This document shows positions 1-64,000 of a stretch of 64,000 bases of DNA, in pieces. The notes beneath the pieces were generated by a model. The model was given only the letters and a program-made list of their open reading frames with translations, made no database searches and was not told the DNA's origin. This DNA is from Acutalibacteraceae bacterium (GTDB lineage Bacteria > Bacillota > Clostridia > Oscillospirales > Acutalibacteraceae). Location: positions 5,940 through 69,939 of the forward strand of contig JAZPYN010000009.1 of assembly GCA_045544155.1 (NCBI GenBank), written 5' to 3'. The number at the start of each line of letters is the position of its first letter. The stretch's first letter is position 1. The position numbers and the translations under genes were made by a program.

Positions 1-1525
1 CCGCACACAGCTTCTGCTGCTCACCGCCCGAAAGACCTATACCTTTTTCGTCAAACTCACGTGTGAAAACCGTCTGCTCTTTTTCGGGCATCGACATAAC
101 ACGCTTGTATACGCCTGCCGCCTTAAGTGAATCGGTTACAAGTTCATTGTCTTTTTCGGTATTTTCCTCACGGCAAAGCACATTTTCGCTGACCGTAAGC
201 GCAAAAACCTTATAGTCCTGAAATACGGTTGCAAGCCTTTCACGAATAGAGTCAATGCTATATTCTCTTATATCCGCGCCGTTGTAGAGTATGGTGCCGC
301 TGTCGGGATCATAAAATCTTAATAACAGCTTTACGAATGTAGTTTTGCCTGCACCGTTGTGACCTACAACCGCTATGGTTTCGCCTTTGTTGATTCTGAG
401 GTTCAGCCCTGTGAGCGAGGGCTTTTTTGCACCGGGGTAGGTGAAGCATACATCACGGAATTCAATGCTTTCAAATTTCTCCGCTGCTTTGTCACCGCCG
501 GTCACCTTGGATTCGTATTCCATAAAATCCTTAAGGTTGCCGAAGTAAGCGGCCTCCTTACGTATAAAAGAAACAGCACGTCCGAGGTCGTTGAGTACGT
601 CCTTAAGGTTGCTCATAGCTGTCATAATAACGGAAAAATCCGAAATTGCAAGATTCTTTTTTACAACAAAGCGGTAGGTTGCATAGGTGTATGTAACCGC
701 TACGGGTAAAGCCTTGCCGAAGATGCCTGCAACAAGCTCAAGAAGCATCATTTTGATGCCGTATTTCCTTATTATTTCTCTGTTTTTTTCTACCGCGGTT
801 TCAAATCGGTTGTACATTACGCCGAATATGCCAGAGGTCCTGATATCTTTTGCAAAATCCTTGAGGAAAACGGTGCGCTTGACATATTCCTTTGAGCGCT
901 TGTGCGTGGTCATTTCTTGGTCTTTTTTTACTTCAAGCTTGCCCTTTACCGTTTCCGCAATAACGACTGCAAGCACAATGAGCATTATCAGCAGTATCTT
1001 AGGATCGATAGATACGACATAGATAACGAGAAATATGCCCGTGAGACCGCCTGCAAAAACGCTTGCAAGGTGGTAGGCAAATTCGCTCGAATGGTCGTTT
1101 GTGATTATTTCCGTTGCACGCTTGTACTTGTCATAAAATTCGGGGTTTTCAAAGCAAGCCATATCGACACTGACCGCCTTTTGAAATATACGGTCGTTGA
1201 GATTTTTGTAAAAATGCTTCATCCTCGTGCACACAAGGTAATCCGTGAAACAGTCTGTTGCCTTTGCAAGCAGACCTGATACCGCAAACATAATAACGAG
1301 CATTACATATTCTTTATAGCTGCCGCCGCTTTCAATCAGCGATAACAGCAGCTTAAGAAACAGTATCTCCTGTATAAAGCCCGTGAAAAACCAGTATGCG
1401 GTCTGCGTGAGGATAAAGGAGGTGAGCAGTAACGGTGCACACCTGTGAATCGTCTTTATAGCATAAAAAGTGTTTTTGAGGTTTACAAAACGCTCCTTAT
1501 GCTCTTTAGGTGTTCTTTTTTTCAA
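1..1525 (-). CDS. ABC transporter, fused permease/ATP-binding protein (C-terminal end runs off the window)
   Basis: Hand translation of the minus strand. TTG start at 1525 lies behind AGGAGG (rc of 1532-1537). N-terminal half is hydrophobic. Walker A GHNGAGKTT is rc of 338-364 and signature LSGGEQQK is rc of 11-34. The frame stays open to position 1, which is why it is absent from the ORF track. Confidence 0.85.
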   Translation of the reverse strand, partial: MKKRTPKEHKERFVNLKNTFYAIKTIHRCAPLLLTSFILTQTAYWFFTGFIQEILFLKLLLSLIESGGSYKEYVMLVIMFAVSGLLAKATDCFTDYLVCTRMKHFYKNLNDRIFQKAVSVDMACFENPEFYDKYKRATEIITNDHSSEFAYHLASVFAGGLTGIFLVIYVVSIDPKILLIMLIVLAVVIAETVKGKLEVKKDQEMTTHKRSKEYVKRTVFLKDFAKDIRTSGIFGVMYNRFETAVEKNREIIRKYGIKMMLLELVAGIFGKALPVAVTYTYATYRFVVKKNLAISDFSVIMTAMSNLKDVLNDLGRAVSFIRKEAAYFGNLKDFMEYESKVTGGDKAAEKFESIEFRDVCFTYPGAKKPSLTGLNLRINKGETIAVVGHNGAGKTTFVKLLLRFYDPDSGTILYNGADIREYSIDSIRERLATVFQDYKVFALTVSENVLCREENTEKDNELVTDSLKAAGVYKRVMSMPEKEQTVFTREFDEKGIGLSGGEQQKLCA

Positions 1526-1581
1526 ATTCAGCCTCCTGAAAGTGGGTGAGTTTCCGCTTTTAAGCTGTCAGCCGTGACAAC

Positions 1582-1617
1582 AAAAAACACCCGAAAAACT
1601 AAAACGCTTTTCGGGTG
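1582..1617 (-). terminator. Intrinsic terminator / attenuator hairpin in the leader of the ABC exporter
   Basis: Minus-strand RNA reads CACCCGAAAA-GCGUUUUAGU-UUUUCGGGUG followed by UUUUUU. The stem is a perfect 10 bp. It lies between the 20-codon leader ORF and the ABC start codon. Confidence 0.75.
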
Positions 1618-1639
1618 ACGGTTAGTTTGCAAAAGTGCC

Positions 1640-1702
1640 TCAGCGGACAGAAGCGGACACAATTACCCGAAATTTGTTTTTGTCAAAAGTATTCATCATC
1701 AT
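1640..1702 (-). CDS. 20-aa leader peptide (MMMNTFDKNKFRVIVSASVR) upstream of the ABC exporter
   Basis: ATG at 1702 sits 8 nt behind GAAAGGAGA (rc of 1711-1719); stop TGA is rc of 1640-1642. Codons 11-13 (UUU CGG GUA) contain UUUCGGGU, which is complementary to the 5' arm of the downstream terminator. Confidence 0.6.
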   Translation of the reverse strand: MMMNTFDKNKFRVIVSASVR

Positions 1703-1758
1703 TATGTCCGTCTCCTTTCTTTGAAATATTCTTTGCATTTACACGGAATGCAAAAATA

Positions 1759-1787
1759 AAGTATCACATCTCAACTGCATTTGTCAA
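1759..1787 (-). promoter_or_regulatory. Sigma-A-type promoter for the leader peptide / ABC exporter
   Basis: Minus strand reads TTGACA (rc 1782-1787), a 17-nt spacer, then ATACTT (rc 1759-1764). A TG lies 1 nt upstream of the -10. Confidence 0.55.
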
Positions 1788-1811
1788 GGTGTAATTATAC
1801 TATAAATATAA

Positions 1812-1883
1812 AAATGTCATTCTGAACGAAGTGAAGAATCTCAGGTTGACTGAGATCTTTCGCTTACGCTCAGGATGACATTT
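1812..1883. repeat. Imperfect palindromic element (AAATGTCATyCTGArCG... family); probably also the terminator of the metallophosphoesterase gene
   Basis: Arms AAATGTCATTCTGAACGAAGTGAAGAATCTCAG and CTGAGATCTTTCGCTTACGCTCAGGATGACATTT flank the GTTGA centre. The rc of the right arm shares the 16-mer AATGTCATCCTGAGCG with 29578-29593. On the minus strand the hairpin is followed by a T-run. Confidence 0.7.
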
Positions 1884-1915
1884 GCTTTATATATTTTTTT
1901 CGTATTCCGGATGAA

Positions 1916-3538
1916 TTACGGCTGAACCGTAATCGGTTTGTCTTCACTCTCGTGCTCGACGAGTATGAAGTTGTTACGCTTTGCGTAAGCCCAGCGCATA
2001 TCAAACAGCTTTACTGCATCCATCGGTATAAACAGCTGGTTTTTCTTTTCGGCGTTTCGGTAAACCGCATTTTCAAGCTCAACTGTGCCGCGGTCGGTTT
2101 CAACTGTTTTACTGTCCTGTGTGAATCTTGCCCAGTGGTCATAGCCTTCGAGATAAACCTGATTCTCCGTCTTCTCAACACGACCGCCGAAGTATGAGAA
2201 AAGTACACTCAGACAGCCGTACCATACGCCGTCGATATTTTCGCAGGTTGTCTGATACTGGCAGAGTCCGAGGTCAGCACCCTTGTACATCATACGTGTA
2301 CGGTTGAAGTAGGGCGCAAGAGCACGGGGCTCGATAACGTCATTTTCCTTATCTATAACACAGCGGTCTGCAATTCTGCCATCCTCAAGTGACGCAGTGA
2401 TTGTAAGCTTCTTGCCGTCAACCTCTGCGATTGCAATCATAGAGGTTCTGTCCTCCATAGTGTAGAACGCACTGTGCCATACCTTGCTGAGTGATCGTGT
2501 ACCGGGCGGATTCTGGTTTGAATTACCGAGTACGTAGTTAATCATACCCTTTGACGGCTCTTCAAACAGCTCTTCATTCTTTCTCGGGAAGCTTCTGCCG
2601 AAGCTGTGCTCATGACCCGAGAAGAGCAGGTCGAGCATTTCCATGCTTTCTGTCATAACAGGGTAGCAGTCGTAATTCTGGCAGTCACTGCCCGTGTAGC
2701 ATACGGGGAAGTGGTAAGTACCGATTTTCCAGTCGGCTGTGCACTTTTCAAGGTCAGCTTTGAGCCAATCGTTTACATCTTCGGGGCCGTTGACGCCGAG
2801 CACCGTAAAGTGAGCATTGCCGTAGTCAAATGCATAGTTTTCCGTTTCCCAGCCCTTGGGGCCGTTGTAGGGATAGCTGCCCTTGAGCTGCTTGCAGAAA
2901 AATTCGGCAGGCTCGGAGTAGAATCGGCCGATACCGTTTCTGTAGTCTTTGAAGCCTCGAGTATCGTGGTTACCTTCGGTGAACATTACGGGTACATATT
3001 CTGCAATGCCTTCCCAGCCGAGGAATGCACCGTTCCACTGCTGCTCGTGCATACCGCAGTCGGTGTTGTCGCCTGCAGTGAGGATAAATGCAGTGTCGGG
3101 ATGTTCCTTGAGATAACGCTTGATAAGTGAGTTGAAATATGAATAATCGGGTGCATCAAACGGGTCGCCCTTCTGCTGGTCTGATACGCAAAGGAACTTG
3201 AACTTTGTCAGACCTTCGGGCTGAGTTGTAAAAAAGTATTCTTCACTGCGGTTTGTGTCGTTGCCGCAGGTGTAGTAGTATTTTGTGCCGGGTTTGAGAT
3301 CTTCAAGGTGTGCCCAGAACATATTGCTGATGTCGATATCGCTTTCAAAAACTTCGGTTGCAGCTTCGGTACGAATTAAGGTATCTGTGCCGTCTTCACG
3401 GTAGAGTACATAGCCGTTTGTGACATCGGTGCTTGTACGCCAGGTGACAGCCATTGTTGTTTTTGCATCGTCGAAAATGCTTATCATTATATGGTCGGGC
3501 TGAGGTGTTGAGCCTCTTACGGGCTTTGTTCTTTCCAT
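1916..3538 (-). CDS. Calcineurin-like metallophosphoesterase with a purple-acid-phosphatase-type N-terminal domain
   Basis: 540-aa ORF. Motifs GDNTD, GNHD and GHEHS occur in the order typical of the family. The N-terminal MAVTWRTS region resembles the PAP N-domain. Confidence 0.75.
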   Translation of the reverse strand: MERTKPVRGSTPQPDHIMISIFDDAKTTMAVTWRTSTDVTNGYVLYREDGTDTLIRTEAATEVFESDIDISNMFWAHLEDLKPGTKYYYTCGNDTNRSEEYFFTTQPEGLTKFKFLCVSDQQKGDPFDAPDYSYFNSLIKRYLKEHPDTAFILTAGDNTDCGMHEQQWNGAFLGWEGIAEYVPVMFTEGNHDTRGFKDYRNGIGRFYSEPAEFFCKQLKGSYPYNGPKGWETENYAFDYGNAHFTVLGVNGPEDVNDWLKADLEKCTADWKIGTYHFPVCYTGSDCQNYDCYPVMTESMEMLDLLFSGHEHSFGRSFPRKNEELFEEPSKGMINYVLGNSNQNPPGTRSLSKVWHSAFYTMEDRTSMIAIAEVDGKKLTITASLEDGRIADRCVIDKENDVIEPRALAPYFNRTRMMYKGADLGLCQYQTTCENIDGVWYGCLSVLFSYFGGRVEKTENQVYLEGYDHWARFTQDSKTVETDRGTVELENAVYRNAEKKNQLFIPMDAVKLFDMRWAYAKRNNFILVEHESEDKPITVQP

Positions 3539-3743
3539 AATTAATTCTCCTTCTGAAAAAAAGTCGCTGTTTAGAGTATATCACGCAGAAATTGATTTTT
3601 CAATCGGTTTGATGAATTTGACAGCGGTCAGAATTTTTTGTTGAAAATTCATAAAATTAATACATAACTTCAAACAAAATGACTATTGTTTTTATTTATG
3701 AAAATTTTATAATTAAGGTAAAATGTTGAACGGAGCATAACAA

Positions 3744-4253
3744 ATGAAAGAAATAATCGGCCAGATTGTAGGCTTTGTCGCAATGGCAATTATCGTGTTT
3801 TCATACCAGCAAAAATCGCATAAAAATATTCTGACTTTTCAGATGATATCGGGTCTGCTCTTTACTGTGCATTTTCTGCTTATCGGTGCATATACGGGCT
3901 GCGTGTCAAACCTTATCGGTGCGCTTCGTTCGTTGATATATGCTAACCGCGGTAAAAATAAATTTACCGACTTCAAGCTGTGGCCGGTTATTTTCAGCGT
4001 GGTATTTACTGTTTCGGGTATTATGACATGGGATAATATCTTTTCCGTTTTCCCGATAATAGCTATGGTTGCATCGTCTGTTGTGCTGTGGATCGATTCG
4101 CCTAAAATCAACCGTGCTTTTTCAATGCCCACCTCTGCGTGCTGGCTTGTTTACAATATCCCTAACCGCTCTTTTTCGGGTGTGGCGACAGAAATTTTTG
4201 TACTTTCTTCAATTGTTATCGGTATGCTTCGTCTGGACAGAAATAAAAAGTAA
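3744..4253 (+). CDS. YgjV-like small multi-pass inner membrane protein
   Basis: 169-aa ORF, hydrophobic throughout, with an N-terminus resembling the YgjV family (recognised by eye). Confidence 0.55.
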   Translation: MKEIIGQIVGFVAMAIIVFSYQQKSHKNILTFQMISGLLFTVHFLLIGAYTGCVSNLIGALRSLIYANRGKNKFTDFKLWPVIFSVVFTVSGIMTWDNIFSVFPIIAMVASSVVLWIDSPKINRAFSMPTSACWLVYNIPNRSFSGVATEIFVLSSIVIGMLRLDRNKK

Positions 4254-4320
4254 ATGCTTTGTTGTTGAAAATGACCAATAAAACATTATAATATTTTACA
4301 ACTCAAATGACGGAAAAGTG

Positions 4321-4348
4321 TTGATTTTAAAAAAGCATTTTATATAAT
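4321..4348 (+). promoter_or_regulatory. Sigma-A-type promoter of the oxidoreductase/TIM-barrel cluster
   Basis: TTGATT (4321-4326), a 16-nt spacer, then TATAAT (4343-4348), about 50 nt upstream of the ATG at 4398. Confidence 0.55.
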
Positions 4349-4397
4349 TAAGTTGTAGTTTATCGTCGCTTTTGTCAGCGGCAGAAAGGAATATATT

Positions 4398-5498
4398 ATG
4401 GATAAAAAACTCAGAGTCGGTATTATCGGTTGCGGCGGTATTGCCAACGGTAAGCATATGCCCTCTATTGCAAAAATTAAAGAGGCTGAAATGGTTGCTT
4501 TCTGCGACATCGTTATCGAAAAAGCACAGGCAGCTGCTGAGAAATACGGTGTTGAGGGTGCAAAGGTATATGAGGATTATAAAGAGCTTCTCAAGGATGA
4601 GAGCATCGATGTAGTTCACGTCTGCACACCCAACCGTTCACACAGCTTTATTACTGTTGATTCTCTTGAGGCAGGCAAGCACGTTATGTGCGAGAAGCCT
4701 ATGGCTAAAACATATGCCGATGCTAAGAAGATGCTTGAAGCTGCACAGCGTACAGGCAAGAAGCTTACGATCGGCTACCAGCAGCGTTGGAGAGATGATT
4801 CCATCTACCTTAAAGAGGCTTGCGACAACGGCGACCTCGGCGATATCTACTATGCTAAGGCTATTGCACTTCGTCGCCGTGCAGTTCCGACATGGGGCGT
4901 TTTCCTCAACGAGTATGAGCAGGGTGGCGGTCCGCTTATAGATATCGGTACTCACGCTCTTGACCTTACTCTTTATATGATGAACAACTACAAGCCCAAG
5001 ATGGTTGTCGGTACAACCTTTAAAAAGCTCGGTCAGCAGAAGCGTGCCGCTAACTCATGGGGCGATTGGGATCCCGAGAAGTTTACTGTTGAAGATTCTG
5101 CTTTCGGATTTATCGTTATGGAAAACGGCGCAACTATCACTCTTGAGTCTGCATGGGCACTCAATGTTGCCGACCCGAGAGAGGCTGTATGTATGCTCTG
5201 CGGTGACAAGGCAGGTGCTGATTTTGACGGTCCCGACGAGAGCCTTCGCTTCAACTATGTCAAGTACGGCAGACAGGTTATCGAAACACCCAATTTTGAT
5301 GCGGGCGGCGTAGCCTTCTATGAGGGTGACCGTCATCCCGACCCGAAGGATGTTGAATGCCGTCTGTGGTATGATGCAATTATCAACGATACAGAGGTTA
5401 AGACAAAGCCTGAGCAGGCACTTGTTGTAACTCAGATTCTCGAAGCTATCTATGAGTCAGCAAAAACAGGTGCTCCCGTATACATAAACAACGACTAA
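4398..5498 (+). CDS. Gfo/Idh/MocA family NAD(P)-dependent oxidoreductase
   Basis: 366-aa ORF with an N-terminal Rossmann motif (VGIIGCGGIANGKH) and the EKP motif (MCEKPMA). Confidence 0.85.
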   Translation: MDKKLRVGIIGCGGIANGKHMPSIAKIKEAEMVAFCDIVIEKAQAAAEKYGVEGAKVYEDYKELLKDESIDVVHVCTPNRSHSFITVDSLEAGKHVMCEKPMAKTYADAKKMLEAAQRTGKKLTIGYQQRWRDDSIYLKEACDNGDLGDIYYAKAIALRRRAVPTWGVFLNEYEQGGGPLIDIGTHALDLTLYMMNNYKPKMVVGTTFKKLGQQKRAANSWGDWDPEKFTVEDSAFGFIVMENGATITLESAWALNVADPREAVCMLCGDKAGADFDGPDESLRFNYVKYGRQVIETPNFDAGGVAFYEGDRHPDPKDVECRLWYDAIINDTEVKTKPEQALVVTQILEAIYESAKTGAPVYINND

Positions 5499-5522
5499 CA
5501 GATTAAAAAGGTGATTTGAATT

Positions 5523-6239
5523 ATGAAAATAGCAGTTCAGCTTTACAGCGTACGCGACTGTATAAACAGTGCGGACGATTTTATGAAGGTTCTTGAAGAA
5601 GTCAAGGCTATGGGCTACGACGGCGTTGAGTTTGCAGGTTATCACGGCGTTGATGCAGCAACTATCCGTGCAAAGCTCGATGAGCTCGGTCTTGTCCCCG
5701 TAGGCACACATCTCGGTATTAACGATTTCCTCCCCGAGAATATTGAAAAAACAGTTGAGTTTAATAAGGTTCTCGGCTGCCTTAACTGCGGTGTAGGCGG
5801 TGCGGCACACGACACTGTTGAGGAATGTGAATATGCCGCCAAGGCTCTTGCTTACGGCGCAGAAAAGCTCGGTGTGCCCACATATTACCACAATCACACA
5901 GAGGAGTTTACTCCTCTTGAAAACGGCAAAATCGGTATGCAGATTTTTGCTGAGCACACATATCTTGAGGTTGATACATACTGGAGCCACTGTGCAGGTG
6001 TAGATAACTACAACTTCATTATGGAGAATAAGGACAGAATCTGTCTGCTTCACGTTAAGGACGGTCTTGACCGTAAGCCTCTTTCACTCGGTGATGGCGA
6101 CTGTGACGTTGCAAAGGTAGTAAAGGCCGCAAAGGATGCAGGCATCGAATGGCTTGTCGTAGAAAACGACGATCCCGTACCTAACGGACTTGAGGACGTT
6201 AAGCGCAGTATCGCTTACCTTAAAACACTTGTAGGCTGA
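5523..6239 (+). CDS. Sugar phosphate isomerase/epimerase (xylose-isomerase-like TIM barrel)
   Basis: 238-aa ORF starting 24 nt after the previous gene. Sequence resembles the AP_endonuc_2/TIM-barrel family (YDGVEF..., LHVKD). Confidence 0.65.
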   Translation: MKIAVQLYSVRDCINSADDFMKVLEEVKAMGYDGVEFAGYHGVDAATIRAKLDELGLVPVGTHLGINDFLPENIEKTVEFNKVLGCLNCGVGGAAHDTVEECEYAAKALAYGAEKLGVPTYYHNHTEEFTPLENGKIGMQIFAEHTYLEVDTYWSHCAGVDNYNFIMENKDRICLLHVKDGLDRKPLSLGDGDCDVAKVVKAAKDAGIEWLVVENDDPVPNGLEDVKRSIAYLKTLVG

Positions 6240-6253
6240 GAGGAGAAAAGAAA

Positions 6254-7219
6254 ATGAAAATTGGTGTTATTACAAACCTTCTCGGTAACCTTCCTCTTGA
6301 AGAGGCTCTTGAGTACTTTGTATCAAAGGGCATTGAGATGGTAGAGATCGGTTGCGGAGGCTATCCGGGCGATGCTCACGCAAATCCCGATATTCTTCTT
6401 AATGATGAAGCAAAGCTTGAGGAGTTCAAAGCTCTTATAAAAAAATACAACGTTGAAATCAGCGCACTCAGCTGCCACGGCAACCCCGTTCATCCCGACA
6501 AGGCGGTTGCAAAAGAATTTGACGAAGCAATGCGCAAGACAGTTCTTCTTGCAGAGAAGCTCGGAGTTCATCAGATCAATACTTTTTCCGGCTGCCCCGG
6601 CGACAGTGAGAATGCAAAGTATCCCAACTGGGTAACCTGCCCGTGGCCCAACGAGTTCGGCGAGATGCTCGAATGGCAGTGGAATGAAGTGCTTATTCCT
6701 TATTGGAAGGAGTTTGTTGCTTTTTCGAAGGCTCACGGTGTAGATAAGATAGCTCTCGAGATGCATCCCGGTTTCTGCGTATACAATCCCGAAACTCTGC
6801 TCAAGTTTCGTGCGGCTGTCGGTCCTGAGATCGGTGCGAACTTTGACCCGAGCCACCTTATCTGGCAGGGTATTGAGCCTGTTGCAGCTATCCGTGCGCT
6901 TGAGGGCGCAATCTTCCACTTCCACGCAAAGGATACAAAGGTTGACAAGTACAACACAGCAGTCAACGGTGTGCTTGATACCAAGCCCTACGGTGACGAG
7001 ATCCATCGCTCATGGGTATTCCGCTCCGTCGGCTACGGCAACGATGAAACCTACTGGAAGGATATCATCTCCAATCTTCGTATGGTCGGTTACGATTATG
7101 CAATCAGTATTGAGCACGAGGATTCGCTTATGAGCCAGAATGAAGGCTTTACAAAGGCAATCGATATGCTTAAGCGTGCAGTTATCCGCGAAGAGCCCTG
7201 CACAATGTGGTGGGTGTAA
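6254..7219 (+). CDS. Sugar phosphate isomerase/epimerase (xylose-isomerase-like TIM barrel), larger paralogue
   Basis: 321-aa ORF with RBS GAGGAG upstream. TIM-barrel family features seen by eye (IALEMHPG, FHFHAKD, SIEHED). Confidence 0.65.
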   Translation: MKIGVITNLLGNLPLEEALEYFVSKGIEMVEIGCGGYPGDAHANPDILLNDEAKLEEFKALIKKYNVEISALSCHGNPVHPDKAVAKEFDEAMRKTVLLAEKLGVHQINTFSGCPGDSENAKYPNWVTCPWPNEFGEMLEWQWNEVLIPYWKEFVAFSKAHGVDKIALEMHPGFCVYNPETLLKFRAAVGPEIGANFDPSHLIWQGIEPVAAIRALEGAIFHFHAKDTKVDKYNTAVNGVLDTKPYGDEIHRSWVFRSVGYGNDETYWKDIISNLRMVGYDYAISIEHEDSLMSQNEGFTKAIDMLKRAVIREEPCTMWWV

Positions 7220-7222
7220 TAG

Positions 7223-7383
7223 GCAGATGATAATTAAATCTGCGGCACGGTTATCAGTGGATATTTTCCCGTAAAACTTTGTGAAAATGCTCAGCAATAC
7301 ACCAAGTATTGCTTGTGCTTTTCACTTTGCCTTACGAAAAAATCTCTCACTGCTAACCATACCTCGCTTTAATCATCAACTGC
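7223..7383. repeat. Long imperfect inverted repeat (about 78-nt arms) inside the sugar cluster
   Basis: The rc of the left arm (7223-7300) aligns with the right arm (7306-7383) in blocks: GTATTGCT, TTTTCAC, TTACG, AAAAT, CACTG, TAACC, TTTAAT, ATCA, CTGC. About two thirds of positions match by hand alignment. The loop is ACCAA and a T5 run (7385-7389) follows. Confidence 0.7.
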
Positions 7384-7470
7384 ATTTTTGTGACTGAGAA
7401 TTTACAGTGTTTTTATTAAGCTATAAAATGGATATTTTAGCTTTCAATTTTGCTTTTATTTAAGAAGGTA

Positions 7471-8526
7471 ATGGTTATGGGTAAAAAAATAGGTCACGCC
7501 GTTATAGGCTATGGCGGAATGGGTCACTTCCATGGCAGACGCTGTCAGAGCATTGATTCGCTCGACTTCATCGGCTTTTACGATATCGACCCCGAGGTAC
7601 AGAAAAAAGGTGCGGAGGAGGGTGCGCACAGTTACGCAAGCCGTGCCGAGCTTCTCGCGGATGAGAAAATTGATCTTGTAACAGTTGCTACTCCGAATGA
7701 CGTTCACAAAGAAATCGTTATTGATGCTCTGCGTGCCGGTAAAAACGTTATTTGTGAAAAGCCTGTCACAATGTCGAGCGAAGATCTTGAAGAGATGATA
7801 GCCGTTGCAAACGAAACAGGTAAGATGTTTACTGTTCATCAGAACAGACGCTGGGATGGCGACTATAGACGTATTAAGAAAATCTACGAAGACAACACGC
7901 TTGGTAAAATTCACTGCTTTGAGCACCGTGTGCACGGGTCACGCGGTATACCGAGTGGCTGGCGCGGTGAAAAGGAGCACGGCGGCGGTATGGTGCTTGA
8001 TTGGGGCGTTCATTTGCTCGACCAGATGCTTACCCTGATGGCAGATAAAAAGATGCTTTCTGTTTATGCAGAGTGTACCAATATCACTAATTTTGAGTGT
8101 GATGACGGCTTTAAGGCGATAATTAAGTTTGAGGGTGATGTCAGCTGGCAGATCGAGGTTATGACAAATAACTTTATTGAAATGCCTCTGTGGTATGTCT
8201 GCGGCGAAAACGGTACCGCAATAATCAAAGACTGGAACGGTAACGGAGAGATAGTAATGGTCTCCGATTGGGAAAATCGCGACTCTGTGCCGATAAAAGC
8301 TGGTGTAGGTCTTACAAAAACAATGGCACCGCGTACTGACGAATCGATAAAGCATTTTCCGCTTCCCGACGGTGAGGATGATTGGAATGCCTATTATCTT
8401 GATATCTGCGATGCACTTGCAAACGGCAGAACACCAAATGTAACTCACGACCAGCAACGTAAGCTTGTCAAGCTTATTGAAGCAATTTTTGAATCTGCCG
8501 AAAAGAACGAAGTAATAAAATTCTGA
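7471..8526 (+). CDS. Gfo/Idh/MocA family oxidoreductase
   Basis: The ORF track opens at 7450, but I prefer the ATG at 7471, a few nt after GAAGG. Motifs are IGHAVIGYGGMG (Rossmann) and ICEKPV. Confidence 0.8.
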   Translation: MVMGKKIGHAVIGYGGMGHFHGRRCQSIDSLDFIGFYDIDPEVQKKGAEEGAHSYASRAELLADEKIDLVTVATPNDVHKEIVIDALRAGKNVICEKPVTMSSEDLEEMIAVANETGKMFTVHQNRRWDGDYRRIKKIYEDNTLGKIHCFEHRVHGSRGIPSGWRGEKEHGGGMVLDWGVHLLDQMLTLMADKKMLSVYAECTNITNFECDDGFKAIIKFEGDVSWQIEVMTNNFIEMPLWYVCGENGTAIIKDWNGNGEIVMVSDWENRDSVPIKAGVGLTKTMAPRTDESIKHFPLPDGEDDWNAYYLDICDALANGRTPNVTHDQQRKLVKLIEAIFESAEKNEVIKF

Positions 8527-8539
8527 ATACACTAAAAAA

Positions 8540-8576
8540 CAGCAGAAGCTTTGGTTTGCTTCTGCTGTACTTTTTT
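8540..8576. terminator. Bidirectional intrinsic terminator between convergent genes
   Basis: CAGCAGAAGC (8540-8549) pairs with GCTTCTGCTG (8558-8567). An A-run lies upstream and a T-run (8571-8576) downstream. Confidence 0.75.
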
Positions 8577-9744
8577 ATTCAAATCTGTCAGGAAAGGCAA
8601 CTTTGAGTGCGTTGAGCATTCTTACATCGGGTCGCACGAATTCGTTGTAGTAGCGGAAGTTGTTGTCTTCCATTCTGTGTATCAGGTCAACGTCCTCTGT
8701 CAAAGCTGTTGCACAGCTCAAGACTTCTTCGGGCGAAGAGTATTTAAGGTAGTTTTTGCCCTCTTTGAGTCCGCCTATCGGCTCGTATACAAACGGGTCA
8801 GTTATAAGTGCTCTGCCTGCGGCAAAGGTTTCGCCGTAGCGTGCACCGACACAGCCGTGAAGCCCTTTTGAAAGTATATGTATATAGTTGCTTTTGAGTG
8901 TGTCGATGTAGCCTGTCCTTGTGCATATCCTCGGGTCATCGGTTATCAGATCGGGGGCTTCTCTGCGGCTTGTTTCGCTGTTGCTGAGTCCACCCGTAAA
9001 TCGGTCTCCGAAGGCTTCACGGAGCATACGTACAGTGCGTATTCTTTCTTCGTTTGTTGCTCTGAGCATTTCACGCTGCTGCTCGGCTTTTTCGTTTGCT
9101 TGCTCTTCTGTAAGTTTCGGGTAAGCGGCAAGGAGGGTGTCTTTGGTTACCCGGTCGCAGTCCCAAAGCCTTGTCCAGATCAGCAGATTATAGTTATCGT
9201 AATGCTTGTTGCTCTCGAAAATTTTATAATTGACCGCCTTACGGTAACGTTGGGCAAGCAAAAGAGAATACACAAATCCCTTTGTATCTTTTCTTGTCAG
9301 TGCATCTTTTATGCAGGCTGTTTCAAAGTAATTTCCCTTACAAGAGCAATGGTATGACATGGCAAGGTTTTTAAATTTGTCGCGGTTTTTAAGCTTTGCG
9401 GCAAACTCTTCGCTGTAGCTTGATTTAAAATAATAGTCGATAATATCAAGCTGTCTGTCAAAATCCTCAGGGAAATCAAAATCCTGGTATCCGTCAGATA
9501 CATCAAATACAAGTACCTTGCCTTCTGCACGAAGCTCCACAACATAGCTGAGCGGATACTTTTCCTTCGGTGCAAAGTCGGGTGACATCTGTATGTTTTT
9601 AATTTTTATTTTGCCGCTGTCCTCCAAAATTTTCAGCCCTGCAAAAAGCGATGAAAGCGAAAAAACGGTGCAGCATTTGTTGTTAAAAGCAATTGTACAT
9701 TCGAGTGGCTTCAAAACAATATCACTCCATAATTTTCTTTGCAA
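8575..9744 (-). CDS. Hypothetical protein with a CgeB / Glyco_trans_1_2-like C-terminal domain
   Basis: 389-aa ORF. The C-terminal roughly 90 aa (GARYGETFAAGRALITDP...LKEGKNYLKYSSPEEV) resemble the CgeB-type glycosyltransferase C-domain. The start overlaps the stop of the upstream synthase by 23 nt; an alternative ATG is at 9588. Confidence 0.45.
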   Translation of the reverse strand: MQRKLWSDIVLKPLECTIAFNNKCCTVFSLSSLFAGLKILEDSGKIKIKNIQMSPDFAPKEKYPLSYVVELRAEGKVLVFDVSDGYQDFDFPEDFDRQLDIIDYYFKSSYSEEFAAKLKNRDKFKNLAMSYHCSCKGNYFETACIKDALTRKDTKGFVYSLLLAQRYRKAVNYKIFESNKHYDNYNLLIWTRLWDCDRVTKDTLLAAYPKLTEEQANEKAEQQREMLRATNEERIRTVRMLREAFGDRFTGGLSNSETSRREAPDLITDDPRICTRTGYIDTLKSNYIHILSKGLHGCVGARYGETFAAGRALITDPFVYEPIGGLKEGKNYLKYSSPEEVLSCATALTEDVDLIHRMEDNNFRYYNEFVRPDVRMLNALKVAFPDRFE

Positions 9745-10597
9745 GTGTTGCCATATCCTGCGGCAGGGGAGCGGAGAAAACCATTTTTTTGTTTGTTACA
9801 GGGTGCGGCATTTCGAGCTTTGAACAGTGAAGAGCGTGTCTGCCTATTTTTTCTGTGCTTCCCGAATACATTTCGTCACCTGCAAGCGGTGTGCCCTGAG
9901 ATGCAAAGTGCACCCGTATCTGATGTGTGCGGCCTGTTTCAAGTGTAATTTCGAGCAATGACAGCGAGCCGTTACAGCCGAGTGAAGTCCAGTGTGTGAT
10001 TGCCTCTTCGCCGCCTTCGCCTACGGCACGCAGTGTTTTCATCGGGTCGGGTCTGATTATCGGCGCATCGATCGTGCCGCATCCTTCATATTTACCCTCA
10101 ACTATTGCGAGGTAAGTTTTATCGTAATTACCGTTGAGTTTTGATGCTGCCATTTTATGCAGAGCACATACCACAAGCCCTGATGTGCCTTTGTCAAGTC
10201 TGCCTGCAACTCTGAAAACCGCATCTTTACCCTTTTGCGTAAGGTAGTAGGCAACAGCGTTTGCAAGCGTGTCGCCCTGGTGATTGTGTGTAGGATGCAT
10301 AGCAAGCCCTGCAGGCTTGTTGATAACAAGTATGTCATCATCCTCGTACATTACCTCGAAGTCTGCCGCTTGAGGCTCAGCCGTGCTTTTATCCTGCGGC
10401 AGGTTTAGTGTCAGCACCGCACCAGCACGCAGTCTGTCTATCGTGCGTACAGGCTCACCGTCGAGCAGCATAGAGCCGCGTATCTGCTTGAGCGAACGCA
10501 CCATGCGATAGGATAACCCTATACCGCCTCGCAGATAGTTGTTCACTTTTTCACCGTCAAATTCTTGGGGTACGGTGTATGTAAGTGTTCTGTTCAA
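9722..10597 (-). CDS. RluA-family (RluD-like) 23S rRNA pseudouridine synthase
   Basis: 291-aa ORF with an S4-like N-terminus, the catalytic Asp motif GRLDKGTSGL, and GRTHQIRVH. Confidence 0.85.
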   Translation of the reverse strand: MNRTLTYTVPQEFDGEKVNNYLRGGIGLSYRMVRSLKQIRGSMLLDGEPVRTIDRLRAGAVLTLNLPQDKSTAEPQAADFEVMYEDDDILVINKPAGLAMHPTHNHQGDTLANAVAYYLTQKGKDAVFRVAGRLDKGTSGLVVCALHKMAASKLNGNYDKTYLAIVEGKYEGCGTIDAPIIRPDPMKTLRAVGEGGEEAITHWTSLGCNGSLSLLEITLETGRTHQIRVHFASQGTPLAGDEMYSGSTEKIGRHALHCSKLEMPHPVTNKKMVFSAPLPQDMATLAKKIME

Positions 10598-10709
10598 ATA
10601 TTATCACCAAAGAAATATTAACATATAATATGGTTTATGTAAAGTAAATTAGGAATACTGAATCAGAAATGTATAATTCCTGATTGGCGATTCCTAATTT
10701 ATAATTAAA

Positions 10710-11399
10710 TTATGATGCTCGGTTCATAGCCGCGAGCGGGTCAACTATCACACCGTTTACGGTTATTTCAAGGTGAAGGTGGGGCTTGTCTGCTTGCTCT
10801 ACAGGTATAATTCCGAGCTTACCTAATGTGCCGCCCTTCTTTACCGTATCGCCTTTTTTAACTGTTGTGCCGCTTTTAAATCCGCAGTATTTTGCAGTCA
10901 TCGTGTTTCCGTGGTCTATTTCAACCACAAGTCCCCACATAGGGTCATCATAAACATCTGTGACCTTGCCGGACTGGATTGCGAACACATTATCCGACTC
11001 TTTGCCCGTAAAATCAATACCGTTGTGTACTCGCCAGTCGCCCATTGTTTTGGAGCTTACCATTTCTCCGTTTGAATAGTCCTTGAGTATTTCCGTACCC
11101 ATAGGCAGTGCAAATGACCCTGTAAATGGCAGGTTTTCGGACTTGGTTGTTGTTTCCTGTGTTACGGTTTCTTCTTCTGTTTGCGGTACGGTTACCTTTG
11201 TTGCAGGTACGTCTGCTTCAAGCCGTCCTCCCTGATTATCCCAGTCAATTGAAGTTTCGTGCTCGCCGACTGCATTCAGGCTTTTTTTGATAAACGAATA
11301 TGCGCCTATTCCCGATGCGGCAACGCAAATGGCGACTGCAGTGTAAATTCCGGATTTAAACATTGAAAACTTATTTGCTTTTTTAAATTTAATGTCCAT
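10710..11399 (-). CDS. M23 family metallopeptidase with an N-terminal membrane anchor
   Basis: 229-aa ORF with a TM segment near the N-terminus. Motifs HNGIDF (HxxxD) and HLHLE (HxH). Confidence 0.8.
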   Translation of the reverse strand: MDIKFKKANKFSMFKSGIYTAVAICVAASGIGAYSFIKKSLNAVGEHETSIDWDNQGGRLEADVPATKVTVPQTEEETVTQETTTKSENLPFTGSFALPMGTEILKDYSNGEMVSSKTMGDWRVHNGIDFTGKESDNVFAIQSGKVTDVYDDPMWGLVVEIDHGNTMTAKYCGFKSGTTVKKGDTVKKGGTLGKLGIIPVEQADKPHLHLEITVNGVIVDPLAAMNRAS

Positions 11400-11640
11400 T
11401 TTCTATCCCTCCGTACCTATTTTTGACGGTACAGAGAGCGTTTATACAGCAAAAGGAAAACACGCCCGGCATAACACCGAGCGTTTTTCCACAAATTTGA
11501 GGGGGTAAAAAACACGTTAAAAACAATGCGGCTTTGTTTTTAAGTGCAAGTGTATAATAGCAATATGCTTTGTAATTGGTATGAACAATTTGTTAAAACA
11601 TCTTGTTTTTCAGATTGCAATAAAATTTTTTCAAAAAATT

Positions 11641-11654
11641 CAAACAAATGTTTG
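11641..11654. promoter_or_regulatory. SOS-box-like palindrome 1 (CAAACAAATGTTTG)
   Basis: Palindrome with AAAC-N4-GTTT geometry, a degenerate form of the Firmicute LexA box GAAC-N4-GTTC. It overlaps the -35 region of the lexA promoter. Confidence 0.5.
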
Positions 11655-11671
11655 CTTTTTTGAAAATAGTG

Positions 11672-11680
11672 TGCTATAAT
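11672..11680 (+). promoter_or_regulatory. Extended -10 (TGCTATAAT) of the lexA promoter
   Basis: TGnTATAAT lies 60 nt upstream of the lexA ATG and is bracketed by the two SOS-box-like palindromes. Confidence 0.55.
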
Positions 11681-11685
11681 CAAAT

Positions 11686-11699
11686 CAAACATATGTTCT
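11686..11699. promoter_or_regulatory. SOS-box-like site 2 (CAAACATATGTTCT)
   Basis: AAAC-ATAT-GTTC has one mismatch to GAAC-N4-GTTC. It sits immediately downstream of the -10, the classical autoregulatory position. Confidence 0.6.
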
Positions 11700-11740
11700 G
11701 TATGCGGTGTAATATTAAAATAAATCGGGAGGTTAGCTTT

Positions 11741-12331
11741 ATGTTAAACGATACCCAACGAAAAATATATGAATTTTTACTGGAGCGTCTGCAGGACGGT
11801 GTGCCGCCCTCGGTTCGCGAGATTGGTGCTTATGTAGGTCTTAAGTCTACTTCCTCGGTCCAGGCGTGCCTCGATGCTCTCGAGCGTGAGGGCTTTATAT
11901 CGCGTGATCCTATGCTCAAGCGTTCTATCCGTATAGTAGGTCAGGAGGATACTGCTAATATCAAGCAGGTGCCGATTTTAGGTACTGTTACCGCAGGTGC
12001 GCCAATACTTGCTGTTGAACAGGTCGAGGGATATCTTGCTTATACAGGCTATGCTGCTGCCGATAAATCGCTTTTTGCTCTTCGTGTCAAGGGTGAAAGT
12101 ATGCTCAATGCAGGTATTTACGATGGCGATCTTGTTGTTGTTGAGCGTACGCCTGTCGCACGCAATGGCGAAATCGTTGTAGCTCTGGTCGAGGATGAAG
12201 CCACGGTCAAAACCTTTTATAAAGAAAACGGCCATTTCAGACTGCAGCCCGAAAATGATGCCTACGAGCCAATTATAGTCGATGAGGCAGTAATTCTCGG
12301 CAAGGTTGTTGCTCTTCATCGCTATTATTGA
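11741..12331 (+). CDS. lexA: LexA repressor (S24 peptidase)
   Basis: The ORF track opens at 11648, but I prefer the ATG at 11741, 8 nt after GGGAGG. The protein has a wHTH N-terminus, an Ala-Gly cleavage site (VTAGAP), the Ser motif GESM and a downstream Lys. Confidence 0.9.
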   Translation: MLNDTQRKIYEFLLERLQDGVPPSVREIGAYVGLKSTSSVQACLDALEREGFISRDPMLKRSIRIVGQEDTANIKQVPILGTVTAGAPILAVEQVEGYLAYTGYAAADKSLFALRVKGESMLNAGIYDGDLVVVERTPVARNGEIVVALVEDEATVKTFYKENGHFRLQPENDAYEPIIVDEAVILGKVVALHRYY

Positions 12332-12396
12332 TTTTTTAAACAAATACTTACGAGAAATGTTGTAAATATTTTATTAAGATTTATTTCAAGTTAGTA

Positions 12397-13930
<1,534 letters not shown>

Positions 13931-13956
13931 TTTTTTAAGAAAGGTATGATGACGGG

Positions 13957-14829
13957 ATGAACAGACTGCGTTTGATTCTGCTTATGGGGATGTGCATATT
14001 TATTGCACTGCTCAGCATAGGCTATATCACAGTCGGTATGGATGACGGTACATCGGACGAGCCCGTTGTCACAACAGACGCTGAGGTTTATACGCAGCCA
14101 TCAACGGCAGCTTCCGGTGACGATGTTGCGGCCACAACAGCTTCACCGAGCCCGACCGAGAATACAACTTCCGAAAAAACCACTGCTCCGAAGGAGGAGA
14201 TTACAGTATCCGATTACGAGTACGCATATGCAGGCTTCAATCCTTCAGTTGCTGTCGTGAGTGAAGAAAACTGGAATCTTCTCCTTGTCAACAGAAATTA
14301 TATCCTGCCCGATGGTTTTTCAGTTAAAACTGTTCCCGTTAAGGGCGGTGGTCAGTCGCTCGATTATCGTGTGGCACCGCATTATGACGATATGGTTTCT
14401 GCTGCTGAGGCAGACGGTATATCTCTTATCCCCGTTTCGGGCTACCGTTCCGTTGAACGCCAGCGTACAAACTTCGAGCGAAAAATAAATTACTACAGAG
14501 GTCTCGGCTACTCCAAGGCAGAGGCAACTCGTCTTGCTTCTCAGATCGTGCTTATGCCTTCAACAAGTGAGCATAATGCGGGCCTTGCTATGGATTTCGG
14601 TACAAACGGCAATTATACTCTCGATGAGAATTTTGCCAAGACCGATGCGTTTAAGTGGCTTAGTGAAAATGCGGCTGACTACGGCTTTATTCTCCGCTAT
14701 CCCGAGGATGCGCAGGATATCACTATGGTTACCTATGAGCCGTGGCACTGGCGTTATGTCGGCACTAAGGCTGCAAAAGAAATCAAGACTTCGGGTGTAA
14801 CTCTTGAAGAATATTTAGGAATGGAATAA
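13957..14829 (+). CDS. VanY / M15B-family D-alanyl-D-alanine carboxypeptidase, membrane-anchored
   Basis: 290-aa ORF with an N-terminal TM segment and a Ser/Thr/Pro-rich linker. Motifs SEHNAGLAMD and EPWHWRYVG. Confidence 0.8.
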   Translation: MNRLRLILLMGMCIFIALLSIGYITVGMDDGTSDEPVVTTDAEVYTQPSTAASGDDVAATTASPSPTENTTSEKTTAPKEEITVSDYEYAYAGFNPSVAVVSEENWNLLLVNRNYILPDGFSVKTVPVKGGGQSLDYRVAPHYDDMVSAAEADGISLIPVSGYRSVERQRTNFERKINYYRGLGYSKAEATRLASQIVLMPSTSEHNAGLAMDFGTNGNYTLDENFAKTDAFKWLSENAADYGFILRYPEDAQDITMVTYEPWHWRYVGTKAAKEIKTSGVTLEEYLGME

Positions 14830-14832
14830 ACC

Positions 14833-15483
14833 ATGAAGAAAAAAACTCTCAATCCCATTCCCCGTATGCCAAAAAAGACAATAGGTCTTTGGTGGGCTTG
14901 CAGAGCAGCATTGCTGATATGGGGTATAAACGGTCTCTTCAGAGGCTATACATCTGAATTTTTACAAGGCCTTTTTGCAATTGCGTTTACACATCTGTGG
15001 GATCTTTTTCAGATTCTCGGCGGTAAGTCGTTCATTACAAGGCTTCCGTGGCAGTTTCAGACTCACCTTACGCTGTTTATAACACTCGGCGTGTGTATAG
15101 GCTCTACTCTCAACAACCGTACAGATTTTACTTATTCTGATGTTGTAACTCATTTCTTTGCCGGCTTCATTTCCGCAGGCTGGAGTGCAAGACTTCTTGT
15201 AATAATGCAGGAAAAGAAAAAGATTCCGCTTGCTCCGTCGATTGCCGCTATGGCAGGCTTCGGAATGGGTGTTGCGATACTTGTCGGCTGGGAATTCTAC
15301 GAGTTCACAATGGATAAGATATACGGCTTCAATCTGCAGGTGTCAAGCCCCTTTACTAACGAGGGCCTTATAGACACAATGTGGGATTTCATCCTTGGTG
15401 CAGGCGGTGCTCTCACGGGCATGTTCTGCTTTGCCTTTGCAGATGCAAAGAAAAGGAAGAAGCAGACCGAGCTCAACAACTGA
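14833..15483 (+). CDS. Multi-pass membrane protein, function unknown
   Basis: 216-aa hydrophobic ORF starting 3 nt after the VanY-like gene. No family recognised with confidence. Confidence 0.5.
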   Translation: MKKKTLNPIPRMPKKTIGLWWACRAALLIWGINGLFRGYTSEFLQGLFAIAFTHLWDLFQILGGKSFITRLPWQFQTHLTLFITLGVCIGSTLNNRTDFTYSDVVTHFFAGFISAGWSARLLVIMQEKKKIPLAPSIAAMAGFGMGVAILVGWEFYEFTMDKIYGFNLQVSSPFTNEGLIDTMWDFILGAGGALTGMFCFAFADAKKRKKQTELNN

Positions 15484-15488
15484 ATTTT

Positions 15489-15532
15489 ATCCGCTTAATG
15501 AGCCGTTTGTGTTCAATTAAGCGGATTTTTTT
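15489..15532 (+). terminator. Intrinsic terminator
   Basis: ATCCGCTTAAT (15489-15499) pairs with ATTAAGCGGAT (15516-15526), followed by a T6 run. Confidence 0.8.
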
Positions 15533-15576
15533 ACGAACTTAAACATATGCTTTATTATTTGGAACGGAGTGAGCGT

Positions 15577-16299
15577 ATGTTTTCGGTTCTTTGTATCAAT
15601 GAAGTCAGACGTCGCAGATTACCGAGGAAGTGTGCCGTAGAAGCACTTCTCAGCCCTGTGAAAGGTGCGGCACCTTATAAGGTGATAAACGTAGCACCCG
15701 GTAAAAAGGGCATAGACTGGAGAATGGTCAGCCTGGCAGCAGGTTGCAGCCGCCGCAGTATGCTCTTGCCCGAATCGGTTGCGGTGCCGTTGAGTGTGCC
15801 GATTGTAAGATTTGAGCCTCAGGTCTTACCGTTGCTTATCGCTCTGAATACGGCTGTTTTTCACGCTGATAAGAAAGAGGCGTATAAGCGCAGTCTGCTT
15901 GTTTGTGACGTAAAAGCCGTGCTCACCGATTATCTGTCGAGGGCGGTACCTTATGCATCTAAAATAACTGTCGTTACGGATTTTCCCGAGCTGTATCTTG
16001 GATGTGCGGCTGAAATAATGGACACCTACGGTGCGGTAATAAAAATCAGCAGTCAGGCAGCATTGTCTGCAGAGTACGATATTGGCGTAAGTGACGGCGA
16101 AAAAATCAATGCTGCTATCTGTGTAACGGCTGAAGATATAAAGCGTGATGCTGATAAAATAAATTTCCCGGATGAATATGTAAGGATGTGCCCGCCACAT
16201 ATCGATGCTTTCAGCTTTATCTGTGCACTGTTTGAGTGCAGCGGAGTTAAAGAATTAGGAGAAATATATTATGAAAACGGTTGTACCGAACTATTATAA
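15577..16299 (+). CDS. Hypothetical protein
   Basis: The ORF track opens at 15547, but I prefer the ATG at 15577 behind GGAGTGAG. No family recognised. Confidence 0.5.
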   Translation: MFSVLCINEVRRRRLPRKCAVEALLSPVKGAAPYKVINVAPGKKGIDWRMVSLAAGCSRRSMLLPESVAVPLSVPIVRFEPQVLPLLIALNTAVFHADKKEAYKRSLLVCDVKAVLTDYLSRAVPYASKITVVTDFPELYLGCAAEIMDTYGAVIKISSQAALSAEYDIGVSDGEKINAAICVTAEDIKRDADKINFPDEYVRMCPPHIDAFSFICALFECSGVKELGEIYYENGCTELL

Positions 16300-17176
16300 T
16301 GAGTTTTCGTGTGTTGCTTCGGCTTGCCGACACAGCTGTTGCACAGGATGGGAGATTGACATTGACCCCGACACATACAGCTTATACTGCGGTATCGGCG
16401 GTGAGCTTGGCGAGAGGCTTCACAAAAATATAGCTGTTGAAGACGGGCAACCTTATTTTGTTCTCGACTCAAATGAGCGCTGTCCTTTTCTTAATCAAAG
16501 CGGACTTTGCGATATTATATTGACGTGCGGTGAGGAGAGTTTGTGCGATATATGTGCAGATCATCCTCGTTTTCGTAACTTTTTTTCTGACCGCACGGAA
16601 ATAGGATTGGGGCTCTGCTGTGAAGCGGCGGCAGAGCTGATAATTAACTTCGAAAAACCGTTTGAGCTTATGGTACTTGAAGATGACGGCTTTGTTGAAG
16701 CACTTAATGAAGAAGAAAAAGAGATACTTGAACTGCGAAATCTTGCGTTGAAAATTGCTGCTGACAGTAAGCATAATTTTGCAGAACGGGTAAATGTATT
16801 ATGTGAAAAATTCAATGTAAAAACAGATGAAAAATCACCTGAATTGTGGGCACAGCACCTTTCGTCGCTGGAGAGACTTGATCCTCAGTGGGACAGCTGT
16901 CTTGATTTCATTTCACGTAATACGGTGATGAAAGCTTCGCTGACAAATGAAAAGTCTGCTGAAAATCTTCTGTGTTATTTTATATACCGTCATCTTTCGT
17001 CTGCACTTAATAAAGAGGAGGCACAAAGCCTTATCGCATTTGCTATGTTCAGCTGCAGAGTTATTTTTACTCTTTCAGCTTTTGTACCCCTTGAAGAAGC
17101 TGCGAGGATGTATTCAGCCGAAATTGAGTATTCTGATGAGAATATAAATTCGGTTTTAAATCTTTTATGTAATTGA
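16271..17176 (+). CDS. Cys-rich FliB-like protein (family annotated as flagellin lysine-N-methylase)
   Basis: 301-aa ORF with N-terminal FSCVASACRHSCCTGWEI, then ERCPFLNQSGLCDI and CDICADHPRF, the pattern typical of this family as I recall it. Confidence 0.5.
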   Translation: MKTVVPNYYNEFSCVASACRHSCCTGWEIDIDPDTYSLYCGIGGELGERLHKNIAVEDGQPYFVLDSNERCPFLNQSGLCDIILTCGEESLCDICADHPRFRNFFSDRTEIGLGLCCEAAAELIINFEKPFELMVLEDDGFVEALNEEEKEILELRNLALKIAADSKHNFAERVNVLCEKFNVKTDEKSPELWAQHLSSLERLDPQWDSCLDFISRNTVMKASLTNEKSAENLLCYFIYRHLSSALNKEEAQSLIAFAMFSCRVIFTLSAFVPLEEAARMYSAEIEYSDENINSVLNLLCN

Positions 17177-17238
17177 CAATTTTTTTTGGCTGTAGTATCA
17201 TATTTATCGTATTTTGTAAAAAAGGGGGTGCCTTTCTC

Positions 17239-18684
17239 GTGAAAAAGTTTAATGAGCAGAGCTTGAACAATGCAGGCAAAAAGCTCTATGAAAAGGTTTG
17301 CACTGCTTCGGACAAGCTCGAAAAAAGCAATCGGCTCAATCTCACGTTGATAGCTTTAATTTGCGCTGTAACCTTTGGCGTTATGCTTTTTTTTAATATG
17401 TCTACACATCTTGCGGCGGACGATTATGCGTATAATTTCGTATTTGTTGAGGACGGCACCAACGTAGCGGGTAATTTTGTAACGGGGGAGCGGCTTTCAA
17501 GCGTAGGTGATATCCTACGTTCCATGCAGGCTCATTACAACACTGTAAACGGCAGGGTAGTTATACATTTTCTCGTGCAGCTGATGATGCTTATAGGCAA
17601 GCCTGTGTTTAATGTAATCAATTCGTTGATGTACGTTATGCTTATTATGCTTATGTATCTTCATTGCAAGGGTAGAGCAAAAGAGCATAACGCAACTCTG
17701 TTCACTATGCTTTCTCTTGCCGTATGGAGCTTTGCACCGGGTCTCGGTGTAACAGTTTTCTGGCTTGACGGCAGCATTAACTATCTCTGGGGCTCAGTTA
17801 TACGTCTGGCTGTGCTGTTGCCGTTTCGCTTTTATTACGATTCGGGTAAATGCACCAAGCCTGTGCTCAAGGCAGTTTTTATGCTTCTTGTTTCATTTAT
17901 CGCGGGCGCGACTAACGAGAATACCTCAGCAGCATTTGTCGGGCTTTGCGTGCTGTTTATGGTTCTGTACAAGCTTAAAGGCTATAAGTTACCCGTTTGG
18001 AGCTTTGTGTCAATTATCAGTGCCGTATGCGGCTATGCTTTTATGGTTTTTGCTCCGGCAACCTTCGGCAGAATGAACGATATGGGCGGTATTCTTAAGC
18101 TTAAGTATATTGCCGTGCTTGTTTGTAAATCGGTCGAGGTCTTCTGCCCGTATGCAGCAGTGTTTATTGTTGTTGCGCTTGTGCTTTATTTTACAAGCCG
18201 TGAAAAATCAAAGGTAGATATTAAGCTGCCTGTATGTTATATGCTTACGGCTTTAGCAGGCGATGCAGTTATGGTTTTTTCTCCGTATTTTCCGGTGCGT
18301 GCGTGGTTTGGTATGCACATAGCGGCAATCGTTTCTATAGGTATTTTGGTCTACAGGCTTAAGTTTTCTGAGAGATTTGTTAAGCAGTGTGTCAGCGTAG
18401 TGGCCGCTTTTTGGGTGATATGGGGCTCTTATTCGGTTGCCCGTACAGCGCTTGATGCTTATATTGTTGACGGCAAGTTCGATGCAAGAGAAGCTTATAT
18501 CGAGCAGCAGATGTCTCAAGGCAATTATGACTTGACGGTCAGGCTTATAATGCCTGATGAGAAACGATCGCCTCATTACGGTGTTGCCGATCTGAGTGAT
18601 GATCCGAATAATCGTCGCAATAAAGATATGGCAAAATATTACGGTCTCAACTCAATTGTTGAGGGAAAAAATAACAGCTATTAA
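17239..18684 (+). CDS. Large multi-pass membrane protein (DUF6056 / GT-C-like?)
   Basis: The ORF track opens at a TTG at 17173, but I prefer the GTG at 17239, 10 nt after GGGGG. About 11 predicted TM segments and an AADDYAYNF motif. The family call is tentative. Confidence 0.5.
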   Translation: MKKFNEQSLNNAGKKLYEKVCTASDKLEKSNRLNLTLIALICAVTFGVMLFFNMSTHLAADDYAYNFVFVEDGTNVAGNFVTGERLSSVGDILRSMQAHYNTVNGRVVIHFLVQLMMLIGKPVFNVINSLMYVMLIMLMYLHCKGRAKEHNATLFTMLSLAVWSFAPGLGVTVFWLDGSINYLWGSVIRLAVLLPFRFYYDSGKCTKPVLKAVFMLLVSFIAGATNENTSAAFVGLCVLFMVLYKLKGYKLPVWSFVSIISAVCGYAFMVFAPATFGRMNDMGGILKLKYIAVLVCKSVEVFCPYAAVFIVVALVLYFTSREKSKVDIKLPVCYMLTALAGDAVMVFSPYFPVRAWFGMHIAAIVSIGILVYRLKFSERFVKQCVSVVAAFWVIWGSYSVARTALDAYIVDGKFDAREAYIEQQMSQGNYDLTVRLIMPDEKRSPHYGVADLSDDPNNRRNKDMAKYYGLNSIVEGKNNSY

Positions 18685-18725
18685 AAAATCCGTTATACTC
18701 GACACAGAGTATAACGGATTTTTTG
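18683..18725. terminator. Bidirectional intrinsic terminator
   Basis: ATCCGTTATACTC (18688-18700) pairs with GAGTATAACGGAT (18707-18719). An A-run lies before it and a T-run after it, between convergent genes. Confidence 0.8.
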
Positions 18726-18727
18726 GT

Positions 18728-19387
18728 TTATTTAAGATGTGATGTATTGTTTGCAGTGCGAAGTAACGGCGGCTCATTTTTCCTTAGAGCTACGACTGTA
18801 ACGGCAGAGTTGTCGATTTGCGAGTTGAAGCAGCTTTCACCCTCGGCATTAAGTGCTGCCCTCACAAGGTAGCTGAAAAACGTACCGTGAGTTGCGACTG
18901 CAACTGTCTCACCGCCCGAGTATTTGCGTGAGAGGAAATCGACAAATCGCTTTGCTCTCATCTGTGTCTGCGTTTTTGTTTCGGGTACTGGCAACAGTAA
19001 AGTTCCGCCCGCAATGCTTGGTTCGGTAAGGCAGGGGATACATAGCGGAAAGTTTGCCATGAGTTTATCTGCATCAGCACCTCCCGTTACAGAACCTACC
19101 TCGAGCAGGTCAGGCAAAAGCTCAATGGTCTTACCGAGCTTTTGAGCAGTTGGGTATATTGTTTGTACGGTGCGTGTGAAAGGGCTTGCATATATATGGG
19201 CTATGTCAGTGCCGTCAAACCAATAATCTGCCAATGCCCGAGCCTGACTGAGACCGTGTTCGGTCAGCGGAGTGTCCTCCTCACTGTAGCCTTCGGGAGC
19301 AGGCAGACCTATATTGCCGTAGGATTCGCCGTGACGGATAAAGACGATTTGCACCGTCATATCTTCTCTTGGCGTAAGCTTATCCAT
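18728..19387 (-). CDS. Histidine phosphatase (phosphoglycerate mutase) family protein
   Basis: 219-aa ORF with the RHG motif (FIRHGES) and a second His motif (VATHG). Confidence 0.8.
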   Translation of the reverse strand: MDKLTPREDMTVQIVFIRHGESYGNIGLPAPEGYSEEDTPLTEHGLSQARALADYWFDGTDIAHIYASPFTRTVQTIYPTAQKLGKTIELLPDLLEVGSVTGGADADKLMANFPLCIPCLTEPSIAGGTLLLPVPETKTQTQMRAKRFVDFLSRKYSGGETVAVATHGTFFSYLVRAALNAEGESCFNSQIDNSAVTVVALRKNEPPLLRTANNTSHLK

Positions 19388-19388
19388 A

Positions 19389-21053
19389 TCAGTCGAAGTA
19401 ATAAACTCTTGTTTCGTACGGTCTTGTTGTGAAGCCGTTGTCGCTTATGGGGTTACTTTCGTGGCTGCAGAGTATTGCCTTGCCCTTTGTGAGGTCGTAG
19501 CCCGCAGGAGCTGTGAACTTAACAGCCTTCTCGGTATATGAGCAGATTACGAGCAGCTTCTTTCCCTCATATGTACGCTCATATACATAAAGGTCCTTGC
19601 TTGATTTGTTGTACTCTTTATATGCACCGTGTATCGCAATCGGGTTTTCCTTTCGGAATTTTATGAGAGCCTTGTAGTGGTTGTATATAGAGTTGGGGTC
19701 AGCCATCTCGGCCTTTGAGTTGATTCCGTCCTTATAGTTGGGGTTTACGGGCATCCAGGGCTCGCCTGTTGTGAAGCCTGCATTCTCGCTGTCGTCCCAC
19801 TGTACGGGTGTACGTGCATTACCTCTGCTGGAGGTCTTAAGACGCTGTTTTGCCTTTTCCTCAGAAAAACCGAGCATACGCAGTGTCTTGTAGTTGTTGA
19901 TTGCAAAAACGTCCTGGTAGTCCTCAACTTCTGGCAGATGAATGTTTACCATACCGATTTCCTGACCCTGGTAGATAAAGGGTGTACCGCACTGAAGCAT
20001 ATATGAGTTTGCAATTGACTTGCCGCTTGCGTTTCTGTATTTTTCAGAGCCGTAGCGTGAAATAATTCTGGGATGGTCGTGGTTTTCCATATAGAGTGCG
20101 TTCCATGCCTTACCGTAAAGTCCGTCCTGCCACTTGGAAAAGGCACCCTTGAGTCTCTTGAGACTAAAAGGCATTGCCATGAAGTCTGTGAAGAGACAGT
20201 CAGCTTCCATATGCTGGAAGTGGAACATCATATCAAGCTCCATACCGTCGCCCTCTTTGATATATTTGAGAGCCTTTTTAGGTGTCATCATCGGTGCTTC
20301 GCCGACTACGAAGCAATCGTACTCGTTGAGGACCTCGCGGAACTCCTGTAAGTATTCATGGATATGCGGGCCGTCCATATAATGCTCCATACCGCAAGCC
20401 TGAGGAATGGGGAGACCGTTGGGCAGACCTTCACGCTTTGATACAAAGGTGATAACGTCTTCACGGAAGCCGTCAATGCCCATGTCAAGCCAGAAACGCA
20501 TAATATCCTTAACTTCCTGACGTACCTCGGGGTTATCCATGTTCAGGTCGGGCTGCTTCTTGGAGAAGAGGTGAAGGTAGTACTGTCCGTTTTCCTTGTT
20601 ATACTCCCAAGCCTTGCCCTCAAAGAGCGATGACCAGTTGTTGGGGCGCTTTTTGCCCTTGCCGTTACGCCAGATGTAGTAGTCGTGATATTTGCTGTTT
20701 TTGTCAATACCCTGTTTAAACCACTCGTGCTCATCTGAGGAGTGGTTGACAACAAGGTCCATAATTACCTTTATTCCGCGCTTGTGAGCTTCATCAAGAA
20801 CCTTCTTGAAAAGCTCGTTGTTGCCGTAGTCGGGGGATATGTTTCTGTAATCGGAAATATCGTATCCGAAGTCAGCGTTTGGTGAGCAGTAGAGAGGGGA
20901 GAACCATATGCAGGTTATGCCCAACTCCTGAAGATAGTCGAGCTTTGAAAGCACGCCTTCAAGGTCGCCTATACCATCGCCGTTGCCGTCGCAGAACGAA
21001 CGAGGCCATATCTGATAGCATACAGCGTCTTTGTACCAGTTGGTTTTTTTCAT
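19389..21053 (-). CDS. GH13 alpha-glucosidase / oligo-1,6-glucosidase
   Basis: 554-aa ORF containing the GH13 conserved regions DLVVNHSS, DGFREDV, VGEAP and MENHDHPR. Confidence 0.9.
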   Translation of the reverse strand: MKKTNWYKDAVCYQIWPRSFCDGNGDGIGDLEGVLSKLDYLQELGITCIWFSPLYCSPNADFGYDISDYRNISPDYGNNELFKKVLDEAHKRGIKVIMDLVVNHSSDEHEWFKQGIDKNSKYHDYYIWRNGKGKKRPNNWSSLFEGKAWEYNKENGQYYLHLFSKKQPDLNMDNPEVRQEVKDIMRFWLDMGIDGFREDVITFVSKREGLPNGLPIPQACGMEHYMDGPHIHEYLQEFREVLNEYDCFVVGEAPMMTPKKALKYIKEGDGMELDMMFHFQHMEADCLFTDFMAMPFSLKRLKGAFSKWQDGLYGKAWNALYMENHDHPRIISRYGSEKYRNASGKSIANSYMLQCGTPFIYQGQEIGMVNIHLPEVEDYQDVFAINNYKTLRMLGFSEEKAKQRLKTSSRGNARTPVQWDDSENAGFTTGEPWMPVNPNYKDGINSKAEMADPNSIYNHYKALIKFRKENPIAIHGAYKEYNKSSKDLYVYERTYEGKKLLVICSYTEKAVKFTAPAGYDLTKGKAILCSHESNPISDNGFTTRPYETRVYYFD

Positions 21054-21134
21054 TTTTGTTCAAGCTCCCTTCGAGTTTGATTATTAAATTTAATTATAGC
21101 AAATATATGAAAATATATCAATAGTTTAAACCAA

Positions 21135-21170
21135 TAAAAAGCGGATGTAAAGCGAGTACTTTACATCCGC
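21135..21170 (-). terminator. Intrinsic terminator after the large LRR protein gene
   Basis: GCGGATGTAAAG (21141-21152) pairs with CTTTACATCCGC (21159-21170). On the minus strand it is followed by TTTTTATT. Confidence 0.75.
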
Positions 21171-21177
21171 TGAAATT

Positions 21178-24100
21178 TTATTTTCTTCTGAAAAGCTTGG
21201 CAATAAAGTTTATTACGCTTGATATAGCACGCAGTGCATTGTTTGTAAGATTTGTAAAAAAGTCCTCAACCTTTTGTATAAATGTCTTTTCGGTGTCAAT
21301 ATCATCTGAGTCAATTACGTATTTGAAAGCATCATAATCGCCGCTTTCGAGCAACTCAAGCATTTCTTCAAAGGTTATGTTTTCCTGCGTGTCACCTTTA
21401 ACAACTGCAAGGTTTACGTAAAGATTTGTGAGCGTGAGCTGCTGTGCGCTCGAATCCGCACCTTCAAAGTCGGGCAGTATTATGTCGGGCTCAACACCGT
21501 CAAATACCAGCTTTTCAAAGTATATGTAGCTTGCATTAAGGTGCTCGGCAAGGAATTTGCTCAGGAAGCTGTACCGCGGTGCTGAGTAAACCGTAAGCTC
21601 GCCGTTGAAGCTGAGGATTTTTTTCTCTCCGTCAAAGCTTACAGTTATACAAGCGGCATTTTCGCTGCCTGCAACCGAAATAAGGCTGATGTTTTCCGAC
21701 GGGCATATAAACGTAAGGTTGGCAGCGTGTCCTTTAAGTGCAGTGTCTGCGATGCTTATATTGCTTGCGTGAGACGTAAATACACTGAGACTTTCGCATG
21801 AAGCAAATGCATTGTCTCCGACGCTTGTAACATTCTTTCCGAGATAAACCTCATTGAGCAACGGGCAGCCTGTAAATGCATTTGCAGGTATGTTTTCAAT
21901 GCCGTCATAAGCTTCAATATATCTAATACTGTCTTTAAAGCTGTACCAGCCGTATTCCTCAAAGCTTGCTTTTTCTTCAACGGTACCGTTGCCGCTTATT
22001 GTAAGCGTTCCGTTTATTTCGTTAAAGCTCCATTCGGTGTTTTCACCGCAGCTGCCCGTTACGGCACCGTAGTTAAAGTGGATTTCAGCGTTGAGTAAGT
22101 TTTGGTTGTACGCTTCGTATATGGTTATATTGTTCCAGCTTTCCTCTGAAGAAGTGTAGTAAATGCTTTTCAGATTTGCACAGTATGCAAATGCCATAGC
22201 GTCAATGCTGAGAATAGAGTCTGGAATAATGATGCTTTCAAGCTTTTCACAGCTTTGGAACGCTTTGACGGGGATGTTGACAAGTCCGTCGGACAGCTTG
22301 ATCGATTTAAGCTTTTTACAGCCTGAAAATGCTTCTATATCCCATGATACGACGGAGTCGGGCATATTAACGGCTTCAATTTCGGTGCATCCGTAAAAAG
22401 CGCTGCCTATGTCTGTAACCGAGTCGGGGATAATGATTTCTTCAGAAGAGCACATAGATGGTACAGTTATAAGAACGGTCTTTTTTTTGTCAAAAAGCAT
22501 ACCGTCTTCGTTACTGCTGAAGTAAGGATTACTTTGGCTGACTTCTATTTTTTCAAGCGATTTAACGTATTTGAAGTTGCTTTCAATTTCTTTTGTGTTT
22601 TCGGTAACGGTTATAGTTTTGAGTGCAGTAATATTGCCTCCTGCCTCAATTGTACCAAAAGGAGAGGATATGTTTTCTACCTCAGAAGGTACTGTGAAAT
22701 GTTCAAGCTCACAGCCTTGAGGATAGAGCACGAGAGTTTTCATATCCTTGCTGTAAAGTATGCCGTTTTCGTCGTTGCAGAAGTGCGTGTTTTCGGGTGA
22801 AACAGTTATTCTTTTCAGCCCGTTTGTGTTGTAAAAAGCAGGTGCATAGTTGTTGGAGGAGTGTGTTTCTTCAACACCTTTGCCTATGTATATTTCGCCT
22901 ATACGGCAGTTGTTGAAGGCGCAGCTCTCAAGTTTGGTTACCGTGTCAGGAATAGTGATGCTCTCAAAACTGCAGTTTTTAAAGACGTACCTGTCTATTA
23001 CTGTGATTGACGGTGAAATGTCAATAGTTTTAAGTGCGGTACAGCGCTCGAATGCATCTCTTGCAATTTTTTTGACATTTGTCGGTATTGTGTAGTGTGT
23101 CTGCGTATTTGTACTCGGGTATTTTATAAGCTCTGTTTTATCCTTGTTGAACAGTATACCGCTTTCGTCGCTTGAAAAAGCAGGATTTGCTGATGATACT
23201 TCGTATGGTGCATTCAGAATATCGCTGAGCGTAACAAGATACTCCGGAATGTATACTGACGTGATTTTGTAATTGTTAACATTTTTGAAGGCTTGGTCTG
23301 CAATTGCAATAACCGGACAGCCTGAGATTTTTTCGGGGATGATCAGCTCACCCTCAGCAGATGGGTCAACATAGGTTATTGTGGCTTTGCCGTCAGCTGT
23401 TTTGAATGTGAAAAAGCCTTCGGTTCCTCCAAGCGGAGCTTCATCCGGGTCAGCTGTGTTACAGTTGATCTCAAGGTCTGTCAGTGCGGTGTTGCCGCTG
23501 CTGATACTGATATTGTTCCATTGCTCCTGCGTGCCTGTGTAATTAACCGTTGAGAGCGAAGAGCATCCCTTGAATGCATCAACACTTATAGAGGTTACTG
23601 AGCGTGGAATGGTTATTTCTTCAAGTGCGGTGCAGTTCATAAAGGATTCGGTGCGTATGATCTCTACACCGTACGGAATCTTTACTGAAGCCGCGGGGTT
23701 GTTAGGGGGACAAAGTATGAGAAGCGTTTTAAACTCGTTATACAAAATACCGTTTGAGTCACTGCTGTATGCTGTGTTGTCTGCATCAACTGTAATTCTT
23801 TTTAGCTTTGTGCACTCTTCAAAGCAATATGTGTCTATTTGTGTTACCGATGCAGGAATCGATAACTCTTCAAGAGAAGAGGGCAAAGTTATGCTTTTGA
23901 GCGTAGTTATGCCGTCGGGGATTTGGTAGTCTTGTATCTTCAGCCTTTGGGGAAGTATGGTGATAAGTCCGTTGTTGCTGTCATATATAATGCCGTTTGC
24001 ATCAGCGAAGAAAACGGTGTTGTTATTTGAAACTGTTGCACTCTCAAGCCTTGTGCAGTAATCAAAAGCAGATATGCCTATTGAGTTTACACCCGCACCG

Positions 24101-24879
24101 ATATGTACTGTCTTCAGGCCGGAACCCTGAAAAGCATATCTTCCTATAGATTCAGTGCTGTCGGGTATTGTTATGCTCGAGAGTCTTGAGCAGGAGCGAA
24201 AGGATTCTTCGCCTATTACTTTTACGCTTTGCGGAATGGTTACTGCTTCAAGCTTTTTTGCGTCCATAAAAGCGTAGTTTGCAATATCCGTTACGCTGTC
24301 AGGTATGGTGTATGCGGTAATAGTGCTTGCAAGGGGATATTGAACGAGAGTTTTCATATCTTTTGTGAAAAGCACACCGTATTCGTCAGCCGTATAATAT
24401 TGGTTGCTGTCAGATACTGAGAACGCCGTTACGGACGTACCCGCGAATGCACGCTCGGTTATGTCCTTTAGCGTGTCGGGCAAATCAATATTTTTGAGAA
24501 GTTTGCAATCGTAAAAAAGGAAAGAGCCGAGCTTTTCCAAGCCGCTGTTAAGATTTATGCTTTCAAGCGCATTGCAATACTCAAAAGCCTCCATTCCTAT
24601 TTCACGTACGGTTGAGGGTACTGTTACCGAGGTTATATATTTGCAGAGTCTGAAAGCCTGCTCATCGATTACGGTTACGGGCAGCCCTTCAATCTGTTCA
24701 GGTATTGATATATCACCCGAAAGGGAAGTGTCACAGTCTGTTATTGTGATCTCATCTCTGATTACGGAATAAGTGAGATACTCTGTAATATCTTGTGCAT
24801 AAGCATAAAACGGCAGCATTCCCGCAAGCAGGAATGTTGCCGTAATTATCGAAACAGCTTTGGTGAAAAACTTATTCAT
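21178..24879 (-). CDS. Very large secreted BspA-type leucine-rich-repeat surface protein
   Basis: The ORF track opens at 24909, but I prefer the ATG at 24879 behind AAAGGAGA. That start gives the signal peptide MNKFFTKAVSIITATFLLAGMLPFYAYAQ. Dozens of IP.SV..IG..AF..C..L repeats. Confidence 0.8.
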   Translation of the reverse strand: MNKFFTKAVSIITATFLLAGMLPFYAYAQDITEYLTYSVIRDEITITDCDTSLSGDISIPEQIEGLPVTVIDEQAFRLCKYITSVTVPSTVREIGMEAFEYCNALESINLNSGLEKLGSFLFYDCKLLKNIDLPDTLKDITERAFAGTSVTAFSVSDSNQYYTADEYGVLFTKDMKTLVQYPLASTITAYTIPDSVTDIANYAFMDAKKLEAVTIPQSVKVIGEESFRSCSRLSSITIPDSTESIGRYAFQGSGLKTVHIGAGVNSIGISAFDYCTRLESATVSNNNTVFFADANGIIYDSNNGLITILPQRLKIQDYQIPDGITTLKSITLPSSLEELSIPASVTQIDTYCFEECTKLKRITVDADNTAYSSDSNGILYNEFKTLLILCPPNNPAASVKIPYGVEIIRTESFMNCTALEEITIPRSVTSISVDAFKGCSSLSTVNYTGTQEQWNNISISSGNTALTDLEINCNTADPDEAPLGGTEGFFTFKTADGKATITYVDPSAEGELIIPEKISGCPVIAIADQAFKNVNNYKITSVYIPEYLVTLSDILNAPYEVSSANPAFSSDESGILFNKDKTELIKYPSTNTQTHYTIPTNVKKIARDAFERCTALKTIDISPSITVIDRYVFKNCSFESITIPDTVTKLESCAFNNCRIGEIYIGKGVEETHSSNNYAPAFYNTNGLKRITVSPENTHFCNDENGILYSKDMKTLVLYPQGCELEHFTVPSEVENISSPFGTIEAGGNITALKTITVTENTKEIESNFKYVKSLEKIEVSQSNPYFSSNEDGMLFDKKKTVLITVPSMCSSEEIIIPDSVTDIGSAFYGCTEIEAVNMPDSVVSWDIEAFSGCKKLKSIKLSDGLVNIPVKAFQSCEKLESIIIPDSILSIDAMAFAYCANLKSIYYTSSEESWNNITIYEAYNQNLLNAEIHFNYGAVTGSCGENTEWSFNEINGTLTISGNGTVEEKASFEEYGWYSFKDSIRYIEAYDGIENIPANAFTGCPLLNEVYLGKNVTSVGDNAFASCESLSVFTSHASNISIADTALKGHAANLTFICPSENISLISVAGSENAACITVSFDGEKKILSFNGELTVYSAPRYSFLSKFLAEHLNASYIYFEKLVFDGVEPDIILPDFEGADSSAQQLTLTNLYVNLAVVKGDTQENITFEEMLELLESGDYDAFKYVIDSDDIDTEKTFIQKVEDFFTNLTNNALRAISSVINFIAKLFRRK

Positions 24880-24880
24880 A

Positions 24881-26167
24881 TCAGTTATCTCCTTTGAACA
24901 TAAGTCCAATCTCGATTGTAAACAAGCCGCTGCTGCAGCTCAGGTTTACAAATCCGTCATGTTTTTTGGCTACGGATTTTATGTTTGCTATTCCGAAGCC
25001 GTGGTTTGTTTTATCTTTTTTTGATGTTTTTACAGAGTTGTTTACTATTTCCACGTTGCCCGCAACGGGGTTGCTTACGGTTATGAGTACGCCGTTGCTT
25101 TGCTCTGCTGAGATTATGCTTATCGGCTTTTCAGCACCCTTCGGGCAGGCGGTTATAGCGTTGTCGAGCACGTTTGAGAGTATGGTGCATATGTCGTTGT
25201 TACTGATTTTGGCATAAGGTATCGTGCCGCTGAAATCAATTGTAATACTTTTTTCTGCTGCGTCTGTTGCCTTTGCCGTGATTATTGCATCAGCCAGGTA
25301 GTTGCCTGTTGCATACCGTGTTTGTGTAAGTGCAGGCAGGTCGTTCATTTTAGCAATAAACTCCTTGGCTTCATCGGTACGGTTTTGTTCAAGCAGCAGA
25401 TTTAAAGCAAAAATATTGTTGGTGTAGTCATGTCGGAATCGCCTTATATCTGCATTGTGCTTCATTATCTGTTCGTTATGTTCAAGCTGAGCGTTGAGCA
25501 TCATTTCGGTTTCCTTGTGCTTGTCCGAAAGCAGATAGTAACGGAATATAATGAAAGCTATGCAGGCAACCACGAGTACGGCTGAGAGTATCATAAGGAA
25601 GTTTGAAATGTCCTTTATGTATTCCGTGTTTGTCGCAAGGGTTACCGTATAGTAAGTTGAAAGGTCGGCAAGCAGAATTACCACGTAAACAATGGTCGGA
25701 ATGTTTTCGAAGAAGTTACGGGGCGGTATTACTTTTTGCTTTGCTTTTGCTATGCAGATTACGAGTATGCATGCTGCATAGAGTGCACAGAACAGCAGGG
25801 CAGTAACGGTTTGTGATGTTATTCCGAAGGTGGTCGTTATAATAAGTACCGCAAAGTCAGCCGTTGCGTTCATAATTATACCGAACAGCATAAAAGTCAG
25901 CTTCTTCTTTGATTTGAAGAGCAGATAAGGGAACAGGATAAAAGCACCGAGCGAAACAAAATCCGTTATATCTGCGGCAGATGTACTATCTTGTATAAGT
26001 ATGTGAGGCAGTACGCTTGCTGCGGTGAACAGTATGCCGGTTATTATTACTGCGGCCTTGCGTACGTTGAGTCTGTAGCCGAATATATCCTTGAGCATCA
26101 GTGTAACGGCAACTATTCCGAGTACGTTCTTACCAAGCTCGGTTATGCAGTTGAGAGCGGTTGTCAT
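24881..26167 (-). CDS. AgrC/ComD-type (HPK10) membrane sensor histidine kinase
   Basis: 428-aa ORF with about 6 N-terminal TM segments, H-box FRHDYTNN, N-box LSNVLDNAI and G-box NHGFGI. Confidence 0.8.
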   Translation of the reverse strand: MTTALNCITELGKNVLGIVAVTLMLKDIFGYRLNVRKAAVIITGILFTAASVLPHILIQDSTSAADITDFVSLGAFILFPYLLFKSKKKLTFMLFGIIMNATADFAVLIITTTFGITSQTVTALLFCALYAACILVICIAKAKQKVIPPRNFFENIPTIVYVVILLADLSTYYTVTLATNTEYIKDISNFLMILSAVLVVACIAFIIFRYYLLSDKHKETEMMLNAQLEHNEQIMKHNADIRRFRHDYTNNIFALNLLLEQNRTDEAKEFIAKMNDLPALTQTRYATGNYLADAIITAKATDAAEKSITIDFSGTIPYAKISNNDICTILSNVLDNAITACPKGAEKPISIISAEQSNGVLITVSNPVAGNVEIVNNSVKTSKKDKTNHGFGIANIKSVAKKHDGFVNLSCSSGLFTIEIGLMFKGDN

Positions 26168-26943
26168 TTGTCGTTATCCTCTTCGGTTTCGTTGTTGTGA
26201 GGCGGCTTGCAGTATTGCTTCGGCTTTGATGAAATCGGCTTTTTGAGCATTATCTCACAAAGCTGCGGGTATTTTTTGGGGCTTATAAAAAGCTTTGTGC
26301 CGTTGTCAAGCGTTACATATTTGCTGTTGTAGGTTTTAATGTGGGCTAAGTTTATTATAAATGAGCGGTGGATTCGGAAAAAACGGAAGGGAGTCAGCTC
26401 ATCTTCAAACGAAGCTATTGTTTTGTGGCATTTGAATGTGCCCTGCTTTGTGTGAACAAAGGTGTTTTTGAGAGAGACCTCAAGGTAGTATATATCACTT
26501 GTTCTGAATACCTGTGCTTCATCGTTGGTTTTGATTACTACTGTACCGTTTGCCGCATTTGAGCTTATATATTCGTCAAGTGCTTCAAACAGCTTTTCGC
26601 GGTTTATCGGCTTTTTAAGGAAGCGGTGAGCCCTTACCTCAAACGCTTCGTATACAAATTCGTCGTACGCGGTAATAAAAATTATATTTTTTTCCGCACC
26701 GTGTTTCTGACGTATAAGCCTTGCAAACTCCATACCGTCCGTTTCGCCCTTTTTGCCGCTTACGTCGTCCATTTTGTAGTCAAGCAAAAATACGTCAAAA
26801 TCATCGGTCCTCTTGATGATATCTCCGTAACTTTCGAAAGTTTCAAAGGTGATCTTTACCGTTGACCTGTCTGCGTAATCGCAGAGCATTTCGCAAACAA
26901 GTTCGCGTATTGTTTTGTCGTCGTCGCAGACCGCAATATGCAT
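26164..26943 (-). CDS. LytTR-family (AgrA-like) response regulator
   Basis: The receiver domain starts MHIAVCDDD, so I prefer the ATG at 26943 to the track start at 26955. The C-terminus has LytTR features (FFRIHRSFIINL). The stop overlaps the kinase start. Confidence 0.8.
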   Translation of the reverse strand: MHIAVCDDDKTIRELVCEMLCDYADRSTVKITFETFESYGDIIKRTDDFDVFLLDYKMDDVSGKKGETDGMEFARLIRQKHGAEKNIIFITAYDEFVYEAFEVRAHRFLKKPINREKLFEALDEYISSNAANGTVVIKTNDEAQVFRTSDIYYLEVSLKNTFVHTKQGTFKCHKTIASFEDELTPFRFFRIHRSFIINLAHIKTYNSKYVTLDNGTKLFISPKKYPQLCEIMLKKPISSKPKQYCKPPHNNETEEDNDK

Positions 26944-27084
26944 ATTATAATACATCCTTTCGACATAATATAATAATTATATTGTATTTTTTATACGTTT
27001 TCAAGCATTAAAAATTTTAAAAGCAACTTTTCATACCCCTAAAATCGCTTTCTGTACCTTTTGACGGTTTTTGTCATTTTTTTG

Positions 27085-27093
27085 TGCTATAAT
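27085..27093 (+). promoter_or_regulatory. Extended -10 (TGCTATAAT) upstream of the PPC/LRR protein gene
   Basis: TGnTATAAT lies 60 nt upstream of the ATG at 27153, with no good -35 at 17 nt. Confidence 0.45.
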
Positions 27094-27152
27094 GTCGGCA
27101 AATTACGTGTTTGCTTTAAAACGCAAAAACAATTGACTCGGGAGGTAAAATT

Positions 27153-28535
27153 ATGAGAAGAATCACATCTTTTTTTATTGCGGGCATTTTACTGATAACA
27201 TGCTTTAATTTTGCTGTCAATGCCGCCGGCACAAGTATGGACAACGCGACACCGATAAACTTCGGCTCAAGCTATTCGGGTACAATTACAGACAGCGATT
27301 GTGATCATTATTATAAATTCACACTTTCATCTTCTGGCAGAATTGATCTGCGTTTTTCAGGTGACATCGGAAGTGCATATCTGTATGTTTATTCTGCTGA
27401 CGGAGATCTGATTTGGAATGACGATGATGCCATAGCAGGTTATAATCAGGCAACATTGAATTACACTGATACATTGGATCTGGCATCGGGTACATATTAT
27501 TTTCATGTGCACGAACGTTATAGCGGTTGTACCGGTAACTACAGCTTTACGATGAATTATACAGATGCAAAAGAAAGCTTTAAAGATATATACGGCGGTG
27601 CAGATAATTTCATCGAGTATGCAAATGATATATCGTTTAATCAAAAATATAACGGACAGATAGCAATCGGAGACAAGGATGATTATTATGCTTTCACTCT
27701 TTCATCGTCCGGCAGAATAAATCTTCAGTTTTCAGGTAATATCGGAAGTGCATATCTGTATATTTATTCTGCTGACGGAGACCTAATTTGGAATGACGAT
27801 GATGCCATAGCAGGTTCTAATCAGGCAACATTGAATTATAAAGATACATTGGATCTGGCATCAGGTACATATTATTTTCATGTGCACGAACGTTATAGCG
27901 GCTGTACCGGTAACTACAGTTTCAGCATATCGAACGACTCAACGCCTCCCCCTGCCGAACATAATACTACACCTTCTGTCGACCGTCCCACACAATCGCC
28001 CGATAGCGATCCCATCTACGATGCTCCCGAGGATGTAACCGATCCGCCTGTCGACATTGTCGAACCGGATGATGACTACATAATCCCTGACACCGATTCC
28101 GATATAGATATTACCATCAATATCTATCTTGATTTTGAGTATACGGTTATCAATAATTACGTTGTTATTGTCAACTATATCGGCGGCGACACATATGTCA
28201 CTATTCCGGAGTATATTGAAAACTATACCGTTATCGGCGTAGGCAAGCGTGCCTTTAAGGATAAAGGGGTTCAGACCGTCAATATTCCCTCTACCGTTAC
28301 TCAGTTCGGTGCTGAGGCATTTGATGATGAAGTAGTGCTCGAGTGTATCTCAGGCTCCGCAGCTGAAACTTATGCACTGAACAACGGCTTTGCTCATACT
28401 TTGACAAGCAACGAGATTGATGACAACCCGAGTCCCATAGGTCCGATAATACTTGTAGCGGCTGTTGTTGTTATTGTAGCTGTTGCAGGCGTAGTCGCCG
28501 TTATCATAATCGGCAAGAAAAAATCTGTTGCATAA
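27153..28535 (+). CDS. Secreted protein with two pre-peptidase C-terminal (PPC)-like domains, a BspA-type LRR segment and a C-terminal TM anchor
   Basis: 460-aa ORF with a signal peptide, a duplicated domain (DxYYxFTLSSSGRI...YLY.YSADGDLI), a Pro/Asp-rich linker, LRR-like IPEYIENYTVIGVGKRAF, and a hydrophobic tail followed by KKK. Confidence 0.7.
   Translation: MRRITSFFIAGILLITCFNFAVNAAGTSMDNATPINFGSSYSGTITDSDCDHYYKFTLSSSGRIDLRFSGDIGSAYLYVYSADGDLIWNDDDAIAGYNQATLNYTDTLDLASGTYYFHVHERYSGCTGNYSFTMNYTDAKESFKDIYGGADNFIEYANDISFNQKYNGQIAIGDKDDYYAFTLSSSGRINLQFSGNIGSAYLYIYSADGDLIWNDDDAIAGSNQATLNYKDTLDLASGTYYFHVHERYSGCTGNYSFSISNDSTPPPAEHNTTPSVDRPTQSPDSDPIYDAPEDVTDPPVDIVEPDDDYIIPDTDSDIDITINIYLDFEYTVINNYVVIVNYIGGDTYVTIPEYIENYTVIGVGKRAFKDKGVQTVNIPSTVTQFGAEAFDDEVVLECISGSAAETYALNNGFAHTLTSNEIDDNPSPIGPIILVAAVVVIVAVAGVVAVIIIGKKKSVA
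27249..27935 (+). repeat. Tandem in-frame duplication (375-bp period) encoding the two PPC-like domains
   Basis: TTC at 27318 and TTC at 27693 are equivalent codons, an offset of 375 nt. The stretches from about 27363 and 27738 onward are nearly identical over roughly 190 nt, with about a dozen differences by eye. Confidence 0.85.
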
Positions 28536-28552
28536 ATAAAGAGGTAAGTTTT

Positions 28553-29533
28553 ATGAAAAAGATTATAATAACAGTGCTGTGTGCAGCGTTGGCGATATCC
28601 GGTGCTGCGACAGCAGCAGTGTTTATGCTTATGGGCGATAAGACCGCATCAATGCTTGAAGATGGTTGTTGGATAAGCGATGCGTCTTATATGCTTGACG
28701 ATGTTGAAGACTACGGTCTCGGCTTTGTATTCAAACCCTATGATAAAGAATCGGGCGTTGCCGTTTCTCTTGACAGAGAAGAATTTCCTTACGTTATCCG
28801 CGACGGTGTGATAATGATGTTCAGATACAACGTTGATGATGGATGTTATGACCATATGTTCAACGCACGTATCGAAAAACCTGAGGCTCAGTATATGGAG
28901 GGTTATTATTTGATTATTACACCTGCTAAAGCAGGCTGTGATTATATAAATGTGTGGCCTCCCGAAGAGGCGAGTGACGTGTATCTTCGCCATATCGAAA
29001 GAAATTCCGATACGGATTTTACTATCAAGTGCTACTTCGACTATTGGAGCTCGGTTCAGAACGATAAAACACGCTACACCAACGGCTTCTCACGTGGCGG
29101 CTTTACGGCAAACGGTGCCGAGTATAAGGCTTTCCGTGAAGAGCTGTTGAGCCTCGACCGTAATATCGTAATATACGAGTTTCTGAATCAGACTGTTGAG
29201 TTTGACGACAGTTACGGTAATATGAAGGGCTTTTACTACGATATGTATGATGAAAAGTGGTATTATACTCCGGGTAGCTTGTCGCATTATGATGAAAGCG
29301 ATGCTATGAATATCAGCTTTGCACACACAGGCGTGTTATCATCAACAGGCTGTGAGGGTGAGTATGAATACGATGCTTCACTTGATGCGCTGGTAAAGAG
29401 CGACTCAAGTAATGCCGCTTTCTACCGTGTTACAAGCTTTTCCGATAACGATATCGTACAGCCGCTCTCTTCCGAACAGCAGATGATGCTTGATGAGGCA
29501 ATAACAAAAGCAGAGCTTTCGACTATCGATTGA
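28553..29533 (+). CDS. Secreted/membrane-anchored hypothetical protein
   Basis: 326-aa ORF with the N-terminal hydrophobic signal/anchor MKKIIITVLCAALAISGAATAAVF. No family recognised. Confidence 0.55.
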   Translation: MKKIIITVLCAALAISGAATAAVFMLMGDKTASMLEDGCWISDASYMLDDVEDYGLGFVFKPYDKESGVAVSLDREEFPYVIRDGVIMMFRYNVDDGCYDHMFNARIEKPEAQYMEGYYLIITPAKAGCDYINVWPPEEASDVYLRHIERNSDTDFTIKCYFDYWSSVQNDKTRYTNGFSRGGFTANGAEYKAFREELLSLDRNIVIYEFLNQTVEFDDSYGNMKGFYYDMYDEKWYYTPGSLSHYDESDAMNISFAHTGVLSSTGCEGEYEYDASLDALVKSDSSNAAFYRVTSFSDNDIVQPLSSEQQMMLDEAITKAELSTID

Positions 29534-29576
29534 CAGAATATCTGAAAATTGTCAATAAATATTAGGTCGCAACTTA

Positions 29577-29608
29577 AATAATGTCATCCTGAGCGCGAGC
29601 TAAGAATC
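29577..29608. repeat. Half-copy of the AATGTCATCCTGAGCG palindromic element family
   Basis: AATGTCATCCTGAGCG (29578-29593) is identical to the rc of 1867-1882. No matching second arm follows. A small TTATCAC/GTGATAA hairpin lies at 29609-29640. Confidence 0.6.
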
Positions 29609-29750
29609 TTATCACACACCACGCAGATAATCCGTGATAAAACCTATATCACCGTAAATTACCGCTTTTTGCAAAAAACGGTTGAATTAAAAAACCCACA
29701 GTAATATAATAAAAAGCAATTAATTTCTACAATAACGGAGGTAAAAAGTT

Positions 29751-30854
29751 ATGTATTGTCCCGAATGCGGCAGCAGTATTGACGATAATTGCTTGTTTTG
29801 TACTGAATGCGGAACAAAGCTCGGTGTTCCTGAAGAGCCGGCTGTTCCCGAAGGGCCGATTCCTCAGCCGCCTGCTCCTTCTCCCGTCCCTTCAAACACA
29901 CCCGATGCACCTAAAAAGAAGTTCCCCGTCTGGCTGATAATCGTGCTTGCTGTCGTCGGCGTTGCGGTTATAGTTTTCGCATCGGTTTTTGCTTTGAAGG
30001 CGTTGGTCGGTAATAAAAAAGATGCGTATGACGGAACAGCAGATTCGTCCTATGCTGATGTTAACGGTGATATGAGCGAAGAAACAGGTACGCTTCCTTC
30101 GGAGTCCGATACGGAAACTACGGCTGTTCAAGCAACTGCTGAGGCACCTACAGCAGCACATACCAAAAGCTCTACTACGCAGAAAATAGTTGTCACAAAA
30201 GCACCTACTCCAAAACCCGAGTCTACCAAAGCTCCTGCAACTGCGGCGCCGCCTTCGTATGATGACGGCTTTAACGCAGGTTATAACCAAGGTTATGATG
30301 ACGGCTATGACAGCGGTTACGACAGCGGTTATGACAGCGGATATAATGACAATGACGATGATTGGTGGTATGACGAGGATTATTATCCTCCCGTAAACGG
30401 CTATACTCTCGATGAGTTAGAGGTTGCTATGAATGAGTTCCTCTATACCGGAAGCTGGAGCGACCTGAGCGAATACATACTTCCCGGCAGTGCCGATATC
30501 CTCGAAATTATGTACGATATCGAGGAGGAAGAAGGCTACGATGATTACGCCTTTTATTACGGTTACTTAGGTGTTAATGAATATTATTACGGATATGATG
30601 ATATTCCGACTATTTATGATACCGATTATGATTATCATTCTCTTGATTTTGAGGATGAGGATTATCGAGAGAATACATCGTACGGTCTTTACGAAATGGT
30701 CGAGTATGCTTTTGATGAAGTTTACGGCGGTAATATGGAGTATTATGATATTTGTTATATGGAAACATTTGCCTATGACGCATTATACGATGATTACGGA
30801 TTCTATGTATTCGTAATCGAAACCGATTACGGTTGTTTCTTCCTTTGTGAATAA
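29751..30854 (+). CDS. Zinc-ribbon membrane protein with an extremely Tyr/Asp/Glu-rich C-terminal region
   Basis: 367-aa ORF with N-terminal CPECG...CTECG, a Pro-rich linker, one TM segment (VWLIIVLAVVGVAVIVFASVFAL), a Ser/Thr/Ala-rich linker, then GYDDGYDSGYDSGYDSGYND and a Y/D/E-rich tail. Confidence 0.65.
   Translation: MYCPECGSSIDDNCLFCTECGTKLGVPEEPAVPEGPIPQPPAPSPVPSNTPDAPKKKFPVWLIIVLAVVGVAVIVFASVFALKALVGNKKDAYDGTADSSYADVNGDMSEETGTLPSESDTETTAVQATAEAPTAAHTKSSTTQKIVVTKAPTPKPESTKAPATAAPPSYDDGFNAGYNQGYDDGYDSGYDSGYDSGYNDNDDDWWYDEDYYPPVNGYTLDELEVAMNEFLYTGSWSDLSEYILPGSADILEIMYDIEEEEGYDDYAFYYGYLGVNEYYYGYDDIPTIYDTDYDYHSLDFEDEDYRENTSYGLYEMVEYAFDEVYGGNMEYYDICYMETFAYDALYDDYGFYVFVIETDYGCFFLCE
30291..30350 (+). 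repeat. Imperfect 12-nt tandem repeat x5 (encodes GYD[DS] units)
   Basis: The five units are ggttatgatgac, ggctatgacagc, ggttacgacagc, ggttatgacagc and ggatataatgac. Confidence 0.8.
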
Positions 30855-30864
30855 ACAGTATTAT

Positions 30865-30897
30865 AAAAAACAGGATGTATTTTACATCCTGTTTTTT
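30865..30897. terminator. Bidirectional intrinsic terminator
   Basis: ACAGGATGTA (30870-30879) pairs with TACATCCTGT (30883-30892), flanked by A6 and T6 runs, between convergent genes. Confidence 0.8.
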
Positions 30898-30924
30898 GCG
30901 CTTTATAGATAATTTTATGTGAAA

Positions 30925-31701
30925 TTAGCACTCTTTGCTTTCGCCGCAGGCAATGTAATTTAACTGCGGCATATATTTTTTCATAAACTCATACTGCTCA
31001 ACTCCTGTACAGTGGCAGGTAAAGTATGTCATATTGTGTGATGCGAGCTTTGCTGCGTATCCGGTGAGCTTTTCATCAAGGGCGAGCTTTGAGTAATGAA
31101 AACCGCCGACGAGTGCATCGGGCTCAAACCATTCGACAATATCCATTATACCTTTGTGTGAGCAACCGCTGATAAGTACACGTTTACCGTTTTCGTTAAT
31201 AAGAAGATATTGCTCGTGCTTAAAATCGTCAGGCATAAATTCTCCGTTGCACTTCATATTCAGACCGAAGCTGCCGAGGTAGTGATTCCTTACATTTTTA
31301 TTACATGAATAAAGACTGAGCTCATCATCGATTTCAAGAATATCATCGACAAAAATAATTCTTTTTTCAGTTTGCAAGGCTTTGTCGAGACCTATATATT
31401 TTTCAGTGCCGTTGTAATAGTCGCCGAAAGCGTAACGGCTGATGTATACGGGTGCGGTTGTGTTTATTTCAAGGAATCTGCCGAGACCTCCGCCGTGGTC
31501 ATAATGTCCGTGAGAGAGCACTGCAATATCAACCTTCGTCAGGTCAATGCCGAGCTTGATTGCATTTTCAGCAAAGAGTGAGGTCTGACCCATATCAAAG
31601 AGTATGTTGTGTTTCTGTGTTTCAATATAAAGGCTCAGCCCGTGCTCTGCGCTAATGCGACTGTTGTGTGATATGTTTTCTGTTAATGATGTTATTTTCA
31701 T
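30925..31701 (-). CDS. MBL-fold metallo-hydrolase
   Basis: 258-aa ORF with the HxHxDH motif (SHGHYDHGGG). Confidence 0.8.
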   Translation of the reverse strand: MKITSLTENISHNSRISAEHGLSLYIETQKHNILFDMGQTSLFAENAIKLGIDLTKVDIAVLSHGHYDHGGGLGRFLEINTTAPVYISRYAFGDYYNGTEKYIGLDKALQTEKRIIFVDDILEIDDELSLYSCNKNVRNHYLGSFGLNMKCNGEFMPDDFKHEQYLLINENGKRVLISGCSHKGIMDIVEWFEPDALVGGFHYSKLALDEKLTGYAAKLASHNMTYFTCHCTGVEQYEFMKKYMPQLNYIACGESKEC

Positions 31702-32195
31702 TACTGTTTATCTGCCTTTTCTTTATATTTGTTAAGTACTGTGTATTCACGAAGATAGAGACTCATATGGTCCTGCGGTTTGGTCGGGTAGGCTGAAAAA
31801 ACTTCAACAGCTTTATCAATTTCGAGCCATACTGGCATTACGCCGTGGCTGATTTCGGTTTCAGTCAGGCTTTGTTCACATCTGCCTGTGATTTCGCACA
31901 GAAAATAGTTGCTGATATACAGCGTTTCAAAGCTGTATTCGTTTACTGTAATAAACGGTTTTATCGGCTTTACCGTGTATCCCGCTTCTTCACGAAGCTC
32001 ACGCATACAGCAAGCTTCAAGTGTTTCGCCCGGCTCAACACCGCCGCCCGGCGACATATATACATCCTTGTTTTTTTCGTATGTAAGAAGCACTTTGCCG
32101 TCTTTTATTATAAGAGCTCGGCTCGATTCGCGTACTTTTTCCGGCGGGTCTGTATAAACTTCCATATATTGATTTACTGTTTCGACTTTGCTCAT
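31701..32195 (-). CDS. NUDIX hydrolase
   Basis: 164-aa ORF with the Nudix box GGGVEPGETLEACCMRELREEAGY. It overlaps the MBL gene start by 1 nt. Confidence 0.85.
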   Translation of the reverse strand: MSKVETVNQYMEVYTDPPEKVRESSRALIIKDGKVLLTYEKNKDVYMSPGGGVEPGETLEACCMRELREEAGYTVKPIKPFITVNEYSFETLYISNYFLCEITGRCEQSLTETEISHGVMPVWLEIDKAVEVFSAYPTKPQDHMSLYLREYTVLNKYKEKADKQ

Positions 32196-32260
32196 ATCAA
32201 ATCTCCATTCATAACAGCATATAAATGTGACATACTAATTTCCAAAAGGAGGTATGATTT

Positions 32261-32641
32261 ATGTGTGAATCAAGGTTTTATCTTTGCCGTAAATGCGGCA
32301 ATATTGTTGGACTTATACACGGTGCAGGTGTGCCGATAATGTGCTGCGGCAGCGAGATGGAGCATCTGCAGGCTTCGACTGAAAACGAGGGCGGCGAAAA
32401 GCACAGCCCTGCCGTAACGGTTGAGGGTGACAGCGTAAAAGTAAAGATAGGCAGTGTGCCGCACCCTATGGAGAATGATCACAGCATAAACTGGGTGTAT
32501 ATGCAGACTGACATCGGCGGTCAGCGTAAATGTCTTATCAGCGGTGACAAACCTGAGGCCGAGTTTAAGCTATGCGGCGAGAAGCCGACAGCGGTATACA
32601 GCTACTGCAACAAGCACGGACTTTGGAAGACCATACTGTAA
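32261..32641 (+). CDS. dfx: Desulfoferrodoxin (2Fe superoxide reductase)
   Basis: 126-aa ORF with strong RBS AAAGGAGG. N-terminal desulforedoxin Cys4 (CRKCGN...CCG). SOR centre residues EKH, HPMENDH and CNKHG. Confidence 0.9.
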   Translation: MCESRFYLCRKCGNIVGLIHGAGVPIMCCGSEMEHLQASTENEGGEKHSPAVTVEGDSVKVKIGSVPHPMENDHSINWVYMQTDIGGQRKCLISGDKPEAEFKLCGEKPTAVYSYCNKHGLWKTIL

Positions 32642-32648
32642 AATTAGT

Positions 32649-32688
32649 GGGTTGCAGCTGATTTTTGTCAGCTGCAACCCTTATTTTT
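32649..32688. terminator. Bidirectional intrinsic terminator
   Basis: GGGTTGCAGCTGA (32649-32661) pairs with TCAGCTGCAACCC (32668-32680), followed by TTATTTTT. Confidence 0.8.
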
Positions 32689-33446
32689 CATCCTAACAGC
32701 ACATCCGAAACCAGCATTACACAAAAGCCGACGAGCAATGCATAGGTTGCACCTCGCTGACTGCCGTGAGCGTGGGTTTCGGGTATCATTTCGTCGCTTA
32801 CAACATAAAGCATTGTACCGCCTGCAAAGCTGAGAGCAAAGGGAAGGATTGCAACAGAAACGCTGACAGCAAAGTAGCCGATAAGCGTACCGATAACCTC
32901 AACGAGACCTGTTATAAGCGCACTGATAAACGTTTTCTTAGGGCTTACGCCTGCGGCAAGCATAGGTCCGATTATTACCATACCTTCGGGTATATTCTGA
33001 AGCGCTATACCGCCTGCGATAAGCAGAGCTTGGGTTGTATCACCCGAACCGAAGCCGACACCTGCAGCGATGCCTTCGGGCAGATTGTGTATTGCTATTG
33101 CAGTTACAAAAAGCAACACCTTGCTGAGGTTTGCGTTATGATGCGCCTCTGTGTCGGGACCGACAAGCTTATGCAGGTGAGGCACAAGCTTATCAATAAG
33201 GTTAAGACACAGCGCACCCGCAAAAATGCCTGCAACGGTGATAAGTATACCGAATTTTCCGCCGTACTCGATCGACGGAAGAATCAGACCGAGAACTGCG
33301 GCGGCAAGCATAACGCCTGCGGCAAAGCTGAGAACAATGTCAGAAAATTTATGAGAAATTCTTTTGAAAATAAAACCGATTACGGAGCCGATAAGTGTAG
33401 CGCCGCCGACTCCGAGTGCGGTCAGTAAAACCATGGTCATATGCAA
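32688..33446 (-). CDS. ZIP family (ZupT-like) metal transporter
   Basis: 252-aa hydrophobic ORF with motifs AIHNLPEGIA and LQNIPEG. Confidence 0.85.
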   Translation of the reverse strand: MHMTMVLLTALGVGGATLIGSVIGFIFKRISHKFSDIVLSFAAGVMLAAAVLGLILPSIEYGGKFGILITVAGIFAGALCLNLIDKLVPHLHKLVGPDTEAHHNANLSKVLLFVTAIAIHNLPEGIAAGVGFGSGDTTQALLIAGGIALQNIPEGMVIIGPMLAAGVSPKKTFISALITGLVEVIGTLIGYFAVSVSVAILPFALSFAGGTMLYVVSDEMIPETHAHGSQRGATYALLVGFCVMLVSDVLLG

Positions 33447-33461
33447 TTCACCGCCTTTAAG

Positions 33462-34193
33462 TTATATTTCGGGCTTGAAACAGGGCATAAACTGCAGTTT
33501 AAAGAGGTTTGCCTTATGCTTGCGGTCGATAAGCTCTTTCTTTGCTTCGTCGGCAATATAGCCTGTGCGTATATAAACGTCAAGCTCAGCATAGGTAAAG
33601 CCGAGGTTTTCCTCGTCTGTTTTGCCGCAGAGGCCGTCGATCGGAGTTTTGTCAACGAGCTCACGGGGTAAACCGAGCTCATAACCGATCTGTTTTGCTT
33701 CTGTTACTGTGATAAATGACAGGGGAGAGAAATCACCTACAGAATCGCCGTAGCGTGTTGAGTAGCCCACCCAGTCCTCAGAGAGGTTGCAGGTGTTGGC
33801 AACACGTCCGTTACAGCTCTGGGAAACGGCATAGAGGGTGGACATCCTTATTCTCGGCGGCAGGTTGACCCTTGTCATATTATTTATTTCAAGCTCTTCG
33901 GGGAAGTTGTTTAGCACAGCATCTATAGCGGCTTTGACATTTATTTCGTAATGCCTGATTCCGAGGTGGTTTACAAGCAGGTAAGCCATATCAATATCGT
34001 GCTGCTCACCCTGAGGCATAAGCACGCCGATAACTCTGTCCTTGCCGAGGGCTTCAACGCAAAGTGCGGCAACAATAGAGCTGTCCTTACCGCCGGATAT
34101 ACCGACTACTGCGTTACAGCCTTTGCCGTTTTTTTCAAAGAAATCCCTTATCCACTGAACACATTCGTTTTTAACCTTAACTGCATCAAACAT
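33462..34193 (-). CDS. nadE: Ammonia-dependent NAD+ synthetase
   Basis: 243-aa ORF with the PP-loop GISGGKDSS and overall NadE-like sequence. Confidence 0.85.
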   Translation of the reverse strand: MFDAVKVKNECVQWIRDFFEKNGKGCNAVVGISGGKDSSIVAALCVEALGKDRVIGVLMPQGEQHDIDMAYLLVNHLGIRHYEINVKAAIDAVLNNFPEELEINNMTRVNLPPRIRMSTLYAVSQSCNGRVANTCNLSEDWVGYSTRYGDSVGDFSPLSFITVTEAKQIGYELGLPRELVDKTPIDGLCGKTDEENLGFTYAELDVYIRTGYIADEAKKELIDRKHKANLFKLQFMPCFKPEI

Positions 34194-34560
34194 CAGATTA
34201 TCACCTCGCGATAAATTTCTTTTATATTATACCATGAGTGAAGCTTCAAGTAAATATACTTTTGAAACCATATTCGTTCAGATCCTTTTTATGCGGTATA
34301 AAGCCGCAGTTGCTTTTGTCACTCGTTACAAAAGCAACCAAAAGAACTTTTGAGGTTATAAGTACTCCGCTACGGCTGACGGTTTTAAAATCCGCTCGCT
34401 TAAGCGAAATGCAAAAGCGCATTCAGCTTACCATTACGGCTATTTAAGTAAATCTGATTCTTAAGGTTTATTTACTGCCTATGGTCGCCCGCTTTTATCT
34501 CATAAAGCGGCTGCAGGATATAACGAAGGTAAACAGATATTTTATACATTGGTTTCTCAT

Positions 34561-34603
34561 GAAAAATTAACAGGCAACACGGAAAGAACCGTGTTGCCTG
34601 TTT
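34561..34603 (-). terminator. Intrinsic terminator after the 409-aa LRR protein gene
   Basis: AACAGGCAACACGG (34569-34582) pairs with CCGTGTTGCCTGTT (34589-34602). On the minus strand it is followed by TTAATTTTT. Confidence 0.75.
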
Positions 34604-34610
34604 GGTCAAT

Positions 34611-35840
34611 TTATTTTATTTCTTCTCTTGTGACCCCGTAATTTACGTTTACGCTCTTTTTGAACAGCATATAGTCGTACTGCGGCTTCCACTGGTCGCC
34701 AAGGTGAATTTCTTCAAGCTCCGCTTCGCTCAGTGCTGCGTTGATCTCTGCAAGACCTTTGAGCTCTTTATCCTCTTTGTACACATTATCCCAGAATGCG
34801 TGGTGACCTATATAGGTGACGCTTGAGGGAATGTATACGTAAGTCATAGCTTGGTTATAGCTGAGAGCATCTGAGCCGATATATTCAAGACCTTCCGGCA
34901 GTGAAAGATAAATCTCGCTGAAGCTGTTGACCGATTTGAAGCTTGTGTCGGATATTTCACTCTCTACTTTATAGGTATAGATGTTTTCGAGTGAGGGAGT
35001 GTTGCCCCATTGGTCCTTGGGCTCGTGAAGCTTGAAAACAGAGAGTGTTTCCATCTTCTTGAGACCTTCGGGCAGATAGATATCTCTGAGATTTACATAG
35101 CTGAAGCAAAGCTCGCCGAGTGTTGTTACGGTAGAGGGTACGACGTACGTTTGAATATCAAGTTTGTACTGCTCTGTCACATCTTCACGGTACATTTCGG
35201 TTTCATATCCGTATTTTTTTCTCAGGTATTCGTCGTGGTTACACGGATAGTTAATGAGCACGGTCTTATCTTTATTGTAAAGTACGCCGTCGATGTCACA
35301 GTAGTATGGATTGTTTTCGTCTACCTCGATATTCTGCAGTGCCCAGCAGGAGTAAAACGCTTTGCTTTGTATAATCTGAACATCGGGACCGATATAAATA
35401 GTTGTAATTTTATCGTCGCAGTTGAGCGCATACTCGCGTATTTCGGTTACTTTTTTACTTTTGTCCTTTGTGAAAACATATTCCTTGGTTATCTGGTCGT
35501 AGTCAACTGTTGTTACGTAGTCAACGTTAAGCTCGGTTATTTCACCCGTGTTACTGAATTTGGTCAGACGGTATGTGCCGCTGCCTGTGTCTTCATACTG
35601 ATATGTATCTTTGTTTGCTATGGCAAGGATACTGAAGTAGCAGGAGAGACTGACAGCAATAACTATCGTAACTATGAAAATAATCTTCTTGAGAGTGAAA
35701 TGTTTATAAGGCTTATTGATATGCGGCGCGGCAAGACCCGGCACCTGATACGTCCATATTTCGTCCTCGGGAATGTTGAGAGTTACCTCCGGTTCGTTGA
35801 CGGGAGGCACAGGGATGTCTTTTTTGTTCTTTTTACTCAT
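34611..35840 (-). CDS. Membrane-anchored BspA-type leucine-rich-repeat protein
   Basis: 409-aa ORF with an N-terminal TM segment (IIFIVTIVIAVSLSCYFSILAI) and LRR units such as VPSTVTTLGELCF and IPSSVTYIGHHAF. Confidence 0.7.
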   Translation of the reverse strand: MSKKNKKDIPVPPVNEPEVTLNIPEDEIWTYQVPGLAAPHINKPYKHFTLKKIIFIVTIVIAVSLSCYFSILAIANKDTYQYEDTGSGTYRLTKFSNTGEITELNVDYVTTVDYDQITKEYVFTKDKSKKVTEIREYALNCDDKITTIYIGPDVQIIQSKAFYSCWALQNIEVDENNPYYCDIDGVLYNKDKTVLINYPCNHDEYLRKKYGYETEMYREDVTEQYKLDIQTYVVPSTVTTLGELCFSYVNLRDIYLPEGLKKMETLSVFKLHEPKDQWGNTPSLENIYTYKVESEISDTSFKSVNSFSEIYLSLPEGLEYIGSDALSYNQAMTYVYIPSSVTYIGHHAFWDNVYKEDKELKGLAEINAALSEAELEEIHLGDQWKPQYDYMLFKKSVNVNYGVTREEIK

Positions 35841-35858
35841 TATCTGTTGCCTCCTTTC

Positions 35859-37628
35859 TTAGCCTTTATATCCGCCCGAAACCTTTTCGTTGGCTTCAGC
35901 GGCTTTCTTTTCTGTTACTTCGGCACGTCGTTTGAGTACTTCCATAACCTGGTTCTGTTTTTTGCTGTCGTAGTCCCAAAAGAAATAGGGTATTGTCATA
36001 AGCACAAAGCCTATTATGTCTACAATAAGCGGAATTGCGATAATGTTTCTTCGTGAAGCATCGACAAAAAGTATCTCCCAGTTACTGTTGAAGCCGTAAC
36101 GGAGCAGGAAGAGCGGAATAAGCAGACCGATAAACGAAACTATAGGTCCTGTAAACCAGCCGAATACGCCTGCAAAGCTTTCAAGTCTTTCGCCTGAGAT
36201 ATACATCTGATAGTCTGCAATGCGAACATCCATATCGTGACCTGCAGTTGTAGGAACGGTTTTTGTCATTTCCATAAAGAAAAGCACGACAACGCATATT
36301 GTACCGCAGAGCACAAGGTTGTCGCCGCAGAACCAGATTGCGGCAACTATTGCAGCGTTACCTAATGCACGGGTGAGTTGGTAGAATATCATGATCTGCT
36401 TATATGAGAACCGCTTGAGGAAGTAAGGCGAAAGCAGATCGGGCGGAGTACCCGCAAACGAAATCAGCATAACGATAAGACTGTAGGGCAGACCGCTCAA
36501 ACGGAATGTGTAGAAATACAGAACCGTTACAAACGGCAGCATACCGTTGCCGAGAGCATCTATCAAACCGACAACGTTCTTGATAAGCAGATATTTGTTC
36601 TTGAGAACGCCGAACATACCGTCCCAGAATTTGATCTGCACCTTTTTCTCAACGGGCGGCTGAGGGATACGCTCCTTGATTCTGCCGGCAAAAATCATTG
36701 TCATTGCCGCAAGAATGATGAATGTTATCGGAATTACATAGCGGTAAACATTGATGTCTGCCCACTCGTTACGGAGCATACCGATTGCAATCGGCATAAC
36801 GATACCTACTATCGTGTTGAAAAAGTGTGATATCTTTACGGGATAGCTTCGTACATAAATTCTTTCCTGCAGGTTAGGACTTATGCTCTTTGTACAGGTT
36901 TCGAGGTTGTTTGCAAAGCCGAATACGTTGTATGTAGCGAAAAGAAGGTTTGCAACCCATACACGTGTTGCAACGTCGGCTATATTGTAAACGGGAATCC
37001 AGCCGATGAGTATTACCATTATACACTTGGGTACAACGTCACAGTAGAGAGAGTACTTGTATCTGCCGTATTTCGGGAGCAGCTTTTTACGCCAGAATAT
37101 GTTACGTGCGCCAACCCATCCGGTGTACAGGAAATGCGTACCGAAGGTTTTGAAGCACGCCGTGGCGTTCATTCCCTCAAGGCTGTTGAGGTATCGTATA
37201 AATCCGCTGCTTGGGTCGAACAGCGACGCAAAGTCGAAGACAAGCGTCGATATACCGAACAGAATCATCGCAAAGTATACGCCGTAAAATTTCTTTTCCG
37301 TACGTTTTGGCAAAAATCCGAGATTGTCGCATACAAGCCACCACATGAGTGCCGATATGTAGCCGAGCGGCATATTGATAATGCTTATAATAGAGAAGGT
37401 GAGGTAAGGCAGCTTGTAGTGGTGCATAATGAGGTAACAGGCTGAGGCAAAGCTTATGTATTCAAGTACCTTTGAGCCTGCATAGTTACTGCCTACAGCA
37501 AGTACAACATCCTTATACTCTTTGTACGGTACGTACTTGCCTTCTGCCGGGGTGTTCCAATGGGTTTTGATTTCGGTGACGAAGTTTTTGACCTTATCCA
37601 TAGACAAGGTTCTTTTTTTATCGCTCAT
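35859..37628 (-). CDS. MFS / GPH-type (glycoside-pentoside-hexuronide-like) transporter
   Basis: 589-aa ORF with about 12 or more TM segments and resemblance to GPH symporters by eye. Specificity unknown. Confidence 0.55.
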   Translation of the reverse strand: MSDKKRTLSMDKVKNFVTEIKTHWNTPAEGKYVPYKEYKDVVLAVGSNYAGSKVLEYISFASACYLIMHHYKLPYLTFSIISIINMPLGYISALMWWLVCDNLGFLPKRTEKKFYGVYFAMILFGISTLVFDFASLFDPSSGFIRYLNSLEGMNATACFKTFGTHFLYTGWVGARNIFWRKKLLPKYGRYKYSLYCDVVPKCIMVILIGWIPVYNIADVATRVWVANLLFATYNVFGFANNLETCTKSISPNLQERIYVRSYPVKISHFFNTIVGIVMPIAIGMLRNEWADINVYRYVIPITFIILAAMTMIFAGRIKERIPQPPVEKKVQIKFWDGMFGVLKNKYLLIKNVVGLIDALGNGMLPFVTVLYFYTFRLSGLPYSLIVMLISFAGTPPDLLSPYFLKRFSYKQIMIFYQLTRALGNAAIVAAIWFCGDNLVLCGTICVVVLFFMEMTKTVPTTAGHDMDVRIADYQMYISGERLESFAGVFGWFTGPIVSFIGLLIPLFLLRYGFNSNWEILFVDASRRNIIAIPLIVDIIGFVLMTIPYFFWDYDSKKQNQVMEVLKRRAEVTEKKAAEANEKVSGGYKG

Positions 37629-37844
37629 GGAATCCGCTCCTTGATTTTAATGAATAACATTATATCATATCTAAAAGCCCTTTTACAAGCGATAAATACA
37701 TTTTTTGATTCGTTATTTAAATAAAAACTGTTGAAATCGACTATAAATTGTGCTGAATCTTTATTTTTAAACATAAAATTTATTGACAACGAAATCTAAC
37801 AGATATATAATATATTAAAATAATAAATATCGGAGGACTACGAT

Positions 37845-38600
37845 ATGGATAACAATTTTAACCCTAATTTCAACCCCAATCCTAACCCCGCCCCTGCACC
37901 TGCAGTACAGCAGAGACAGCCTGTATATGTACCGGGTCAGGCACCTGTTACGCCTCCTCCTCCCAAGGCAAAGAAAAAGCTCAATATCAACTTCAAAGAG
38001 TTTCTTACACTTCCTTACATACTTATGGCGGTATGCATTTTTGCAGTTGCTTCTGTGCTCCCCGTAACTCACAACCTTGTACTGACTTTGGTGCGCGAGA
38101 TCTGCGGCGGCAGCAGCTATTATTATTTTGATTCGGATGCTTACAATATTGTAAATGACCTTCTGAATATTGTTTCTCCCTTCTTTTATATTTTGGTTTA
38201 TGCAGTCTGTGCTTTCTTTGCAAACAAAAAGGTTTCGGGTATGTTTGCTTTTGTCGGTGTTGCCTATATTGCGATCCGTTTGAGCGACATTATTGAGAAC
38301 TTCTGCGAAACAGTACTTTCTTTTATTATTTTTGCTATCGAAGGTTACTATGTAAATGCAGCCGGCAATGAGGTAGGTGCTGTTCTTTGCTTCTTTATCG
38401 GCTTCTTCTGCACAATTATCGCTATTGCGCTCGGACTTGCAGGTTTGATGTTTGCCAATAAGTTTGTCAAAGAGATCGACCTTAAGAAAATGGGCAAGAA
38501 AAAGCCCGTTGCTCCGCAGGCTCCCGTTGCTCCGCAAGCTCCCGTTGCACCGCAAGCTCCCGTTGCACCTCAGGCTGACCTTGATGCAAACAACAACTAA
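37845..38600 (+). CDS. Multi-pass membrane protein with Pro/Asn-rich N-terminus and PVAPQA-repeat C-terminus
   Basis: 251-aa ORF with RBS GGAGGA 7 nt upstream, 4-5 hydrophobic segments and low-complexity termini. The antisense 246-aa ORF was rejected. Confidence 0.65.
   Translation: MDNNFNPNFNPNPNPAPAPAVQQRQPVYVPGQAPVTPPPPKAKKKLNINFKEFLTLPYILMAVCIFAVASVLPVTHNLVLTLVREICGGSSYYYFDSDAYNIVNDLLNIVSPFFYILVYAVCAFFANKKVSGMFAFVGVAYIAIRLSDIIENFCETVLSFIIFAIEGYYVNAAGNEVGAVLCFFIGFFCTIIAIALGLAGLMFANKFVKEIDLKKMGKKKPVAPQAPVAPQAPVAPQAPVAPQADLDANNN
38505..38576 (+). repeat. 18-nt tandem repeat x4 (cccgttgc[ta]cc[gt]ca[ag]gct, encodes PVAPQA)
   Basis: Four consecutive 18-nt units with 1-2 synonymous differences each. 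Confidence 0.9.
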
Positions 38601-38627
38601 TCAGTATTATAATACGTAAAAAATCAT

Positions 38628-38666
38628 CAGCAACCCTTTCTTTTTTGGAAAAGGTTGCTGTTTTTT
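38628..38666 (+). terminator. Intrinsic terminator
   Basis: CAGCAACCCTTTC (38628-38640) pairs with GAAAAGGTTGCTG (38648-38660), followed by a T6 run. Confidence 0.8.
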
Positions 38667-38800
38667 GTGGTTTTTTCTGCGAATATCAAAAAAATTGAAT
38701 ATTAATACTCAGTTTGCAATCTGTCAACAGAATTTACATTAATTTTACGGTTGTATTTTTTTTAATTGTGTGATAGTATTAATACTGTATAAGTAAAAAT

Positions 38801-40165
38801 ATGCTCTTTTTTACCGAAAAAGGTGAGATTTTGAAAAAAAACGAAATTTCAGTTGAGAGAAAAAAAGAAAAGAAAAACAAAAAAACAGTTATAGGTATAG
38901 CTGTGGCACTTGTAGTCATTGCAGGCATAGCTTTAGGGTTGATATTGCCGGTTGTTATCAGCTATTACAATAACGCTTACGAAAAGGCTGAAATTGTCGA
39001 GCGCACCGATGAATATGTGCGCCCCGAAATGGATGAGCAACCTTCGGGTTGGGAGGATGTTACTCTCAGTGAGGATGAGCTCGGCGACGATATAACTATT
39101 GAACCGGAAACTTTGCCTAACAGCGTTAATCAGAGCGGAACCGGTAATAACTACAACAGCTCCAATTCGTTCGGAAACTCAGCGAATGCTGTCAGTGTTT
39201 ACGGCAAAACACCGATATACAAGGTGGAGAAAAAGAACCCCGATATCGAAAACATACTTGTTCTCGGTACGGATTCAAGAGATGTTACGCGTGAACGAGG
39301 AAGAAGCGATGCTATTATCATTTTTTCATATAATAAAAAAACTGATGAAGTAAAAATGATATCGGTTCTTCGTGACTCTCTTGTACCTATCGAGGGCCAC
39401 GGATGGAACAGGATAAATGCCGCGTATTCCTTTGACGGCGTAGGTCTTGCAGTCAATACAGTTAATCAGATATTTGACCTTGATATACAGCGGTTTGTGG
39501 TAGTTGATTTCAACGGTGTTAAGGATTTTATTAACAAGGTAGGCGGCGTTGATATAAAACTTACAAAGGCGGAGGCTGAATATTTTAATCGAACAGGTAC
39601 GCTCGGCAAGCAGGTTGAGGAAGGAGTATGTCATCTCAGCGGTGCGCCGGCACTGACATATATGCGTACGCGTAAGGTTGACAGCGATTTTGGCAGGACA
39701 AACCGACAGCAGAAGCTTATACAGGCTTTGGCTAACAAGATACTCAATGAAAAGACATTGCCCGAAATATACGGTCTGACAGATTTTGCATTTAAGCTTA
39801 TTAAAACGAATATCACTCTTCCCGAGCTGACCGGTGTAATATCGGCAATAGCTAAGACAGATAACGCTGACAGCGGCGAGTATGAGCAGTTAACCGAAGA
39901 AAGCACGTCGCTGCAGGAGCATACACAGGTTGAGCAGAATACGATGCGGGAAGATGTTACAGCTTTGGAAGAAGAGATTTCCGCCATAACGGATGAAGCT
40001 GAGGTTGAAAGCACAGCTGCTCAAGCGGGCAAGGAGCTGTATATGCAGGCACAGCACGTACCGTATGACGGTGCTTATTCATATAAAAGATATAACGGGA
40101 TGGCTATAATATCGTTTGATATTGATGATGCCGCACGTCGTATAAACAGATTTATTTACGGTTAA
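38801..40165 (+). CDS. LytR-CpsA-Psr (LCP) family glycopolymer transferase
   Basis: 454-aa ORF with an N-terminal TM segment and LCP core motifs ILVLGTDSRD and GRSDAIIIFS. An alternative TTG start lies at 38831. Acidic C-terminal extension. Confidence 0.85.
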   Translation: MLFFTEKGEILKKNEISVERKKEKKNKKTVIGIAVALVVIAGIALGLILPVVISYYNNAYEKAEIVERTDEYVRPEMDEQPSGWEDVTLSEDELGDDITIEPETLPNSVNQSGTGNNYNSSNSFGNSANAVSVYGKTPIYKVEKKNPDIENILVLGTDSRDVTRERGRSDAIIIFSYNKKTDEVKMISVLRDSLVPIEGHGWNRINAAYSFDGVGLAVNTVNQIFDLDIQRFVVVDFNGVKDFINKVGGVDIKLTKAEAEYFNRTGTLGKQVEEGVCHLSGAPALTYMRTRKVDSDFGRTNRQQKLIQALANKILNEKTLPEIYGLTDFAFKLIKTNITLPELTGVISAIAKTDNADSGEYEQLTEESTSLQEHTQVEQNTMREDVTALEEEISAITDEAEVESTAAQAGKELYMQAQHVPYDGAYSYKRYNGMAIISFDIDDAARRINRFIYG

Positions 40166-40182
40166 CTTTGGAGGCGAGCTCC

Positions 40183-40905
40183 GTGCTTGATATTCATTGC
40201 CATATTTTGCCCGGCGTTGATGACGGCTCGGGTGCTCTCAGCGATTCTCTTGAAATGGCACGCATTGCAGCGGCTTCGGGAATAAGCAGTATTGTTGCAA
40301 CACCTCACTGCAATATACCGGGTCTTTGTAAAAACTACCGCAGTGAAAAATTAATATCAAAGTTCAATGAGCTGCATGATGCACTGGAACGTAATTTGAT
40401 TCCTGTTGATTTGTATTACGGTCAGGAAGTTTTCTTTACGGATGACTTTGAAAAACATTTTGAGCACGGAGATTTTTTAACGCTCAACGGCTCGAAATAT
40501 ATGCTGGTAGAGCTTGATTTTGAGATAAGTGAAGAAGAGGCGATAAAAAGCATAAAGCGCGTTGCTTCAACAGGTGTCGTGCCTGTTGCGGCACACCCTG
40601 AACGGTACGGCTTTATTGTTGAGCAGCCCGACCGTGCAGTGCAGCTCTGCCGCGCAGGTGCCTTGCTCCAGCTCAACCGAAGCAGTATAGTAGGTGAGTT
40701 CGGTCAACGCATATATTCAGCGGCAAAATACATATTGGATAACGGGCTTGCTGATGCGGTTGCAAGCGATGCACACAGCCAATACAGCAGAATACCTGAT
40801 TTTTCCGATGTGCACGAGGCGATATGCGAGAATTGGTCTTATGATTACGCAGATATTCTTCTAAAAATAAATCCGACAAAAATAATTAAAAATGAAACGG
40901 TCTGA
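40183..40905 (+). CDS. CpsB/YwqE-type (PHP family) protein-tyrosine phosphatase
   Basis: I prefer the GTG at 40183, 8 nt after GGAGG; the track opens at a TTG at 40168. The N-terminus is VLDIHCHILPGVDDGS. Confidence 0.85.
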   Translation: MLDIHCHILPGVDDGSGALSDSLEMARIAAASGISSIVATPHCNIPGLCKNYRSEKLISKFNELHDALERNLIPVDLYYGQEVFFTDDFEKHFEHGDFLTLNGSKYMLVELDFEISEEEAIKSIKRVASTGVVPVAAHPERYGFIVEQPDRAVQLCRAGALLQLNRSSIVGEFGQRIYSAAKYILDNGLADAVASDAHSQYSRIPDFSDVHEAICENWSYDYADILLKINPTKIIKNETV

Positions 40906-40937
40906 AGACTGTTGCTTCAAAGAAAGGCGAAAATCGT

Positions 40938-41756
40938 ATGATAAAATGGCTTCAAAAAATAACTCTGCTGCTGTTTTCCGTAACGCTTGTTGCGTTTGTT
41001 GCGTTTTCGGTTATAGACAGGATAAAAACCGATACTACCGTTCCGGTTATCACTGTTGAGTCTGATACGATCGAAATGAGTGTCAGAGACAGCAAGGAGA
41101 TGCTTCTCAGAGGCGTTACGGCGTTTGATGAGAAGGATGGAGATATTACGGATAAGGTGCTTGTAGAGTCGGTATCAAAGTTTATAACTCCCGGTGAATG
41201 TACGGTAACCTATGCTGTTTCTGATTCTGACCGTCACGTTTCCAAGGTCACGCGTACGCTTCGCTATACCGATTACACAACACCGGAATTTTATATGAAG
41301 CGTGCTTTGGTCTACTCGGTGGATGAGGATGTTGATATACGCTCGGCCATCGGTGCGAGAGACTGTATTGACGGTGATATCAGCGACAAGGTCACCATAA
41401 CCGCGACTGATTTTGTTGAGAATACGGCAGGAGTTTTCACTGTGTCCGTATCGGCGGCAAACAGTATGGGCGATATGATATATCTTGATGTTACCGTGCA
41501 CGTTGAAGGTAATGAGACGATGGCACCTCAGATTCAGCTTGAAAAGAGCCTTATATATGTTAAGAAGGGCGAAACACCTATATTTGAAGACTATATAAAA
41601 GAGGTCACGGTCAACGGTGTGCTTATGAAAAATTACAATCTTCTTGTTTCAACTAACTATGACTGTGACAAGGAAGGTACATATAACGTACATTTCTATA
41701 TTTCCACCAATGAGGGTTACGAGGGCCACTCTATACTTACGGTTGTTGTTGAATAA
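40938..41756 (+). CDS. Membrane-anchored protein with Ig-like (DUF5011-type) domains
   Basis: 272-aa ORF with an N-terminal TM segment and repeated D..DGDI[ST]DKV signatures (AFDEKDGDITDKV, ARDCIDGDISDKV). Confidence 0.55.
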   Translation: MIKWLQKITLLLFSVTLVAFVAFSVIDRIKTDTTVPVITVESDTIEMSVRDSKEMLLRGVTAFDEKDGDITDKVLVESVSKFITPGECTVTYAVSDSDRHVSKVTRTLRYTDYTTPEFYMKRALVYSVDEDVDIRSAIGARDCIDGDISDKVTITATDFVENTAGVFTVSVSAANSMGDMIYLDVTVHVEGNETMAPQIQLEKSLIYVKKGETPIFEDYIKEVTVNGVLMKNYNLLVSTNYDCDKEGTYNVHFYISTNEGYEGHSILTVVVE

Positions 41757-41799
41757 TAATGATTATTTTGTTTCGCCTTAGTGCGAGAGGTGATGAGAT

Positions 41800-43308
41800 T
41801 TGAAGAGTAACAGATCGTGGTTTACGATAACTTTTGAATTGAACAGCCTGATAAGAGACCTGGTAAGAAATATATGGGCGATTCTGCTTGCAGGTCTGAT
41901 TGCGGCTATGGGAGTAAGCATTTTTGAAAAAAGTATATATACACCCAGCTATACAAGCAGCGCGGTGCTTGTAGTACGCTCTAAGGTGAGCAGCAGCGGT
42001 GCTTACAGTAACCTGTCGGCCTCGAGTGAAATGGCTACGATATTTACGAAGGTTTTTGATCAGGTATCGATGAAGAATCTTGCGGCTGAGAATCTTGGGC
42101 TTGATTCGTTTGACGGCGATATTACCGCAGAGGTAAACGGTTCGACAAACCTGCTGAATATATCCGTCAAGTCGGATGAGCCGGAGCTTGCATTTAAGCT
42201 GCTGACATCTGTGCTGGAGGTTTACCCGGAAATATCAGATGCGGTATTTACCAATGCGGTAATTGACGTTATTTCTTCACCTAAAATGCCGACTGCTCCG
42301 TCAAATTCCGTGCTTACGAGATACCGTAACCATATCGTATTGTTTGCAATGCTCTTTGAGGCTGGTCTCATAGTGCTGCTGTCGCTGCTTCGCGAAACGG
42401 TCAAGGAGGAAAAGGGATTTTCGGAAAAGATAGATTCGCACATTATTTCGACGATCTCGCACGAGCGTCCGCATCTCTCTCTTAAGGAGAGACTTCACCG
42501 AAAGAAAAGGTCACTGCTTATAAATGATGCATATTCAAGTCTGAGATTTACCGAGGATTACCAGAAGCTTGCAACCAAGCTTGAATATATGCATAAAAAT
42601 AAGGGACATAAGGTGTTTGTTGTTACAAGCGTTGCTGAGAATGAAGGTAAGTCTACGGTAGCCGCCAATACGTCATTGGCACTTGCCGGCAGAGGATACC
42701 GCGTTGCGCTTATAGACCTTGATGTCCATAAACCGTCAATGTATAAAATATTTGACTACGGTAAGGAAATGAAAAATGAGTTTTCGGACGTGCTTACAAA
42801 CCGTGTCACGCTTGACGATTTCAGCTTTGTACGTTACAGAAAGACTGATCTTATAATTGCTTTTAACAAAAAATCTCATACAAATAAAAACAGTGAATAT
42901 GACGCCACTGCACTGAAAAACTGCATTACCGCGCTTCGCGAAAAGGTTGACTTTGTAATTATAGATACTCCTCCGTCATCTGTTTCGGCAGACAGTGTTA
43001 TGGCATCGGCTTTTGTTGACAGAACGCTGCTTGTTGTAAGGACGGATTGCGTTGCGGTACGTGATATTAACGATGCGATACTCGCTGTATCCGACGCGGG
43101 CGGTAAGCTTGCAGGCTGTGTGCTCAACGATGTTTATAAGCCGTTTACACTTTTCGGACAGATAGGAATTGACGAAACCGGTTATCACGGCTACGCGGCA
43201 TATTACCGCGGTTACTCTAAATACGGCAGAGGCAATTTTGCCGTAGGAGATGCAGATGTGTTTACGGAAGAATCACTCGAAGATAAAACAGATAAAAAAC
43301 AGGGATAA
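41800..43308 (+). CDS. Fused Wzz-like chain-length domain and BY-kinase (protein-tyrosine kinase), paralogue 1
   Basis: TTG start behind GAGAGGTGA. Two TM segments bracket an extracytoplasmic domain. Walker A SVAENEGKST, Walker A' ALIDLDVHKP, Walker B VIIDTPP. C-terminal Tyr cluster GYHGYAAYYRGYSKYG. Confidence 0.8.
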   Translation: MKSNRSWFTITFELNSLIRDLVRNIWAILLAGLIAAMGVSIFEKSIYTPSYTSSAVLVVRSKVSSSGAYSNLSASSEMATIFTKVFDQVSMKNLAAENLGLDSFDGDITAEVNGSTNLLNISVKSDEPELAFKLLTSVLEVYPEISDAVFTNAVIDVISSPKMPTAPSNSVLTRYRNHIVLFAMLFEAGLIVLLSLLRETVKEEKGFSEKIDSHIISTISHERPHLSLKERLHRKKRSLLINDAYSSLRFTEDYQKLATKLEYMHKNKGHKVFVVTSVAENEGKSTVAANTSLALAGRGYRVALIDLDVHKPSMYKIFDYGKEMKNEFSDVLTNRVTLDDFSFVRYRKTDLIIAFNKKSHTNKNSEYDATALKNCITALREKVDFVIIDTPPSSVSADSVMASAFVDRTLLVVRTDCVAVRDINDAILAVSDAGGKLAGCVLNDVYKPFTLFGQIGIDETGYHGYAAYYRGYSKYGRGNFAVGDADVFTEESLEDKTDKKQG

Positions 43309-43317
43309 GGATACCGT

Positions 43318-44799
43318 ATGAAAAACAACAAAAACAACGATGTGAATAGCTCTAATTCACCCGTGGAAATAAGGGTGCTTATCAGTGATATTTGGCGCGG
43401 AGTAATCAAGTTCGGCTGGATTGCTCTGGCTCTTGCCGTGCTTTTCGGAGGTATACAGTTTTACAGGAGCTATGTGCGGTATAAACCTGAATACACCGTT
43501 TCAGCAACGTTTACGGTGCATACGGAAAACGCTGTGCTTTCGGGTGACAACGGCGTTTCTGCATATTCGTTCTACTATAATAAAAATACCGCTGACCAGC
43601 TTGCAAATGTTTTTCCGCACGTTGTCAATAACTCGTTGCTGAAAAATCAGGTGTGCAATGAGCTTGGTGTTAAGTCGATGCCTGCTGCGGTTACGGCAAA
43701 ATGTATTGCAGATACGAATATGGTAACTCTCACAGCCAAGGGTTCAGATCCCCAAATGACCTATGATGTTCTTATGAGTGTTATCAATAACTACTCTTCC
43801 GTTGCCGATTATATTATCGGCCGTACCAAGCTTGTTATGATAAATGAACCTGATATGCCTGACGGGCCTTCCAATACACTGGCGTGGCGTTCTGCTGTGC
43901 TAAGGGCAGCGTTGATAGGTCTCGTAATTGGTGTTGCATGGATAATGGTTTATGCAATACTTCGCAAGACGATACGTACTAAGGAAGATATACACACGAT
44001 ACTGAATCAGCACTGTGTAGGCATACTGCCGCAGGTCATTTTCAAAAAGTACCGTCGCCAGATTAACTCTGACATAATACTTACAAATCCCCTTATCGGA
44101 AACCATTTTCTTGAAGCCTTAAGACTTCTCAGAGGCTCTGTACAGCAGTGCCTTGATGAAAAGGACAGGGTTGTAATGATAACAAGTACTGCTCCGGGTG
44201 AGGGCAAGTCTGTTGTAACGTTTAATATTGCGGCATCTTTTGCTAAAAGCGGCAGCAAAGTGCTTGTGGTTGACTGTGACCTGCGCGACTCCGGAATCGA
44301 TACAATACTTTCCGGAGATGATTACGGAGTGAAGGTAACAGATGAAAAGAAAACATATACAGTAAGCAGTATTGAAGCGTTGGGCTTCGATATACTCAGT
44401 TTTAAAAACGGTGAGGATAATTTGCAGGAGATCATACGTACCTCACAGCTCAAGAATCTTTTTGAACAGATGAAGCAGGAATATGACCTTGTATTTGTTG
44501 ACACTCCGCCTTGCGGAATTATTTCGGATGCAACAATAATTGCCGGTGCTGCGGACACGCTGCTCTATGTTATAAGACAGGATGCTGTTTTGCAGACCAG
44601 CATCAGGGCAGGTATAAATTCCATGCTCGAAACAGAGATAAAATTTGCCGGCTGTGTTCTTAACGGTGCAACAGGTGGCTTTGGCGGCTACGGCAGCTAT
44701 AACGGGTATTCAGGCTATAACAAGTATTATCGCAGCAGTTATTCACGCAGATACGGTTACGGATACAGTAAAACCCAAAAAACAAAAGCAAACAAATAA
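43318..44799 (+). CDS. Fused Wzz-like chain-length domain and BY-kinase, paralogue 2
   Basis: 493-aa ORF with two TM segments. Walker A STAPGEGKS, Walker A' VLVVDCDLRDS, Walker B VFVDTPP. C-terminal Tyr cluster GGYGSYNGYSGYNKYYRSSYSRRYGYGYS. Confidence 0.8.
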   Translation: MKNNKNNDVNSSNSPVEIRVLISDIWRGVIKFGWIALALAVLFGGIQFYRSYVRYKPEYTVSATFTVHTENAVLSGDNGVSAYSFYYNKNTADQLANVFPHVVNNSLLKNQVCNELGVKSMPAAVTAKCIADTNMVTLTAKGSDPQMTYDVLMSVINNYSSVADYIIGRTKLVMINEPDMPDGPSNTLAWRSAVLRAALIGLVIGVAWIMVYAILRKTIRTKEDIHTILNQHCVGILPQVIFKKYRRQINSDIILTNPLIGNHFLEALRLLRGSVQQCLDEKDRVVMITSTAPGEGKSVVTFNIAASFAKSGSKVLVVDCDLRDSGIDTILSGDDYGVKVTDEKKTYTVSSIEALGFDILSFKNGEDNLQEIIRTSQLKNLFEQMKQEYDLVFVDTPPCGIISDATIIAGAADTLLYVIRQDAVLQTSIRAGINSMLETEIKFAGCVLNGATGGFGGYGSYNGYSGYNKYYRSSYSRRYGYGYSKTQKTKANK

Positions 44800-44834
44800 G
44801 CGGCTGTAATTCTTTTCGGGAGGTGAGTGAGCGA

Positions 44835-46571
44835 ATGAAAAAGCCCGGCGAGTATAATGAGCTGTTTCGCTCTCTCGGCTCTGAGTGGAAATGGCTTCTC
44901 GGATATATCTCACGTTATAAGCTTCATATTGCGGTTTATGTGATAATGGGCATTGTTGCTGCAGCGATGGGGCTGGGCGTGAGCGTTTCGTCAAAATATC
45001 TTATAGATGCGGTTCTTGACAAAAATGTACATACCATTGTGACCAGTGCGGCTGCTGCAGTTTTTCTGGGGCTGGCACAGATAGTCATAAACGCCGTAAT
45101 ATCAAGGGTTGCTGCAATGGCTGGCACCAAGATAAGCAGTGAAATACGTGAGAATATATACGAGCATATTGTGTTTTCGAAATGGGAGTCTGTAAGACGT
45201 TACCATTCGGGTGATCTGCTTAACAGAATTGAAGGCGATGCCGGTGCTGTGGCAAGCAGCATAGTTACTTTTATACCGGGTGTTTTTACCAAGCTTACTC
45301 AGTTTGTCGGCTGTCTTGCGCTTGTGCTTTATTATGATCCGACAATGGCGATCTTTGCGTTTTTGAGCACTCCTTTTCTTGCCCTTTCTTCACGTATTAC
45401 TGCCAAAATGACACGTAAATACAACAAAGAGAGTCGTGAAATGAACGGTAAGCTGATAAGCTTTTATTCTGAGTCTATACAAAACTTGCAGATGATAAAG
45501 GCTTTTGATATTACCTCACGATATGTAGAGCAGATACGCCGAAATCTTGCACTTTACAGAAAAATAAGGCTCGATCACGACAAATTCGCTACAATAATGA
45601 CGGCTTGTATGGCTGTAATAGGTCTTATAGTCTCGTATGCTTGCTACGGATGGGGTGTATGGAGGCTTTGGAACGGCATAATAAGCTTTGGTACGATGAC
45701 ACTGTTTTTGCAGATATCCGGCAAGCTGACAGCCTCATTTTCTTCGCTCGTTTCACTTGCACCGAGTGCAATCTCAATAGCCACTGCTGCCGGCAGAATT
45801 ATGGAGATCACACAGATGCCTCTTGAAAACGGCGGCGATGCGGATAAGGCGGCTCAAATGAGCGATTCCGTAAGAAAAAACGGGATTACAATAGAATGCG
45901 AAAATCTGACATATACTTATGATGACGGCACGGAACCCGTTGTGAAAGATGTTTCATTTATTGCCCGTGCAGGAGAAACAATAGCCTTCGTAGGTCCTTC
46001 GGGAGAAGGCAAAACGACGGTTCTACGGCTTGTTTTAGGCTTGCTTGAGCCGGATTCAGGCTCGATTATAATGCGTACGGATGACGGTGAGGCTATCAAG
46101 GCTTCAGAGAGCACGAGGCGGTTTTGTTCCTATGTACCGCAGGAGAATGCGGTGTTTTCGGGCTGTATTGCGGATAATCTGCGCATCGTCTGCCCTGAGG
46201 CAAGTGATGATGATTTGAAATGCGTTCTTGAAGCGGCAGATGCGTGGAGTTTTATTGAGAGACTGCCGCTCGGCATTTACACATCTGTTGATGAAAAAGG
46301 TGTTAATTTTTCAGAGGGACAGATTCAGCGTATATCAATTGCACGTGCTCTTTTGCGTGATGCAGCTGTTATTGTTATGGATGAGGCTACAAGTGCACTT
46401 GATGCCGCTACGGAGGAGAGGGTGCTTGCAAATATGATGAAGGCATATCCTAACCGCACACGAATTATAACAACGCACAGACCCAGTATGCTCAGGTATT
46501 GTACGCGTATTTACCGAATAAGCACAGACGGCACGCTGACTCAGGTGAGTGCTGAGGAAGCTGCAGGATAA
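44835..46571 (+). CDS. ABC exporter, fused permease/ATP-binding protein
   Basis: I prefer the ATG at 44835, 12 nt after GGGAGG; the track opens at a GTG at 44823. Six-TM N-terminal half. Walker A GPSGEGKTT, signature FSEGQIQR, Walker B VIVMDEATS. No C39 peptidase domain. Confidence 0.85.
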   Translation: MKKPGEYNELFRSLGSEWKWLLGYISRYKLHIAVYVIMGIVAAAMGLGVSVSSKYLIDAVLDKNVHTIVTSAAAAVFLGLAQIVINAVISRVAAMAGTKISSEIRENIYEHIVFSKWESVRRYHSGDLLNRIEGDAGAVASSIVTFIPGVFTKLTQFVGCLALVLYYDPTMAIFAFLSTPFLALSSRITAKMTRKYNKESREMNGKLISFYSESIQNLQMIKAFDITSRYVEQIRRNLALYRKIRLDHDKFATIMTACMAVIGLIVSYACYGWGVWRLWNGIISFGTMTLFLQISGKLTASFSSLVSLAPSAISIATAAGRIMEITQMPLENGGDADKAAQMSDSVRKNGITIECENLTYTYDDGTEPVVKDVSFIARAGETIAFVGPSGEGKTTVLRLVLGLLEPDSGSIIMRTDDGEAIKASESTRRFCSYVPQENAVFSGCIADNLRIVCPEASDDDLKCVLEAADAWSFIERLPLGIYTSVDEKGVNFSEGQIQRISIARALLRDAAVIVMDEATSALDAATEERVLANMMKAYPNRTRIITTHRPSMLRYCTRIYRISTDGTLTQVSAEEAAG

Positions 46572-46581
46572 TAGTTGTTTT

Positions 46582-46620
46582 AAGCAGGAGGTGTATATGG
46601 CCTTCTGCTTATTTTTTTTA
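46582..46620 (+). terminator. Strong intrinsic terminator after the ABC exporter
   Basis: AAGCAGGAGG (46582-46591) pairs with CCTTCTGCTT (46601-46610): 10 bp including one G-U pair. It is followed by ATTTTTTTT. Confidence 0.8.
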
Positions 46621-46651
46621 AAGTGAATTACTGTATATTTATATATATATA

Positions 46652-46680
46652 TTGCTTTATTTTTCTTGACGTGATATAAT
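46652..46680 (+). promoter_or_regulatory. Sigma-A-type promoter of the RiPP-like cassette
   Basis: TTGCTT (46652-46657), a 17-nt spacer ending in TG-A, then TATAAT (46675-46680). Confidence 0.6.
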
Positions 46681-46725
46681 CAATTTGGTTTATTATGATT
46701 TATGATAAAATGTGGTGTTGCAGTT

Positions 46726-46992
46726 ATGTTTAAGATCAAGGATGGCTTTATTGTACGGCGTATAGGTCCGCAGACGATGGCTGTACCTACGGGTAAAATG
46801 ACATCGGAGATACACGGTATGATAGCACTCAGCGAGAGTGCAGTCTGCTTGTGGTCGGCACTTGAAAAGGGCGCGGAAGCACATGAGCTTGCGAAATTGC
46901 TGACAGATCAATATGAAACGGATTACGACACTGCGCTTGCTGATGTCGAAAAATTTATTGAAGGCTTGCGTGAGCAGGGGGCTCTTGAATAA
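46726..46992 (+). CDS. PqqD-family protein (RiPP recognition element / peptide chaperone)
   Basis: 88-aa product from the ATG at 46726; the track opens at 46702. MFKIKDGFIVRRIG...ALSESAVCLWSAL...ELAKLL...YETDYDTALADVEKFIEGLREQGAL fits the PqqD family pattern by eye. Confidence 0.7.
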   Translation: MFKIKDGFIVRRIGPQTMAVPTGKMTSEIHGMIALSESAVCLWSALEKGAEAHELAKLLTDQYETDYDTALADVEKFIEGLREQGALE

Positions 46993-48044
46993 TGGAATGC
47001 GACAGCTTTAATTCAAAATATACGGATTTGCTGGGGAGCTGGGCTAAGGAAAACCGTGTGCCGCTTACAGTAAATTTTGAGCTGACTCCGTTTTGTAACT
47101 TCAGCTGTGTAATGTGCTATGTTCGGCTCGATAAAAAGTCGGCAGAAGTTCAGGGCAGAATGCTGACAGCCGATGAATGGCTCGATATTGCTGCACAGGC
47201 TAAGGCTATGGGCACACTCAACCTTGCACTTACGGGCGGTGAGCCGCTTACTCATCCCGATTTCTGGTATATATACAGCAGGCTCAACAAAATGGGCTTT
47301 CTTCTTTCAATACTGACAAACGGTTCACTTATAGATGAAGCTGTTATAGAAAAGTTTCGTATGTACGGTATGCCGTACAGGGTGAAAATTACTCTTTACG
47401 GTGCGAGCGACGAAACATATCTGCGCACCTGCGGCTCACACGACGGCTTTACAAGGATTTCAAAAGCGATAGATCTTCTCAAAGCAGAGGGTGTGCCGCT
47501 TACGCTTACCTCTACTGTTGTACACGAAAACGCAGATGACCTGCAGGCGATGTACAGATTTGCGGCAGGAAAGGGTCTCAGACTTCAGCATACGGTCAGT
47601 GTGCTTAAATCCTCGCGCGGCTCTGTTAACTCGGTTGCGTCTTCTCGTTTTGCTTTGAGCGATTTCCCCGATGAGCTTTCACTCGAGCAGCTTGAGCGCA
47701 GTAAATTTCCTCCGCTTGCCTCTCCGTTTGCCTGGTGTGCGAGTAAGGATGTGTCATTCTGGATGACTTGGCACGGCCATATGCAGCTTTGTGCCTTTAT
47801 GTGTAAGCCGTATATCAAATATTCGGGCGACATTTCGCATGATTATGAACGTATGCTGTCCTTGCTCGACGACATAAAAAGTCCGTTGGAATGCAGCAAC
47901 TGCGAATGGGCGGATTTTTGTCAGCGGTGTCCGGGTATTCTCTGTGCAGAGAGCTCGGATCCGGAGAAAACAGAAAAAGGTCTTTGTGATATGGCAAAAA
48001 GGCTTTATGAAATATATTTAACTAAAAAAGGAGAAAAGGTATGA
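46992..48044 (+). CDS. Radical SAM / SPASM-domain peptide-modifying enzyme
   Basis: 350-aa ORF with CNFSCVMC (CX3CX2C), LTGGEPL, and a C-terminal Cys cluster (CAFMC...CSNCEWADFCQRCPGILC). The start overlaps the PqqD stop (TAATG). Confidence 0.8.
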   Translation: MECDSFNSKYTDLLGSWAKENRVPLTVNFELTPFCNFSCVMCYVRLDKKSAEVQGRMLTADEWLDIAAQAKAMGTLNLALTGGEPLTHPDFWYIYSRLNKMGFLLSILTNGSLIDEAVIEKFRMYGMPYRVKITLYGASDETYLRTCGSHDGFTRISKAIDLLKAEGVPLTLTSTVVHENADDLQAMYRFAAGKGLRLQHTVSVLKSSRGSVNSVASSRFALSDFPDELSLEQLERSKFPPLASPFAWCASKDVSFWMTWHGHMQLCAFMCKPYIKYSGDISHDYERMLSLLDDIKSPLECSNCEWADFCQRCPGILCAESSDPEKTEKGLCDMAKRLYEIYLTKKGEKV

Positions 48045-48307
48045 AGAAAAAGTATATTGCTCCCGAAAGCAGACTTTTTGCGATCAACCTGAGTGAAAGT
48101 ATTGCGGTTTCCGGCGGTACATCTGAAATTTCAGGCTCGGCCGTTATCCAGTTTACCGATGCTATGGACGGCTGCAGAACTTACTATTCCGGTATTCAGT
48201 CCGCTAAAGTTGAAACTACAGGTACCGGCTTTATTGATTATTATAACGAGCTTATGGGCTACGGCGCAGAGGCGTATTTTAACTGCTTCCGCTATAAGTT
48301 CGGATGA
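48041..48307 (+). CDS. 88-aa hypothetical peptide; candidate RiPP precursor/scaffold
   Basis: AAGGAG (48028-48033) lies 7 nt before the ATG, and ATGA overlaps occur at both ends. No TM segment or signal peptide. The sequence starts MKKKYIAPESRLFAINLSESIAVSGG, followed by a Gly/Tyr/Ser/Thr-rich region with 2 Cys. Confidence 0.6.
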   Translation: MKKKYIAPESRLFAINLSESIAVSGGTSEISGSAVIQFTDAMDGCRTYYSGIQSAKVETTGTGFIDYYNELMGYGAEAYFNCFRYKFG

Positions 48308-49074
48308 GGATCGGGCTGTGCGGTCTGCCGTTTGAGTGGCAGGCGGATAATACGGATTTTGTAAAAGATTTTGCCTCGGAAGATGAAGCAAGTCCGGTTA
48401 TGAAGCTAAGCTTTGCTGATGCTATGCCCGAGGGATACGGTATACAGTATGCCGATACGCCGACTTCACATCTTCTCAGACTGTCCGGCGGTGAGCTGCT
48501 GTGCGCCGCAGATGATTGGAGCGAGGCCACTGTTTATTTCGACAATGACAACAGTGAGTATGCCTTGCCGCTTGCAGCTGTGTGCTCAAGGCTTGCTTAT
48601 TTCGGCGGACTTCTTTTTCACGCTTCGTGTGTTGAGCTCGACGGTGAGGGTGTTGTGTTTGCAGGATTTTCGGGAGCAGGCAAAACAACTCAGGCAAGGC
48701 TGTGGAAAGAGTATCTCGGCGCAGAGATTATAAACGGAGACAAGGTGCTTGTGCGCTTGGCAGAAGGTGAAGTTTTGGCATACGGTCTTCCGTGGAAGGG
48801 CTCGTCTGAATACTGCCTGAACCGCAGGACAAGGTTAAAGGCGATAGTAATACCGATGCACTCTTCAGTAAATAAGATAACAAGGCTTGATACGCTCGGT
48901 ATAGTTGAGAAGCTTATGCCGCACGTTTTTCTCCCGCATTGGGACAAGCGTTGCCTTGAGCTTGCACTTTCTGCTTTTGACACACTGCAGACTGAGATAT
49001 CGGTATGGCTTCTTGAGTGCAGGCCCGATAAAGAGGCTGTGAAATTGACTTACGGTACGGTTTTTGACAAGTGA
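48304..49074 (+). CDS. HprK C-terminal-domain-like P-loop kinase
   Basis: 256-aa ORF. LFHASCVELDGEGVVFAGFSGAGKTT matches the HPr-kinase-like catalytic core pattern (HA..V...G.GVL..G.SG.GKS/T). Confidence 0.65.
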   Translation: MRIGLCGLPFEWQADNTDFVKDFASEDEASPVMKLSFADAMPEGYGIQYADTPTSHLLRLSGGELLCAADDWSEATVYFDNDNSEYALPLAAVCSRLAYFGGLLFHASCVELDGEGVVFAGFSGAGKTTQARLWKEYLGAEIINGDKVLVRLAEGEVLAYGLPWKGSSEYCLNRRTRLKAIVIPMHSSVNKITRLDTLGIVEKLMPHVFLPHWDKRCLELALSAFDTLQTEISVWLLECRPDKEAVKLTYGTVFDK

Positions 49075-49523
49075 TGGAAAAATTAGTTTGTTCTGCATCT
49101 GACTTTACGCAGATGCTTGAGGATACCTTAAACGACGGTGCTGTTGTACCGCTTTGTGTTACCGGTACAAGTATGCGTCCGTTTCTGCTTGAGGGCAGGG
49201 ATACAGTGTGGCTGAGCCGCTGCTGCAGCGAAGATATAAAGCGTGGCAGTATAGTGCTTTTCAGACGCAGTGACGGAACGCTCGTGCTTCACAGGATACG
49301 CCGTGTAAAGTCTGACGGTGAACTGACAGTTAACGGTGATGCTCAGAGATGGTGCGAAGCTGTTGAGGCATCAAGGGTTATTGCTGTTGTGCGTTATATT
49401 GAGCGTAACGGCAGCAAAATAAACTGTTCAGGCGGCGGCTTCAGATTTCGCAGTGAAATATGGCAGATTTCCAAGCCCTGCAGACCCTTTTTGCTCAAGG
49501 TTTGGAGAAAGCTGACAAAATGA
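49074..49523 (+). CDS. S24/S26-family (signal-peptidase-like) serine peptidase with no TM segment
   Basis: 149-aa product from the ATG at 49074 (a GTG lies at 49071). Motifs GTSMRP (Ser box), RGSIVLF, VLHRIRRV (His in the position of ER/archaeal/SipW-type enzymes) and NGD. No hydrophobic run of 18 aa or more. Confidence 0.6.
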   Translation: MEKLVCSASDFTQMLEDTLNDGAVVPLCVTGTSMRPFLLEGRDTVWLSRCCSEDIKRGSIVLFRRSDGTLVLHRIRRVKSDGELTVNGDAQRWCEAVEASRVIAVVRYIERNGSKINCSGGGFRFRSEIWQISKPCRPFLLKVWRKLTK

Positions 49524-50686
49524 ATTGGAGTAACGGTATGGATGCTCTGAAAACCGAGGTGCTGATATCCTTAATATCGGGCGCGGTGCACGGCTGTGAG
49601 CCTGTATTGCCTGACGGATGTGAGTTGAGTGAAGATTTACTTCTTGAGCTGTACAATGTTTCAAGAAACCATGATGCAGCTCATCTTGTCGGTGCGGCGC
49701 TTGGCTATGTTGATTGCGTAACTGTACCGAGCATTTACGGAGACAGTACTTTTTTTGCGATATACCGATATGAAAATATGAGCTTTACGCTAAAGAATGT
49801 TTCAGCTGCTCTTGAATCGGCAGGTATACCGTTTATACCTCTTAAGGGTGCTGTTATTTCAGAGCTCTATCCCGAGCCGTGGATGAGGACGAGCTGTGAT
49901 ATCGATATCCTTGTGCACGAACAGGATACGGAACGCGCAGTTGATGAACTGACAGAGAAGCTCGGATTCAGTTTAGGTAAAAAGGGAAGACACGATGTGG
50001 TGCTTACATCAGCAGAAGGAATTTCGCTTGAGCTTCACTTTACCTTGCTTGAGGATGATGATTTCCGCGATGCATCGCAGGTGCTGTCCGAAGTATGGAG
50101 CTACGCTTTGCCCGTTAAAGAAGGCAGTTCTGAGCACAGGCTCAGCAGTGAGATGCTTTGCTTTTACCATATCGTGCATATGGCACGGCATTTTATTTGC
50201 GGCGGCTGCGGTATACGTCCGTTTCTTGATTTGTATTTGATAACTGATAAAAATACCGAAAGGTTGCCCTACGGTCTGCTGAAAAGGGCAGGTCTTGTTA
50301 AATTCGGTGAGAGCGTGACGAAACTCAGTAATGTGTGGTTCGGGAACGGCGAGCACGATGAGGTAACGCTTGAAATGCAGGAATTTATCATTGACGGCGG
50401 TAAATTCGGCTCGGGTGAAAGTCGCCTTGCCGCATGGGAAAGCGTTGCGGGCGGCAAGAAAAAATATGTTGCTTCACGTATATTTCTTCCGTACGACAAG
50501 CTCAAATATCAGTATCCCGTATTGGAAAAACACCGTTTTTTGACCCCTGCCTGCGAAATTTGTCGTTTGTTTTCACTTGTGGCAGGAAAAAAGAAAAAAG
50601 TGAGAAAAAAGCAATTTGACAGAATAAATAAGCTGTCTGAAGGCTATGCCGAAAAAACAGCGGCATTGTTTGAAAAAATATTTTGA
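49520..50686 (+). CDS. PF14907-like (NTP_transf_5) nucleotidyltransferase-fold protein
   Basis: I prefer the ATG at 49520, which overlaps the peptidase stop (ATGA); the track opens at 49460. PLKGAVISELYPEPWMRTSCDIDILV fits the family motif by eye. Confidence 0.6.
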   Translation: MNWSNGMDALKTEVLISLISGAVHGCEPVLPDGCELSEDLLLELYNVSRNHDAAHLVGAALGYVDCVTVPSIYGDSTFFAIYRYENMSFTLKNVSAALESAGIPFIPLKGAVISELYPEPWMRTSCDIDILVHEQDTERAVDELTEKLGFSLGKKGRHDVVLTSAEGISLELHFTLLEDDDFRDASQVLSEVWSYALPVKEGSSEHRLSSEMLCFYHIVHMARHFICGGCGIRPFLDLYLITDKNTERLPYGLLKRAGLVKFGESVTKLSNVWFGNGEHDEVTLEMQEFIIDGGKFGSGESRLAAWESVAGGKKKYVASRIFLPYDKLKYQYPVLEKHRFLTPACEICRLFSLVAGKKKKVRKKQFDRINKLSEGYAEKTAALFEKIF

Positions 50687-50723
50687 TAAAATCAAACTGT
50701 TGTGTAGAAAGAGCGATAGATAT

Positions 50724-51377
50724 ATGGATAAAAAGGTTCAGACCGGTAATCAAAGCGGATATCGTGTCATCAAAAGATTTTTTGATATAGTGCTGTCGTT
50801 TATCGGCATAGTTATACTGCTTGTGCCTATGTTGTTAATTATGCTGATAGTAGTTATTGATGATCCGGGCAGCCCAATATTTTCGCAGAAGCGTGTAGGC
50901 AGAAACGGTGAGCTGTTTAATGTTTACAAGCTGAGAACCATGAAAAAGCACACGCCGAAATACCTTGCGACCAAGGATGTGGATGACCCGGATAAGTATA
51001 TCACAAGAACTGGCAGGCTTCTGCGTAAGCTTTCGATAGACGAGCTGCCTCAGCTTTTCAATATACTCAAGGGTGATATGAGTATTGTGGGCCCGAGACC
51101 GCTCATCCCCGATGAAAAAGAGATACATATTCTTCGTGAGCAATGCGGTGTATACAGCCTACGCCCCGGTCTGACGGGTCTTGCACAAATAAACGGCAGA
51201 GATCTGGTGTCTGCGCAGAAAAAAGTGGCTTGGGATGAAAAGTATCTGAATAATATCAGCTTTAAAACAGATATAAAGATTCTTTTGGCAACGATTCCAA
51301 AGGCTCTTGGCGGTAAGGATGTTTCAGAAGCCTTTGACAGCACCGAAAAAGATGGAGCAACGGAAGGGAATAACTAA
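50724..51377 (+). CDS. Small (PglC/WcaJ C-domain-like) polyprenyl-phosphate phosphoglycosyltransferase
   Basis: 217-aa product from the ATG at 50724; the track opens inside the previous gene. One N-terminal hydrophobic helix, PIFSQKRVG, and DELPQLFNILKGDMSIVGPRP. Confidence 0.85.
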   Translation: MDKKVQTGNQSGYRVIKRFFDIVLSFIGIVILLVPMLLIMLIVVIDDPGSPIFSQKRVGRNGELFNVYKLRTMKKHTPKYLATKDVDDPDKYITRTGRLLRKLSIDELPQLFNILKGDMSIVGPRPLIPDEKEIHILREQCGVYSLRPGLTGLAQINGRDLVSAQKKVAWDEKYLNNISFKTDIKILLATIPKALGGKDVSEAFDSTEKDGATEGNN

Positions 51378-51402
51378 TAAAAAAAGAAAGAGCGGTGTTA
51401 CT

Positions 51403-52800
51403 GTGAGCAAGAAAAAGAATAGCCTCAAGGACAAAAATTTTGCTTGCATTACTATTATTAGATTTTGCAAATTAATTCACATACTTCTTAATATCGGAAT
51501 ATTTGCTGTTTGTCTTGACTTTTACAATTCAAGGTATAACGATTATGGCGTAGGCGATATTAGGTTTATGATATTTGTAGGTTTGTATACGTTAGTACTC
51601 TTGTTTTCTTTGAGAACATATAAAGCATATGATTTCGGTATGACAGATAACGGTATATTGATTTATTCGCAGGCACTTGCAGGATTAGTAACAAACATTG
51701 CATTTTATGTGGTGTTTGTTGTTGCAAACTCAAAAGTATTTAATCCTTTGCCGTTAGCAGGATTTTTCTTGATTCAGATTATTGCTGATTGTATTTGGAC
51801 CTGCATAGTAAACCAAATTTATTTCCGGCTTAATGCACCTAAAAAGTCAGTTGTTTTCTATCGTGCACAAGAGAATGTCAGCCATCTTGAAGAAGTTTAC
51901 AAGCGTGAGAAAAATTTTGAAATTACCGAAGTTGTAGAATGCACGGCGGATTGGGTTGAGCATATAAAAAACTGTGAGGTTGTTTTCTTGGTTGATCTGT
52001 CCAAAAGAGACCGCAATCAGATTTTTGAATATTGCATTAAAAATAACATTCAGTGCTATGCATCACCGCATATAGGTGACATTATTATGATGGGTGCAAC
52101 ACATCTTGATATGTTTAGTGTGCCTGTTTTTGAAATCTCAAGAGTAACATTAAATATTGAGTACCTGATTATCAAACGCATAGTAGATATTGTATTTTCT
52201 CTGTTTGGAATTGTTGTTCTCAGTCCTGTTATGGTTGTGACTGCGATTGCGATACGTATGTATGATAAGGGTCCGGCATTATATAAGCAGGTAAGACTTA
52301 CAAAAGATGGTAAGGAATTTAAAATACTTAAATTCCGAAGTATGCGTGTGAACGCGGAGAGTGACGGTGTTGCAAGACTTGCAACAAGCCACGATGATCG
52401 CATAACACCTATAGGTAAAATCATCCGTGCTTGTAGAATTGATGAGCTTCCTCAGCTTTTCAATATACTGAAAGGTGATATGTCGATTGTCGGTCCGCGT
52501 CCAGAGAGGCCTGAGATTGCAAAGCAATATCTTGAGGAACTTCCTGCATTTGATCTTCGTTTGCAGGTACAGGCAGGTCTTACGGGACTTGCACAGGTTT
52601 ACGGAAAATACAATACCGAACCGCTGGACAAGCTTCAAATGGACTTGATGTATATAAATAATATGTCAATACTCCAGGATTTTAAGCTTATAATGGCTAC
52701 TATAAAGGTTCTCTTTATGAAGGAAAGCACCCACGGAACCGCCGAAGGTCAGACTACGGCACTCGTAAAAAAAAATGAGAAGGATTTTGAAAACAAATGA
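51403..52800 (+). CDS. Large (WbaP/EpsB-like) polyprenyl glycosylphosphotransferase
   Basis: Multi-TM N-terminus, central nucleotide-binding-like domain and C-terminal DELPQLFNILKGDMSIVGPRPERP. The start is uncertain: GTG at 51403 is chosen, with an alternative ATG at 51352. Confidence 0.8.
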   Translation: MSKKKNSLKDKNFACITIIRFCKLIHILLNIGIFAVCLDFYNSRYNDYGVGDIRFMIFVGLYTLVLLFSLRTYKAYDFGMTDNGILIYSQALAGLVTNIAFYVVFVVANSKVFNPLPLAGFFLIQIIADCIWTCIVNQIYFRLNAPKKSVVFYRAQENVSHLEEVYKREKNFEITEVVECTADWVEHIKNCEVVFLVDLSKRDRNQIFEYCIKNNIQCYASPHIGDIIMMGATHLDMFSVPVFEISRVTLNIEYLIIKRIVDIVFSLFGIVVLSPVMVVTAIAIRMYDKGPALYKQVRLTKDGKEFKILKFRSMRVNAESDGVARLATSHDDRITPIGKIIRACRIDELPQLFNILKGDMSIVGPRPERPEIAKQYLEELPAFDLRLQVQAGLTGLAQVYGKYNTEPLDKLQMDLMYINNMSILQDFKLIMATIKVLFMKESTHGTAEGQTTALVKKNEKDFENK

Positions 52801-53990
52801 AAATTCTTATCCACACAGATGAATATTATCCTACTTGTGCAGCATGTGCATACAGGATTAAGTCTTTTGCAGATACTTTTACAGATAACGGTAATGAGGT
52901 TACCGTTATTACAAGCTCTGCAAATAAGCACAACGGTAAACTCGAAGCTCATAGTGAAAGAATACTTTTTTCTCCTACTGTAAGGATGAAAAAGAAAACC
53001 ACATTAATGAGATTGCTCAATAATCTTAGTTTTGCGTTTACATCGGTGTTAACAGCATTCAGAGCGGGAAAAGCTGATGTCGTTATAACAACATCACCGC
53101 CTCCGCTTGTAAGCATATCCGGATGGTTGATTTCTAAAATCAAGCGTGCAAAACTGGTATATGATGTCCGCGATATCTGGCCTGATGTTGCTATTGAAAT
53201 GAATAGCTTCGGAGAAAATAGTTTCTACTGCAAACTGTTTACAGCAATAACATCTTTTATGTATAAGCATGCCGATATGGTAACCACAGTTTCTCCCGGC
53301 AAAGTTGAAAAAATCAAAGGTAAACTGCCGGCAGACGATGCGAATAAAACCATATTAGTGGGAAACGGTTTTGACGAGAATATTCTGAACAGCAAAACCG
53401 ATGAAGATATTATAAACAAATACGATCTTGACAGCGGCTTTACATGTGTTTATATCGGCAATATAGGTCTCGCACAGGGTCTTGATTCCATTCTTGAAAT
53501 TGCGGCTGAGACAAGGCATAAAGATGTCAGATTCCTTTTGTTTGGTACAGGTGCAGAAAAAGATTCACTTGAACAAGCGGCTAAGGAAGCAGGGCTTGAT
53601 AACGTGTCTTTCTGTGGAGTCATTCCTCATGACAAGGTGTACACGATACTTATCGGGGCTAAACTTAGTTTTATTCCACTCAAAAGCGCAAAGATGAAGG
53701 ACAGTATACCCACAAAAATATATGAAGCACTCGGTGTAGGCTGCCCTGTGTTCCTTGTAGCCGAAGGTGATGCATGCGATATTGTTAATGAAAGCTGTAT
53801 GGGATACTGTGTTTCGCCTGAACAAAACAGCAAGTTAATTGAAACATTTGACAGAATGGTTGATTTTTATGATGAAATATGCGTTAATCGTTTATTTGCT
53901 CAAAATTTGATAAAGAATAAGTATTCGCGTCGCTCTATTGCTGATGAGTTTGAAATGCAGTTAAAAAAATTGGTGAATGAAAAAGGGTGA
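52797..53990 (+). CDS. GT4-family (WbuB-like) glycosyltransferase
   Basis: 397-aa ORF with ATGA overlap to the previous gene. GT-B fold features include the E-x7-E region (PTKIYEALGVGCPV). Confidence 0.75.
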   Translation: MKILIHTDEYYPTCAACAYRIKSFADTFTDNGNEVTVITSSANKHNGKLEAHSERILFSPTVRMKKKTTLMRLLNNLSFAFTSVLTAFRAGKADVVITTSPPPLVSISGWLISKIKRAKLVYDVRDIWPDVAIEMNSFGENSFYCKLFTAITSFMYKHADMVTTVSPGKVEKIKGKLPADDANKTILVGNGFDENILNSKTDEDIINKYDLDSGFTCVYIGNIGLAQGLDSILEIAAETRHKDVRFLLFGTGAEKDSLEQAAKEAGLDNVSFCGVIPHDKVYTILIGAKLSFIPLKSAKMKDSIPTKIYEALGVGCPVFLVAEGDACDIVNESCMGYCVSPEQNSKLIETFDRMVDFYDEICVNRLFAQNLIKNKYSRRSIADEFEMQLKKLVNEKG

Positions 53991-53996
53991 ATATAT

Positions 53997-55223
53997 ATGG
54001 TAAATGTTATTGGTCTGGGTTACATAGGTCTTCCTACAGCGCTTATGATGGCGGCACACGGCGTAAAGGTTGTCGGAACTGATTATAATCCCGAGCTGGT
54101 TGCTACGCTTAAGAGCGGAAAGACTACATTTAAAGAGGATGGACTTGATGAGCTTTTTGCTGATGCGGTAAAGGGCGGAATTGAGTTTTCAACCGAGTAT
54201 CAGGTTACGGATACATACATTGTTTCTGTTCCGACTCCGTATGATAAGTTCTCAAAGAAAATAGATGCGTGCTATGTTATATCAGCTGTTCAGAGCGTAA
54301 TGGCTGTGTGTCCCAAGGGTGCGGTAGTTGTTATTGAATCAACTGTTTCCCCCGGTACTATTGACAAGTATGTGCGTCCTGCAATTGAGGCAAACGGATT
54401 TGAAATAGGAAAGGATATTCATCTTGTTCACGCTCCGGAGAGAATTATTCCCGGTAATATGATTTATGAGCTCCTTCACAACAACCGTACTGTTGGTGCA
54501 GACGACAGGTCAGTAGGTGAAAAGGTCAAAGAGCTGTATGCTTCCTTCTGTCAGGGCGAAATAGTAGTTACCGACATAAGAACAGCAGAAATGACAAAGG
54601 TCGTTGAGAATACATTCCGTGCGGTCAATATAGCCTTTGCAAACGAGCTTGCAAAGATATGTATGCACGATGATATGGATGTTTATGAAATAATAAGAAT
54701 ATGCAATATGCACCCGAGAGTAAATATCCTTCAGCCCGGTCCGGGTGTCGGAGGCCACTGTATCAGCGTTGACCCGTGGTTCCTTGTCGGTGATTATCCG
54801 GGGCTTACAAAGGTAATAGGGCAGGCTATGGCTGTTAACGACAGTATGCCGGAGTTTGTACTCGACAGAATACACGAGATAATGATTGAAAACCATATGA
54901 GTGATCTCAGCCGTGTCGGTCTCTACGGCCTTACATACAAAGAAAATGTTGACGATTGCAGAGAGTCACCGACTCTTCAGCTGCTTGAAAGTCAGAGCCG
55001 TCACCTTGCAGAGCCTCTTAAAACTTACGATCCGTATGTTACAGAGGAAATGGTTGAGCATCAATACTATGATTTTGATGAATTTATTGACAGCGTAGAT
55101 ATGGTTGTTGTAATGGTAGGCCACGATGAAATAAAGCAGAATCAGCACAAGCTTCATGGCAAAATTGTGCTTGATACACGCAAAGTCTGCTCACCCGATA
55201 TCGGTAAGGTTTACTATATCTGA
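53997..55223 (+). CDS. wecC: UDP-N-acetyl-D-mannosamine dehydrogenase (Cap5O/WecC-like)
   Basis: 408-aa ORF with N-terminal VIGLGYIGLPTA and the catalytic Cys region GGHCIS. It lies next to a UDP-GlcNAc 2-epimerase gene. Confidence 0.75.
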   Translation: MVNVIGLGYIGLPTALMMAAHGVKVVGTDYNPELVATLKSGKTTFKEDGLDELFADAVKGGIEFSTEYQVTDTYIVSVPTPYDKFSKKIDACYVISAVQSVMAVCPKGAVVVIESTVSPGTIDKYVRPAIEANGFEIGKDIHLVHAPERIIPGNMIYELLHNNRTVGADDRSVGEKVKELYASFCQGEIVVTDIRTAEMTKVVENTFRAVNIAFANELAKICMHDDMDVYEIIRICNMHPRVNILQPGPGVGGHCISVDPWFLVGDYPGLTKVIGQAMAVNDSMPEFVLDRIHEIMIENHMSDLSRVGLYGLTYKENVDDCRESPTLQLLESQSRHLAEPLKTYDPYVTEEMVEHQYYDFDEFIDSVDMVVVMVGHDEIKQNQHKLHGKIVLDTRKVCSPDIGKVYYI

Positions 55224-55251
55224 AGAAAATTATAATTTCTGAGGTCTTTCA

Positions 55252-56346
55252 ATGAAAAAAGTAATGCTTGTTTTCGGTACAAGACCGGAAGCGATAAAAA
55301 TGTGTCCTCTTGTAAATGAACTCAAAAAACGCAGTGAGCTTCAGACGATTGTCTGTGTAACCGGTCAGCACCGCCAGATGCTTGACAGTGTGCTCAATGC
55401 TTTTAATGTAGTGCCTGATTACGACCTTTCGATAATGAAAGAGAGGCAGACTCTTTTTGATGTCACTACCAATATTCTCGAGCGTATCAAGTCTGTGCTT
55501 GAGAGCGAGAAGCCCGATGTCGTGCTTGTGCACGGTGATACATCCACAACTTTTGTTACGGCACTTGCCTGCTACTATCTGCAGATCCCCGTCGGTCATG
55601 TTGAAGCAGGTCTGCGTACTTATAATATTTATTCTCCTTATCCCGAGGAGTTTAACCGCCAGGCGGTAAGCATTATTTCAAAGTATAATTTTGCTCCTAC
55701 CGAGATGTCAAAGCAGAATCTTCTGAGAGAGGGCAGATGCGAAGACAATATATATGTTACCGGTAATACGGCTATAGATGCGCTTAAAACAACAGTGCGT
55801 GAAAGCTACACGCATCCTGAGCTTGAGTGGGCATCGGACAGAAGACTTATAATGCTCACTGCGCACCGCAGAGAAAATCTCGGTGAGCCTATGCGTAATA
55901 TGTTCCGTGCGATCAAGCGCATTGTTGATGAGCATAAAGATCTTAAGGTTATTTACCCGATTCACATGAATCCTGCTGTGCGTCAGGCTGCTGCAGAGAT
56001 TTTTGGTGAACATGACAGATTCCATATTATCGAGCCTCTCGATGTGCTTGATTTTCATAATTTCCTTGCACGAAGCTATCTTATCCTTACGGACAGCGGC
56101 GGAATACAGGAAGAGGCGCCCAGCCTTGGTAAACCCGTTCTTGTAATGCGTGACACAACAGAGCGCCCCGAAGGTATTGCTGCAGGTACGCTCAGGCTTG
56201 TCGGAACAAACGAGGAAACAATTTATAACGAGTTCAAACGTCTGCTTACCGATGAGCAGGCTTATGAATCGATGTCAAAGGCATCGAACCCGTACGGCGA
56301 CGGCAACGCCTGCAAACGAATTGCCGATATATTAATCAATTCCTGA
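55252..56346 (+). CDS. wecB: UDP-N-acetylglucosamine 2-epimerase (non-hydrolysing)
   Basis: 364-aa ORF with MKKVMLVFGTRPEAIKM, VHGDTSTT, HVEAGLRT and DSGGIQEEAP. Confidence 0.9.
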   Translation: MKKVMLVFGTRPEAIKMCPLVNELKKRSELQTIVCVTGQHRQMLDSVLNAFNVVPDYDLSIMKERQTLFDVTTNILERIKSVLESEKPDVVLVHGDTSTTFVTALACYYLQIPVGHVEAGLRTYNIYSPYPEEFNRQAVSIISKYNFAPTEMSKQNLLREGRCEDNIYVTGNTAIDALKTTVRESYTHPELEWASDRRLIMLTAHRRENLGEPMRNMFRAIKRIVDEHKDLKVIYPIHMNPAVRQAAAEIFGEHDRFHIIEPLDVLDFHNFLARSYLILTDSGGIQEEAPSLGKPVLVMRDTTERPEGIAAGTLRLVGTNEETIYNEFKRLLTDEQAYESMSKASNPYGDGNACKRIADILINS

Positions 56347-56363
56347 CAGAGAGGTGTACCCCG

Positions 56364-57152
56364 ATGACGGTGCAGACCCTTATACCCACAATGCATCAAA
56401 CGGATTTTTCAATTCTTGATAAAATGAATATTCAGACCGATGCAATTGTTGTTAATCAGTGCGATGCTTTTTCAAAAGATGTCTTTGAGCACAGAGGAAG
56501 ACAGGTTGAGTTTTATTCTCTTCCCGAAAGAGGAATAGGTCAGAGCAGAAACTTCTCACTTATAAGAGCGAGCGGAGACATTGTTCTGTTTGCTGATGAT
56601 GACGTGCGTTATTATGACGGATATGAGGAAATGATAATAAAGGCGTTCGAGGAGAATCCCGATGCCGATATGATAGCCTTCAATCTCGATTTCAAGGGTG
56701 GCACAAGGAAGAGGACAAAAATACAGAAAAATAAACGCATCCGATGGTTCAACTGCGGCAGATACGGTGCACCGAGAATGGCAGTCAAGCTTGAAAGTGC
56801 ACGAAGACATAACCTTTGCTTCAGTCTGCTGTTCGGTGGCGGAGCGAGATATTCTGCCGGCGAAGACGTTATATTTGCCAATCAGGCGGTAAAATCGGGT
56901 ATGCATTTTTATGCTGTGCCGATAACGGTTGCAGAAATTGACGATTCAACATCTACTTGGTTTGAGGGAAACAACGCCAAGCTTTTCTATGATAAAGGTG
57001 CACTTTTTGCGGCGATAAATCCGAAAACAGCAGTTTTGCGAAGCATACGTTTTGCAATCAGATATTCCAACCTTTGTAAAGAGGAGCTTACCGTAGCTGA
57101 TGCATTTAAATTGATGCTCAAAGGCAGCAGCGATTTTAAAAACAACCGATAA
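56364..57152 (+). CDS. GT2-family (GT-A fold) glycosyltransferase
   Basis: 262-aa ORF with DxD-type motif FADDDVRY and GT-A-like N-terminal strands. Confidence 0.65.
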   Translation: MTVQTLIPTMHQTDFSILDKMNIQTDAIVVNQCDAFSKDVFEHRGRQVEFYSLPERGIGQSRNFSLIRASGDIVLFADDDVRYYDGYEEMIIKAFEENPDADMIAFNLDFKGGTRKRTKIQKNKRIRWFNCGRYGAPRMAVKLESARRHNLCFSLLFGGGARYSAGEDVIFANQAVKSGMHFYAVPITVAEIDDSTSTWFEGNNAKLFYDKGALFAAINPKTAVLRSIRFAIRYSNLCKEELTVADAFKLMLKGSSDFKNNR

Positions 57153-57157
57153 CGGAG

Positions 57158-58360
57158 ATGAGTATAGTGGAAAATCCGAAAAAGAAGATTCTTTTAATAA
57201 ATAACCATTTCGGAGTCGGCGGAATTGAAACATCGCTTGTTAATATGGCTAATGCACTTTGTGATGATTATGATGTGGATTTGTTGATATATTATCCCGA
57301 AGGTGTTATTAAAGAAAGATTAAACCCTGATGTAAGAATACTTGAGACATCACTCTTTTTAAAAGCAATGGCTATGAATTTCAACGAGGCTCTTCGCTCG
57401 AAAAATCCTTTGATTATTCTGTTTAAGGTATTCGGTTCCGTGTGGACTAATGTTTTTGATAACAGATTCCCTATATGGATTGCTACTAAAGTGCAGCGTA
57501 AGCATAAAGGATATGATCTTGCCATAGCTTATAGACAAGAACCCAAAAACAAGCATTTTATGTCCGGGTTTGTCAGGGTGCTTAATCGTTGCGTAGATGC
57601 AAAAATTAAAGCGGCATGGATTCATATTGATGCAACTAAGTACCCTGATTATATTGAGTTCAATAAAAGATATTATAGAGATGTCGATAAAATAATCGGT
57701 GTTTCCAAATCTGTTGCTGAAGCTTATAAATCAGTTAATCCTGATTTTGCGGATAAAGTTGATTATTGTTATAACTTTATGAACTACGATACAATTATCG
57801 AAAAAAGTCTTGAGGAGCAGAGTGTAGAATATCCTAACGATAAATTCATTTGCTTTTCTGCCTGCCGACTTGAAGAGAAGCAAAAGCGTGTAGTAAGGGC
57901 TGTGAAAGCGATTGCTCCCGTGTTAAGAGAACATAATGATGTTATCTGGTATATCGCAGGCGACGGTCCGGATCGCACAAGTGTGGAAAACGCCATTGCT
58001 CAGGAAGGGATGCAGGATAGAATAATTCTTCTCGGTAATCTGAGCAATCCATATCCGTATATGAAAAACTCTGACCTTGTAATGCTTCTTTCGTATCATG
58101 AAGCAGCTCCTATGGTTTATATGGAAGCAAAGGCTCTTCATGTTCCGGTATTTAGTACGAAGGTTCTGTCAACGGACGAGATGCTGAAAGACGGAATTGA
58201 AGATTTTATCTGTGAGAATTCCGAAGAGGGAATAAGAGAAAAATTCAGACAGATAATCGAAAACAGGGCAATGGTTGCTAATGCCAAAGAAGCGTTGGAG
58301 ACTTATATTTCAGATAATCATCTTTCACTTGAAAAAATCAACGGAATTTTAAACGGATAA
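57158..58360 (+). CDS. GT4-family glycosyltransferase
   Basis: 400-aa ORF with N-terminal GVGGIETSL and C-terminal SYHEAAPMVYMEAKALHVPV (E-x7-E). Confidence 0.75.
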   Translation: MSIVENPKKKILLINNHFGVGGIETSLVNMANALCDDYDVDLLIYYPEGVIKERLNPDVRILETSLFLKAMAMNFNEALRSKNPLIILFKVFGSVWTNVFDNRFPIWIATKVQRKHKGYDLAIAYRQEPKNKHFMSGFVRVLNRCVDAKIKAAWIHIDATKYPDYIEFNKRYYRDVDKIIGVSKSVAEAYKSVNPDFADKVDYCYNFMNYDTIIEKSLEEQSVEYPNDKFICFSACRLEEKQKRVVRAVKAIAPVLREHNDVIWYIAGDGPDRTSVENAIAQEGMQDRIILLGNLSNPYPYMKNSDLVMLLSYHEAAPMVYMEAKALHVPVFSTKVLSTDEMLKDGIEDFICENSEEGIREKFRQIIENRAMVANAKEALETYISDNHLSLEKINGILNG

Positions 58361-58394
58361 ATTATTAATAAAGCAGACAGGAGGTGAGCTGATA

Positions 58395-59708
58395 TTGATT
58401 AAGATTACAAGTCCGAAAATCCGTTGGGGAATATCAGCTTTACTTGCCTTGCTTATACTTTTTGGCACATATCGCAGTGTGTTTTCTTTGGCGGCTTTCT
58501 TGATCTGCTGCCTGATGACCTTTTTTTGTGACCGTGAGTCAACATTGCTGCAATTCTTTTTTGTTATGCCGATGGCGAATATTTTCAGAATAACGCCAAC
58601 AACACAATCTTTCTTTACAATTCTGATTTTGCTTTATGTAGTGCTGAATTTTGTGTTGCCACGCAAAGCGACACTGTTTGTCGTGCTTTTTGCCGCTTAT
58701 GTTGTCGTAGGAGAACTGCTGGGCGGAGCTTTTAATTTATTCAGAACAATTAAACTTGTTTTCAATTTGCTGTTTCTTTCAAGTGTTCTGAACAGCGAAG
58801 TGAACATCAGACACAAAGAAATATTTTTAAGCTTTATTACGGGAAATATTCTGGCATCGGTTTTTAAATTGTTTGATTCTGATGTTTTTAAGATTTCTTC
58901 ATATATAGAATTGGAAACAATGGGAAATCCGAATTTAGATAATGTGGTTATTCGTTTTTCCGGCCTCTATAGCGACCCTAATTATTATGCTGTTGGCATG
59001 ATAATATCGTTGTGCCTTCTTATCGTTTTATTTTACAGAGAGGAAATAAAATCTTTTGGGGCAATTTTGTTTGCAGTGCCTGTTGTATATTTCCTGATTC
59101 AAACTTACAGCAAATCTGCGATTATAATGGTTGTTGTCGCAGTTGGCTTCCTTGTTTATTCTTTTCATAAAAAACGCAATTATTTTGCTGTGCTGCTTAT
59201 TGTTGCAGCAACTGTTATTGTTATTATACTTGCTTTTTCAGGGCGGATACCTGCTTTGCAGACGGTAGTTGATAGATTCCTGGCCAGTGACACTGCAGAA
59301 GGAATGGATGTAAGCGGTCTGACAACGGGTCGTGCAGATTTGTGGAGAATTTATCTTAAACATGTAATAACCAATATGGATGTAGGTCTGTTCGGTGAAG
59401 GAATAAGTTCTGCGCAGTTGATTTCTCAACCTCCGCATAACACGTATCTTGATGTTCTGTATTATCTTGGAGCTGTGGGCGGAAGTTTGCTTTTGCTGTC
59501 TCTTGGGGCGATTCTGGAGCAAAGCAGACTTGTTGCGCTCAGACGAAATTTCCTGAATTACAGTGTGCTGATCTGCATAACCGTTATGTATTTCTTCCTC
59601 AGCGAATTGTTTTACTTTGACCCGCCGTTTCAAATATTTTTAGCGTTTACGGTTTTGAATTTGCCGCTTGAATCACACACCAAAAACGAATTGAAGGAAG
59701 GTCAGTAA
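58395..59708 (+). CDS. wzy: O-antigen ligase / Wzy-like polysaccharide polymerase
   Basis: TTG start behind AGGAGGTGA. 437 aa with about 10-11 TM segments and one larger loop (Wzy_C-like region around SGLYSDPNYY...HNTYLDVLYYLG). Confidence 0.7.
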   Translation: MIKITSPKIRWGISALLALLILFGTYRSVFSLAAFLICCLMTFFCDRESTLLQFFFVMPMANIFRITPTTQSFFTILILLYVVLNFVLPRKATLFVVLFAAYVVVGELLGGAFNLFRTIKLVFNLLFLSSVLNSEVNIRHKEIFLSFITGNILASVFKLFDSDVFKISSYIELETMGNPNLDNVVIRFSGLYSDPNYYAVGMIISLCLLIVLFYREEIKSFGAILFAVPVVYFLIQTYSKSAIIMVVVAVGFLVYSFHKKRNYFAVLLIVAATVIVIILAFSGRIPALQTVVDRFLASDTAEGMDVSGLTTGRADLWRIYLKHVITNMDVGLFGEGISSAQLISQPPHNTYLDVLYYLGAVGGSLLLLSLGAILEQSRLVALRRNFLNYSVLICITVMYFFLSELFYFDPPFQIFLAFTVLNLPLESHTKNELKEGQ

Positions 59709-59712
59709 TATC

Positions 59713-60936
59713 GTGAAAAGATATTTTGAAATACTGTGCAGATGGATTCCGATATTAACCAAATATTTTTTAGGTTTTTTGTCGCTTAATCTGTTCCATC
59801 GTGACCTGCTGAAAAAAGATATATGGCTTATTACGGAAAAATACGGTGAGGCACGTGATAACGGATATCATTTCTTTAAATATGTCAGGACAAATCATCC
59901 TGATATAAATGCCTTTTTTGTCATAACTGACGATTCACCGGACAGAGAAAAAGTGGCTTGTTACGGTAATATAATATCGCAGGATTCAAAAGAGCATATG
60001 CTTTATTTTCTTGCGGCAAAGTACAGTATAAGTTCGCAGGTTGCCGGTGCACATTTGTATAATAAGATGATACCGGAAATTTTCAGGCTGTTATCTTTGC
60101 TTACCAGAAAAGATCAGAAATGTGTATTTCTGCAGCATGGCATTATGCAGAATGCTATGTCAGATAAAAGGTTTTTTTTCAAAGAAAAGATGAATGACCT
60201 GTTTGTAACCTCTACACGCAGAGAGCAGGAATTTGTTGCCAAAGAGTACGGATATCCGCCGGGATACGTTCAGGAATTAGGTCTCTGTAGGTTTGATAAC
60301 CTTCATCACATAAATGCAGGCGATGAAAAGCTGGTTCTTGTAATGCCGACATGGAGAAGCTGGCTGAAAACTCATACGGGTACAGATGAGGAAAAGCAGG
60401 CGTTCTATGAGAGTGAGTATTGCCGGACATATGTAAGTCTGCTCAAGAGTGAAAAGTTAAAAAACACATTGAAAAGAAGCGGGTATAAGCTTATCTTTTA
60501 TCCGCATTACGGTGCTCAACGCTATATTGAGGCTTTTACGCAGTGTAACAGTGAGTGTATAACAGTTGCGTCAAAAGATAATTATGATGTCCAGGATCTG
60601 CTCATAAGGAGCAAGGTTCTGATAACAGATTTCTCGAGTGTTTATTTTGATTTTGCCTATATGGGCAAACCGGTTATTTATTATCAGTTTGATGAAGAAA
60701 AGTTTTTTGCAGGGCATTATCAACGAGGTTATTTTTCCTATCGTGATGACGGATTCGGTAAAGTGATTGATAACGAAGATGAAGTTATCGATGAACTGAA
60801 TGCGATTCTGGAACGGGGATGTGTACCGGAGGATAAGTATGTCGTGCGCAGGAAAGATTTCTTTGATCTGATTGATGATAAAAACTGCGAAAGAAACTTC
60901 AATGCAATTCTGGCATTGGATAAAAAAGACAGATAA
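59713..60936 (+). CDS. CDP-glycerol glycerophosphotransferase (TagB/TagF family)
   Basis: GTG start. 407 aa with motifs VLVMPTWR, FYPHY and ITDFSSVYFDFAYMGKPVIYY, typical of the family. Confidence 0.75.
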   Translation: MKRYFEILCRWIPILTKYFLGFLSLNLFHRDLLKKDIWLITEKYGEARDNGYHFFKYVRTNHPDINAFFVITDDSPDREKVACYGNIISQDSKEHMLYFLAAKYSISSQVAGAHLYNKMIPEIFRLLSLLTRKDQKCVFLQHGIMQNAMSDKRFFFKEKMNDLFVTSTRREQEFVAKEYGYPPGYVQELGLCRFDNLHHINAGDEKLVLVMPTWRSWLKTHTGTDEEKQAFYESEYCRTYVSLLKSEKLKNTLKRSGYKLIFYPHYGAQRYIEAFTQCNSECITVASKDNYDVQDLLIRSKVLITDFSSVYFDFAYMGKPVIYYQFDEEKFFAGHYQRGYFSYRDDGFGKVIDNEDEVIDELNAILERGCVPEDKYVVRRKDFFDLIDDKNCERNFNAILALDKKDR

Positions 60937-60954
60937 GTTGAAAAGGGGATTCCC

Positions 60955-62454
60955 ATGTCTGACAGAGCAAAAAAAGCTAAACTTAATATTGTTTCTGTTT
61001 TGTTGATGGAGTTGGCAACAGTAGTCAGCGGCTTGATTTTGCCCCGCTTGATTCTGTCTGAGTTCGGTTCGGCAACAAATGGTCTGGTTACATCGGTAAA
61101 TCAGTTTATTGCTTGTGTAACGCTTCTGCGTGCCGGCGTAGGCGGTGTTACCAGAGCGGCGCTTTACAAGCCTCTTGATGATTGGAATGTGCAGTCAATA
61201 AGCGGTATTGTAAGTGCGACAAGCAAATTCATGAGGAAACTGACCTGGCAGTTTACAATAGCACTTTTTATTTTTGCTGCTGTATATCCGTTTTTTGTAA
61301 AAGAAGAGTTTAGTTGGTTTTATTCTTTTGCAATGGTTTTGATACTCGGAATGAGTACATTTTTTGATTGCGGTTTCGGTGTATCATATCAGTTTCTTTT
61401 GCAGGCTGATCAAAAGAGATATATCATTTCGTTCCTGAATATTTTCGGAGTTATTGTTAATGTAATCGTAGCAGTGATACTGATAAAGCTTGGTGCAAAT
61501 ATTCATATAGTAAAGCTTGGCAGTTCACTTGTTTATTCGGCAAAGCCTTTGATATTGTGGCTGTATGTGCGTAAGAAATACAAGCTCAACTGGAAGGCTG
61601 CACCGGATAACCTTGCAATCAAGCAACGTTGGGATGCTTTTGCTCACAATGTTGCAGCTTTTGTCACAAACAACACTTCGGTTATGGTTCTTACCGTATT
61701 CACAGATATCAAGCTCGTATCGGTTTTTTCTGTTTACAATATGGTTACGGCACCGCTGCGCACCATGATTGCTTCTATGGTAGCAGGTGTCGAGGCTGCC
61801 TTTGGAAATATGGTTGCGCGTGACGAGAAAGAAACGCTTAAAAAAAGCTTTGAAAATTTTGAGTTGGTAGTTTCTGCCGGATCGGCACTGATTTTTATGT
61901 GTGTCGGATTTCTTATTACTCCGTTTGTAAAGGTGTATACCGCCGGCGTAACAGACGCACAGTATTATCAGCCTGTATTCGGTGCGGTTATGGCTCTGGC
62001 TCAGTTTGTTTATTGTATCCGCTTGCCGTATCAGATGATGGTTGATGTTACCGGCCACTTTAAACAGACTAAAAGCGCTGCAATATGGGAATCGGTAATA
62101 AATGTTGCGCTGTCAGTATTACTGGTTAAATTTCTGGGCCTTCTCGGTATTGCAATTGCTTTTCTGGCGGCAACTCTTGTGCGTACTCTGCACTTTGTTA
62201 TCTATTCGAAAAAAAACTTTTTGCCGGATTGTCTGAAAGGCTTTATTAAACATATTGTCTGTTGCTCATTTGCGGTAGTATGTGCCTTTATTGCCATGAG
62301 CTTTATTCCGGATATCAGCGTTAATACATTCCTTGATTGGTTTAAGTACGCTGTAGTAACAGGACTGATATGTCTGTTTTCAGTTGTAGTTTTTTATTTC
62401 TTATTTTTTGGTAAAAAAGTGTTTTCAGCTGTTAGGATGCTGAAAAAGAAATAA
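60955..62454 (+). CDS. wzx: MOP-superfamily polysaccharide flippase (Wzx)
   Basis: 499-aa ORF with about 12-14 TM segments and overall resemblance to the polysaccharide biosynthesis (Wzx) family. Confidence 0.75.
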   Translation: MSDRAKKAKLNIVSVLLMELATVVSGLILPRLILSEFGSATNGLVTSVNQFIACVTLLRAGVGGVTRAALYKPLDDWNVQSISGIVSATSKFMRKLTWQFTIALFIFAAVYPFFVKEEFSWFYSFAMVLILGMSTFFDCGFGVSYQFLLQADQKRYIISFLNIFGVIVNVIVAVILIKLGANIHIVKLGSSLVYSAKPLILWLYVRKKYKLNWKAAPDNLAIKQRWDAFAHNVAAFVTNNTSVMVLTVFTDIKLVSVFSVYNMVTAPLRTMIASMVAGVEAAFGNMVARDEKETLKKSFENFELVVSAGSALIFMCVGFLITPFVKVYTAGVTDAQYYQPVFGAVMALAQFVYCIRLPYQMMVDVTGHFKQTKSAAIWESVINVALSVLLVKFLGLLGIAIAFLAATLVRTLHFVIYSKKNFLPDCLKGFIKHIVCCSFAVVCAFIAMSFIPDISVNTFLDWFKYAVVTGLICLFSVVVFYFLFFGKKVFSAVRMLKKK

Positions 62455-62473
62455 CAATTTTATGAGGTTGAGT

Positions 62474-63943
62474 ATGAGCGGTATGTATTACAGCAGTATC
62501 TTTTCTTTTTGTCTGTGTAAAGAAGGTGCAGTGAAAGGTGAGCTTCTGAAGAGGTTTGAGTCTTCACGCAGATTCGGAGATTATGTACTTTTTACAGATA
62601 ACAGAACACGCATAGATTATGCTGAGTCTGACGGAAGAGCGCTCGCAGTGTTCGGTTATGCTGTCGATGTTTTCAGCGGCAAGAGTGATGGACTTGCAAG
62701 AACTATTCTTGATTCGGCAAGTGATATTGACGGTGTTGTCAGACGTGAAGAAAAACTCGGCGGTAAGTATGTTATTTTCTACGCCGAAAACGGCAAGTGT
62801 TTCTGCCTTGGTGATGCAACTTGCAGTGTTCCTCTTTTTTACGGTAACGGTGTATGTACTTGTTATACCCGTATTATTGCACAGAATTTTGAACTTGAGA
62901 AAGACCCTTATCTCCAGCAGATAAGAGATAGCGGCAAACTGGCTCAACCCATGCCGTATGATACTACTCCTTACAAGGAGATAAAGCGTTTGTTGCCAAA
63001 TCATTATCTTGATATGGATAAGTGCAGATCTGTCCGATTCATAAATTCTTCAGCAAAACAAAAACGTATTACTGCAAAGCAGGCAGCTGATATAACATCG
63101 CCTATGGTTGAGAATATCACTAAAATGTTTAGGTCGGAGTTTAGGCTTTATTGTCCGCTGACCGGTGGTAAGGACAGCCGTGTTATATACGCTTTACTCA
63201 AAAAACTTGATGGCAGCAAAGTGGATTCGTATACCGTATGGCTCGATCACCTTGAAGGTGATCGGCAGGATTGGGATATACCGGTAGCGGTTGCAAAGCG
63301 CGGTAAAACTGAACATAAGCAGTTGAATCTGGAAGAAATTACACCTGATGAAATTTCGGCGATAGATGATTTGCTTGGTGAAGGCGGATATCCTCCTGAA
63401 GCATTTTCTCTTTCCGTTACCATAAATAAACATTATGGGGATGGAGCAATACTGGAGGGTGACATACTCGGTCAGTTGGCACAGTGTCACGTACATCGCA
63501 ATGTTCCTGCATGGCTGGCAAGCCCACGCTATTTCCGCTGCAAAGTTCATAATTACAGCGACGGTGCGCGTGCATTTATGAAAGAGTGGATGGATGAAGT
63601 AAAAGCTTCGGATGAAAAGATTAATATAATGGATCTGTTTTCTGTTGAAAATCGTCTTGGCGTATGGGCTGCCTACACGCATCTGGTGCGCAATTCAATA
63701 GGCCTTGTAAACCTGAATAATTTCAATTCGCGAAGTATTATATATGTTTGGACGGCTATCAGCACCAAAGAGCGTATGAGGGGCGATCTTAATGTTGAGC
63801 TTATAAAAAACGCCGATCCTGATGCATTGTTTGTGCCGTTTGGTCAGGACAGTAGGATGGTAAAACTTGCAAAATCAAGTGCACTTGCGTACTATCTTTC
63901 AACATTTTTGAAGTACTATATTCAAAAGAGAAAATTTAGGTGA
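62474..63943 (+). CDS. Asparagine-synthetase-like PP-loop ATPase lacking the N-terminal catalytic Cys
   Basis: I prefer the ATG at 62474, 6 nt after GAGG; the track opens at 62462. The N-terminus is MSGMYY rather than MCG. AsnB-like GDATCSVPLFY and TPYKEIKRLLPNHYL, plus the PP-loop CPLTGGKDSRV. Confidence 0.6.
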   Translation: MSGMYYSSIFSFCLCKEGAVKGELLKRFESSRRFGDYVLFTDNRTRIDYAESDGRALAVFGYAVDVFSGKSDGLARTILDSASDIDGVVRREEKLGGKYVIFYAENGKCFCLGDATCSVPLFYGNGVCTCYTRIIAQNFELEKDPYLQQIRDSGKLAQPMPYDTTPYKEIKRLLPNHYLDMDKCRSVRFINSSAKQKRITAKQAADITSPMVENITKMFRSEFRLYCPLTGGKDSRVIYALLKKLDGSKVDSYTVWLDHLEGDRQDWDIPVAVAKRGKTEHKQLNLEEITPDEISAIDDLLGEGGYPPEAFSLSVTINKHYGDGAILEGDILGQLAQCHVHRNVPAWLASPRYFRCKVHNYSDGARAFMKEWMDEVKASDEKINIMDLFSVENRLGVWAAYTHLVRNSIGLVNLNNFNSRSIIYVWTAISTKERMRGDLNVELIKNADPDALFVPFGQDSRMVKLAKSSALAYYLSTFLKYYIQKRKFR

Positions 63944-64000
63944 TTGTTTTGGTGGTGATGTTTTTTGAGTGCCAGTAATCTTGCCATAAACAGCCCAAAA

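Follow-up and report, generated by a model that had tools for sequence, protein, structure and literature searches.

Gene content of the locus

The window analysed in this study is the whole stretch of 64,000 nt from an Acutalibacteraceae bacterium (GCA_045544155.1, contig JAZPYN010000009.1, positions 5,940-69,939). The genes and features on which the argument rests are the following.

38801..40165, + strand: cpsA-like gene of the LytR-CpsA-Psr family, at the start of the capsule/EPS locus (PF03816, 1.8e-36)
40168..40905, + strand: CpsB/CapC-type phosphotyrosine phosphatase (PF19567, 3.7e-60)
41800..43308, + strand: Wzz and BY-kinase fusion, paralogue 1 (Wzz, ParA and AAA_31 matches; kept upstream in related loci)
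43318..44799, + strand: Wzz and BY-kinase fusion, paralogue 2, Tyr cluster at the C-terminus (TIGR01007 eps_fam, 1.8e-29; upstream in 72/73 loci)
44823..46571, + strand: ABC exporter, membrane domain and ATPase (ABC_membrane 6e-35, ABC_tran 1e-25; in 71/73 loci)
46581..46621, + strand: terminator-like hairpin between the ABC and PqqD genes (12-bp stem, then a T8 run)
46702..46992, + strand: PqqD-family RiPP recognition element (PF05402, 1.8e-12; in 77/77 loci)
46992..48044, + strand: radical SAM peptide maturase with a Cys-rich, SPASM-like C-terminus (PF04055, 2.3e-27; in 77/77 loci)
48041..48307, + strand: 88-aa precursor peptide; leader 48041-48112 (MKKKYIAPESRLFAINLSESIAVS), core 48113-48304
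48304..49074, + strand: P-loop enzyme with the HprK/PEPCK fold, ScmC family (PF27840), 256 aa; candidate peptide kinase using ATP
48664..48690, + strand: Walker A / P-loop GFSGAGKTT (residues 121-129)
49071..49523, + strand: soluble S26B (SipW/Sec11)-like peptidase, candidate leader peptidase (150 aa; TIGR02228 3.8e-8, PF00717 2e-3)
49520..50686, + strand: PF14907 (NTP_transf_5) nucleotidyltransferase-fold enzyme, cassette accessory (longest ORF from 49460, 408 aa)
49889..49912, + strand: SCDIDILV, DxD metal-binding motif of the nucleotidyltransferase (D146 and D148 in the 408-aa numbering, both invariant)
50724..51377, + strand: small phosphoglycosyltransferase (Bac_transf; PF02397, 8e-58; longest ORF from 50646)
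51307..52800, + strand: large polyprenyl-phosphate phosphoglycosyltransferase (PF02397, 3.7e-64; TIGR03025 316 bits, above cut-off)

The ORFs and family profiles bear out the gene order given in the earlier note, in which the P-loop gene and the PF14907 gene bracket a small peptidase gene and are followed by two phosphoglycosyltransferase (PGT) genes. The first PGT gene was said to start 37 nt downstream, which matches the ATG at 50724, but its longest ORF begins at 50646 and overlaps the PF14907 gene. The proposal that the kinase-like and PF14907 genes form a functional pair was not sustained, as the invariant core consists of PqqD, the radical SAM enzyme, the peptide and the ScmC-like enzyme, and in 15/73 loci no PF14907 gene lies next to the kinase-like gene.

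Both genes belong to a larger unit that reaches upstream to at least 46702. Overlaps of 1-4 nt in the ORF list (at 46992, 48041-48044, 48304-48307, 49071-49074 and 49520-49523) join the genes for PqqD, the radical SAM enzyme, the 88-aa precursor, the ScmC-like enzyme, the peptidase and the PF14907 protein, and these six genes are a RiPP-type operon. The ABC exporter gene lies directly upstream, and the unit probably reaches up to 44823, with the exporter included. Homologues suggest that PqqD starts near 46726, and the PF14907 gene most likely starts at the ATG at 49520, which overlaps the peptidase stop as ATGA. The hairpin ahead of PqqD is the strongest + strand terminator-like site within 38000-53000; a hairpin with a T-run was found in 32 of 52 related loci, the sequences being unrelated. 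The short gap that separates the PF14907 and PGT genes showed no terminator-like site, in contrast to the strong one ahead of PqqD, and the cassette and the glycan genes therefore probably share a transcript.

The ScmC-like enzyme and its partners

The 256-aa ORF at 48304-49074 contains VVFAGFSGAGKTTQARLW and carries a precomputed PF27840 (ScmC) domain. Its curated matches are weak (TIGR04355 HprK_rel_B 3e-7, ScmC 4.5e-5, HprK_rel_A 5e-3), every curated kinase cut-off is missed (29.9 vs 200 bits for TIGR04355 and 22.9 vs 125 bits for TIGR04249), and the PF07475 profile gave no match at E<=0.01. The AF2 model (pLDDT 91.4) has PEPCK and HPr kinase/phosphorylase as its top folds, with Foldseek E values of 3e-7 to 1e-4. 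A loss of catalytic residues would have spoken against the kinase proposed in the earlier note; instead, His106, the P-loop and Asp146, which the family profile aligns with HprK/P, are invariant in 27 homologues. Within the P-loop this applies to G121, S123, G124, G126, K127, T128 and T129, which align with GDSGxGKS of HprK/P. The PF14907 protein is likewise not degenerate, since its KG, DxD and ELH motifs show no variation even where PF14907 proteins share only 20% identity, and it matches its profile with 126.6 bits (cut-off 31.2, E 1.6e-36). Judged by these residues, both enzymes look catalytically competent. The setting drawn from the lasso peptide kinases does not carry over: the protein belongs to the ScmC family, the lasso cyclase and B2 protease are missing, and the precursor has no C-terminal Ser.

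In a sister cassette the ScmC-like domain is fused to PqqD, a fusion family of 1296 detected proteins, and because of this fusion the evidence points to the peptide as the substrate of the ScmC-like enzyme; a fusion to a radical SAM enzyme in another protein (P0370) also fits a peptide-directed role. By analogy with HprK/P and the lasso kinases, the reaction would most likely be O-phosphorylation of the peptide. However, apart from a 2-kb contig (L096) with too little flanking sequence, each context seen has a radical SAM enzyme alongside the ScmC protein, and in P0370 the two are fused. This constant association counts against reading the ScmC protein as a tailoring kinase; it may therefore be an obligate partner of the maturase. 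Put as a full alternative, the ScmC-like protein would be no Ser/Thr kinase but an obligate, ATP-dependent partner of the radical SAM enzyme, and PF14907 would act on a target that is not a phosphopeptide. Such a partner could, for example, deliver or unfold the substrate, or activate a residue transiently before it is cross-linked. The PEPCK fold match, which is at least as good as that to HprK/P, fits this alternative, as do the lack of a conserved hydroxyl residue in the cores and the fact that ScmC is obligatory while PF14907 is optional. We nonetheless consider it unlikely, because His106, Asp146 and the P-loop correspond to the site of phosphotransfer in HprK/P, the characterised RiPP-associated HprK-like enzymes are all peptide kinases, and PF14907 travels with ScmC, radical SAM and ABC genes outside EPS loci, which fits sequential tailoring.

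The radical SAM maturase has CNFSCVMC and a C-terminal CxxC...CxxC...C conserved in 78 sequences. Its best solved relatives are SkfB (2e-10) and PqqE (7e-9), and the SPASM Pfam model did not match it. The ABC protein encoded at 44823..46571 has no C39 peptidase domain; its gene directly follows the ScmC::PqqD fusion in most sister cassettes, and it is the probable exporter of the modified peptide.

PF14907 adjoins the ScmC-like gene in 58/73 loci, and in 13/73 loci both it and the peptidase are missing. Since PF14907, ABC and ScmC-radical SAM genes are also found together outside EPS loci, PF14907 looks like a component of the peptide cassette and not a glycan enzyme.

The precursor peptide and the candidate leader peptidase

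The suggestion that the 88-aa ORF encodes a peptide substrate is in line with how it behaves. It is conserved in 76/77 loci, with a conserved 24-aa leader (KxYxxP...IAxS) and a core with invariant Cys45 and Cys82; conservation is 0.74 in the leader vs 0.54 in the core. Sister cassettes encode one to four short peptides (48-73 aa) with the same leader and variable cores containing 2-3 Cys. More distant ScmC cassettes also begin with MKKxYxxP peptides, their precursor-like ORFs being 76-84 aa long with the same KxYxxP leader. At the leader/core junction, position -3 is invariably Ala or Val and position -1 invariably Ser. Across all precursor types this junction Ser24 is the only conserved hydroxyl residue, and no obvious phospho-acceptor was found in the core, which counts against phosphorylation.

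RiPP precursors are usually shorter than 88 aa, and within Acutalibacteraceae the core shows a fair degree of conservation, so the product could instead be a small folded accessory protein while the enzymes act on another target. However, a Pfam search of the peptide found no family, and its AF2 model (pLDDT 45.5) gave no confident fold. The pattern of leader and core conservation, the Ala-x-Ser junction and a leader common to variable sister peptides and to distant cassettes indicate a substrate, which makes a folded protein highly improbable.

The peptidase is assigned through S24/S26 matches that are weak and below cut-off, but its G-x-SM-x-P, LHR and GD motifs are conserved in 54 sequences. 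No hydrophobic segment was found in it.

The cassette is embedded in capsule loci

The loci were compared using the best 80 of 343 related genome loci, mostly from Acutalibacteraceae. In these the PqqD-radical SAM-peptide-ScmC core is fixed between tyrosine-kinase genes and downstream glycan-synthesis genes, which usually start with an initiating PGT. The cassette thus has a constant place within the conserved 5' part of Wzy-type capsule/EPS loci, and because the arrangement recurs across these best 80 of 343 loci it is not due to chance. The earlier note had itself named co-occurrence with EPS genes as a test, and the outcome was strong, with a tyrosine kinase upstream in 72/73 loci and a PGT within 5 kb downstream in 51/70. 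The downstream glycan genes are variable, and even a relative 98% identical to the window has others in their place, yet the cassette stays. The co-occurrence extends to loci whose genes are ordered differently, including one from Blautia: all 7 of 7 sampled contexts of the fused type lie in capsule loci, between cpsA-D-like and glycan-synthesis genes, usually with a PGT first. In a rough NJ tree, non-EPS members fall between the two clades that are embedded in EPS loci. It should be noted that vertical inheritance accounts for part of the synteny conserved within a single family (Acutalibacteraceae).

Since the cassette is fixed in the capsule locus, the peptide would be produced along with the capsule, and its likely site of action is the cell surface, in association with the capsule. 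The position of the cassette in the capsule loci of many gut Clostridia hints at a link between a modified peptide and the sugar coat of the cell.

Two other readings of this position were weighed. The product could be an ordinary exported RiPP, a bacteriocin or signal, whose genes share no more than their place or their regulation with the capsule genes, the peptide being mechanistically unconnected to the polysaccharide. In its parts the cassette is a typical RiPP cluster that includes an exporter, and the wider ScmC family is present outside EPS loci as well. In one version of this reading the peptide is a pheromone, and the Agr-like two-component system that senses it controls EPS expression. 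The Blautia locus has an HATPase_c_5 kinase and a LytTR regulator divergently upstream, and an HATPase_c_5 kinase also lies beside another cassette. However, no immunity gene is evident, and no two-component system was found near the window locus. The fixed position between BY-kinase and glycan-synthesis genes, its recurrence in another cassette type that is not a sister and orders its genes differently, and the persistence of the cassette while glycan genes are exchanged also argue against mere co-location, which we regard as improbable.

The second reading is the peptide-linked or peptide-primed glycan put forward in the earlier note, in which a phospho-glycopeptide (phosphorylated by the ScmC kinase and then given a sugar by PF14907) primes, terminates or anchors the capsule polymer as a covalent conjugate. 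In its favour are the placement of the cassette just upstream of glycan-synthesis genes in two cassette types, the probable shared transcript, the location of PF14907 among glycosyltransferases in the Blautia locus, and the Ser-phosphate-hexose linkage made by PsmN (PMC8498205). However, the longer loci examined have ordinary Wzy/PGT machinery, and most of them retain a normal Und-P-based pathway, with Wzx where the sequence reaches far enough, for which a peptide primer is unneeded. Additionally, 15/73 loci keep the peptide but not PF14907, the latter is found with ABC and ScmC-radical SAM genes where no EPS genes are nearby, the dedicated ABC exporter suggests a free, exported peptide, and the conjugate would be without precedent. 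This reading is therefore very unlikely.

Proposed pathway

The explanation that we favour, and hold to be reasonably probable as a whole, is that the kinase-like and PF14907 genes belong to a RiPP-type operon of six translationally coupled genes, which is embedded in the capsule locus and works as follows. PqqD would bind the 24-residue leader, as family knowledge and the ScmC::PqqD fusions suggest. The radical SAM enzyme would then cross-link the core through the two invariant Cys, probably as thioethers. The ScmC-like enzyme would use ATP on the leader-bound peptide, most likely to phosphorylate a hydroxyl group, by analogy with HprK/P and the lasso kinases. Where present, PF14907 may add a sugar or nucleotide to the phosphate, a step proposed solely by analogy with PsmN. 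The peptidase is predicted from the -3/-1 rule to remove the leader after Ala-x-Ser24, and the product would be exported by the ABC transporter.

Comparison with known systems

The precedents given in the earlier note hold: a Ser of the precursor is phosphorylated by PadeK, and PsmN attaches a hexose to that phosphate in vivo (PMC8498205). The lasso pair (PadeK/ThcoK/PsmK with PsmN; paeninodin, pseudomycoidin) shares with the window an HprK-fold enzyme, a putative nucleotidyltransferase, a PqqD-type element, a precursor and an ABC exporter. PsmN and the PF14907 protein, both putative nucleotidyltransferases, are compared by role and not by Pfam family. However, a radical SAM enzyme replaces the lasso cyclase and B2 protease in the window, the precursor lacks the C-terminal Ser, and the kinase-like protein falls below PF07475 and belongs to the core instead of being optional, whereas PF14907 is optional. 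HprK/P and ATP-dependent PEP carboxykinase share the P-loop fold, and LH-x-S/G-x-V...G-x-GV-x-x-TG-x-SG-x-GK[ST]...I-x-x-D aligns with the His, Walker A and catalytic Asp of HprK/P. The window protein differs in its marginal sequence similarity (E 0.011), in its N-terminal domain, in a context without HPr or carbon-catabolite genes, and in that the central K/P loop signature is not recognised.

The thioether radical SAM RiPPs (sactipeptides, SkfB/AlbA; ranthipeptides, PapB) have in common with the window system a CxxxCxxC core, a Cys-rich C-terminal auxiliary-cluster region, a PqqD-type element, Cys-containing cores, several precursors in some loci and an ABC exporter. The KxYxxP leader may resemble ranthipeptide leaders too. 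However, the window system misses all equivalog cut-offs, and its recognition element stands alone or is joined to the ScmC-like enzyme, not to the maturase.

The genes around the cassette and their order are those of classical Gram-positive cpsA-E/epsA-E loci (LytR-CpsA-Psr, CpsB, CpsC/D BY-kinase, CpsE phosphoglycosyltransferase). The difference is a seven-gene peptide-maturation module between the cpsD-like and cpsE-like genes, of which no description was found in the searchable literature. The bioinformatically defined SynChlorMet (SCM)/PF27840 cassette shares the PF27840 domain and the PqqD-like and radical SAM maturase partners, and TIGR04249 ScmC, TIGR04250 ScmE and TIGR04251 ScmF are among the best curated matches. 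However, the window ScmC protein is far below the ScmC equivalog cut-off, and the window differs from SCM in its new precursor family, its S26B-like peptidase, its PF14907 protein and its fixed capsule/EPS position.

Organization of the cassette and the surrounding locus

A P-loop, HprK-C-like protein and a PF14907-like protein were described in the earlier note as bracketing a small peptidase, and the ORFs, motifs and family matches confirm this arrangement. These three genes are the last of six, from PqqD to PF14907, that are all joined by overlaps of 1-4 nt. Short gene overlaps are a signature of translationally coupled operons, and on this basis the six genes are predicted to form one such operon.

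Features of the region
41800-43308 and 43318-44799, + strand: tandem paralogous Wzz and BY-kinase fusions
44823-46571, + strand: ABC exporter without a peptidase domain, preceding the six-gene unit
46581-46621, + strand: hairpin with a 12-bp stem and a T8 run
46702-46992, + strand: PqqD-family RiPP recognition element (PF05402, 1.8e-12)
46992-48044, + strand: radical SAM enzyme (PF04055, 2.3e-27)
48041-48307, + strand: 88-aa ORF
48304-49074, + strand: ScmC-like P-loop protein, 256 aa (P-loop GFSGAGKTT)
49071-49523, + strand: peptidase-like ORF, 150 aa, with S26B boxes
49460-50686, + strand: PF14907/NTP_transf_5 ORF, 408 aa, containing SCDIDILV (126.6 bits)

For the PF14907 gene, ATG 49520 is the probable start, overlapping the peptidase stop codon. 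The spacing of 37 nt to the first phosphoglycosyltransferase (PGT) gene presumes a start at ATG 50724; the longest ORF opens at 50646.

Capsule loci are considered well understood, with regulators, an initiating transferase, glycosyltransferases, a flippase and a polymerase, and judging from their sequences the genes around the cassette belong to a classical Gram-positive capsule/EPS locus. Upstream are LytR-CpsA-Psr, a CpsB phosphatase, an Ig-like protein and the two Wzz and BY-kinase fusions, which are ~25% identical to each other and both conserved across related loci. Downstream are two PGTs, GT4 and GT2 enzymes, a UDP-ManNAc dehydrogenase and 2-epimerase, a Wzy-like protein and a CDP-glycerol glycerophosphotransferase (59713-60936, + strand; PF04464 6e-43), and the capsule polymer may contain glycerol phosphate, as teichoic acids do. 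A BspA-type LRR_5 protein is encoded ~3 kb upstream of the capsule locus (34611-35840, - strand); LRR_5 proteins also flank distant ScmC cassettes in two other loci (L091 and L093), which may be coincidence.

The hairpin between the ABC exporter gene and PqqD is the strongest + strand terminator-like site of the region, and a comparable hairpin and T-run of unrelated sequence was found in 32/52 related loci. An Rfam scan of 38000-53000 at E<=1 gave no match, so the gap between the ABC gene and PqqD holds no known riboswitch or leader RNA. The position of the hairpin suggests that the peptide-maturation and glycan genes may form a transcript separate from cpsA-D and the ABC gene. Co-transcription of the cassette with the glycan genes is probable, as a terminator-like site precedes PqqD but the short interval up to the PGT gene showed none. 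A scan for promoters gave no more sites than shuffled sequence would (27 vs 30.3 expected), and so no promoter is claimed; an extended -10-like string near 46670, TGATATAAT, was spotted by eye only.

Conservation across related loci

Scanning genomes gave 343 such loci, of which the best 80 were analyzed, almost all of them from ruminant or human gut MAGs of Acutalibacteraceae and other Oscillospirales. The nearest among these 80 is from a goat caecum MAG and is 98-99% identical to the window. The order BY-kinase, BY-kinase, ABC, PqqD, radical SAM, peptide, ScmC-like persisted in loci whose ScmC-like protein is as little as 39% identical. When loci with sufficient flank from the best 80 of 343 were tallied, PqqD and the radical SAM enzyme were present in 77/77, a BY-kinase was upstream in 72/73, an ABC exporter was upstream in 71/73 and a PGT was <=5 kb downstream in 51/70. 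The BY-kinase and PGT tallies show that the co-occurrence of the enzyme pair with EPS genes in other genomes is real. The ScmC-like gene was followed by both the peptidase and PF14907 in 51 of 73 loci, by PF14907 alone in seven, by the peptidase alone in two and by neither in 13. The ScmC-like enzyme is thus in the invariant core and PF14907 is accessory; the pair singled out in the earlier note is frequent, but it is not an obligatory unit.

The downstream glycan genes vary between loci. When the window was compared with the closest genome (L001), identity was 98% over 40033-51292 and 94% from 53982 on, whereas window positions 51293-53981, holding the large PGT and the GT4 gene, were swapped for a shorter unrelated segment (L001 12990-14242), with the recombination breakpoint directly after the small PGT. 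This variability and replacement place the cassette in the conserved, serotype-independent part of the capsule locus.

The precursor peptide and its predicted processing enzymes

The 88-aa ORF is conserved in 76/77 related loci with enough sequence and matched no Pfam family, and its AlphaFold2 model (pLDDT 45.5) was without a confident fold and too poor for a fold search. The first 24 residues, MKKxY[IV]xPES.L..I..E.IA.[x]S, show higher conservation than the remainder (majority fraction 0.74 vs 0.54), two Cys in the core (C45 and C82) are invariant, and the leader/core junction fits the signal-peptidase -3/-1 rule in every variant, with Ala or Val at -3 and Ser at -1. A Sec signal peptide was ruled out since E9, R11 and E19 fall in the would-be h-region. 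The leader is common to the variable 48-73-aa peptides of sister cassettes. A conserved leader, variable cores and several precursors per locus are typical RiPP features, and the 88-aa ORF can be assigned as a precursor peptide on its sequence features. The proposal that this peptide is the target of the kinase and nucleotidyltransferase gains from these features as far as the peptide is concerned; the two enzymes do not stand as a unit of their own and are part of an ScmC/radical SAM RiPP cassette.

The nearest curated families of the radical SAM enzyme are PqqE, StsB, ScmE, ScmF, AlbA and WgkB, but it missed all of the characterized equivalogs (SkfB, AlbA, StsB, PapB, PqqE; e.g. PqqE 75.7 vs 381, StsB 73.4 vs 625) and did not match the SPASM Pfam model. 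CNFSCVMC and C301, C304, C310, C313 and C318 are conserved, and the best solved relative is SkfB, a thioether-forming enzyme. The peptidase ORF keeps a Ser box (G-x-SM-x-P), a His box (LHR) and a GD box across 54 sequences, misses the S26B cut-off (TIGR02228, 33.4 vs 51.85) and has no hydrophobic segment in its 150 aa that could be a membrane anchor; it is a natural candidate for a cytoplasmic leader peptidase.

The PF14907 match of the 408-aa ORF is well above the gathering score (126.6 bits vs 31.2, E 1.6e-36). Conservation of PLKG, D146xD148 and LELH extends over 62 sequences, and the K, G, D, D, E and H residues are invariant even among members just 20% identical. The protein does not look degenerate, a possibility raised in the earlier note, as the KG, DxD and third carboxylate of the nucleotidyltransferase motifs are all conserved.

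The ScmC-like enzyme

The PF27840 (ScmC) domain is assigned to the window protein and all 120 listed homologues by precomputed hits, and the family is named 'ScmC' by a second source. Matches of the protein to NCBIfam were weak (HprK_rel_B 3e-7, ScmC 4.5e-5, HprK_rel_A 5e-3) and missed the curated cut-offs (TIGR04355 HprK_rel_B 29.9 vs 200 bits; TIGR04249 ScmC 22.9 vs 125 bits; TIGR04352 HprK_rel_A 16.0 vs 200 bits). PF07475 was not matched by the window protein in a Pfam search at E<=0.01, and the matches of its relatives were all sub-threshold. A single-sequence search against solved structures returned chance-level P-loop matches only (e.g. Sar1, thymidylate kinase); a family profile and a search by fold had to be used instead. 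When an AlphaFold2 model built on 27 homologues (pLDDT 91.4) was searched with Foldseek, the best matches were ATP-dependent PEP carboxykinases and HPr kinase/phosphorylases, at an overall E of 3e-7 to about 1e-4/2e-4 (PEPCK 1oen at 3e-7; HprK/P 1knx, 3tqf, 1ko7 and 2qmh at 3e-6 to 2e-4), which points to a PEPCK-like P-loop fold. In the family profile His106, the Walker A loop and Asp146 align with LHG...GDSGxGKS...ADD of HprK/P 1ko7 and 1jb1 (E 0.011), and H106, the G121-T129 region and D146 are invariant in the family, so the residues expected for kinase catalysis are conserved. The PF27840 domain, the structural matches and the profile alignment together indicate that "HprK-like" is correct for the predicted fold and active site, but by its family scores the protein lies outside the classical HprK family and every curated HprK-related family.

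Fusion proteins and the wider ScmC family

In several Acutalibacteraceae capsule loci the ABC gene and the main cassette are separated by another, divergent cassette (L015 5119-8244; also L005, L009, L012, L021, L022, L023 and L026). Its genes encode an S26-like peptidase, a radical SAM enzyme, a two-Cys peptide of 54-63 aa that has the same leader (the 54-aa form is MKKTYETPVAEKIEFRYNDQVVAS followed by GTSC...C...) and a 378-aa protein in which an ScmC-like domain is fused to PqqD. The fusion family has 1296 proteins at E<=1e-3, one of which is named by NCBI 'PqqD family peptide modification chaperone [uncultured Blautia sp.]'. All seven sampled contexts of this family are capsule/EPS loci with LytR-CpsA-Psr, Wzz/BY-kinase and sometimes CpsB. 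Each encodes a peptidase, together with one or two radical SAM enzymes and between one and four 48-73-aa peptides that have the common leader and variable cores with two or three Cys; in addition to the fusion protein, all but one encode an ABC exporter. PF14907 adjoins the ABC gene or is among the glycosyltransferases, and downstream there is usually a PGT, then glycosyltransferases and, where the sequence reaches, Wzy and/or Wzx. Of the evidence gathered here on the substrate of the ScmC-like enzyme, its fusion to a peptide-recognition element is the strongest, and it suggests that the enzyme acts on the leader-bearing peptide.

Other genes recur near these cassettes. A protein of ~390-410 aa without a Pfam or NCBIfam match always follows LytR-CpsA-Psr in the fused-type capsule loci (L085 2817-3986, L087 2560-3723, L088 2326-3498, L089 1645-2877, L090 2058-3227). 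An Agr-like histidine kinase (HATPase_c_5) and a LytTR regulator are divergently upstream of the Blautia-type locus (L081 4212-6266, L082 746-2800), and an HATPase_c_5 kinase also adjoins another ScmC cassette (L095 563-1780). These neighbors hint at peptide sensing. The window has no genes comparable to this pair, and a two-component or pheromone link was rejected for its locus as no such genes are found within ~9 kb upstream of cps (from 29751).

An exhaustive profile search found 10,587 ScmC clusters (50% identity) at E<=1e-3 and 965 at E<=1e-30. One distant member, P0370 (646 aa), is an ScmC-like domain fused to a radical SAM enzyme in a non-EPS context (L091/L092 710-12587). It is preceded by an ABC gene, PF14907, a 1231-aa GH16 protein and a 76-aa peptide (MKREYIRP...), and genes for a 318-aa protein and for an LRR_5 protein of BspA type follow. 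A similar arrangement is found in L093, where a 1689-aa protein with a CLIPPER domain is encoded upstream. The presence of PF14907 and ABC genes beside this fusion where there are no capsule genes suggests that PF14907 travels with the peptide cassette rather than with the polysaccharide genes. In sampled members with enough flank, a radical SAM enzyme and a 60-114-aa ORF adjoin the ScmC gene, often with PqqD and a ~160-aa protein, and capsule genes are absent; both small ORFs whose sequences were read from distant loci begin MKKxYxxP. Judging by the sampled gene neighborhoods, the ScmC/radical SAM partnership is general. A rough NJ tree without support values places the non-EPS members between two EPS-embedded clades, and if this placement is confirmed the capsule context would have been acquired or retained more than once.

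Proposed pathway and relation to the capsule

Gene content, coupling, conservation, catalytic-residue conservation, fusions and capsule embedding are observed here, and we infer every chemical step of a leader-guided RiPP pathway. PqqD would bind the leader and the radical SAM enzyme would cross-link the core through Cys, SkfB being its best solved relative. The peptide would then be acted on by the ScmC-like enzyme at the expense of ATP, and a kinase is what this enzyme most likely is. Alternatively, it might not be a tailoring kinase but an ATP-dependent partner that the radical SAM enzyme always requires; the cores have no conserved hydroxyl residue other than Ser24 at the junction. Following phosphorylation, PF14907, where present, would decorate the phosphate, as does PsmN in pseudomycoidin, where hexose is added to peptide phosphoserine, an activity known in vivo only (PMC8498205). 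Finally, the S26B-like peptidase would take off the leader and the product would leave via the ABC transporter.

A functional link between cassette and capsule is favored by the fixed position of the cassette, after the cpsD-like genes and before those for glycan synthesis, which usually start with a cpsE-like PGT, in two cassette types that differ in internal order, by its persistence while glycan genes are exchanged and by its probable co-transcription with them. The earlier note speculated that the peptide primes a glycan. Such a peptide-glycan conjugate is quite unlikely, as Und-P/Wzy machinery of the ordinary kind is kept in most longer loci examined, PF14907 can be dispensed with, the cassette has a dedicated exporter and it also exists without EPS genes. 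The broader idea that a cross-linked peptide, phosphorylated and mostly extended by PF14907, covalently joins the capsule as primer, cap or anchor, or controls the BY-kinase/PGT machinery, is similarly improbable; if true, capsule assembly in many gut Clostridia would include a ribosomal peptide as an integral component.

Capsules and exopolysaccharides shape the dealings of gut commensals with phages, the immune system and each other. The finding of a full peptide-maturation module, in at least two cassette types, at a fixed site in a conserved capsule region (343 loci found, best 80 analyzed) suggests that capsule production has a so far unrecognized peptide as its component, regulator or companion. 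It further opens a biological approach to the ScmC family, whose clusters at 50% identity number over 10,000 and which is without known function, in a system that offers a defined substrate, a peptide-pointing fusion and a scorable phenotype, the capsule.

Comparison with known systems

The capsule embedding of the cassette is robust, and no earlier description of it was found in the literature: searches for radical SAM/PqqD/ScmC cassettes in capsule loci and for PF27840 found none, and RiPP genome-mining papers made no mention of HPr-like kinases or polysaccharide. Lasso peptide precedents were found, and PadeK, PsmK and PsmN are likened to the window enzymes by description. The lasso kinase system (PadeK/PsmK type) has a lasso cyclase and a B2 protease, neither of which was found between 44823 and 50686. 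A weak asparagine-synthase-like ORF is 12 kb downstream, at the end of the glycan genes (493 aa, 62462-63943, + strand; TIGR01536 5e-6, eps_aminotran_1 4.5e-4), and is probably a sugar or uronate amidotransferase-like enzyme, not a lasso cyclase. Lasso kinases use a C-terminal Ser acceptor, whereas the window precursor lacks a C-terminal Ser and ends ...RYKFG, and C-termini are variable across 77 homologues. Both enzymes are intact, but the lasso analogy drawn in the earlier note is remote, with cyclase, B2 protease and C-terminal Ser all absent and the pair belonging to an ScmC/radical SAM cassette. Compared to HprK/P, the ScmC-like protein shares the predicted PEPCK-like fold and the His/Walker A/Asp pattern but misses the PF07475 model. 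The known kind to which this system is closest is the RiPP-type cassette with HprK-like and PF14907 tailoring enzymes, and its unusual feature here is its conserved genomic integration.
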